From an uncultured Tepidisphaeraceae bacterium (GTDB lineage: Bacteria; Planctomycetota; Phycisphaerae; Tepidisphaerales; Tepidisphaeraceae), in NCBI GenBank assembly GCA_964398315.1, contig CAYNMV010000029.1:1-47690 (forward strand): a DNA stretch of 47,690 nt, read 5' to 3'. Every line of letters starts with the position of its first letter. Positions within the stretch are counted from its first letter, which is position 1. A program made the translations under genes and the position numbers. A model generated the notes under the pieces. That model was not told the origin of the DNA. It saw nothing but the letters and a program-made list of their open reading frames with translations, and did no database searches. Shown one piece after another: positions 1 to 47,690 of the stretch.

Positions 1-7160: not shown

Positions 7161-9056
7161 CTAACGCACGCGGACCACATAGGGCGTCATGAGGATCACG
7201 GGCCGCTGCTGGAGCAGTTGCAGCGATCGGATCTGCTGGCCCAGCAGGCTGCGCAGCTCAGGCGAGAGCGTGCGAAGGATCGAGTCCTCCATGATCGACA
7301 CCTGCGGACGCACGGGCGATGAGGCCTCTGCGCGGCCGCTCAGCAAATCCGCAAGCGTGGTCGGGGCGGGCACGGTGCGCACCCAGTAGCTGCCAGCCTG
7401 CAGCCCAGCGCGCTCGGCCACGTACTGAATGGCCTCCTCCAGCCCGCCGATCTGGTCAACCAGGCCCAGTTCCAGCGCCTGCTCGGCCAGGAAAATGCGC
7501 CCGCGGGCCACCCGCTCGATCTGGTCGATCTTCTCCCGGCGGGTGGTGAGGATGCGATCGGTGAACTGCTGATAGGTGGACTGCATCCACTTTGTCACCA
7601 GCTCGCGCTGGCGATCGCTGAACGGCGACGTGCTGCTGAACAGGTCCGCATTCTTGCCGCGTACGAATGATTCGGAACTGAGCCCCAGCTTGCCGTACAG
7701 ATCCTTGAGGACGAACTTGCCCCCTACCACACCGATAGAGCCGATCACCGCTGTTGGATCGGCGATAATGTGGTCCGCTGCACTGGCCAGGTAATACCCC
7801 CCGCTGGCGGCCATCGAACCGATGCTGACAACCACCGGCTTGTCCTTCGCCACCCGGCGCACCGCCTGCCACATCGCCTCACTGGCCAGGGCGCTGCCGC
7901 CGGGCGAGTCGATGCGGATGACGATCGCCTTGATATCCTCATCGCGAGCGCACAGCCGCAGCGCTTTGCGCATGTCTTCCGAGCCGACCGCCCGGGCGCC
8001 GAAAAGGCTTTCGCCCCCCTCGCCATCGATGATCATCCCTTCGGCGTAGATGACGGCGATCTGCGGGCCCTCGGTGGGCTCCGGCTCTTGCGCCAGGGAA
8101 GCCAGCAGGCCGAAGATGTTGCTGAAATCGATCGGCTGGCGTTCGGGCAGGCCGTAGTGCGGCCGCAGGTCGATCTCGGTGTGATCAAACGACCGTGCGA
8201 TCAGCTCGCGCAGGCCATCGGGATCAATCAGGTGATCCACCAGGCCGGCTTCCTTGGCCCGCCGGCCGCTGATAAGGGCATCATCCACCAGCGCCACCAC
8301 GCGCTCGCGCGGCAGGGCGCGGTAGCGGCTGATGCCGTCGATGATCTGCCCGTACAGCGCATCGGTCAGCCGGTTCAGCTCTTCGCGCAACTGCGGACTG
8401 GGTTCCGTGCGGGTGTACTGTTCATCAGCACCCTTGTATTCGCCGATCTGCACGTAATCGGCCTGGACGCCGATCTTGTCGAGCAGGCCCTTGGCAAACA
8501 GCGTCTCGATCCCGATCCCCGGGATCAGGATTTCGCCGCCTTCGAGCATGCAGATATCGGTTGCGCCCGTGGCCAGCGTGTAGGCGGTGGTGTCATAGGC
8601 ATCGGCGTAGACGAAGGTCTTCTTGCCGGCCTCCCTGGCCCGCTGCAGGGCCCGGCGGATCTCCTGGGCCTGTGCGAGGTTGAAATCGGTCGAGCGAATC
8701 GTCAGCAGCAGGGCCTCCACATCCGCATCGCGCGTCGCCTTGTCGATACGCTGCAGCACCGATTGCAGCGTCAGCCCCTCATCGCCGGCAAAGAAGGAAA
8801 AGTCGGCCGGCCTTTCCATCACCGGCTCGTTCAGGTCGATGTGCGCGACCGTCGGCATGGCGGCGGCCTGCTCCTGCATCGCCTTGATCTTCTCGGCCAG
8901 TTCGGCGGCGGTGGGATAGCGAACCTGGCGCGTGGTTGGCCGGGTTGTGGCCCGGGCGCTGGGCTGAGTGGCTGGCTGGGTTGCCGGCTGCGTGGCGGGC
9001 CTGGCAAGGACCACGGAAGCGCAGACAAGCATGGCCAGAAGCGGGCGAACGAGCAT
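7161..9056 (-). CDS. sppA: Signal peptide peptidase SppA, 67K-type (protease IV, peptidase S49)
   Basis: Two S49 domains are present (IVIRIDSPGGSALASE; GSMAASGGYYLA). Start chosen at MLVRPLLAMLVCASVVLA (a signal peptide) preceded by GGAGAGG. The ORF track extends to 9143, but the N-terminal 29 aa look non-native. Confidence 0.85.
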   Translation of the reverse strand: MLVRPLLAMLVCASVVLARPATQPATQPATQPSARATTRPTTRQVRYPTAAELAEKIKAMQEQAAAMPTVAHIDLNEPVMERPADFSFFAGDEGLTLQSVLQRIDKATRDADVEALLLTIRSTDFNLAQAQEIRRALQRAREAGKKTFVYADAYDTTAYTLATGATDICMLEGGEILIPGIGIETLFAKGLLDKIGVQADYVQIGEYKGADEQYTRTEPSPQLREELNRLTDALYGQIIDGISRYRALPRERVVALVDDALISGRRAKEAGLVDHLIDPDGLRELIARSFDHTEIDLRPHYGLPERQPIDFSNIFGLLASLAQEPEPTEGPQIAVIYAEGMIIDGEGGESLFGARAVGSEDMRKALRLCARDEDIKAIVIRIDSPGGSALASEAMWQAVRRVAKDKPVVVSIGSMAASGGYYLASAADHIIADPTAVIGSIGVVGGKFVLKDLYGKLGLSSESFVRGKNADLFSSTSPFSDRQRELVTKWMQSTYQQFTDRILTTRREKIDQIERVARGRIFLAEQALELGLVDQIGGLEEAIQYVAERAGLQAGSYWVRTVPAPTTLADLLSGRAEASSPVRPQVSIMEDSILRTLSPELRSLLGQQIRSLQLLQQRPVILMTPYVVRVR

Positions 9057-9426
9057 GAACCTCTCCACTTGCGAAATAGACGACAGTAACCGTACCAGGA
9101 CCGTCATCGACCCCCACAGGCACGGGCATCGGAAGTATACCAATCAACCGGGGCACACATGGTGAAAAATGTCCGATCCGATAACTATTGGACCAACCGG
9201 GAGTTGCAACAAAACTGGCCGAAACGGGCCACAGACATGAACTTCTCCTCCTGCTGGTCGTACTATCCATGGTTCAGTGCGGTTCGCGCTTTTTTGAAGT
9301 TTTTTTCCGCCGCCTGCCTGCCGTGAATCCCCTGCTGCGGTATGCGGGGATGGAACTGATCCTGCCGACGGACTATCCTTCCCACCCCTGGTGATCGATC
9401 CCAATGCCCACGCTTGCGGAGAGTTG

Positions 9427-11010
9427 ATGTCTGGTCGTCGAAAGCAAGATTCCATTGCCTCGGTTGCATTTGTTTCGCTGGGCTGTCCCAAGAATCTGGT
9501 GGACAGCGAGCGCATGCTTGGCCTGCTGGCCCAGGACGGCCTGGCCATCACCCCCAATGCCGCCGAGGCCGATGCCGTGGTGATCAACACCTGTGGCTTC
9601 CTCGAGGCCTCGAAGGATGAATCCCTGCGCGAGATTCGCGATGCGGTGGACCTGAAGAAAGCCGGGAAGGTCAAGCGGGTGATCGTCGCCGGGTGCCTGG
9701 TGCAGCGTCACAAAACCAGGCTGCTTACTGATGTGCCGGAGATCGACCGCCTCGTGGGCGTGTTCGACCGCGAGCATATTGTCAGTGCCGTTCGCGGCAA
9801 GGCGAATCCGCGCCAGGACCACGGCCATTACCTGGGCAAGTATCACGACCTGTCGCGCGAATTGGCACAGAATGCAGGGTTGAGTGTTCAGGGTTCGGGG
9901 GAGGGTGCTGCGGGCACTGAACGGCAAGGCGGCTCGCATCCCACAACTCAAGGGCAAGCCCGCAAGGCGGAACCCTCTTCCGCTCGCCCCGTCCGCGAGA
10001 CCAAAACCAACCGCCTGCCCGTTTTTGAGGATGATCGCGCCCGCCTGCGGCTCACGCCCCGCCACTACGCTTACTTGCGCATCAGCGAAGGGTGCAACCA
10101 GGGCTGCGCTTTCTGCACCATCCCGTCCATTCGCGGGCTGATGCGCTCCAAGCCAATCGACCAGATTCTGGCCGAAGCCAACGAGCTGGCATCGGACGGC
10201 GCGGTTGAGCTGAACCTGATCGGACAGGATACCACCAGCTACGGCAGCGACATCGGCTATGCCGAGGGCCTGGCCGGGCTGCTGCGCACGCTCGACAGGC
10301 GCGTGCCCAGGGATGTGGCGTGGCTGCGGCTGATGTATGCCTACCCCTCCTGCTTCACCGATGAGATGATCGATGCGATGGCCGAGGCGCAGCGCGTGGT
10401 GAAATACATCGACATGCCGCTGCAGCACATCAACGATGAAATCCTGATGCGCATGAAGCGGCGTGTCACGCGCCAGCAGACCGAAACGCTGCTGCACAAG
10501 CTGCGCGAACGTGTGCCCGGCATCGCCATCCGCACGACTTTCATCGCCGGCTCACCCGGCGAAACCGAGGCCCAGCACCGCGAACTGGTGCAGTTTGTGC
10601 GCGACTTCGGCTTCGACATGATGGGCGTGTTCCCCTACTCCCCCGAGCCGGGCACGCCGATGGGCCGCATGACCGACCAGGTGCCCGAGGAGGTCAAGCG
10701 CCAGCGGGTTGAGGAACTGATGCTCACCCAGCAGGAAGTGGCGTTTGCCAAGGCCCAGGCGATGGCAGGCCGGACGATCGAGGTCCTGATCGACCGCCCC
10801 GCCGGGCGGGACATCGAAGATGGATTCATCGCCCGCACCACCGCGCAGGCGCCTGATATCGACTCGGTGACGTTTGTGACCGGCCCGGGAATTGAAGCGC
10901 TCCATCCGGGACAACTGGTGCAGGTTCAGATCACCGGCAGCCAGGACTATGACCTGGTCGCCGAGCTGCCGCGCAAAAAAGTGCGGAGCCTCAAGGTTGT
11001 CAGCGCCTGA
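9427..11010 (+). CDS. rimO: Ribosomal protein S12 methylthiotransferase RimO (radical SAM MTTase) with a low-complexity insertion
   Basis: VAFVSLGCPKNLVDSE N-terminal MTTase motif. Radical-SAM CxxxCxxC motif (EGCNQGCAFC). C-terminal TRAM region. A GGAGAG RBS lies 6 nt before the ATG at 9427 (the track starts at GTG 9391). An inserted Gly/Ala/Pro-rich ~60 aa segment lies around nt 9880-10020. Confidence 0.85.
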   Translation: MSGRRKQDSIASVAFVSLGCPKNLVDSERMLGLLAQDGLAITPNAAEADAVVINTCGFLEASKDESLREIRDAVDLKKAGKVKRVIVAGCLVQRHKTRLLTDVPEIDRLVGVFDREHIVSAVRGKANPRQDHGHYLGKYHDLSRELAQNAGLSVQGSGEGAAGTERQGGSHPTTQGQARKAEPSSARPVRETKTNRLPVFEDDRARLRLTPRHYAYLRISEGCNQGCAFCTIPSIRGLMRSKPIDQILAEANELASDGAVELNLIGQDTTSYGSDIGYAEGLAGLLRTLDRRVPRDVAWLRLMYAYPSCFTDEMIDAMAEAQRVVKYIDMPLQHINDEILMRMKRRVTRQQTETLLHKLRERVPGIAIRTTFIAGSPGETEAQHRELVQFVRDFGFDMMGVFPYSPEPGTPMGRMTDQVPEEVKRQRVEELMLTQQEVAFAKAQAMAGRTIEVLIDRPAGRDIEDGFIARTTAQAPDIDSVTFVTGPGIEALHPGQLVQVQITGSQDYDLVAELPRKKVRSLKVVSA

Positions 11011-11118
11011 TGCGCACGGCAGGCTTCCTGGCCTGCGCTGCCCGGGGCCCGCTGGCTTTTCTTCCCGCGCGCCTCGCGATATAACCCCCACCTCACCCAA
11101 GCAAGAAGGAGAACCAAC

Positions 11119-11589
11119 TTGGAACGCACCCTCATCATCTTCAAGCCGGACGCGGTTCAGCGTGGTCTTTGCGGCGAGATCCTGACGCGCTTCGAGAAGA
11201 AGGGCCTTCAGATCGTCGGCATGAAGTTCATGCAGATCCCCCGCCAGCTCGCTGAAACGCATTACGAGCCGCACAAGGGCAAGCCATTTTACGAAGGGCT
11301 GGTCAACTTCATGACCAGCAGCCCGGTGGTGGTGCTGGCACTGGCCGGCAAGGACGCCATCGCCATCGCCCGCAAGATGATGGGCAAGACGTTCGGTTCG
11401 CAGGCCGAGCCGGGCACCATCCGTGGCGATTATGGCGTGAGCAACTCCTTCAACCTGATCCACGGCTCAGACTCCCCCGAGAGCGCTGCACGTGAACTGG
11501 GCCTGTTCTTCAAGCCTGAAGAGCTGATCGACTGGAAGCCCGCCCTCCAGGGCTGGGTGTATGACCTGAGCAAGGGCACCGCCGAGTAG
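11119..11589 (+). CDS. ndk: Nucleoside diphosphate kinase
   Basis: MERTLIIFKPDAVQRGLCGEILTRFEKKGLQIVGMK ... NLIHGSDSPESAARELGLFF. TTG start with an AAGGAGAA RBS. Confidence 0.9.
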   Translation: MERTLIIFKPDAVQRGLCGEILTRFEKKGLQIVGMKFMQIPRQLAETHYEPHKGKPFYEGLVNFMTSSPVVVLALAGKDAIAIARKMMGKTFGSQAEPGTIRGDYGVSNSFNLIHGSDSPESAARELGLFFKPEELIDWKPALQGWVYDLSKGTAE

Positions 11590-11681
11590 GGCCTTTGCAG
11601 GCTGCAATCTGCGGTTGAAGCGGGCATGCCCCTGACCTTCAACCGCAGGTTGCGGATCCCGCCGCATCAACTGGAGGCCTC

Positions 11682-12560
11682 ATGTCGGCGTTCCGCAATA
11701 TCGTCAACGACCGCAGCAGCAACCCGCCGCGCCTGCGCACTCAATACAACATGTGGGCCCTCATCGGCCTGCCGCGCGATGGGCAGGAATGGACGCTGGA
11801 CCAGCGGCTGGACCACGTCCGCGAAGCGGGCTTCCAGGGGTTTGAAGCCACGGCTGCCACCGAGCAGCAGGCCGATGAACTGGCCGGCAAACTGCGCGAC
11901 CGGGGCCTGGAATACGGCTTCGCCGCCCTGGTGACCACGCTGGATGATGTGAAGAAGGTGCGCGACCTGGCCCTGCGCATGCAGGCGCAGTACGTCACCG
12001 TGCAGGTCTTCGGCGCCATGAAAGGCAGCGATGAAATCGTCGCCACGCTGTCGGAGATGATCGACCTGGTCAACAGCGCTGGCCTGCCGTTCTTCGTGGA
12101 GACACACCGCGGACGGGTGACGCAGGACCTGCGGCGGACGGTCAGGGTGGCCCGGCAACTCGATCGCCTGCGCCTCACCGGCGATTTCTCGCACTACGTC
12201 GTCGCCGGTGAACTGGGCGGGCAATGGCCGCCAGAGGTGTGGGATGCCTTCACCTTCCTGGCCGGCCGCTGCGGCAACTGGCACGGCCGCATCGGCAACG
12301 GCGAGCAGGTGCAGAATGACATCGGCGACGGCAGCGGCGCCATGGCCCAGCAGTTCAAGAAACTCTGGACCGTCGGCTTCCGCGCCTGGCTCAACCAGGC
12401 CCGCCCCGGCGATGTCCTTCCCTTCTGCGCGGAACTCGGCCCCCCCGGCTACAGCATCACCGACCTCTCAGGGCGCGAAATCTCCGACCGATGGCAACAG
12501 TCCCTGGTCATCAAGCGCCTGGCCGAAGAAGCCTGGGCCGATGCCCAGGCGGGCGCATGA
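11682..12560 (+). CDS. Sugar phosphate isomerase/epimerase (xylose-isomerase-like TIM barrel) family protein
   Basis: General similarity pattern to AP-endonuclease-2/xylose-isomerase-like TIM-barrel proteins. The assignment is by overall composition and length only. Confidence 0.5.
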   Translation: MSAFRNIVNDRSSNPPRLRTQYNMWALIGLPRDGQEWTLDQRLDHVREAGFQGFEATAATEQQADELAGKLRDRGLEYGFAALVTTLDDVKKVRDLALRMQAQYVTVQVFGAMKGSDEIVATLSEMIDLVNSAGLPFFVETHRGRVTQDLRRTVRVARQLDRLRLTGDFSHYVVAGELGGQWPPEVWDAFTFLAGRCGNWHGRIGNGEQVQNDIGDGSGAMAQQFKKLWTVGFRAWLNQARPGDVLPFCAELGPPGYSITDLSGREISDRWQQSLVIKRLAEEAWADAQAGA

Positions 12561-12652
12561 ACCAGCGCGGCCCACTGCTTTATGGCCCGCTTTTCAACTC
12601 GTAAAGACGGTGCTGCCATCAACCTTGTCGTTGGCCCCGTCCTCTCACGCCC

Positions 12653-13387
12653 ATGTCCCTCTTTCCGCCCAATCTCGCCACGCGCCGGCGGCAGGCAGAG
12701 TGGATGGACGAAACGACCGATGAGCGGATGCTGCGCGACAGCCTGCGCTTCATTCGCCGGGTGAACGCCCTACTCGGTTACAGGCGGGCGATCCTCGGCC
12801 ATCTTCAGCGCATGAGCCGCCACTGGAAACCGGGTGAGCGCATCACCCTGCTGGACCTGGCCACCGGCTCGGCCGACATCCCGCACGCCATGCTCACCTG
12901 GGCCGATCAATACGGTTGGGATCTGCATGTCACCGCCATCGACCGCCACCCGATCACGCTCGATGAGGCCCGCACCCGCAGCGCCCATCCGCGGCTGCAT
13001 CTCCTGCAGGCCGATGTATTCGATCTGCCGTTTGAAGCCGGCAGCTTCGATTACGTCACGACCGCGATGTTCCTCCATCACCTGGATGACCGGCAGGTGA
13101 TCGATGTGATGCGCACGATGGATCGCCTGGCCCGCCGGGGTGTGATCATTTCGGATCTGCTGCGCCATCGCCGGGCCTATGCGTGGATCCGGCTGTTCAC
13201 GCTCTTTTCCTCGCCCATGGTGAAGCACGATGCGACGATTTCCGTGGCCCAGGCATTTCGGAAAAGGGAGATCGAAGACCTGCGCACAGAGGCAGGTCTC
13301 GCCTATACCGTCTACTACCGCCATTTCGGACATCGCTTCGTGCTTTGCGGCGAGAAACCAGCCGCCATCGGGGTGAGGAGGCAATGA
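12653..13387 (+). CDS. Class I SAM-dependent methyltransferase
   Basis: Motif I-like LLDLATGSADI, plus LHLLQADVFDLPFEAGSFDYV (motif II/III region) and MFLHHL. Confidence 0.65.
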   Translation: MSLFPPNLATRRRQAEWMDETTDERMLRDSLRFIRRVNALLGYRRAILGHLQRMSRHWKPGERITLLDLATGSADIPHAMLTWADQYGWDLHVTAIDRHPITLDEARTRSAHPRLHLLQADVFDLPFEAGSFDYVTTAMFLHHLDDRQVIDVMRTMDRLARRGVIISDLLRHRRAYAWIRLFTLFSSPMVKHDATISVAQAFRKREIEDLRTEAGLAYTVYYRHFGHRFVLCGEKPAAIGVRRQ

Positions 13388-13400
13388 TCCGAGCAATGGC

Positions 13401-14147
13401 TCACTGACCTTTGATCGCCTTAGCCACATCCACCATCGGCGCGGTCCAGATGCGGTCGGCGTTGTGGCTGAGGTAGTCGATCAGCTTCGCGTGTTCATCG
13501 GGCAGGATATGCAGGCGATGCTCGGCGTTGCCGACGCCGTGGAACATGTAGATGATCCAGCCGCCAACCTCGACCGCCTGCTCAATCTGCTGGCGCAGTT
13601 GCTCAAAGGTCTTGCCATCGCCGCTGAAATGTCCCAGGCCGCCCCATTGCGCTTCGCCGGGCAGCACGATCTGCCCGCTGCACGGCCCGCGGCCGGCGAC
13701 AAACTGCTCGAGGATCAGCGGCGCCAGGTCCTGCTCGGCATCGCCGCTGCCCAGCGTGGTATGGCAGCAGGTGTTGGCGAAGGTGCGCTCGGTGCGGCCA
13801 TCCACCAGTTGCAGCAGGCCGTTGGCGATGCGCATCTCCTCGCTCCAGCGCTTGGGCGTGTAGTGCACCAGGTCGAAGGCATCGGGCATCCAGGCGAATT
13901 TTTCGCGCGGCTCCTTGCGGCAGGGATGAAAGAGCGTGTGATTGCCCAGTTCGTGCCCCGCCGCCGCCACTCGGCGCCAGTGCTCAACGTGGTCGAAGAA
14001 GCGCTGCTGCGGAACGACGTTGAAGGTGGCGCGCAAGCCGGCCGCCTCAAGCTGCGGGGCCACCTCGCGCCAGTGCCCCAGGAGGGCATCATCGTATGTC
14101 AGGCTCACTGCCGCCTGCGCCCGCTGCGGGCCATATGTCCATGCCAT
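13401..14147 (-). CDS. Polysaccharide deacetylase (NodB-homology, CE4) family protein
   Basis: VSLTYDDA (a TFDDG-like motif), HELGNHTLFHP and MFHGVG. Start at MAWTYG with a GGAGA RBS (the track ORF extends to 14195). Confidence 0.75.
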   Translation of the reverse strand: MAWTYGPQRAQAAVSLTYDDALLGHWREVAPQLEAAGLRATFNVVPQQRFFDHVEHWRRVAAAGHELGNHTLFHPCRKEPREKFAWMPDAFDLVHYTPKRWSEEMRIANGLLQLVDGRTERTFANTCCHTTLGSGDAEQDLAPLILEQFVAGRGPCSGQIVLPGEAQWGGLGHFSGDGKTFEQLRQQIEQAVEVGGWIIYMFHGVGNAEHRLHILPDEHAKLIDYLSHNADRIWTAPMVDVAKAIKGQ

Positions 14148-14242
14148 CGTGTATCTCCGTAGGACCGGACAGTGTAGGGCCGCGCTGAAAAGCATGGAAG
14201 TCCGCGCACAGCACGGCGTTGCCTGCTAGGATTCCCTCAGCC

Positions 14243-14635
14243 ATGAGCGATACCCGATATCACATCCTTTACGATGCACAGTGCAACCTGTGCACGGGGG
14301 CACGGCGTCTCTTCGAGCTGATCGGTGCGGCCGATCGGTCCACCTTTGTGGACATCCACGATTCCACGGCGATGGCTCGTTTCCCGCAGGTTTCGCGCGA
14401 TCGTGCCCTGGGGCAAATGCACCTGGTGGATGAAATCGGCAACGTGTTCGGCGGTTACGATGCGGTGGTCGAGGGGCTGGGGCGCGCACCCGGCTTTGCG
14501 CCGCTGCATGCCCTGCTGAGCACGCGCTTGATGCAGCGGCTCGGCCGGCGGGCCTACGCCTGGATCGCACGCAACCGTTATCGCCTGTTCGGCCGCAACG
14601 CCTGCGGGGGAACGTGCGCCCTGCCGGCCCGGTAG
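14243..14635 (+). CDS. DCC1-like thiol-disulfide oxidoreductase (DUF393) family protein
   Basis: HILYDAQCNLCTGARRL matches the YDGxCxLC signature of the family. Confidence 0.7.
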   Translation: MSDTRYHILYDAQCNLCTGARRLFELIGAADRSTFVDIHDSTAMARFPQVSRDRALGQMHLVDEIGNVFGGYDAVVEGLGRAPGFAPLHALLSTRLMQRLGRRAYAWIARNRYRLFGRNACGGTCALPAR

Positions 14636-14716
14636 CCATTACCCGCTCGCACCCGCCGACTAGTGTGCTGGCGCCCTTGGACAGCATCCCCGCTGTCCGT
14701 TACAACACCCGACACT

Positions 14717-15352
14717 ATGGCCATTACCCTCACGCGCGATTCGCGCCTGCTCTTCATCGGCGACAGCATCACCGACTGCGGCCGCCGCGAGTGTAAAGAA
14801 GGGATCGGCTCGGGCTATCCGCGCCTGGTCCGCGACTACCTGCGGGCAAAGAACCCGGACACCGCCCCCACCGTCCTGAACACCGGCATCAGCGGCAACC
14901 GTGTCACCCACTTGCAGGAGCGCTGGCAAGCGGACGTGATCGACCTGCGGCCGGATGTGCTGTCAATCAAGATCGGCATCAACGATGTCTGGCATCACCT
15001 CGGCGGCAAGAACGAGGGTGTGCCCATCGACCGTTACATCACAGTTTACCGCCAGATCCTCAGCCAGTTGCGCAACAGCCTGCCGAAATGTGAGCTGGTG
15101 CTGTGTGAGCCGAGCGTCATCAGCCCCCCGGCCCCGGCCGACGGCAATGAAGCGCTCAAGCCCTATGTGCGGGCGGTGAATGATCTGGCCGAGGAGTTCC
15201 GCGCCAGCGCGGTCGTGCCGCTGCACGGCCTGTTTCTCGATGCCGAGCGCCAGCGGCCTGACATCGCCTGGACGACCGATGGCGTGCACCCGACCAGCAG
15301 CGGTCACATGCTGATCGCCCGCGCCTGGCTGAATGCAGCCGGCCTGCTGTAG
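14717..15352 (+). CDS. SGNH/GDSL hydrolase family lipase/esterase
   Basis: LLFIGDSITDCG (block I with the Ser nucleophile), GINDVWH (block III) and DGVHPT (block V; catalytic Asp/His). Confidence 0.75.
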   Translation: MAITLTRDSRLLFIGDSITDCGRRECKEGIGSGYPRLVRDYLRAKNPDTAPTVLNTGISGNRVTHLQERWQADVIDLRPDVLSIKIGINDVWHHLGGKNEGVPIDRYITVYRQILSQLRNSLPKCELVLCEPSVISPPAPADGNEALKPYVRAVNDLAEEFRASAVVPLHGLFLDAERQRPDIAWTTDGVHPTSSGHMLIARAWLNAAGLL

Positions 15353-15414
15353 AAGGGCGCTATCCCCGGTGGCACAATCGATGTGCGGCGGGTGGCTATC
15401 CGGCCGCAAATCCC

Positions 15415-16938
15415 ATGTGCCCCATCCCTTTTCAGGATAATTGCTTGACTCTGAGCCTGCCGTACAAGCTCGACCCCAACCCGCCGAATCGCTGGCCGCG
15501 GGTGCTTGGGTCTATCCTGGTGGCGCTGATGCTGCTGGCGCCGGTGATAGCCGAAACGCTTGAACCGATCCGCCGTATGGCCAAGGCGCAGGAGCGGGCC
15601 GCCCGTGGTGAAACCGGCGAGCATGAGATCATGCGCGGCGCCCTGGGCCGCTGGCGGCATGATATCCGCGCCTTCTGGGCGGGTGAGAACATCTACCTGC
15701 CCCCCCTGCCCGAAGTGGTCAGCCAGGCCGGCGAGCGCGGCGACTGGCCGGCGCTGCATCCCAACATGCCGCTGGTGGTGGTGCTGCTCACGCCCTTCAC
15801 CCTCCTGCCCACGGCCGCCATTGCCGGCGTCTACGCGGTGGCGAAACTGGCGGCGTGGATCTGGGCGATGATCCTGGCGCTGCGCCTGGCGACTCATGAT
15901 CAGCGCCTGATGAGCGGCGGCGTGGCGCTTCTGGCGTTTGTGGCGGCGTGGGATTTTTTCATGACCGATATCTCCCATGCCAACACCAATATCTTTGTCG
16001 CGCTGTTCATCATGTTGCACCTGTGGTGCTTCCGCACCCAGCGCGATATCGCCGCCGGGATCTGGCTGGCACTGGCGATCTGCCTGAAGATGACGCCGGC
16101 ACTGTTCGTCGTTTACTGGCTGTTCCAGCGGCAGTGGAAGCTTGTGGTGTCCAGCGGCGTGGCATTCGTGCTGCTGACGCTGTCGCCGGTGGTGCTGCTG
16201 GGGGCCGAGCGGCTGATCCAGGACCTGCACGCCTGGTGGACATACATTATCTACCCCGCCACCATTGGCGGGGCCTGGTGGCCGACCAACAACAACCAGT
16301 CGCTGCATGCGATGATCGCCCGGCTGTTCATCCGTGGCCCCTGGGGCAACTATGTGATGGACACCGATTTTCCGCCCACCGAACAGGCGCGGTTCGCGTC
16401 GATCGCGATTTACGACCTCGGGCCAATCGGCGCCAGGCGGTTGCTGCAGGGCCTGCAACTGCTGCTGCTGCTCGTGACGGCGATGGCGATCGGCGGGCGG
16501 AGGCTGCCGCGCGATGACGGCCGGCGGGCCCTGCACTGGGGGATGGTCTCATCGCTGATGCTCCTGTTCAGCCAGCGCACCTGGGATCACCACGCCGTCC
16601 ACCTCATGATCGCCCACTGCGCCGCCGCCTATACCATCTTCTACGGCCGGCTCTCCCAGCGTGCTGGCACGATCACGGGCTGGGTCTTCATCGCCGCGTT
16701 TTTGTGGATGTTTGCCACCAGCGGCGACATACTCAAAGGCATATTTGGCAAGGAAGGCCTGGACCGCATCAACGCCTGGGGCACGACCTTCTGGCATTTC
16801 GTGGCGATGTGGGGGCTGTGCCTCTACCTGGCGCTGAAACTGCGACGGGAGGACGATCCATACCTCCCTGCCGACGCTGCCGACGTCCCAGAGAAGGCCG
16901 CGACAGTGCAAGCCGAATTGGCAAATGATGCTCCTTGA
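15415..16938 (+). CDS. Polytopic membrane protein, probably a GT87/DUF2029-type glycosyltransferase (PimE-like)
   Basis: About 10 or more hydrophobic helices. An N-terminal loop carries RAFWAGENIY...HPNMP; the overall topology resembles DUF2029. Low certainty. Confidence 0.45.
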   Translation: MCPIPFQDNCLTLSLPYKLDPNPPNRWPRVLGSILVALMLLAPVIAETLEPIRRMAKAQERAARGETGEHEIMRGALGRWRHDIRAFWAGENIYLPPLPEVVSQAGERGDWPALHPNMPLVVVLLTPFTLLPTAAIAGVYAVAKLAAWIWAMILALRLATHDQRLMSGGVALLAFVAAWDFFMTDISHANTNIFVALFIMLHLWCFRTQRDIAAGIWLALAICLKMTPALFVVYWLFQRQWKLVVSSGVAFVLLTLSPVVLLGAERLIQDLHAWWTYIIYPATIGGAWWPTNNNQSLHAMIARLFIRGPWGNYVMDTDFPPTEQARFASIAIYDLGPIGARRLLQGLQLLLLLVTAMAIGGRRLPRDDGRRALHWGMVSSLMLLFSQRTWDHHAVHLMIAHCAAAYTIFYGRLSQRAGTITGWVFIAAFLWMFATSGDILKGIFGKEGLDRINAWGTTFWHFVAMWGLCLYLALKLRREDDPYLPADAADVPEKAATVQAELANDAP

Positions 16939-17169
16939 GGGCCGGCCCTCTGTGAGACGACAAAGCACGCACAAGCTGGATTACCAGTCGCCGGAAACGA
17001 CGGATAGAGTCGGCCATGCCATAGTGGGCATTACATGCATGCAATTTGCGACCTTGGGATCGTGGCAACCCCATCAGCATGCATGACGAGGAGGCACTTT
17101 CATCCTCGCGCTGCCCTTTGCTGAGTTATCCTCTGCAGCTCTGAACCCAGAATCTTGCCCCCAACCCTC

Positions 17170-17622
17170 TTACGCCTGCCGCGAGTTGAGGATGAGGGTC
17201 ACTGGACCGTCATTGGTCAGTGTCACTTTCATATCCGCCTGGAACTGGCCGGTGGCAACAGGGATGCCGGTGGCGCGGACGGCGTCGACGACGGCATCGA
17301 ACAGCCGGCGGGCCTGATCGGGGGGCGCGGCGGCATCAAAGCTGGGGCGGCGGCCTTTGCGGGTCTCGGCGACGAGGGTGAACTGGCTGACCAGCAGGAT
17401 CGAGCCGCCCACCTGGCGCACGTCGAGGTCAAAATGCTTCTCGCCGGTGGGGTCGCGGAAGATGCGCAGCGCGGTGAGCTTGTCGGCCGTCCATTTGACA
17501 TCCGCCTCGGTGTCATCGCGCGTGACGGCGACGAGGGCGAGCAGGCCGTGGCCGATGCTGCCGACCGTCCGGCCATCGACGACTACGCCGGCGGAGAGAA
17601 CGCGCTGAATCACGGTGATCAT
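17170..17622 (-). CDS. dtd: D-aminoacyl-tRNA deacylase
   Basis: MITVIQRV...GHGLLALVAV...LLVSQFTL...TNDGPVT. Full-length Dtd (150 aa) with the SQFTL motif. Confidence 0.9.
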   Translation of the reverse strand: MITVIQRVLSAGVVVDGRTVGSIGHGLLALVAVTRDDTEADVKWTADKLTALRIFRDPTGEKHFDLDVRQVGGSILLVSQFTLVAETRKGRRPSFDAAAPPDQARRLFDAVVDAVRATGIPVATGQFQADMKVTLTNDGPVTLILNSRQA

Positions 17623-17791
17623 CGTGTGAAGCCTCCTTCAATCGCTGCCGGTCACTGGTCATTCAACCTGATGCAGGCAATTTGACACAGCTTGAATCGA
17701 GCCATGCCTCCGCCTGGGTCCCCTGCCACCTTGGCAGAGAGCGGGCTGGCCCCCCGTATGGTGCAGCCAGGAGATGGCCAGATCGCCTCAT

Positions 17792-19591
17792 TCACACCAC
17801 CGGCGTGCCGAAGGTACGGGTGCGGGTGATCCGGTCGATGCGAACGGGCATCACGTCGCCCCAGCGCACCGCCGGCGCGGAAAAATGGACATCGAAGTAA
17901 CGCTCGCACCGGCCACGGTAGAGATTCAGCTCGCTGCCGGCTGCATCCGAGCGCTCAACGAGCAGCTCAACCGTCTGGCCGATGAACTGCCGGCGATAGT
18001 TGAAGCTGTGCTCGAGGGCACGTGCGCGCAGTTGCTCGATGCGCTGGCGGGCGATTGCGCTGGGGATGAAATCGGCGGTCCAGCGGGCTGCGGCGGTGCC
18101 GGGGCGCGGGGAAAAGGAGAACGCGTGGATATGGATGAAGCGGGCGCGCTCGACGATATCGAGGGTTTGCTCGAATTCGGCATCGGTTTCGCCGGGGAAG
18201 CCGCAGATGATGTCGGTGGTCAGGGCCGGGCGGTCAAAGGCGGCATACACGCGGTCGAGCATGCGAAGGAAATCCTCGCGCGTGTACTGGCGGTTCATCC
18301 GCCGCAGCAGGCGGCTGGAGCCGCTTTGCAGCGGGAGGTGGAAGTGCGGGACCACCTGGGGCAGATCGCGCAGCACCGCGATCAGCTCATCGGTCAGGTC
18401 CATCGGCTCAAGGCTGCTGAAGCGCAGGCGATGCAGGCCGCGCACATGCGTGCAGAGGGCACGGGCAAGGGCGCCGAGGGGGATCTGCGTGTTGGGCCCG
18501 GTCGATCTCTCCGGGCGCTGAGCGGCTGCGTCCGCGCGGGCCATGCCCTGGCGGCGGCGCAGCGCGGTGCTGTGGCCATACGCCCCAAGGAAAATACCGG
18601 TGAGGACGATTTCGCGGTGGCCGGCATCAACCAGCGCCTGGGCTTCTGCGATGGCCGCATCGATCGGCTTGCTCCAGAGCGCCGGGCGCAGCTTCGGAAT
18701 GATGCAGTAGGTGCAGTGGGCATCGCATCCATCCTGCACCTTGAGGAACGCGCGGGCGCGGTCGGTTGCATGGGCATCGAGGATGGGCAGAGAGGCCGCA
18801 CCGGGTGCCGCGATCGGCAACCGGAGGGAGTTCGCTGGCGCATCAGATGACATGGCGGGCCGCCGCCCTGTTGAATCGCCCTGCTGCCGTGGCCCAGCGC
18901 CATTTGTCGCCGGGTGGGCACTGCCGTCCATGTCAGGATTTTGCTTGACCCGCGCCGGTCTCTGTGATTTCCTGATAGAAGTGTGATGGGAGCCGGAGCG
19001 CTCGCCCATCCATCCATCATCCCCCGCCTGTTCGGGCTGCGTGTAAGCGGCATTGGTGTCCGTGGCGCGCGCATCCGGCCTTCGGCCCTGATCATCTGGT
19101 ATCGGGGCAAACCATTGATCGAGGAGTGCATTGAGCGTGTCGGCCACGGCATCGTGATGGCCGATGACGGCATCGACGCCGGGCAGGGCCTGGGCGGCGG
19201 CCTTGTCGCTCGTGGCCCAACAGCCCATGACGATCACCCGCGATCGCCTTACTGCTGTTGCGGTCGCCCCCGGCCCGGCCGCATCGCCGACATTGCCCAG
19301 GCCGGGCGATTGGGCGGGATCAGCCCCCGCCCCGGAAGAGCAAGAATCCAGAACCGGCAGCGGCATGGTGCGGGAGATGCCCGCTACGTGCTTGGCGCGT
19401 GTGGCCCGGCGGGCCATTTGCCGACTCTTGCTGGTTGCCTCGGTCGTGACCGCGCAGGTGTTGATGATGTGCAGATCTGCCTCGCCGCCCTCCGCCAGCA
19501 CCCAGCCCCGGGCGCGCAGCAGCGTCGCAACCTGCTCGCTTTCGTACTGGTTGACCTTGCAGCCGAGGGTTTGGATCGCAAATGTACGCAA
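17792..19591 (-). CDS. mtaB: tRNA t6A37 methylthiotransferase MtaB-like radical SAM enzyme, with large low-complexity insertions
   Basis: FAIQTLGCKVNQYESE N-terminal MTTase motif, NTCAVT, the radical-SAM motif VQDGCDAHCTYC, and a C-terminal TRAM-like region. The likely start is TTG (LRTFAIQ) at 19589-19591. The track ORF runs on to 21166, but that extension is antisense to pilM and non-coding-looking. Insertions are rich in A/G/P/R/Q. Confidence 0.75.
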   Translation of the reverse strand: MRTFAIQTLGCKVNQYESEQVATLLRARGWVLAEGGEADLHIINTCAVTTEATSKSRQMARRATRAKHVAGISRTMPLPVLDSCSSGAGADPAQSPGLGNVGDAAGPGATATAVRRSRVIVMGCWATSDKAAAQALPGVDAVIGHHDAVADTLNALLDQWFAPIPDDQGRRPDARATDTNAAYTQPEQAGDDGWMGERSGSHHTSIRKSQRPARVKQNPDMDGSAHPATNGAGPRQQGDSTGRRPAMSSDAPANSLRLPIAAPGAASLPILDAHATDRARAFLKVQDGCDAHCTYCIIPKLRPALWSKPIDAAIAEAQALVDAGHREIVLTGIFLGAYGHSTALRRRQGMARADAAAQRPERSTGPNTQIPLGALARALCTHVRGLHRLRFSSLEPMDLTDELIAVLRDLPQVVPHFHLPLQSGSSRLLRRMNRQYTREDFLRMLDRVYAAFDRPALTTDIICGFPGETDAEFEQTLDIVERARFIHIHAFSFSPRPGTAAARWTADFIPSAIARQRIEQLRARALEHSFNYRRQFIGQTVELLVERSDAAGSELNLYRGRCERYFDVHFSAPAVRWGDVMPVRIDRITRTRTFGTPVV

Positions 19592-20002
19592 TGGAATCGG
19601 GAGGTTGTCCGTTATGAGGTCACCCGTGACGGCGGCGCCGGGCTCAACACCCGCCCAGGCGATGGAAACACGATTCGGGCTCGCCGCGCCTGCCCTGGCC
19701 TGAGCGAAAAACCACCGCCTGCGCGGTGCCCGTTTCCCGCCGGCGACACAGGCTCCAAAACATCGCCCCGGCACAGGGAACCTGAACGTAACTAATGTCG
19801 TCTGATAAAGGTAGGGCTGTCGGCCCGGATGGACAAGGTTGAAGAAGAACAGTCGAGCGGTTAAACCTACACTCAGGAAGCACCCGGGACACGACCCCGA
19901 CTCTCGGGGCCGATCCCCCAGAAACGGATTCCGCTCCCGCTCCCGCCCGCCGGCGATGATCGCCGCCCGACGCGTCGAGCGGCCGCGGACGAGGAGACAT
20001 CC

Positions 20003-22189
20003 ATGGCATCCCCCCGCTTCGCCTGGGGCATCGATATCGGTAACGGTGCCCTCAAGGCCGTCCGCCTCTCCCGTGAAGACGGCCAACTCCGCATCACCGA
20101 CTACGAGTACATCGAGCACGAGCAGGTCCTGTCCAACGCGGGGGATAACCGCGAAGCCCTGGTGGCCTCTGCGCTGGCGAATTTCGTCGGCCGCCACCCC
20201 ATGAAGGGCGGCGTGGCCGCTGTGAGCGTCTCGGGCCAGCAGTCGTTTGCGCGCTTCATCAAGCTGCCGCCGGTTGAAGAGAAGAAGATTCCTGAGATCG
20301 TCCGCTTCGAGGCGATCCAGCAGATTCCCTTCCCGCTGGATGATGTGGAGTGGAATTACCAGCTGTTCCGCGATCCCGAATCGCCTGATGTCGAGGTCGG
20401 CATCTTCGCGATGCGCAAGGAGCTGGTCAGCCAGCACATCAAGCAGTTCACCGATGTAGACCTGAACGTGCAGGTGGTTCAGATGAACCCCCTGGCGGTC
20501 TACAACGCGATGTACCACGACAACCGGCTGACCGGCACCACCATGATCATTGACCTGGGTGCCGAGAACACCGACCTGATCATCGCCGATGGGGAGACGG
20601 TGTGGCTGCGGTCGATCCCGATCGGTGGCAACTCCTTTACCGAAGCGCTGGTCAAGGCCTTCAAGCTGAACTTCACCAAGGCCGAAGACCTGAAGCGCAA
20701 CGCCGCCACCAGCAAATACGCCCGCCAGATCTTCCAGGCGATGCGCCCGGTCTTCGCCGACCTGGTCAGCGAGGTCCAGCGCTCGATCGGCTTCTACGCC
20801 AGCGTGCATCGCGACTCGCGCATCGAGCGGGTGCTTGCCCTGGGCGGCACCTTCAAGATGCCGACACTCCAGAAGTACCTGCAGCAGAACCTGCAGGTAG
20901 AGGTGGAGAAGCTGGACCGCTTCGCCGCCGGGGCGCCGGAGGACCCGAAACTGGCCACCGGCTTCAACGATCACCTGCTGTCGATGGGCGGCGCCTACGG
21001 CCTGGCCATCCAGGCGATGGGCGAGGCCAAGATCACCAGCAGCCTGCTGCCGCTGGCCATCCGCCGGGCCAAGATGTGGCGTGAGAAGACCAAGTGGTTC
21101 GCCGCCGCCGCCGCCTGCTTCGTGGCCGCGCCGGTGGTGGCCTACGGCGCGATGTGGGCCATGCACGATGCGCCCTATGAGGCAGCCAGCAAGGACCGGG
21201 CGGAAATCCGGTCAATCCTCAACCGCGCCCAGAACCTGGACAGCGAGTGGTCGGCGATCGAGCAGTCCGGCTCGGCCGACCGCCAGCAGATCAGCAATGT
21301 CCAGTCGCTGCTCAACTACCGCGACCTGCGGACGCAGCTCCTGAGCGACATTTACGGCTCGCTGCCCCAGCCCGGCTGGACGACCGTCGAGGAGATGAAG
21401 GCCATCCCGCGCCCGCAGCGCCAGCAGATCATCATCGACTCGATCAGCGAGAAATACGTCCCGGACCTGACCCAGTTGCTCGCGGCCAGCGACCTTGATT
21501 TCCCCAATCTCGTCCGTACCCAGCTCGGGCAGCAGACCCAGGGCGGCTGGGGCCGGGGCAGCGCCGGTTGGAGCGCGCCGCAGCCTCCTTCCTCGGATGA
21601 CCCGATGGGTGCGCCGGCCGCGCCCACCGAGGTGAAGCGCGGCCTGCTGATCACGGTGCGCGGCCTGACGCCCCACAGCAGTCAGCTCGGCCTGGTCAGC
21701 CAGACGCTCGTCAAGGGCCTCAACGAGATCAATGAGCAGAACAAGGGCGACCGCCATTACTATGTCGCCCGCGCAGTCACGCTTGACTCGATCAACGTCG
21801 CCCAGGGCCAGCTTGGCCAGAAGCTGCTGGCAGCCAATCAGAGCCGCGAAAAGCTCAAGGCCGGCCAGATCACACCCGGCGCTACCCCGGAAGGCGGCGA
21901 CTTGTTCGACGGCAGACCGGGACAGCCCGGCTTCGGAGGCGGCGGGCTCGGCGGCGCCGGGTTTGGCGGCGGCGCGGGTGGCTTCGGTGGTGGTGGATTC
22001 GGTGGCGGGACCATGGGCAACCAGCCCTGGCAGTTGGGCGGCGGCAACACCGGCGCTGCCCGTACGGTCCCCACGATTCTCGACCCCATTACCGATGAGC
22101 CGATGAACCAGGACACCGAGTTCCGCGTCGTCTTCCTCGTTGTCATGGACCTGCCCGGCGAGAAGAAGCCGGTCGAGCCGGCGTACTAG
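20003..22189 (+). CDS. pilM: Type IV pilus assembly protein PilM (actin-like ATPase fold) fused to a PilN-like TM segment and a glycine-rich C-terminal tail
   Basis: N-terminus WGIDIGNGALKAVRL...IKLPPVEEKKIPEIVRFEAIQQIPFPLDDVEWNYQ is characteristic of PilM. A TM helix WFAAAAACFVAAPVVAYGAMWA lies after aa ~360. A GGGLGGAGFGGGAGGFGGGGFGGG tract lies near the C-terminus. A GAGGAG RBS precedes the ATG. Confidence 0.7.
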   Translation: MASPRFAWGIDIGNGALKAVRLSREDGQLRITDYEYIEHEQVLSNAGDNREALVASALANFVGRHPMKGGVAAVSVSGQQSFARFIKLPPVEEKKIPEIVRFEAIQQIPFPLDDVEWNYQLFRDPESPDVEVGIFAMRKELVSQHIKQFTDVDLNVQVVQMNPLAVYNAMYHDNRLTGTTMIIDLGAENTDLIIADGETVWLRSIPIGGNSFTEALVKAFKLNFTKAEDLKRNAATSKYARQIFQAMRPVFADLVSEVQRSIGFYASVHRDSRIERVLALGGTFKMPTLQKYLQQNLQVEVEKLDRFAAGAPEDPKLATGFNDHLLSMGGAYGLAIQAMGEAKITSSLLPLAIRRAKMWREKTKWFAAAAACFVAAPVVAYGAMWAMHDAPYEAASKDRAEIRSILNRAQNLDSEWSAIEQSGSADRQQISNVQSLLNYRDLRTQLLSDIYGSLPQPGWTTVEEMKAIPRPQRQQIIIDSISEKYVPDLTQLLAASDLDFPNLVRTQLGQQTQGGWGRGSAGWSAPQPPSSDDPMGAPAAPTEVKRGLLITVRGLTPHSSQLGLVSQTLVKGLNEINEQNKGDRHYYVARAVTLDSINVAQGQLGQKLLAANQSREKLKAGQITPGATPEGGDLFDGRPGQPGFGGGGLGGAGFGGGAGGFGGGGFGGGTMGNQPWQLGGGNTGAARTVPTILDPITDEPMNQDTEFRVVFLVVMDLPGEKKPVEPAY

Positions 22190-22276
22190 ACGCCATCCTC
22201 CCCCGGCCGGGTTCATCCCGGCCGCGGGCGCTGATGAACCGGTGAACGATCAACCCCGCGACCGCGAGGTACCGCA

Positions 22277-23659
22277 ATGGAAATCGTCAAGAACAACATC
22301 GTCAGCATCATCCTGGGCGTCATCGCCCTGGTGGCGCTGACCACCCCCCTGTGGCTCCTGCCCAGCTATAAAGGCGACCTTGAATCCAAGGCCAGGGCCA
22401 GCCAGAGCACCGCTTCCAACATCAACGCCCTGCTGACCAAGGAGCGGATGAAGCCGGGGGTCGACCTGGCCGGCCAGCCCACCCCGCTGGAGCAGTTCCC
22501 CAACGAAAACACCATCGCTGCCGGCAAAGCCCTTCAGCAGGAAGTCGCCAACACCGCGACCGAGATGCTTAACCGGGCGATCGAGATGAATCGCCGCAGC
22601 GTCATGTTCCCGGGCCTCAATGATGTGGTGCTGGTGCCCGACGCCCTGCCGCAGCAGCGCAACAACGGCGCGTTCGACTTCCGCAACCGCTATGCCGAGT
22701 TGGCGCGCAATCAAGTGCTGGCCCGGCAACTGCTCAACGCTGGCACACCGCCGACCAAGGAGGACATCGATCAGGAAATCAAGATCCTGCAAGACCGCAT
22801 CATGGCGCGGCGGCGCACGTTCCCGGGTGGCGGTGACAATCTCCAGGAGTTGCAGGCCGAATTTCAGCAGCAGTCGCTGCTGGTTGCCCCGAGGCTGATT
22901 GCCGAGCGGGCCGCCAGCCTGCGGATGTACGTGGATACCAACGCCTTCAACTGGCACCAGGCGATCCGCCAGGCCCAGGAAACCGGCCAGGCGCCCAACC
23001 CGGTGCAGACCTGGCAGGCGCAGCTTGGCCTGTGGCTCCAGACCGCCTTCGCCCGCGCGATCGCCGATGCCAACGCCCAGGCCAAGAACGTTCACGATGC
23101 GGTGGTCAAGCGGCTGCTGCGGATCGAGTTCGCGGAAAACCCCTACGTCCTGCAAACCAAGACCGCCCCTGCTGCCGGCAGCGGCTATGACCCGTACGAT
23201 GAGTTCGGCATGACCCCCGGCATGGGATCGGACATGATGGGCGGCAGCGGCATGGCCATGGCGCCCGCCAGTGAAGGTGATCCGTCCGCCCCGCTGCCCA
23301 AGGATTACACCAAGTCGCTGACCGGCCGGGTTTCCAACCCGATGTACGATGTGGTGCATTTCCGTGCGGTGCTGCACGTGGACCATGCCCGCCTGCCGCT
23401 GTTCCTGCGGAAACTGGGTGAGAACCGCCTGATGTATGTGCGCACGATGCACATCGAGGCGATTGATCCGGTGGGCCTCCAGATCCAGGGTTATGTCTAC
23501 GGCCCCGATCCGGTGGTTGAGGTGACGCTGGAGATGGAAATGCTGTTCATGCGAGCCTGGACATTGCCGCTGATGCCCGATCCGGTGCGGGTGAGCCTGG
23601 GCCTGCCGGCGCAGAATCCCTCTGCGATGGGTGGTGTCGGGCCGATGTCCAGCTTCTAG
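22277..23659 (+). CDS. Hypothetical N-terminally anchored protein, possibly a PilO-like pilus assembly component
   Basis: Single N-terminal TM (IVSIILGVIALVALTTPLWLL) followed by a hydrophilic Q/A/R-rich domain. Positioned immediately downstream of pilM. Confidence 0.4.
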   Translation: MEIVKNNIVSIILGVIALVALTTPLWLLPSYKGDLESKARASQSTASNINALLTKERMKPGVDLAGQPTPLEQFPNENTIAAGKALQQEVANTATEMLNRAIEMNRRSVMFPGLNDVVLVPDALPQQRNNGAFDFRNRYAELARNQVLARQLLNAGTPPTKEDIDQEIKILQDRIMARRRTFPGGGDNLQELQAEFQQQSLLVAPRLIAERAASLRMYVDTNAFNWHQAIRQAQETGQAPNPVQTWQAQLGLWLQTAFARAIADANAQAKNVHDAVVKRLLRIEFAENPYVLQTKTAPAAGSGYDPYDEFGMTPGMGSDMMGGSGMAMAPASEGDPSAPLPKDYTKSLTGRVSNPMYDVVHFRAVLHVDHARLPLFLRKLGENRLMYVRTMHIEAIDPVGLQIQGYVYGPDPVVEVTLEMEMLFMRAWTLPLMPDPVRVSLGLPAQNPSAMGGVGPMSSF

Positions 23660-23726
23660 GTCGCCGAATATGGGCGGCCACGCGGCGCCGGCCCTGAGCC
23701 TCAAGACTTAACGGCGGGGTGCACTT

Positions 23727-25667
23727 ATGAACAAATTCACTGAATTCCTCGAAAAGAACGTGGAATGGCTGGCCCTGGGCCTGGGCGGGATCTTCCTGCT
23801 GTGGATGGTCTGGGGCTATGTCATCACGCCGCCGGTAACCGTGACGGTCGGCGGCAATCAGTTGGCGCTGGGCGAGGTCGACCGCTACATCCTGCGCGGC
23901 CCGGCAACGCAGCTGAAGGCCGCGATGGAACAGGGCGGCGTGCTCGACCTGAGCTTCGAGAACGTGGCGGCCCAGTGGGACAAGGAGATGAGCAACCAGG
24001 GCGATGCCTCGCCGCGTGCCCTGCCGCCGTACTCCATCGCGTTCCGCGGCAGTGGTGGCCCGGTGGTGGATCCGGGCCGGCCGCAGGAGCAGCAGGTCTG
24101 GGTGGCGGAGTTGGCCGTGCCGCCGGCGCCGGAGGCGGTGATGGAGATGGAAGCTGGCGCAGCCCGGCCCACTCACGTGCTGGTTAAAGGCGTGTCGCAG
24201 GTGCCGGTTCCGGCCGAGGTGAACCCGGTGATGCCCGACGCTGGCGCGGCCATGAGGAACATCAACCTGCAAGGGGGCAATGTCATCACCCAGGACCGTC
24301 TGTGGGTGACGCTGTTGTACGAGATCGACATGGCCGCACTGGCCAAGGAGCTGGCCGACAAGAAATATTACGATGCGCTGAAAAATCAGCCCGTGACCGC
24401 ATTCCTGCATGTTGAGGTGGAGCGCCAGGAGTTGATCGGCCCGGACCAGTGGAGCGAGCCGCAGCCGGTCAGCCGTCTGCCGATGAACCAGCTTCCGCCC
24501 CTGCCGGATGGCAGCGACCCGCAGTTGGCCCAGCAGTACACCGAGTGGGCCGCACGCAATACGCTGTACATCCTCAAGCCGCCGTTCTACCCGACGCTGC
24601 AGGGGGTGATGTGGCACCCGCCGGGCGAGCCGGAACAGGCCGCCGGGCCAAGGCAGCCGGGCCAGGGGGCCGATACGTGGCAGCCAGGCCAGGGAGGTGA
24701 GTTCCGTCCCGATCCCAACCTGAGCGCCGAGGAGAACCGTGCGCGCTATCGCGAGTGGCGCCTGCAGCAGGAACAGCAGAACCGGCAGAATGTCGAGCCG
24801 CGCCGTCCCCCGCGCGAGCGCGATTCGGGCTCATCTGACCGGCCGGGCCGCCGCACCCGTCGTTCGCGCGATGACACATTTGCCCCGCGCGACCCGGATC
24901 GCCCCGGCTCGCAGTTGAACGGTCAGGTGCAGTTCTTCCAGGTGCGTCGTGGCACGCCGCCCCCGTCACCCGATCAGCCCATGTTCGATGACCCAATGCT
25001 GATGGATCAGCCGATGCCGCGGCCCGGTCAGGCCGGCCAGCAGCCGTCGGTGATTCCGCAAGAGGTGATGGGCCGCTTCGTTCCCACCGCCAACACCCCC
25101 ATCGTCGAGTTCTGGGTCCACGATGACAGCGTGCAGGCCGGCAAGACCTATCGCTACCGCGTACGCTACCGCATGCTCAATCCGCTCTACGGTCTGTTCA
25201 ACGTGGCCCGCCCGGAGAGCCTGCAGCAGGTCTACGCCCTGGTCAGCCCCTGGAGCGAGTGGAGCGAGCCGGTGGCGATGGATGCCCTCTCGCAGTACTT
25301 CGTCTCCGGTGGTGGCATCGGCCGTGACAACGTCGCGTTCGATGTGTTCAAGTGGGAGAACGGCGGCTGGCAGCAGGCGCGGTTCGACAACGTCCGCCCC
25401 GGCGATATCGTCGGCGGGGTGAAGTCGGTCTTCGGCAACGATATCGACTTCTCCACCGGCGCGACCGTGGTGGACATCCGCCGCATGGGCACCAGCGGCG
25501 AGAACATCGTGATGCTGATGGACTCGCAGGGGAACCTGATCACCCGCGACTTCCGCAGCGATCAATCAGACCCGACCTACCGCGAGTTGCAGCGCAAAGC
25601 GCAGGAAGACCGCATTCGTCTCCAGCAGATGCGTCCCGGCGAGGGCCCCGCCGCCGGGTTGCGCTAG
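23727..25667 (+). CDS. Hypothetical N-terminally anchored protein with a Pro/Gln/Arg-rich linker and a C-terminal globular domain (pilus-cluster associated)
   Basis: N-terminal TM (WLALGLGGIFLLWMVWGYVI), a long low-complexity PGQ/R-rich middle region, and a conserved-looking C-terminal ~200 aa. It is the last gene of the pil cluster and is followed by an intrinsic terminator. Confidence 0.4.
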   Translation: MNKFTEFLEKNVEWLALGLGGIFLLWMVWGYVITPPVTVTVGGNQLALGEVDRYILRGPATQLKAAMEQGGVLDLSFENVAAQWDKEMSNQGDASPRALPPYSIAFRGSGGPVVDPGRPQEQQVWVAELAVPPAPEAVMEMEAGAARPTHVLVKGVSQVPVPAEVNPVMPDAGAAMRNINLQGGNVITQDRLWVTLLYEIDMAALAKELADKKYYDALKNQPVTAFLHVEVERQELIGPDQWSEPQPVSRLPMNQLPPLPDGSDPQLAQQYTEWAARNTLYILKPPFYPTLQGVMWHPPGEPEQAAGPRQPGQGADTWQPGQGGEFRPDPNLSAEENRARYREWRLQQEQQNRQNVEPRRPPRERDSGSSDRPGRRTRRSRDDTFAPRDPDRPGSQLNGQVQFFQVRRGTPPPSPDQPMFDDPMLMDQPMPRPGQAGQQPSVIPQEVMGRFVPTANTPIVEFWVHDDSVQAGKTYRYRVRYRMLNPLYGLFNVARPESLQQVYALVSPWSEWSEPVAMDALSQYFVSGGGIGRDNVAFDVFKWENGGWQQARFDNVRPGDIVGGVKSVFGNDIDFSTGATVVDIRRMGTSGENIVMLMDSQGNLITRDFRSDQSDPTYRELQRKAQEDRIRLQQMRPGEGPAAGLR

Positions 25668-25687
25668 CGCTGCGGCGCCTGAACGAC

Positions 25688-25738
25688 GGGCTGTCGCCTG
25701 GTGAGGAAATCTCACCGGGCGACAGCCCGCTTTTTTTG
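25688..25738 (+). terminator. Rho-independent terminator: a 12-bp perfect stem (CGGGCTGTCGCC/GGCGACAGCCCG) enclosing an inner 6-bp stem (GGTGAG/CTCACC), followed by TTTTTTT
   Basis: Read directly from the sequence. Located 21 nt after the stop codon at 25665-25667. Confidence 0.75.
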
Positions 25739-26009
25739 CCCGACCGCGGAATTTGTCTTTTTGGACTGGACAGACCGCGCCACGCATGTTATACTTATGT
25801 TAGGAATACCCGGGCCGGCGCCGGTCTGGGTATTCCAGCCGTGTTGGTCCAATGCCCTGTCATTGCCCCGCGCATGGCAGGTGTGATGCTTCATTTCTTG
25901 CAACTTGCAGCAGGGTTCGCCTGCTCGGCGCGGGGGTACGGGCTTTGCGACTGGTTTTGGCCGCGCCTGCGGGCACTCCTGCCCGCCGCGCCAGAGATGG
26001 AGGTCGCCC

Positions 26010-27143
26010 ATGTCTGTTGCCGACAACGGATGGTTTACCGAACTGCTGATTGAGCGCACACCCCCCTGCATTTCGATCTACCAACCCCTTTACCGTAACG
26101 CTCCGCCGGCCCATGAGAATCCGGTCCGCTTTCGCAATCTTGCCAAGCGGGCGGAGGAGCTGCTGGCCAAGGGATATCCGCAGGTGGATCGCCGGCGGAT
26201 GATCCGCGAGCTGATCGATCGCGTGGATCATCACGAGTTCTGGACCGGCCCGCGGGATGGCCTGGCCGTCTTCCACGCCCCGGGGTATTTCCGCATGGCT
26301 GAGCTGCAACAGCAGGTGGATGAGCTGGTTACGGTTGCCGACAGCTTCCACATCAAGCCGCTGATCCGCATCCTGCAAAGCGCTGACCGCTATCACGTGC
26401 TCTGTTTCGCGCTGCGCGATGTGCGGCTGTATGAGGGATCACGGCACGGGTTGCGCGAGATGGAATTGCAGAATGTCCCGCGGGATATCAACCGCGCTGT
26501 CGGCCTGGTGCACCGCCAGCCTGGCACCCCCGCGCGCAACCGGGCGGCAGGACCTGCCCCCACGACGGATGGAGAGACCGGATTCGCCGCAATATCCATC
26601 GAGCACTTCATCCGCGCGGTGGATGAGGCGATCTGGGAGCAGATCTCCCGCCGCACCCCCCTGCCGTTGATCCTGGTGTGCGATGGGCAGTATCACGACC
26701 TGTGGCGTCGGATCAGCAGAAACCGGATGCTGCTCAAGGACCGCATGGTTGGCCTGGTGCCCAGCCATGTGCCGATCGACCGGCTGAAACAGGAAGCCTG
26801 GCGGGCATATGAGCCGATCTACAACCGCCGGTTGCATGGGCTGATCGATCAGTTCAAGGTTGCCCGGGCGCACCGTACCGGCTCCGATCAGATCGCCGAG
26901 GTGGCCCAGGCCGCTGCCGATGGGCGGGTTGGGTCACTGCTGGTGGCCGAGAATGCCCGCATCCCCGGCCGACTGGATCGAGCCCACGGCCGAATCGAGC
27001 AGGCCAGCGCGGTCGGGCCGGATGCGGATGATGTGGTGGATGAGCTGGCCGAGATGGTACTGAGGATGGACGGCCAGGTCATCGCGCTGCCGCCCGAGCA
27101 GATGCCCACCGAGGCCGGCATCGCAGCCATCTATCGCTACTGA
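26010..27143 (+). CDS. eRF1/Pelota-like domain protein (bacterial archaeo-eukaryotic release-factor-like, baeRF family). The assignment is tentative.
   Basis: C-terminal region GRVGSLLVAEN...VVDELAEMVLRMDGQVIALPPEQM...AGIAAIYRY resembles eRF1/Pelota domain 3, which ends ...GGIGAILRY. A central VLCFALRDVRLYEG segment is also present. Start taken at MSVADNGW (the track ORF begins at 25905). Confidence 0.45.
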   Translation: MSVADNGWFTELLIERTPPCISIYQPLYRNAPPAHENPVRFRNLAKRAEELLAKGYPQVDRRRMIRELIDRVDHHEFWTGPRDGLAVFHAPGYFRMAELQQQVDELVTVADSFHIKPLIRILQSADRYHVLCFALRDVRLYEGSRHGLREMELQNVPRDINRAVGLVHRQPGTPARNRAAGPAPTTDGETGFAAISIEHFIRAVDEAIWEQISRRTPLPLILVCDGQYHDLWRRISRNRMLLKDRMVGLVPSHVPIDRLKQEAWRAYEPIYNRRLHGLIDQFKVARAHRTGSDQIAEVAQAAADGRVGSLLVAENARIPGRLDRAHGRIEQASAVGPDADDVVDELAEMVLRMDGQVIALPPEQMPTEAGIAAIYRY

Positions 27144-27341
27144 GGTTTGCAGGCTGAAGTGACAGGTGAAGCCCAAACAGGCACCACCGCGAAGATGAGC
27201 ACGTGATGGATGCTGCCCGCCTGGCATCTTCGCCTTGCGTGGCACGGAATGGCAGGCCGTACTGATGGGGGTTCCCCCCGCAAAGGCCGCCAACCCGTGC
27301 CACCGGGGGGGCCGCTGCGTGGTATTGGCCCGCGACCTGCG

Positions 27342-28202
27342 CTAGCTCAATGCGACAAACTTGGTGATGCGATCCACCACCGTATCCATCTCATATTCCC
27401 GGTCGAGTTGCAGCGGGACGAACACGCCCTGGTTGTGATCAGAGGCGACAATCAGGTGGCGGCGGCCGTTGACGGCATACCCCATGTCCTGCGGCTGATG
27501 GCCGGTTATCAGCAGCTTGGCATCGACGTTGGCGGCAAAGATTTCCGTGCCCTGGGGCGTAATCCCCCGGCCCCAGATCAGTTGATACACCGGACCGGTC
27601 CGGCGCTGATAATCAGCCCCGGTGAGGGGGCGATTGAAGACCGTGTAGTCAAACATGTCCACCTGCGCTTCGCTTGGCAGGCTGTGGCTGAAGAACAGCC
27701 CGTTGGGCGCCCGGATCGCCAGCGGCAACGACAGCAGGAACTCGCTGATAGCCGCCGACACCAGCTCTGCCTGCGACCCGAAATCGCGGACCACGGCGGC
27801 GGTAAAGGCCTCGCAGACGCTCTGGCCGGCCTTCATGATCCCTTCGCCGTAGATCTGGGCCAGGTCGTGGTTGGCCAGCAGGAAGTGTACCTGCTCGGGA
27901 TAGTCGGCCTTCAGCTCCGCGGCCTGCACGAGCATCCGCCACGAGTCCTCGGCTCCGTTGGTGTCGTAGTGGTCGCCGTGAATCAGCTCATGGAGCACGA
28001 GATGGCGCTGCGGATTATTCGGCAGGTCGGCCGCGCGGATCAGCTTGTCAAAATTGCGGCGGTGATCGTGCAGATCGCCGGTCATCCAGACCTCACCCTC
28101 GCCCGGCAGGTGCACCACCTGCATGACGCGCATGGATGAAATCTGGTTTTCCTCCGCCGCCATCTGGAGGGTTTCAATGATTTGCGTTGCATCAGCTTTC
28201 AT
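27342..28202 (-). CDS. Metallophosphoesterase (calcineurin-like / PPP-type phosphatase fold)
   Basis: MTGDLHDH (GDxHG-like), HELIHGDHYD (GDxxDRG-like) and LLANHDL (GNHE-like) metal-binding blocks. Confidence 0.6.
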   Translation of the reverse strand: MKADATQIIETLQMAAEENQISSMRVMQVVHLPGEGEVWMTGDLHDHRRNFDKLIRAADLPNNPQRHLVLHELIHGDHYDTNGAEDSWRMLVQAAELKADYPEQVHFLLANHDLAQIYGEGIMKAGQSVCEAFTAAVVRDFGSQAELVSAAISEFLLSLPLAIRAPNGLFFSHSLPSEAQVDMFDYTVFNRPLTGADYQRRTGPVYQLIWGRGITPQGTEIFAANVDAKLLITGHQPQDMGYAVNGRRHLIVASDHNQGVFVPLQLDREYEMDTVVDRITKFVALS

Positions 28203-28350
28203 AGGTACAAACGCGCAATTCTAGGGGGACAGGGGCATGAATGCCATATCTTTGCCGGCCCGCAACGGCATCATCGGGCGCCGCCGACTATCTTTCAAAA
28301 CTGCTGAGGGGATTAGATCGCTTCCCGGCCATCCCCTATACTCGCTGGCG

Positions 28351-29574
28351 ATGTCCCAGATGCTGCCGAAGGTCGTTGATCCTGCCCTTTTGCCCATTCG
28401 CGACAAGGTTCTGCAAGGCGAGCCGCTGAGCCTCGCCGACGGGCTGAGCCTGTTCGCCTCGCGCGATATCCACGGCATCGGGCGGCTGGCCAACCACGTG
28501 CGCACCCGCCTGCATGGCAACAAGGTCTACTACAACCGCAACCGCCATATCAACTACACCAACGTCTGCGCCCTGTCATGCAAGTTCTGCAGCTTCTACC
28601 GCAAGCGCGGGGAGGAAGGCGCCTATGAGATGCCGGTGGAGCAGGTGGTGCATGTGGCCCGCAAGGCGGCCGACAGCGGCGCCACTGAGGTCCACATCGT
28701 CGGCGGGCTGCATCCCTGGCGCAAGTTTGACTACTACCTGGACATGCTCCGCGGCATCCGCCAGGAATGCCCCGAACTGCATATCAAGGCCTTCACCGCC
28801 ATCGAGATCGTCCATTTCACCCGCATCGCCCGCATGAGCATTGCTGAAGTGCTTACCGCACTGCGCGAGGCGGGCCTTGGCTCGCTGCCCGGCGGCGGGG
28901 CCGAGATTTTCGATGAGCGCGTGCATGCCGAGGTGTTCAAGGGGAAGGTCGGGGCCAACAAGTGGTTTGAGGTCCACCGCACCGCCCATTCGCTGGGCAT
29001 CCCCTCCAACGCAACGATGCTCTACGGCCACGTTGAGACGGTCGAGGAGCGCGTGAAGCATTTGATTGCACTGCGCGAATTGCAGGCCGAGAGCCTGGCC
29101 GCGGCAAGCAGCGGGCAGCCGGCAGCCGCAGATGGCTCATCGCCCATTGCCCCTGCCCGGGCCGCCTTCAACTGCCTGATCCCGCTCTCATTCATCCCCG
29201 AGGGCTCGGAACTGGGGTACCTGCCGGGCAATACCGGGCTGAGCGACCTGAAGACGCTGGCCATTGCCCGCCTGATGATCCCCAACATCGCCCACATCAA
29301 GGCGTTCTGGATCATGCAGGGCATCCACCTGGCCCAGCTTGCCCTCGACTGGGGTTGCGATGACCTGGACGGCACCGTCGTCTGGTACGACATCACCAAG
29401 CGCGAGGGCCACGGCAGCACCCACCAGGAACTGCACCTGTCGGACATCCAGCGCATCGCCCGCGAGGCGGGCAAGGTGCCGGTTGAGCGGGATACCCTCT
29501 ACAACGAAGTCCGGCGTGATCCGATCACCGATCGGCCCCTGCCCAGTGCCGCGCCGGTGGGAGCCGGTCGTTGA
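28351..29574 (+). CDS. Futalosine-pathway radical SAM enzyme (MqnE aminofutalosine synthase / MqnC family) for menaquinone biosynthesis
   Basis: YTNVCALSCKFCSFYRK CxxxCxxC cluster motif, and VHIVGGLHP, characteristic of the CofH/MqnC/MqnE group. It contains a short Ala/Ser-rich insertion. Start at ATG 28351 (the track starts at 28237). Confidence 0.7.
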   Translation: MSQMLPKVVDPALLPIRDKVLQGEPLSLADGLSLFASRDIHGIGRLANHVRTRLHGNKVYYNRNRHINYTNVCALSCKFCSFYRKRGEEGAYEMPVEQVVHVARKAADSGATEVHIVGGLHPWRKFDYYLDMLRGIRQECPELHIKAFTAIEIVHFTRIARMSIAEVLTALREAGLGSLPGGGAEIFDERVHAEVFKGKVGANKWFEVHRTAHSLGIPSNATMLYGHVETVEERVKHLIALRELQAESLAAASSGQPAAADGSSPIAPARAAFNCLIPLSFIPEGSELGYLPGNTGLSDLKTLAIARLMIPNIAHIKAFWIMQGIHLAQLALDWGCDDLDGTVVWYDITKREGHGSTHQELHLSDIQRIAREAGKVPVERDTLYNEVRRDPITDRPLPSAAPVGAGR

Positions 29575-29623
29575 GATCGGGCCGCGCGATGCTGCTGTGC
29601 TGGCCATTAACGATCCGCATCGC

Positions 29624-31444
29624 CTACTCCAGCGTGTACCAGTAAACCTCCACCCGGCGGTTTTTCTCGCTCTTGGCAGCGCGAACGTCATCGGAATCGG
29701 ACGGCAGGATCTGCTCGGCCGGCTCTTCCCAGCCGCGGCCAAGAATCTCCACCCGCGCCGCATCCACCTTGTGACGCTCCAGCAACAGGCGCTGCACCTC
29801 GGCGGCGCGCTCGCGGCTGAGTTTCATCGCCTCGATGGCCATTCGGCGCACCATCCCCTCACCCCCCTGCTGGCGGAACTCCTCCATTCTCGCGTTATCC
29901 ACATGCCCCCGCAGCAGCACCTTCGATCCCGGCGACACCTGCAACAGCTTCTGGATATCCTCCAGCTTCTCGAGGTTCTCCGCCTGCTGCAGATCGAGCT
30001 GCGCGCTGTTGGCGACGAAATGGAAGCGGATGTCCTTGCTCAGCAGCGGATCGGCCTCCAGCGGCTGGTTGGCGCCGCCGGATCGCACCGGGGCGATGGC
30101 CACCTGCTCGTTTTGGTATGCCCCGGTCTGTGCGATCGCCTCCAGGGCGGCCGGCTGGTAGAAGTGGCGGCTGTCCACCGGATTGCGCACCAGGTCGCCA
30201 TAGGCCAGAATGGCTGCGCTGTAGATGCCGTCAAAGCTGCCGGCCGCATCGATCGCCCCGCTGAAAAAGGCCTGGTTCTCCGGCAGATTGGACAGGTGAA
30301 CCCGGCTCAGTTCGTCCCTGGCTTTCTCGCGCGTCCACCGGCCCGGATCATCGGCCTCATAGACCGTGTTGAATGCCGCCACGATCGTATCGAGATGCTG
30401 ATCGGGCCCGGCCCGCACCATGCGGTTGCCTTCCAGCAGGCCATGCACCAGCCCGCGCACCATCTCGGGATGCTGCTCGGCAAAGCCACGATTGACGATC
30501 AGGATATCGGCGACAATCAGCAGGTTGCGGTTGGTGGTCAGGATCCTGGCCTTGCCGTCAGATCCCTCCGCCACCTCGGTTGTCTTGGGCGCCCAGGTCA
30601 CGCATCCGGCCAGGCGCGTATCGCCGGCCGCCAGGGCGCTGGCAAACGTGTCGCCGGCAACAAACGCATCCTCGCAGAACAGCAGGTTGATGCGCTCGGG
30701 ATCGGGTCGGTCATCGGCATCAGCCAGCACATTCACCCCGATGCCCGCCTCCTGCGCCAGGTAGCGGATGAAAAACTCCGCCTCGGTAAACTGGCTGGCC
30801 GTCAGGATTTGCCCCTTGAGCTGGTTGATGCGGTTGATGTTGCTGCGCACGACGATGCCATCCGCTCCGCGCGAGAAGGCGATCTGGGCCGGCACGACCA
30901 CGTTGAACTGCCGGCCAAAAACCGCCAGCACATCCACGGTCGTCGCCGACGCCGCCAGCTTGCCGCTGTTCAGCTTGTCCCAGCTCTCCTCCTCGCTGAG
31001 AGTCAGGCGCACTTTGAAGCCGTAGTTTCTGGCGAAGAAGGAATTGTCATTCGGCTCCAGTCCGCCGTTGGCGACGATCAGCCCCGCGTAGCCGGGATAT
31101 TCGCTCAGCTCCACCTCGATGATCTTGTCCTCTCCCACCGGGAACGGCTGCGGCGGCGCCAGTTGCGGCACGGCGGTTTTGGCGGGTATCACGCCTTCCA
31201 GTTCGATCCGCGCACCGGTGCGCTGCGCCCCGGCGGCCTGCCCGCCGCCGGCGCCATCCGGCGCCTGGGCCACATCACTACCACTGGGCGCCTGGGCTTC
31301 CTGGCGTGCGGGCGGTGCGGCCTGGTCGCCATCGCGCACCATGAGCCACACACCCAGCCCGAGCAGCGCAACGATCATCAGGAACGAGAGAATCTTCCCC
31401 ACCGGTGTCAGTCCCGCGCTGTTCGCATCTCGCATCACATGCAC
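29624..31444 (-). CDS. Membrane-anchored fusion of an NMT1/SsuA-like periplasmic substrate-binding domain to a C-terminal OmpA/MotB peptidoglycan-binding domain
   Basis: N-terminal TM (ILSFLMIVALLGLGVWLMV). Central region matches ABC nitrate/sulfonate/taurine-type binding proteins (EVELSEYPGYAGLIVANGGLEPND...FKVRLTLSEE). C-terminal OmpA_C hallmarks are present (LLRGHVD...SRERAAEV...NRRVEV). Confidence 0.65.
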   Translation of the reverse strand: MHVMRDANSAGLTPVGKILSFLMIVALLGLGVWLMVRDGDQAAPPARQEAQAPSGSDVAQAPDGAGGGQAAGAQRTGARIELEGVIPAKTAVPQLAPPQPFPVGEDKIIEVELSEYPGYAGLIVANGGLEPNDNSFFARNYGFKVRLTLSEEESWDKLNSGKLAASATTVDVLAVFGRQFNVVVPAQIAFSRGADGIVVRSNINRINQLKGQILTASQFTEAEFFIRYLAQEAGIGVNVLADADDRPDPERINLLFCEDAFVAGDTFASALAAGDTRLAGCVTWAPKTTEVAEGSDGKARILTTNRNLLIVADILIVNRGFAEQHPEMVRGLVHGLLEGNRMVRAGPDQHLDTIVAAFNTVYEADDPGRWTREKARDELSRVHLSNLPENQAFFSGAIDAAGSFDGIYSAAILAYGDLVRNPVDSRHFYQPAALEAIAQTGAYQNEQVAIAPVRSGGANQPLEADPLLSKDIRFHFVANSAQLDLQQAENLEKLEDIQKLLQVSPGSKVLLRGHVDNARMEEFRQQGGEGMVRRMAIEAMKLSRERAAEVQRLLLERHKVDAARVEILGRGWEEPAEQILPSDSDDVRAAKSEKNRRVEVYWYTLE

Positions 31445-31657
31445 CTCCCGAGGATTGACAGGAGCATCACGGCTGGATCGGAGCCATCAACGCGACCGGC
31501 CGATCCACCGCCCCATTGCCGGCAGTGTACCGCAGGGGGCAGGCATATTCACACCGCCGATATGCCGTGAATGTCCCGCGCAGACAGGGCGCAATCCACC
31601 ACGCGCACGCGCTGGTCTGCGTAACAGGGAATACAACCTGACCGGGGGTGATTGGCC

Positions 31658-32599
31658 TTATCGACTCGCAGCGTGCGATAGACATGCAGCGCGCGGCCGC
31701 CGGCGGGCCGCGGCAAACAGTGCGGCCAGCGCCAGCACGCCCGCACTGGCGGGTTCGGGAGCCTGGTAGACCCGAACATAATCCACCAGCATGTTGGTGG
31801 TGCTGGTGTCGCGATCGCCGTAGCCGCCAAGCGGGATATCGCCGGCCCAGCCACCATCTTCAACCAGCGTGCTGAGAGAGATGTACTGCTCGGTTTGCGA
31901 GATGGGGGTTGTGCGGTGCCAGATTTCCTGCCCGTCGAAATAGAACGTGTAGCTGTCGGGGGTCCAGAGCAGGGCATAGGTATTCCAGGTGCCGTTGCTC
32001 AACCCCGCCAGCGGCCCGTGCGAATCGCCGATGCTCTTGTGATGCTGCCCATAGCCATCCCAGTGGATGGCGGTGTAAACATCGCTGCGGCGGTCCCGGC
32101 CCTGGCCATCCACAGCGCGGTGCTCGACGATATCGATCTCGGTCCCGGAGACGGCCGGGTTGCCGATCTCCTTGGTGATGGTCGGTGACATCAGCCAGAA
32201 GGCCGAGTACGCGCCCGGCGAGGTATTGAACTGGATTCTCGCCTCGAAGTAGCCGTACTTGAACAACTGAGTCTGCTTGGTGGCCAGCACGGCCACGTGG
32301 TGATCGTAGTCCGTGCCTTCCAGCGCGGTGAAGGTGGTGATCTTCAGCATCCCGCCGCCCACGCTCACGGCTTCCATTGTGTTGTAGGAATCGCCCCAGT
32401 CGCCGGGCTCGTTGATATGCCACTTGCTCTGGTCCAGCGCTGAGCCATCAAACTCATCCTGCCAGACCAGGTGATAGCCCTGCGGCGCCGCATGCACCGG
32501 CAAGGCAAACAGGCCACCCACCGCAAACAGGCCACCCACCGCCGCGCTCATGCATTTCTTCCATCCCATGCGACGGAATGGTAGCCGTCGCTTGCTCAT
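31658..32599 (-). CDS. Glycoside hydrolase family 16 (laminarinase / beta-glucanase-like) with a signal peptide and a C-terminal PEP-CTERM sorting signal
   Basis: GH16 catalytic motif ExDxxE in GTEIDIVEH. The C-terminus PEPASAGVLALAALFAAARRRPR has the PEP-TM-Arg cluster organisation of PEP-CTERM. The start is ambiguous (M9, M19 or M25 of the track ORF). Confidence 0.75.
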   Translation of the reverse strand: MSKRRLPFRRMGWKKCMSAAVGGLFAVGGLFALPVHAAPQGYHLVWQDEFDGSALDQSKWHINEPGDWGDSYNTMEAVSVGGGMLKITTFTALEGTDYDHHVAVLATKQTQLFKYGYFEARIQFNTSPGAYSAFWLMSPTITKEIGNPAVSGTEIDIVEHRAVDGQGRDRRSDVYTAIHWDGYGQHHKSIGDSHGPLAGLSNGTWNTYALLWTPDSYTFYFDGQEIWHRTTPISQTEQYISLSTLVEDGGWAGDIPLGGYGDRDTSTTNMLVDYVRVYQAPEPASAGVLALAALFAAARRRPRAACLSHAASR

Positions 32600-32711
32600 C
32601 CGCAAGACAAATCTTGCATCCAAACGGGCGTTAGAAGCAGGCTGAGGTGGCAGCCTCGCCAGCGCTATTAGGGATTACCCCCGTTCGCGGGTACGATCAC
32701 GGCAACCAATC

Positions 32712-35210
32712 ATGGGGGATCTGGACGAACTGGCCATTCTCGTCGATCAGCAGCGTGCCGAAGGCGGCGGCGCGCAGGGGCTGTGTGCCGGCTGCGGCTA
32801 TCGGCTGAGGGGTCTGCCCGATGCCACCTGCCCCGAGTGCGGCCGGCCATTTGATCCCCACAACCCCGCCACGATGAACCTGAGCGGCCGGCCCTATGGC
32901 CCGCTCGCCCGCGTTCTTTTTGCCCCACCGGCGCGGGTGCTGGCCATTGCCGCCGTATGCATTTTCCTCTGGCATGGGTGGCTGGCCCACCTGCCCTCGC
33001 GGCCCAGACCAGCCCACCTGTTCCACGTCCATGTGGCCTGGACGATCCTGCTGATTACGGTTGGGCTGCTTATGCTGCTGCGCCATCGCGCGATCAAGCG
33101 CCTGCGCCCGCCGGCGGACCTGCGCGGCTCGATCCGCTCCCTCTGGCTCGTGCCTGTGCTGTTCATCCTGATGATGAGCCTGGCCGGCACCTCACTCCCC
33201 TTCCGTGCGGTCTTCTGGATCAGCCGGCCATTCCTCGATCGCTTCGTCGCCGAGATCACCAGCCAGCCGCTGCGAATGGACTATGCCGACCGCTCCATCG
33301 GCCTCTTCTCCGCGACGAGCATCCATGCAACCTTCGACGAGGTTGCGTTCTGGTTCACGCCCACTGGCACGGGCCTGGTGTATGCCCGTCGGCCGGCCGG
33401 CGAGCAGGATCCGCCCGGGCTGTGGCGCACAGCGGTCATCCCGCTGGGCGGCGGCTGGCGCATGGTGAGGAACAGCCAAACCACCAGGATCGCCGCACAG
33501 TACCGCGCCCTGGAGCAGTTGGCCGATGATCCGGCACTGGCCCGCCAGCAGATACTGTTGCTGGCCGATACCCTGCGGCTGCCGAAGCTGGCATATCCCC
33601 ATCCGCAGGAGGCCGGCCTGTACGACACCCCGCCGCGGCCAGCATGGCACGGCACACCGGAGATCGTGGCGCACCAAAGGCCGCCTCAGCCCGGGATATT
33701 TCCCGGACTGTTACGGCCCGATCTCCGCGCGGTCATTCAGTTGGGCAAGGATGCCGAGCCGCTGCTGCGCCAGTTGATGAACGACCCGCTGGCCTCAGCG
33801 CGACTCAACGGCGTGATTGCGGCAATGGAGATCGGCCCGGAGGCGATCGGACTGCTGCCGGACCTGGTGATGCGGCTGAGCGATGCCGATGGCAGTGTCC
33901 GCGCGTTTGCCGCCGCAGCGCTGGGCGCATTGGGTCCATCGACCCACCCGGCCACGCCCGCCCTGCTGACGGCCCTGCGCGACAGTGATGCCGATGTGCG
34001 TTACAACGCCGCAGTTGCGCTGCGGCGGATCGCGCCGCGCTGGGAAGACTATCCGCGTCTCTTTCCTGAAGTGCTGGCCGAGCTGATGGACGATCCGCGT
34101 ACGCGCCCCTCTGCGTTCGCTACCGGCATCCTGGCCCAGCGGGCAACCCTGGCGCACAACGATCCCACCCTGACCCGCATTACCAACGAAGGAACGCGCT
34201 GGCAGTTGGGGCAACTGCTGGCGCAAGGCCACCTGCCGCCACCACGACCGCCGGGGGATCATACCGCCAGAAGTGCCCGCCGCGATGATCCGCCCGCCAG
34301 GCGCCCCGGGGAGATCGAGCGGCAGGTGCAGGAGGCGATCGACATCATCGAAACCCACGCCGGCCGGCAACCCCTTCAACCGGCTGCCGTAGCGCCTGTT
34401 GAGCGCAGCAGGCCGGGTAATTCGAACTGGGACGTTGACCAGGCGCTGCGGACGTTGCGCGCGATTGGTCCCGATGCTGCGCCGGCAATCGAATCGCTGC
34501 TCTGGCTGGCGGAGGTCGATCCGTACTACTTCATGCGTGCGGACATCTATCAGGTTCTGATGCGCATCGGCCCCGCGGCCAGGCCGGCGGTGCCGCTGCT
34601 CCTGCGGGCGATGCGGCATCCGGCCAGGTCAAACCATCCCGCCCAGCCGGCAGCGCAGGTCTACATGATGCTGGCACGCGAGGATCGGGAACTGGCGCGC
34701 GAGTTGATGACGATCTTACCCACGCTCCCAGAGTATCAGCGCACTCAGGTCTTGCAGGAACTGCCCCGGCTTGGTCCGGCGGCGGAGGAAATCATGCCGC
34801 TGCTGCCGACGCTGCTGTTACACAGTCAATCGCAGCGCCAACTTGCCATCGGCATCATTGAACAGATCGGCCCGCCGGCGGCGCCGCTAGTCCCGGAGAT
34901 GGAACAGGCGATGCGGCACAATGGGAGTGTGAGTGGTCATGGCGCAGCGATGGCGCGGGCCCTGGGCGCGATCGGACCGATCCATCCGCGCGTCATTCCG
35001 ATCCTGATGGGCATGCTCGATGACTGGCCACCGGATCAATACGTGGCGGCCGAGGTGCTGGGCAGCTTCGGCCCGGCGGCCATTGAGGCAGTCCCGGTGC
35101 TGGAAAAGCATGCCCGTTTCGATCTGGACTGGCACATGCGGGCGGTTTGCCGCGCAGCGCTGGAGCGAATCCGCGGACCGGCCGAGCAGGCCATAGAGCC
35201 GATGCGTTAA
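32712..35210 (+). CDS. Membrane protein with an N-terminal zinc ribbon, several TM helices and C-terminal HEAT (PBS-lyase-type) repeats
   Basis: CAGCGYRLRGLPDATCPECGRPFD (CxxC...CxxC). Hydrophobic helices at aa ~85-190. Repeated ~31-aa units such as LPDLVMRLSDADGSVRAFAAAALGALGP and LLTALRDSDADVRYNAAVALRRIAP are typical of HEAT_PBS repeats. Confidence 0.6.
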   Translation: MGDLDELAILVDQQRAEGGGAQGLCAGCGYRLRGLPDATCPECGRPFDPHNPATMNLSGRPYGPLARVLFAPPARVLAIAAVCIFLWHGWLAHLPSRPRPAHLFHVHVAWTILLITVGLLMLLRHRAIKRLRPPADLRGSIRSLWLVPVLFILMMSLAGTSLPFRAVFWISRPFLDRFVAEITSQPLRMDYADRSIGLFSATSIHATFDEVAFWFTPTGTGLVYARRPAGEQDPPGLWRTAVIPLGGGWRMVRNSQTTRIAAQYRALEQLADDPALARQQILLLADTLRLPKLAYPHPQEAGLYDTPPRPAWHGTPEIVAHQRPPQPGIFPGLLRPDLRAVIQLGKDAEPLLRQLMNDPLASARLNGVIAAMEIGPEAIGLLPDLVMRLSDADGSVRAFAAAALGALGPSTHPATPALLTALRDSDADVRYNAAVALRRIAPRWEDYPRLFPEVLAELMDDPRTRPSAFATGILAQRATLAHNDPTLTRITNEGTRWQLGQLLAQGHLPPPRPPGDHTARSARRDDPPARRPGEIERQVQEAIDIIETHAGRQPLQPAAVAPVERSRPGNSNWDVDQALRTLRAIGPDAAPAIESLLWLAEVDPYYFMRADIYQVLMRIGPAARPAVPLLLRAMRHPARSNHPAQPAAQVYMMLAREDRELARELMTILPTLPEYQRTQVLQELPRLGPAAEEIMPLLPTLLLHSQSQRQLAIGIIEQIGPPAAPLVPEMEQAMRHNGSVSGHGAAMARALGAIGPIHPRVIPILMGMLDDWPPDQYVAAEVLGSFGPAAIEAVPVLEKHARFDLDWHMRAVCRAALERIRGPAEQAIEPMR

Positions 35211-35624
35211 CCCCCCGCCGCTCCGATTGGAAATAAAGCCAAATCTTCTAACGCATATCGATTTGGGTAGTTGCCAGCATGGCGGTACGATACACGCGAT
35301 CGGCTGGCCGATCCGTGGTTCAGGTCTCACGCCCCATCAACAACAACCCCGGGGGTGCAGATGGCACGAGCGGGCGATAAGCGCGAACGAGGCAGGCAGG
35401 CGCGGAAGCCTCTGTCATCGCCCATGCCGCCCCCACTGCCGCCGCAATCGCTTCCATTGACGGTGGATCAAGCCGCGGGGGTTGAGGATCGGCACGATGC
35501 GCAGCTGCTTCACCTGGCCGAGCAGGTGCGCCATGTTCCATCGCCTGCGCCGGAGCGATTGCCGCGCTTTGAACTGGCCATGCCGTCTCACAATCAACTC
35601 AACCCAACCGAAAGGGGCACCGTT

Positions 35625-37508
35625 ATGTTGCTGGTGATCTTGTTCCTCGTTGGCACGGCGATGGCGTTCGGCGTCTGGTTCGTGCCGAACATGGGCGAGC
35701 TGGCCAAGTGGGTCTTCTGCGGCCTGGGCACCCTTGCTGCGCTGCTGGCGTTCATCGCCTCGCTCATCCTCAAGCTCTATCGCAAGGCGTCGGCCAACAT
35801 GGCGTTTGTCCGCACTGGCATGGGGGGCGTGAAGGTGGTGCGCGATGGCGGCACGTACGTGGTGCCGGTGGTGCACCAGGTGATCCCGGTCAGCCTGGAG
35901 ACCATGCGGCTGAATGTCGAGCGCCGTGGCCCGCACGCCCTGATCACCAAGGACAACCTGCGCGTGGACCTGTCGGCCGAGTTCTACATCAAGGTGCAGG
36001 CCAACACCGATGATATCCTGCAGGCCGCACGCTCGCTGGGCGGGCGCAACGTCCAGCCGCAGGCGGTGTCGGAGCTGGTGCAGGAGAAGCTGGTCAGCGC
36101 CCTGCGTACGGTGGCGGCCACCAAGGACCTGGTTGAGCTGCACTCCAAGCGCGATGAGTTTGCCAGCAGCGTGCAGCAGATCGTCACCCATGACCTGGCC
36201 AGCAACGGCCTGACGCTGGAATCGGTGACGATCTCCGCCCTGGACCAGACCGATCCCAGCCAGCTCCAGGAGCGCAACGTCTTCGACGCCCAGGGGCTGC
36301 GCAAGATCGCCGAGATCACCCAGCGGGCGAAGGTGGAGCGCAACGAGATCGAGCAGGAAAGCCAGCAGCAGATCGTGCAGAAGAATGTCAGCACGCGCAA
36401 GAAAGTGCTGGACATGGAGCGCGATCAGGCCGAGTTCGAGGCCGAGCAGCGCACCAAGGTTGCCAACGTGCGGGCAGCGCGCGAGCGCGAGGTGGCGGAG
36501 TTCAAGATCCAGCAGGATGAGGCAATCGCCAAGCGCGAGATCGAGAAGCAGAAGCTGGTCGAGATGACGGAGGTGGAGCGTGCATTGGCGGTGGAACAGG
36601 CCAACATCGCCAAGCAGGTGGCCCTGATCGAGAAGCTCAAGGAGCAGGAGACGGAAAACATCCTGAAAAAGCAGGCAGTGGAGGTGGCCGAGCGGGGGCG
36701 CGAGGTGGCGATCGCCGAGAAGGAGCGCGAGCGTGCCGCCGCCCAGGCCGAGGTGCTGGCCGCCGAGGCCGAGCGCGAGAAGGCCAAGCAGTCGGTCGTC
36801 ACCGTGCAGGTGACCAGCGAAGCCGAGCGCGAAGCCCAGAAGAAGCTGATCGCTGCACGGCAGTCGATTGAGGAAAACAAGATCCGCCAGCAGACGGCGG
36901 CGGATGTGCAGGCGTACACCATCGTGAAGGACGCCGAAGGCGAGCGCAAGGCCGCCGACCTGCAATACGAGGCCAAGCTGCGGCTGGCCGAGGCCGAGGC
37001 CCAGGCCGCGGCCCGCCAGGCCGAAGGCGAACGCGCGGTGAAGATGGTCGATGTGACCGTGGAGCGCGAGCGGGTGAACGTGGAGCAGGCCCGGGTCGAG
37101 GTGGAACGTCAGAATCTTGCCAACAAGAGCGAGTTCGAAACCGCCGCCCTCAAGTTCGAGCTGGAGAAGCTGCGGATCGAGGCCGAGAAGGAGTTCCGCA
37201 TCGCCGCCGCCACCGCGATGGCGAACATGTACGCCAAGGCCGAGATGAAGATCTTCGGCGACCCGAGCACAATGGCACGGATGAGCGAGCAGTTCATGCG
37301 GGCGGCCTCGCTGGGCACCGCGGCCGAGGGGCTGTTGCATACCCTTCCGCCCGAGGCACAGCAAAAACTTGAAAGCCTGCTGAGCAGCGTCGCCTCGCAG
37401 TTTGCCGCCCCCGGAAGCCCCGGCCTGGGCACCCCCGCCCCGGTCGAACCGGCCAGCGCTGATGGCGACGGCATATCCGCCGATCCCGAGGCAGGGATGC
37501 AGCGCTGA
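35625..37508 (+). CDS. Flotillin-like SPFH/band-7 domain protein (YqiK/FloA-type) with a long Glu/Ala-rich coiled-coil
   Basis: N-terminal TM, SPFH core (VRTGMGGVKVVRDGGTYVVPVVHQVIPVSLETMRLNVERRGPHALITKDNLRVDLSAEFYIKV) and an extended EAEREKAKQ-type repeat region. An AAAGGGG RBS lies 8 nt upstream of ATG 35625 (the track ORF begins at 35271). Confidence 0.8.
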   Translation: MLLVILFLVGTAMAFGVWFVPNMGELAKWVFCGLGTLAALLAFIASLILKLYRKASANMAFVRTGMGGVKVVRDGGTYVVPVVHQVIPVSLETMRLNVERRGPHALITKDNLRVDLSAEFYIKVQANTDDILQAARSLGGRNVQPQAVSELVQEKLVSALRTVAATKDLVELHSKRDEFASSVQQIVTHDLASNGLTLESVTISALDQTDPSQLQERNVFDAQGLRKIAEITQRAKVERNEIEQESQQQIVQKNVSTRKKVLDMERDQAEFEAEQRTKVANVRAAREREVAEFKIQQDEAIAKREIEKQKLVEMTEVERALAVEQANIAKQVALIEKLKEQETENILKKQAVEVAERGREVAIAEKERERAAAQAEVLAAEAEREKAKQSVVTVQVTSEAEREAQKKLIAARQSIEENKIRQQTAADVQAYTIVKDAEGERKAADLQYEAKLRLAEAEAQAAARQAEGERAVKMVDVTVERERVNVEQARVEVERQNLANKSEFETAALKFELEKLRIEAEKEFRIAAATAMANMYAKAEMKIFGDPSTMARMSEQFMRAASLGTAAEGLLHTLPPEAQQKLESLLSSVASQFAAPGSPGLGTPAPVEPASADGDGISADPEAGMQR

Positions 37509-37537
37509 GGTGCCTGCGGGCAGGTTGCCGTGGCCCT

Positions 37538-37567
37538 GGTGCACTGTTCCACGTGGAACACTGCACC
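37538..37567. promoter_or_regulatory. Imperfect 30-bp palindrome GGTGCACTGTTCCACGTGGAACACTGCACC (core TGTTCCACGTGGAACA), copy 1
   Basis: Read directly from the sequence. Located 30 nt downstream of the flotillin stop and 98 nt upstream of the channel gene ATG. Confidence 0.6.
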
Positions 37568-37624
37568 AGCCGGGCCACGGGAGCCGCGATGACGGGCATC
37601 CGGGCGGGTTGATGCGTGTTCACT

Positions 37625-37648
37625 GCACTGTTCCACGTGGAACAGTGC
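37625..37648. promoter_or_regulatory. Near-perfect palindrome containing the perfect 22-bp CACTGTTCCACGTGGAACAGTG, copy 2 (same 16-bp core as copy 1)
   Basis: Read directly from the sequence. Its centre lies 84 bp from the centre of copy 1. It ends 16 nt before the ATG of the channel gene, just upstream of the GGGAGGG RBS. Confidence 0.6.
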
Positions 37649-37664
37649 GCAGCCGGGAGGGCGC

Positions 37665-38111
37665 ATGGGCAGTTGGCGAGACGATCTGAACTATGGGCTG
37701 GCCGCGTTCGGGCTGAAGCTGCCCGAGCGCCTGTCGCTGCATGACCTGACCGCCCACCTGGATACGGCCCCGGGCAAGAGCATCGCCCAAGTGATCGCCG
37801 CCGGGAGCGTGCTGTTTTTCCTGGCCGAGCGGCGGCATAATCCGGCGGTGCGCAGCGTGTTCGATGCCGCGGTGTATTGCGCTGCCTGCCTGAGTGTCGG
37901 CGATTCGGGTATTTTCCCCACCACGCCGGCCGGAAAGATGATCGGCACGCTGCTGATGACCTACGGCCCTTCCCTTGCCCAGCGGGCACTGGATCGCCCC
38001 GCCCGTGCCGACTCGGGCCTGCCCAGCGGCGATGATACCCAGCAGCAGATCCTCCAGACGCTGCGCAGTATCCTTGAGCGCCTGCCGACTCCAGATACCA
38101 CCGCCCGCTGA
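37665..38111 (+). CDS. Small two-TM ion-channel pore-domain protein (Ion_trans_2-like) with a non-canonical SVGDSG selectivity filter
   Basis: SVLFFLAERRHN...AVYCAACLSVGDSGIFPTTPAGKMIGTLLMTYG aligns with TM1, pore helix, filter and TM2 of KcsA/NaK-type channels (ALWWSVETATTVGYGDLYPVT..GR). The GYG is replaced by GDS, as in non-selective NaK/CNG-like filters. Confidence 0.5.
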   Translation: MGSWRDDLNYGLAAFGLKLPERLSLHDLTAHLDTAPGKSIAQVIAAGSVLFFLAERRHNPAVRSVFDAAVYCAACLSVGDSGIFPTTPAGKMIGTLLMTYGPSLAQRALDRPARADSGLPSGDDTQQQILQTLRSILERLPTPDTTAR

Positions 38112-38128
38112 CCGAAGATGCAACAGCC

Positions 38129-39151
38129 GTGATGAAGATCCTGCCCGATGTTTCTCTCCGCCCGTACAACACCTTCGGCATCGAGGCCCGCGCCCGGTGG
38201 CTGGCGGCGTTCCGCTCGGCTGATGAGTTGCGCGAGCTGCTGGCGCACTTTCGCAGCAATCATGTGAATCGCCGGCTCATCCTCGGCGGCGGCAGCAATA
38301 TCCTGCTAACAGGTGATTTCGACGGTGCCGTACTGAAGAACGATGTGCCGGGCATGCACGTCATCAGCGAAGATGAGGAGCATGTTTACGTCACGGCCGG
38401 CGCCGGCGAGAACTGGCATCGCTTTGTCACCTGGTGCATCGGCAACGGCTTCGGCGGCGTGGAAAATCTCGCGCTCATCCCCGGCAACGTCGGCGCTTCG
38501 CCGATGCAGAATATCGGCGCCTACGGCGTTGAGATCCGCGATGTCTTTCATGAGCTTCAGGCCCTGCACCTGGCCGAGGGGCACATTCGCACCTTCACGC
38601 TGGCCGAGTGCGCCTTCGGCTACCGCGACAGCGTTTTCAAGAACCGCTATCGCGACCAGTACGCGATCCTGAACGTCACCTATCGCCTGAGCAAGCGCCC
38701 CCGCTTCAACACCACCTATGCCCCCCTGCGGCAGGAGTTGGAGCGCATGGGCATCGACGATTTATCGCTCCAGGCTGTTGCGCAGGCGGTCATCAACATC
38801 CGCACCAGCAAGCTCCCCGATCCCACCCAGATCGGCAACGCGGGCAGCTTTTTCAAGAACCCGACCCTCCCCAACGACCAGTTTGCCGCACTGCGCCAGA
38901 AGCACCCGGATGTGCCGGCCTATCCGGTTGACCCGCATCACACCAAGGTCCCCGCCGGCTGGCTGATCGAGCAAGCTGGCTGGAAGGGCTTTCGTGCGGG
39001 TGATGCCGGCTGCTACGCGAAACAAGCCCTGGTCCTGGTCAACTACGGCCAGGCCAGTGGTGCAGAGATCCTCGCCCTCAGCCAGCGCATCGCCGCATCG
39101 GTTCATGAAACATTCGGCATCACACTGGAACGCGAAGTAAACGTGATCTGA
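38129..39151 (+). CDS. murB: UDP-N-acetylenolpyruvoylglucosamine reductase
   Basis: NTFGIEARA...[10 protein letters not shown]...[27 protein letters not shown]...SVFK: the FAD-binding and MurB C-terminal domains. Confidence 0.9.
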   Translation: [340 protein letters not shown]

Positions 39152-39180
39152 TCAAGGCAAACAGCGCATCACACTGCCGC

Positions 39181-39265
39181 CTGATGTGGTACGGCTTGAG
39201 CCGTAGTATTGCTTCTGATGTGACACGGCTTCTGATGTGGCACAGGGTCTGATGTGGCACGGGTT
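39181..39265. repeat. Five tandem 17-nt units of consensus CTGATGTG(G/A)(C/T)AC(G/A)GG(C/G)TT (one degenerate), followed by the small hairpin CACGGGTT-TTC-AACCCGTG (39258-39276)
   Basis: Read directly from the sequence. Located in the convergent intergenic region between murB (+) and the aminotransferase gene (-). Confidence 0.6.
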
Positions 39266-39468
39266 TTCAACCCGTGCGAAGTGCGCCGCCCACACCGACT
39301 GCCAACCCGCAGCACACACTGCATCCCCTATCCTGCCAAGCCCCCACAATCGCCACCAGATGTGTCGCATCCAGCAAAACGATTGAACGCAGATGGGACA
39401 AACCCACCTGCGTTCAGTCGTTTCTTCGAATCTCCGCGGCCTGGGCCTCTCACCCGCCGCGTCCCGGC

Positions 39469-40614
39469 TCAAAACAGCTTCGCCAGCACCTGCTGGGCCG
39501 CGGCCACGCCCTTGCCAAACTCGACCTTCTGGCCGAGCTTGTGCAGCACGTGCTCGATGGCGGCGACGACCGCGAGGGTGTCGTAGGCATCGGTATAGCC
39601 CATGTGGTTGACGCGGAAGATCTGGCCTTCCATCGTGCCCTGGCCGCCGGCGATATGGATGTTGTGCCGGCTCTTGAGCTGGCCGCGGAAGTCCTTGTCG
39701 GTCACGCCGGCAGGATAGCGCACGGCGGTCACCGAGTCGGCCGGGGTTTGGCTGAACAGTTGCAGACCCAGCGCCTGCACGCCAGCCCGGAACGCCTCGG
39801 CGTTGGTCTGGGTGCGCTTCCAGACGCCCTCGATGGTCTCTTCCTTCAGCATCTTCAGGCTGACCAGCGCGGCATCGATGAGCGTGTTGGCCGGGGTGAA
39901 GGGCGTGTCATCGTTCTCGATGCTCTTGCGGTATTTCGACAAATCCAGATAGAACTCGCGCACGCCCTTGTTCGCCTCGACCGCCTTCCAGGCACGGTCG
40001 CTGAGGGCGACAAAGCCCAGGCCCGGCGGGAGCATCAGCGCCTTCTGGCTGCCGGTGATAGCCACATCCACGCCCCACTCATCCATCTTGAACGGGAACG
40101 CCCCGATGCTGGTGATGCCATCGACGATCAGCAGCGTGTCGCCCGAGGCCCGCACGGCCTTGCCGATGCCGGCCAGGTCGCAGGTGGTGGCGGTGCTGGT
40201 TTCGCTGTGGACAAGGATGACGGCATCGTAGTTGCCGCCCTTGAGCCTGGCCGCGATCTCGTCGGGAGTGACGTGCGTGCCATATTCCTTTTTCAGTTCC
40301 TCCACCTCGATGCCATACGCCTTGCACACCTGCGCCCAGCGCTCGGCGAACTTGCCGTTGGAGACATTCAGCACCTTCTTGCCGGGGGCCAGCGTCGAGA
40401 CAATGCCCGCTTCGGCGGCGGCGGTGCCCGAGCCGGTGATGGTCAGCACGGTCTGGCGGGTCTGGAAGACATACTGCAGGATCTGCTGCACTTCCTTGAA
40501 CATCGCCCGGAATTCGCCGGTGCGGTGATGATGCACCGGTTCGGCGAGCTTCAGCAGGGTCGCCTCGGGAACGCTGGTGGGGCCGGGAGTGTAAAGACGA
40601 TATTTCATCAGCAT
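39469..40614 (-). CDS. Class V aminotransferase (serine-pyruvate / alanine-glyoxylate aminotransferase-like, PLP-dependent)
   Basis: YTPGPTSVPE N-terminus and the ITGSQKALMLPPGLG PLP-lysine motif. Start at MLMKYRLYTPGP (the track ORF extends 19 codons further). Confidence 0.85.
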   Translation of the reverse strand: MLMKYRLYTPGPTSVPEATLLKLAEPVHHHRTGEFRAMFKEVQQILQYVFQTRQTVLTITGSGTAAAEAGIVSTLAPGKKVLNVSNGKFAERWAQVCKAYGIEVEELKKEYGTHVTPDEIAARLKGGNYDAVILVHSETSTATTCDLAGIGKAVRASGDTLLIVDGITSIGAFPFKMDEWGVDVAITGSQKALMLPPGLGFVALSDRAWKAVEANKGVREFYLDLSKYRKSIENDDTPFTPANTLIDAALVSLKMLKEETIEGVWKRTQTNAEAFRAGVQALGLQLFSQTPADSVTAVRYPAGVTDKDFRGQLKSRHNIHIAGGQGTMEGQIFRVNHMGYTDAYDTLAVVAAIEHVLHKLGQKVEFGKGVAAAQQVLAKLF

Positions 40615-40721
40615 GTGGATGCTCTCACGTAAGGTAAAACCTGTCTCACCACAGGAGATACGGAAATACAAATAAAGAGTCGGTTGGCTCCGCGGCTCCG
40701 TGGTTCATATCCATGGCCTGA

Positions 40722-41498
40722 TCAGGCCGTTTCCCACGCTTGGCGCAGGAACTTGACGATTCGCGGGCTGTCGTTGGTCAGGTCGAAGGCCTTGCATTCG
40801 ACACTGATCACGCCCTTGTAGTTGCCGGCTTTAAGGACGCGGAAGAAGGGAACATAGGGGCTTTCATCGGGCGCGCCTGATTCGCCGGGGGCGGTGCGGT
40901 TGACCTTGTCGGCAACGTGGACGTGGCCGATCCAGCGCATCGCTTTCTCGAGGTTTTTCAGCGGCTCATTTTCGACCCAGAAGTGGTAGCTGTCCACCAG
41001 GCACAGGAAATTGTCGTGGTTCAGCTCGCGGACATAGGTCATCGCCTCCTCGACGGAGTTGATGATGTTGCACTCTTTGCGATTCAGGGGCTCGGCGACG
41101 ATCACCACATCATGCCGGGCGGCGATGTCGGCCGACATCTGGAGGAAATCCAGGATCTGGCGGCGGGCCTCCTGGCGGTCAAACCCATCGGGCACCTGCC
41201 GGGCGCCGCCGCTGCCGAACACCAGCGTCCTGACCCCCGTTTCTCCGGCGCGCTGCAGCACATTGCCCATGTAGTCGCGCAGGATGTTCAGGTCGGCGGT
41301 CGGGCCGGTGATCTTGAGGTGGCCGGGCACCAGGCAATTGGCTGCCAGTACCGGCAGCGCTGCATTCTTGACGGGTGCGGGGTCATAGCTGGCATCTTCC
41401 CCCTTGAACAGGGCCTGAACGTTGCCTTCCACAAAATCCCATCCACCCGCCTTCGCCTGGGCGGCCTTGTCCGGCGCTGTGCAAATCCCGAATCGCAT
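40722..41498 (-). CDS. Sugar phosphate isomerase/epimerase (xylose-isomerase-like TIM barrel) family protein
   Basis: Length and motif pattern (VVIVAEPLN, CLVDSYHFW, GHVHVAD) are typical of AP_endonuc_2 TIM-barrel proteins. Confidence 0.65.
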   Translation of the reverse strand: MRFGICTAPDKAAQAKAGGWDFVEGNVQALFKGEDASYDPAPVKNAALPVLAANCLVPGHLKITGPTADLNILRDYMGNVLQRAGETGVRTLVFGSGGARQVPDGFDRQEARRQILDFLQMSADIAARHDVVIVAEPLNRKECNIINSVEEAMTYVRELNHDNFLCLVDSYHFWVENEPLKNLEKAMRWIGHVHVADKVNRTAPGESGAPDESPYVPFFRVLKAGNYKGVISVECKAFDLTNDSPRIVKFLRQAWETA

Positions 41499-41743
41499 GG
41501 TGTCTCCTTAGACAATTAAGACCCCGGATAATAGAGGATTCGAACGGCGGATGCCAAACCGGCAAGCGCGGATGGCCGGTCATTGACGCCCGCGATGTGG
41601 GTTTTGCATGCGGTATCCAGGGCCGATATGGGCACCCCCATGGCGATTGCGGCGGCATAAGCCGCTCGGTTTTCTGTTTCTTGCCTCTTTCCCTTTGCAG
41701 GCCACGGCATCGTCCCCATAATGCTGGGCAAAGGAGAAGTGAA

Positions 41744-42154
41744 TTGGCTTACTGGCTGCTGAAAACCGAACCCGATTGCTATAGCTGGTCCGACCTGGAG
41801 CGAGACAAGAAGACCGCCTGGGATGGCGTGACCAATGCCCTGGCCCTCAAGCACATCCGCAGCATCAAGAAAAACGACCTGGCGGCGATCTATCACACCG
41901 GCGGCGAGCGCGCGGTCATCGGGGTGGCCAGGGTTATCTCCAGCCCCTACCCCGATCCCAACGAGGCAGATGAGAAACTGGTGGTAGTGGATGTGAAGCC
42001 GGTGAAGAAGCTCAAGCAGCCGGTAACGCTGTCGGATTTCAAGGCCGATCCTGCATTTGCCGGATGGGATCTGCTGCGCATCAGCCGCCTGAGCGTCGTC
42101 CCCGTGCCTGAGCCGATGTGGAAACGGATGATGCAACTGGCCGAGGAAGGGTAG
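41744..42154 (+). CDS. EVE (PUA-like) domain protein
   Basis: (M)AYWLLKTEPDCYSWSDLERDKKTAWDGV...AIYHTGGERAVIGVARV is the canonical EVE-domain opening. A TTG start with an AGGAGA RBS 6 nt upstream is proposed (the track ORF starts at 41597). Confidence 0.7.
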   Translation: MAYWLLKTEPDCYSWSDLERDKKTAWDGVTNALALKHIRSIKKNDLAAIYHTGGERAVIGVARVISSPYPDPNEADEKLVVVDVKPVKKLKQPVTLSDFKADPAFAGWDLLRISRLSVVPVPEPMWKRMMQLAEEG

Positions 42155-42226
42155 ACAGGGCCAGGCTGTGCGAGAGTCGCGGCGTTTCCCTGCCTGATTC
42201 ATCCTTCTTCGAACGAGGGCGCAACC

Positions 42227-42811
42227 ATGACCGAGCAACCCTTCGACCCGGACGTTTCCCAGGAGTCCGCCCACACTGCCGCCCGCAGTGCGCTTGAGGA
42301 GGATGAACGCATCTATTTCGAAGGCTCACCGATCCTGCGCGGCGACCTGGGGCGGCTGATGATGATGGCGCTGCTGGGGCTGGTGCTGATCGCCGCGCCG
42401 ATCGTGGCGGCGATTTACGATTGGTGGCATACCCCCTGGTGGGGCTGGCTCCTGTTCATCGCGGCCGGCGCGCTGCTGATGGTGCTGCCTTACCTGCTGG
42501 TCAAGACGGTGCGTTACCGCATCACCAATTACCGCATCGACTACGAGCATGGCCTGGTCTCCAAGACCATCGACACCCTGGAGCTGTGGCACGTGGATGA
42601 TATCCACTTCCGCCAGTCGCTCATCGACCGCATTTTCGGGGTGGGCACCATCACGGTGATCTCCAGCGACAGCACCACGCCCCGTCTGCCGCTCTACGGT
42701 CTGCCCCAGCCGCGTGCACTGTTCGATCAGCTCAAGCAGCGCGTGATCGCCGTCAAGCGCATGCGCGGCGTCATCAAGATGGACATGGGCGGCGGCGGGT
42801 TCCCCGGCTGA
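42227..42811 (+). CDS. Bacterial PH-domain (bPH_2/YdbT-like, DUF304) membrane protein
   Basis: Two adjacent TM helices (LMMMALLGLVLIAAPIVAAIY; WLLFIAAGALLMVLPYLLV) followed by RYRITNYRIDYEHGLVSKTIDTLELWHVDDIHFRQSLIDRIFGVGTI, typical of bPH_2. Confidence 0.6.
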   Translation: MTEQPFDPDVSQESAHTAARSALEEDERIYFEGSPILRGDLGRLMMMALLGLVLIAAPIVAAIYDWWHTPWWGWLLFIAAGALLMVLPYLLVKTVRYRITNYRIDYEHGLVSKTIDTLELWHVDDIHFRQSLIDRIFGVGTITVISSDSTTPRLPLYGLPQPRALFDQLKQRVIAVKRMRGVIKMDMGGGGFPG

Positions 42812-42923
42812 CCTCCGCCCCGGCCCGCTCTTGGCCGTATCCATCCCGCCGGTTGTTGGTGAACCGGCCCGCCAGCGCTACACTGTAGCCCGGTTTAGAT
42901 TCGATTCCTCCAGATTCATACGC

Positions 42924-44240
42924 ATGTCCCAGTCCGACTCACGCCGTCCGCGCAAAACCTCGTATCGCAGCTATCATCGCGCGCAGGCGCACGCATCGGC
43001 CCACGCCGAGGATGCCGCGCCACAAGCCATCCCCCGGCACGAGCTGATTCCGCACAACAAGCCAGCGGTCATCACCGATGCCGCCGGGCTGGCCGGGCTG
43101 ATTGAGGAGTTGCGGGCGGCGGGCTCATTCGCCTACGACAGCGAATTCATCGGCGAGTTGTCGTACGTGCCGCGCCTGTGCCTGATCCAGGTTGCCACGG
43201 CCCAGCGCGTTACCCTGATCGATCCGCTGACTGGACTGGACCTGACCGACTTCTGGGCACTCATCTGCGATCCAGCGGTGGAGAAGATCGTCCACGCCGG
43301 CCAGCAGGACATCGAACCGGTCTTCCGCCATCTGCCAGAGCAGCGCCCGGCCAACCTGATCGACACCCAGATCGCCGCCGGCTTCGCCGCCCTGCCGTAT
43401 CCGGTGTCGCTCTCGAAACTGGTCGGGGAGATGACCGGCGTGCGCCTGTCCAAGGGGTTCACGTTCACCAACTGGGAACACCGCCCCCTGTCATCGTCGC
43501 AGTTGCGCTACGCGGCGGATGATGTGCGCTACCTGCCGCTGGTCTGGCACACGCTGCGCCAGCGCCTGGAAGCGCTGGGCCATCTCGAAGCGGCTCGCGA
43601 AGCGTGCGCAGCACTGCTCGATCCAGCGCTGTATGCCGAAGACCCCGATGGCGGTTATCTGCGCATTCGCGGGGCCGGCTCGCTGGATCCGAAAAACCTG
43701 GCGGTGCTGCGCGAGCTGGCCATCTGGCGCGACCAGTCGGCCCGGCAGGAGGACATCCCGGCGCGCACCCTGCTGCGCGATGAGGTGTTGCTGGCGCTGG
43801 CACGGCATCCGGTGAAATCGGTCGACAAGCTGGCCGCCGTCAAGGGGCTGCCGCGCCCGGTTGAAACGCAGTACGGCCGGGAGCTGGTCGACCGGACCCT
43901 GCGGGCGCTGGCGCTGCCCAGGGACCAGTGGCCGGTGATGAAGAACAACGAAGAGACGGCGGCCGAGAAGTTTCAGACCGATGCCCTGCTCACTGCGGCC
44001 GAGGCGGTCTGCTTTGGCAAGTCCATCGACCCGGCGCTGGTGCTGAGCCGCCAGGACATCGCCGACCTGCTGCGCCGTCGCCGCCAGGGCCAGCCGATCG
44101 ATGAGTCACGCCTGCTGCATGGCTGGCGCCGGCACATCGTGGGCGAGGCGCTGCTTAAGCTGCTCGATCACCAGCCCGCCGGCGAAATCCGCTGGGCCGC
44201 CACCACACCGCCCGCACAAGCGCAGCCAGACCCCAAGTAA
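42924..44240 (+). CDS. rnd: Ribonuclease D (DEDDy 3'-5' exonuclease with HRDC domain)
   Basis: FAYDSEF...LCLIQVAT (Exo I), VHAGQQDIEP (Exo II), and YAADDVRYL (Exo III with the catalytic Tyr). HRDC-like C-terminal half. ATG at 42924 (the track ORF begins at 42831). Confidence 0.85.
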   Translation: MSQSDSRRPRKTSYRSYHRAQAHASAHAEDAAPQAIPRHELIPHNKPAVITDAAGLAGLIEELRAAGSFAYDSEFIGELSYVPRLCLIQVATAQRVTLIDPLTGLDLTDFWALICDPAVEKIVHAGQQDIEPVFRHLPEQRPANLIDTQIAAGFAALPYPVSLSKLVGEMTGVRLSKGFTFTNWEHRPLSSSQLRYAADDVRYLPLVWHTLRQRLEALGHLEAAREACAALLDPALYAEDPDGGYLRIRGAGSLDPKNLAVLRELAIWRDQSARQEDIPARTLLRDEVLLALARHPVKSVDKLAAVKGLPRPVETQYGRELVDRTLRALALPRDQWPVMKNNEETAAEKFQTDALLTAAEAVCFGKSIDPALVLSRQDIADLLRRRRQGQPIDESRLLHGWRRHIVGEALLKLLDHQPAGEIRWAATTPPAQAQPDPK

Positions 44241-44488
44241 AGCCACCGCCCCGCCCGCCGCGCAGGCCACGCTCACACAGCACGATCTGCGGCGGGTCGA
44301 AAGGTCTGGAGCAAATTGCCGGTCAACGCACACTTGTGGCACGGCTTTGTTAACCCGTGCGAGCCACGGTCAGCACGCACTTGCCAGCGCGTGTCACAAA
44401 ACGAAGTGGGCATGTCGGATGAACATGGCCAGATGATTGACGCCGCGGAAACGGGAGCCCCCCTGTGGCGTTCAAATCGCGCTGCCTC

Positions 44489-45418
44489 TCACGCCTGATC
44501 CGCACGCTGCCGCGTCCGCAGGCGGGTGCCAAGCAACTCAACCAGGCCGTTGGACAGCAGGATCAGTGTTGCCCCCACCAGCGCCACACCGGGCATTTCC
44601 CGCCCCGCCAGCACCCGCGCGAAGATCGCGGCGAAGACGGCCTCCAGCAGGTAGATCAGCGCCGCCCGCGTGGGATCCACCCGCGGCTGGAAGAACGTCA
44701 GCAGCCCATAGGCCATGATCGTCGGGAAAATCGTCAGCAGCAACATGTGCCCGCGCACCTCCTCGTGCCAGGCCAGCATCAGTACCTTGCCCTCGCCTGC
44801 CAGGGGGACCGCGGCGGCCATCGTCAGGATGCCCACGACGATGAACTGCCCGCCGGTCATCCGCCATGGATCATCGCTGTCCACCACCGCATTGATCGCC
44901 AGGATGTAGATCGCAAATGCCACCGCACAGAGCAGCCCGAGCCATTCACCCAGGCCAAATCCCTCGGGCGTGGCACCGGTCATCAGCCAGATGCCCACCA
45001 CCGCCACCGCTACCGCGATCCACAGCACCGGCCGGGGCGGCCGGCGCAACACGATCGTCAGGATCAGCGGCACGAAGAGGATCGTCAGGCTGGTGAGAAA
45101 TGCGCTGACCGCTTCGCTGGTGCGATCCAGGCCCAGGTGCTGCACCACCAGGGCCACCGCCAGCAGGGTCCCCAGGATGGTTGCCTTGAGCACCGCCGCA
45201 CCGGTCCAGCCACGGCGGGCGGCGGGGAAGAGGGCCATCCACAGCATCCCCGCCAGCAGGAAGCGCCAGCCCAGCAGCAACACCGGGCCAATCCCCGCGC
45301 CCGCCCCCGCGCCACTGATGCGATTCAGGTCATCGCCCCCCGCCTTGGCCCAGGTGAAAGACAGTCCCCACAGCAAGGTTGCCAGCACCAGTGCGGCGGC
45401 GGGCAGATGGCTTGACAT
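44489..45418 (-). CDS. EamA/DMT-superfamily transporter
   Basis: About ten hydrophobic helices in two repeated halves (LLWGLSFTWAK...; ...FAIYILAINAV...), as expected for two EamA domains. The start is uncertain (M1, M7 or M30 of the track ORF). Confidence 0.65.
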   Translation of the reverse strand: MSSHLPAAALVLATLLWGLSFTWAKAGGDDLNRISGAGAGAGIGPVLLLGWRFLLAGMLWMALFPAARRGWTGAAVLKATILGTLLAVALVVQHLGLDRTSEAVSAFLTSLTILFVPLILTIVLRRPPRPVLWIAVAVAVVGIWLMTGATPEGFGLGEWLGLLCAVAFAIYILAINAVVDSDDPWRMTGGQFIVVGILTMAAAVPLAGEGKVLMLAWHEEVRGHMLLLTIFPTIMAYGLLTFFQPRVDPTRAALIYLLEAVFAAIFARVLAGREMPGVALVGATLILLSNGLVELLGTRLRTRQRADQA

Positions 45419-45713
45419 GCCCGCTTCCCGCTCAGATGCGGCAGGCGCCAGCGCGGCCGACGCTCCGGCATCGGGACAGGATGTCATGGTCTGAGGTTCA
45501 TCCACGGTTGCGGTTCAAGCTTGGGAATCAAGGCGCGGCCCGTCCGCCGCTTCACACCGTCTGTACGGTAACAGTGGGCAGCAGATTACGCGGAAGCGCC
45601 CATTCCGTCACGCGCAGGCGGTGTGCAGCACATCCCGGTTGCGCAAGACAGGCGCTGTGGCGCACACCGCATACTCCCTGCCCCTCGGTGCGCCATGGAA
45701 GAGTGGATGGGGC

Positions 45714-46403
45714 TTATTCAATCGCGGCCAGGCGCGACTGGGCAGCGTGGAAGGAGGGATCGAGTTCAATGGAGCGGCGGTAATGCAGGCGGGCGTTGGT
45801 CCGGTCGCCGAGCGATTCGTAGACGCTGCCGAGGTTGTAGTGCACCTGCGCCGGGGTAAGGACAGCGCTGAGCTGTTCGACCGCCTCGTTGAGCTTGCCG
45901 GTGCGGGCGAGCATCAGGCCATAGTTGACCCGACAGGGCTGGCTTGTGGGATCGATCTCGATGCCCTTGCGATAGGCCGCCTCCGCCTCAGCGCGCTGGC
46001 CGGCGATTTCGTAGGCATACCCCAGGTTGCTGTAGCCGGCCGCAGCGTGGTTCGTCAGCTCGATGTAGCGCTTCCAGCACTGGATCGCCTGGGCATGGCG
46101 GCCCAGGCGCGACTGGGCGATCGCCAGGCGAAACAGCGATGGCTCATGCCTGGCATCCACCTGCAACGCTCGGGTGTACTGCTCGATGGCCCCGGCGAGA
46201 TTGCCCTGGCTTTCGGCGAGCTGGCCGGCGGCGAAGTGGGTATTGGCCATCAGCGGGGGATCGGCGGCCTGCTCAAACTGCCGGTCCTCGGCCGAAAGCA
46301 GTTGCTGCTCGTGCCGCGGCACCCCTTTGTTTTCCTTGTCAGCGCACCCCACGGCCATCGCCGCCATCAGCGCAAGACCTGCCTGCCAGTGCCATTTGCT
46401 CAT
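45714..46403 (-). CDS. TPR-repeat lipoprotein
   Basis: Signal peptide with lipobox (LALMAAMAVGCAD) and several 34-aa TPR units (AIEQYTRALQVDARHEPSLFRLAIAQSRLGRHAQA etc.). Confidence 0.7.
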   Translation of the reverse strand: MSKWHWQAGLALMAAMAVGCADKENKGVPRHEQQLLSAEDRQFEQAADPPLMANTHFAAGQLAESQGNLAGAIEQYTRALQVDARHEPSLFRLAIAQSRLGRHAQAIQCWKRYIELTNHAAAGYSNLGYAYEIAGQRAEAEAAYRKGIEIDPTSQPCRVNYGLMLARTGKLNEAVEQLSAVLTPAQVHYNLGSVYESLGDRTNARLHYRRSIELDPSFHAAQSRLAAIE

Positions 46404-46605
46404 AGAGTACCCTCGGGCGGAAGCCTGTTGCCCCTTCACTGGTGTATCGGACGGCGGCGGAAAGTGGCTGAAATGTTTACCGGCAATCGCCGGATGAGAA
46501 ACGCCCGCCCCTGTGCCCGGGGCACAAACAAGAGGCTTCGACCAGCATCTGCATCGACAAATAGATCAGCCCGCCTTCTTACCTGCGGTCGGCCATCTGG
46601 GCTCA

Positions 46606-47613
46606 TCACGCGCCGGCGCCGGACGTGAGCGCCTGCACCATGGCCTGCGTGACCGTGGCGTAGGCGGCATCGAGCGGGGCATCGACCTTGCACCCGGCCG
46701 CGCGGGCATGACCACCGCCGCCGAAACGCTCGGCGAAGCGGGCGACATCGATCTTTCCCTTGCTGCGCAGGCTGATGCGCACCGGCCCACCCTCCGGCGG
46801 CTCGGTGAACAATACCGACACCTCAACCGACCCGATCACCAGCGGGGCATTGATGGCATTTTCCGTATCCGCCACCGTGGCACCCGTCTCGGCAAAATCC
46901 TGGCGACGCAGGCGCAGGGTGGCGAGCTTTCCATCGGCCAGCAATTGCAGGGAATTGCTCGCCCGGGCATGCAGGGCGAAGCGCTCCGCGCTTTCGCTGT
47001 GATAGAGCCGCTGATAGAGCGGATCGGTCTGCACCCCCGCCTCGATCAGGTCGGCGGCCTTGCGCAGGGTATTGGGGCGGGTATTGGAGAAATGAAACCA
47101 CCCGGTATCAGTCACGATCGCCAGGTAGAGTGCCGCGGCGATGCGGGGATCGAGCGCAACACCCCAGCGCTCGAGCAGTTCGGTGGCGATCTCCCCCGCC
47201 GCCGCCGCCTCGGTGTCCACCAGCTTGAGCGTGGCCCAGTCTTCCTGTGTCAGGTGATGATCCAGCACATACTTGGGCCTGGGCCAGGCAAGGATGCGCT
47301 CTTGCAACCCGGGCAGTTGCGACCAGGTGCCGGTATCCACCACCAGCAGCGCATCGAAGCGGTCCAGATCCAGCCCCGCCGGCCAGCCTGCCTCTGCCTC
47401 ATGGAATGGGATCGCGTTGTCATGGAACACGAAGGCGTACTTGGTGGGCAACGCACTCAGCAGCAGCACTTCGGCGGCGATCCCCCTGGCCCCCATCCCC
47501 ATTACCATGGCCGCCGCCGTGCCCAGGGCATCGCCATCGGGGCGGACGTGGGTGGTCACCAGCACGTTTTTGCAACGCGACAAGGCCCCGATCAGCTCAT
47601 CGTACTTCTGGCT
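46606..47613 (-). CDS. nrnA: DHH-family phosphoesterase NrnA-like (oligoribonuclease / pAp phosphatase)
   Basis: VLVTTHVRPDGDALGT (DHH motif I/II), VLDHH (DHH motif) and the DHHA1 motif GGGHARAAG. Confidence 0.8.
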   Translation of the reverse strand, partial: SQKYDELIGALSRCKNVLVTTHVRPDGDALGTAAAMVMGMGARGIAAEVLLLSALPTKYAFVFHDNAIPFHEAEAGWPAGLDLDRFDALLVVDTGTWSQLPGLQERILAWPRPKYVLDHHLTQEDWATLKLVDTEAAAAGEIATELLERWGVALDPRIAAALYLAIVTDTGWFHFSNTRPNTLRKAADLIEAGVQTDPLYQRLYHSESAERFALHARASNSLQLLADGKLATLRLRRQDFAETGATVADTENAINAPLVIGSVEVSVLFTEPPEGGPVRISLRSKGKIDVARFAERFGGGGHARAAGCKVDAPLDAAYATVTQAMVQALTSGAGA

Positions 47614-47690
47614 CATGCTGCGGCATGATAGCCCCACCGCCGCCGGCATGCGACCGCAGGCGGCTGAGAGGTGTCGGCCGGAGCTGTCAC

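Follow-up and report, generated by a model that had tools for sequence, protein, structure and literature searches.

Two copies of a palindrome in the 156-bp spacer between a flotillin-like gene and a channel-like gene of an uncultured planctomycete are, judging from their sequence, very probably chromosomal parS, that is, functional loading sites for ParB (Spo0J). The parS element is already known and understood; here it is duplicated in tandem and unannotated. In the window, by which we mean the whole 47,690-bp stretch of DNA that was analyzed, the 16-bp sequence TGTTCCACGTGGAACA is present in two exact copies, with agreement among direct reading of the sequence, a motif search and a repeat finder. 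The original prediction of two CACGTG-centred palindromes 84 bp apart (start to start) is thereby confirmed. Both copies are located in the spacer (37509-37664), downstream of the flotillin (Band_7) gene and upstream of the Ion_trans_2-like gene, and the features of the region are as follows.

35271 to 37508, plus strand: upstream gene, encoding an SPFH/Band_7 (flotillin-like) protein (Pfam PF01145, E = 1.9e−20)
37536 to 37569, no strand assigned: extended 34-bp palindrome of copy 1, an inverted repeat with 17-nt arms that are 94% complementary (one mismatched pair, C37544/C37561)
37545 to 37560, no strand assigned: parS copy 1, 16-bp core TGTTCCACGTGGAACA, exact match, identical to parS2/parS3 of P. 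aeruginosa (PMC4368675 Table 1)
37625 to 37648, no strand assigned: extended 24-bp palindrome of copy 2, GCACTGTTCCACGTGGAACAGTGC (GCAC-parS-GTGC), a 100% inverted repeat
37629 to 37644, no strand assigned: parS copy 2, 16-bp core TGTTCCACGTGGAACA, exact match, with its end 20 nt upstream of the ATG at 37665
37665 to 38111, plus strand: downstream gene, encoding a 148-aa relative of small Ion_trans_2 K+ channel proteins, whose homologues carry PF07885

The motif is rare in the window. A mismatch-tolerant search of all 47,690 bp returned no third copy of TGTTCCACGTGGAACA with two or fewer mismatches, and the sole further match has three mismatches and lies inside a gene. By chance, 0.14 matches per window are expected, even if up to three mismatches are allowed. 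Half-sites of the motif occur at chance level. A generic abundant repeat, the outcome that had been named as refuting a regulatory role, was not what we found: the window holds two adjacent copies, in keeping with parS, of which a genome usually has a small, clustered number.

The palindrome of copy 2 is perfect, as had been described, but it extends over 24 nt and not 22. Its end is located 16 nt upstream of the ATG at 37665, also as described, and this ATG is the true start of the gene, since the N-terminus M-x-W-[RK]-D-D-L-N-Y-G-L-A-A-F-G is conserved among homologues of the channel-like protein. In copy 1, weaker outer arms prolong the 34-bp palindrome.

In ParABS systems, each 16-bp parS, a centromere-like site, is recognized by the helix-turn-helix domains of a ParB dimer. 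On binding CTP, the dimer forms a closed clamp that slides onto neighboring DNA, and the partition complex that results is transported by ParA and brings about the loading of the SMC condensin. Both cores in the window match the perfect chromosomal parS at 16 of 16 positions. The same perfect palindrome, TGTTCCACGTGGAACA, constitutes parS2 and parS3 of P. aeruginosa (PMC4368675 Table 1). The cores also fit the general chromosomal consensus TGTTNCACGTGAAACA, which is listed together with TGTTCCACGTGGAACG, the parS of M. xanthus (PMC7022226 Table 1). In P. putida, parS is TGTTCCACGTGGAACA as well, and the papers in which we found this string are all on ParB/parS. For genome-wide counting of parS, the site pattern is TGTTNCACGTGNAACA. 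The proposal that the pair serves a cooperatively binding dimeric regulator therefore survives in part: the sites would be those of a dimeric helix-turn-helix protein, whereas an operator of a local regulon is not supported, the 16-mer being the universal parS. It is because the 16-mer is parS that it is widespread across bacteria.

Compared with the chromosomal parS of the B. subtilis Spo0J/parS type, of P. aeruginosa (parS2/parS3) and of P. putida, the window sites share the same 16 bp with a perfect dyad, the same intergenic placement, and the occurrence of more than one site in a tight cluster that is rare in the surrounding DNA. They differ in having no parAB or oriC marker within −37/+10 kb, in forming an 84-bp tandem duplicate, and in that copy 1 lies inside a 92-nt imperfect palindrome.

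Tandem duplication and the 84-bp spacing

The two parS copies are embedded in two abutting segments that resemble each other well beyond the palindromes.

37515 to 37598, plus strand: duplication unit 1, 84 nt, identified by alignment to unit 2; parS with its flanks and a relic GGGAG-N5-ATG at 37579-37591
37599 to 37682, plus strand: duplication unit 2, 84 nt, identified by alignment to unit 1; parS with its flanks and the GGGAG-N5-ATG of the channel-like gene at 37655-37667

In a global alignment of the two units, 62 of the 90 aligned columns are identical (69%), a score that was reached by none of 3,000 flank shuffles (P < 1/3000). A local alignment of 35 nt runs from TGCAC through CAGCCGGG, and the 30 nt upstream of it are also similar (P = 0.0005). 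The AGCCGGG that had been noticed after each copy is part of this homology, with CAGCCGGG directly following both palindromes. The relic ATG of unit 1 opens a mere 7-codon ORF (37589-37612). Tandem Repeats Finder did not call the 84-bp duplication, and the homology of the units was shown by alignment with shuffled controls. The simplest history, we suggest, would be a tandem duplication of a segment of ~84 bp that carried parS, the ribosome-binding site and the start of the channel-like gene, the two units having since diverged. Such a duplication would account for both the exact 84-bp spacing and the similarity of the flanks.

The distance had originally been interpreted as 8 helical turns, which would place both sites on the same face of the DNA and favor looping. 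Natural pairs of perfect parS give no backing to that interpretation. Among the matches listed, only 1 of 121 distinct pairs spaced 68 to 98 bp is at 84 bp, and 83 to 89 bp is the sparsest part of the spacing distribution. A 10.5-bp periodicity is not significant in these 121 listed pairs (Rayleigh test, P ~0.1), and their mean phase is 0.67 turn and not 0, a value that does not put the sites on one face. The 84 bp is better read as the period of the duplication.

parS and ParB in other genomes

With its flanks, the sequence forms a 25-mer (TGCAC-parS-STGC) that recurs in just 2 of 185,579 species genomes (one genome per species). In a Nitrospirota MAG (L123), it is located between rsmG and parA in an mnmE-mnmG-rsmG-parA-parB block, which is the classical origin-proximal arrangement, and in a Thermodesulfobacteriota genome (L124) parA-parB is found ~2.5 kb from the 25-mer. 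Each of the two genomes encodes a ParB with ParB_N, HTH_ParB and ParB_C domains, and each of the two loci has a second parS. The link between this sequence and parAB elsewhere was established directly, as were the sequence identity to parS, the rarity in the window and the duplication.

The 16-bp core is also found in viral DNA: TGTTCCACGTGGAACA is present in at least 120 IMG/VR viral contigs (L003 to L122 were fetched), which span 23 to 71% GC and carry mostly single sites in diverse contexts. Several of these contigs also have TGTTTCACGTGAAACA nearby. The wide range of GC content and the proximity of TGTTTCACGTGAAACA point to a universal protein-binding site and not to a lineage-specific repeat. 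A ParB-like ORF was found in only 4 of the 120 fetched viral stretches with TGTTCCACGTGGAACA, and many phage-like contigs have a host-type parS with no obvious ParB nearby.

Pairs of perfect parS that are 68 to 98 bp apart occur in more than 120 metagenome stretches (L133 to L252 among the matches listed). An ORF with the ParB box II (GERRxRA) is present in 13 of the 19 loci that, among the matches listed, extend for at least 3 kb to each side, and the distance from this ORF to the nearest parS is typically 0.3 to 2 kb. The metagenomic arrays have regular periods (37 to 40, 68 and 96 bp, among others), which indicates that parS is commonly duplicated in tandem. It is thus the norm for perfect parS to be tightly clustered, and the pair in the window is a small example; in M. 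xanthus, the cluster comprises 22 sites. Like the tandem arrays of M. xanthus and of the metagenomic loci L208, L244 and L251, the window has perfect sites tens of bp apart that reflect local duplication, but it has just two copies, and the pair is not beside parB.

Palindromy that continues past the 16-bp core is also frequent in clusters. Among the matches listed, 70 of 355 clustered metagenomic parS sites (20%) have at least 4 additional palindromic bp and 19 of the 355 have at least 7, with a maximum of 14; among the viral single sites listed, only 2 of 114 have at least 4. We had considered the long palindromes of the window as a special feature. They are rare in comparison with viral single sites but common among clustered chromosomal parS, and this candidate was rejected. 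In the flanks of the clustered sites, the fraction of complementary pairs is 0.59, 0.63, 0.48 and 0.36 at positions 1 to 4, often as AAA(A/T)...(A/T)TTT.

The genes around the pair point to a chromosome. Housekeeping genes in the window include murB, ndk and dtd, as well as genes for a miaB-like radical-SAM enzyme and an RNase D-like protein. Planctomycete-typical genes encode MqnC-like, GT87, DUF1080-type and HEAT/FHA proteins, and the nearest named homologues come from Tepidisphaeraceae and Humisphaera. This gene content suggests that the window belongs to the chromosome of a Tepidisphaeraceae-like (Phycisphaerae) planctomycete. We found no parA, parB, dnaA or gidA/B in the 47.7-kb window (Pfam; ParB HMM), no cluster of DnaA boxes (3 matches in the window versus 2.9 expected), and no switch of GC skew in the window. 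There is no parB within 37 kb on one side of the pair and 10 kb on the other, whereas most close pairs elsewhere are located at most 2 kb from parB.

Two other observations concern the same window. Positions 25905-27143 encode an eRF1-like protein of bacterial type (baeRF family 3), and a ubiquitin-conjugating (UQ_con) domain is present in the product of 3831-4514; both domains are unusual and have no bearing on the palindromes. The spacer between murB and a convergent aminotransferase gene (39160-39300) has 4 to 5 copies of CCACATCAG(A/G) on the minus strand, ~20 to 35 nt apart, which could represent either an array of binding sites or a small repeat.

The flotillin-channel spacer and alternative explanations

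The coordinates of the flotillin-like gene are those of its longest ORF, and its true start is probably internal. The 148-aa channel-like protein itself has no Pfam match. In an alignment with its homologues, the filter SVGYGD is replaced by SVGDSG: the relatives have LSVGYGDIF at the K+ selectivity filter and this protein has LSVGDSGIF, while a 70%-identical homologue (P0002) has LNVGETGIR. Because the flotillin-channel gene pair is conserved in relatives with short spacers, the two genes are probably co-transcribed. Consensus scans of the spacer revealed no local promoter.

Conservation of the gene pair does not extend to parS. The closest relative in the databases has 69 to 70% protein identity, and in four distinct relatives that have the same flotillin-channel pair (46 to 70% protein identity) parS is absent within ±10 kb. 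No parS was detected in ~80 kb of the relatives' loci, nor upstream of the orthologous channel genes. The position of parS is lineage-specific, and there is no comparative support at this locus. Long hairpins are found in the flotillin-channel spacers of the relatives too, with sequences that are unrelated to the window element. Those of L126 and L128 recur elsewhere in their own loci, as REP-like repeats do. Repeats of this kind are lineage-specific and intergenic in these Tepidisphaeraceae relatives. In L126, the REP-like palindromes are at 9884-10000 and ~112-135, with a 37-bp perfect stem; in L128 they are at 9700-10000 and ~4355-4480; and the arms in L128 and L130 are rich in CACAGAG/CACGGAG. 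A conserved RNA hairpin across the relatives was considered and dropped, given that the hairpins are unrelated and have further copies in the loci that they come from. The spacer seems to be one that tolerates palindromes, rather than one that houses a conserved RNA structure. Compared with the REP-like repeats of L126 and L128, the window element likewise puts long palindromes into this spacer, but those repeats are dispersed, lineage-specific and unrelated to parS, whereas the window element is not dispersed.

If transcribed, copy 1 would form the center of a stable RNA structure.

37509 to 37600, plus strand: imperfect hairpin, 92 nt, centred on parS copy 1 (if transcribed), fold −64.6 kcal/mol, z = −6.0

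Its folding energy is the most negative among the 3′ flanks of the window's genes, and its z-score is the third lowest. The copy 2 unit folds no better than shuffled sequences (z = −1.5). Scans of 37000-38300 and 22000-41900 detected no intrinsic terminator at the spacer, and no T-run follows either hairpin. Elsewhere in the contig, which has 65% GC, a canonical T-tailed terminator is present on the plus strand at 25687-25737 (a 20-bp stem, then T7) and another T-tailed terminator is on the minus strand at 39416-39375. Searches against Rfam 15 returned only sub-threshold chance matches (20.9 bits versus 70 and 20.1 versus 35).

These data allow three alternatives to parS to be weighed. One is that the dyads act as RNA hairpins, with copy 1 as a 3′ terminator or stabilizer of the flotillin mRNA, copy 2 as a translational structure in a 5′ UTR, and parS as a secondary or dual function. 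The fold around copy 1, the long hairpins in the relatives' spacers and the probable co-transcription of the two genes all agree with it. However, the genome uses T-tailed terminators elsewhere and has no T-run here, the copy 2 unit is not unusually structured, no Rfam family matches, the hairpins of the relatives have unrelated sequences and are REP-like in L126 and L128, and a need for hairpins leaves two exact 16/16 matches to parS unexplained. The earlier suggestion of a flotillin terminator and a translational element is thus weak, and we consider RNA hairpins quite improbable as the primary function. That the element is a lineage-specific REP/MITE-like palindrome, resembling parS by chance, would be in keeping with its intergenic location, its palindromic sequence, its two copies and the REP-like palindromes in the same spacer of relatives. 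But the 47.7 kb contain merely two adjacent copies, and, apart from scattered GC-rich chance matches, the remaining 12-mers of the spacer are unique in the window. The 25-mer is found in just two other species genomes, which belong to other phyla and have it beside parAB, and the chance that the core of a REP palindrome matches parS exactly is ~1 in 65,000. We regard such a coincidence as exceedingly unlikely.

The remaining alternative is a pair of operators at which a local transcription factor other than ParB binds cooperatively and loops the DNA over 8 helical turns, thereby controlling the channel-like gene. Copy 2 is suitably placed, with the confirmed start codon 16 to 20 nt downstream of it, and identical dyads 84 bp apart are separated by ~8.0 turns. 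Yet a sequence that is exactly parS needs no other regulator, no transcription-factor gene flanks the locus, and the relatives have no such site in front of their channel orthologues. Moreover, the spacing is accounted for by tandem duplication, and the 121 listed natural pairs described above, with their single case at 84 bp, their nonsignificant Rayleigh test and their phase of 0.67 turn, speak against phased looping. Operators of this kind are, in our assessment, very unlikely. What weighs against the identification of the sites as parS is the lack of parA, parB and oriC markers in the window, most close pairs elsewhere being near parB; the absence of the sites from this locus in the closest relatives available; and the position of copy 1 at the apex of a 92-nt hairpin of unusual stability, a structure that parS function does not require. 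From established knowledge of ParABS systems, we infer a cognate ParB in this organism, binding of ParB to the two sites and their location in the origin domain; we likewise infer any effect on transcription.

Possible roles of the parS pair in a planctomycete chromosome

As chromosomal parS, the two perfect sites 84 bp apart would provide two adjacent loading points for ParB, and bound or spreading ParB might modestly repress or obstruct the channel-like gene. Damping of this gene by ParB is conceivable because copy 2 is located 20 nt upstream of its start codon. There is a precedent in P. aeruginosa, in which ParB has been shown experimentally to repress promoters adjacent to the intergenic parS3/parS4 (PMC5521831). 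The window resembles that case in having a (near-)perfect intergenic parS just upstream of a gene; it differs in that no promoter was identified and that one transcript may cover both the flotillin gene and the gene downstream. One could conjecture a dual role, in which the pair loads ParB and also acts within the conserved flotillin-channel operon, either through ParB (as a switch or roadblock) or as RNA hairpins. This would couple the expression of a K+-channel homologue with a degenerate filter to the state of the partition complex, at a parB-distal centromere cluster in a planctomycete of the class Phycisphaerae. We think that such a dual role is unlikely.

For researchers of ParABS systems, the comparison offers two general points: among the matches listed, close pairs of parS show no preference for a helical phase, and clustered parS are often palindromic well past 16 bp. 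For annotation, recognizing parS guards against taking the sites for a gene-specific operator, a terminator or a new family of repeats. To our knowledge, there is no experimental cell biology for the Tepidisphaeraceae-like planctomycete lineage, and we know of no study of chromosome segregation in the class Phycisphaerae. In the planctomycete literature, we found mentions of plasmid ParAB only, and nothing on parS or chromosomal ParB. The two sites would mark where the partition complex nucleates, and probably also where SMC is loaded, on a Tepidisphaeraceae-like chromosome. The contig is therefore probably part of the origin domain, and the pair would give this lineage a useful origin-domain landmark.
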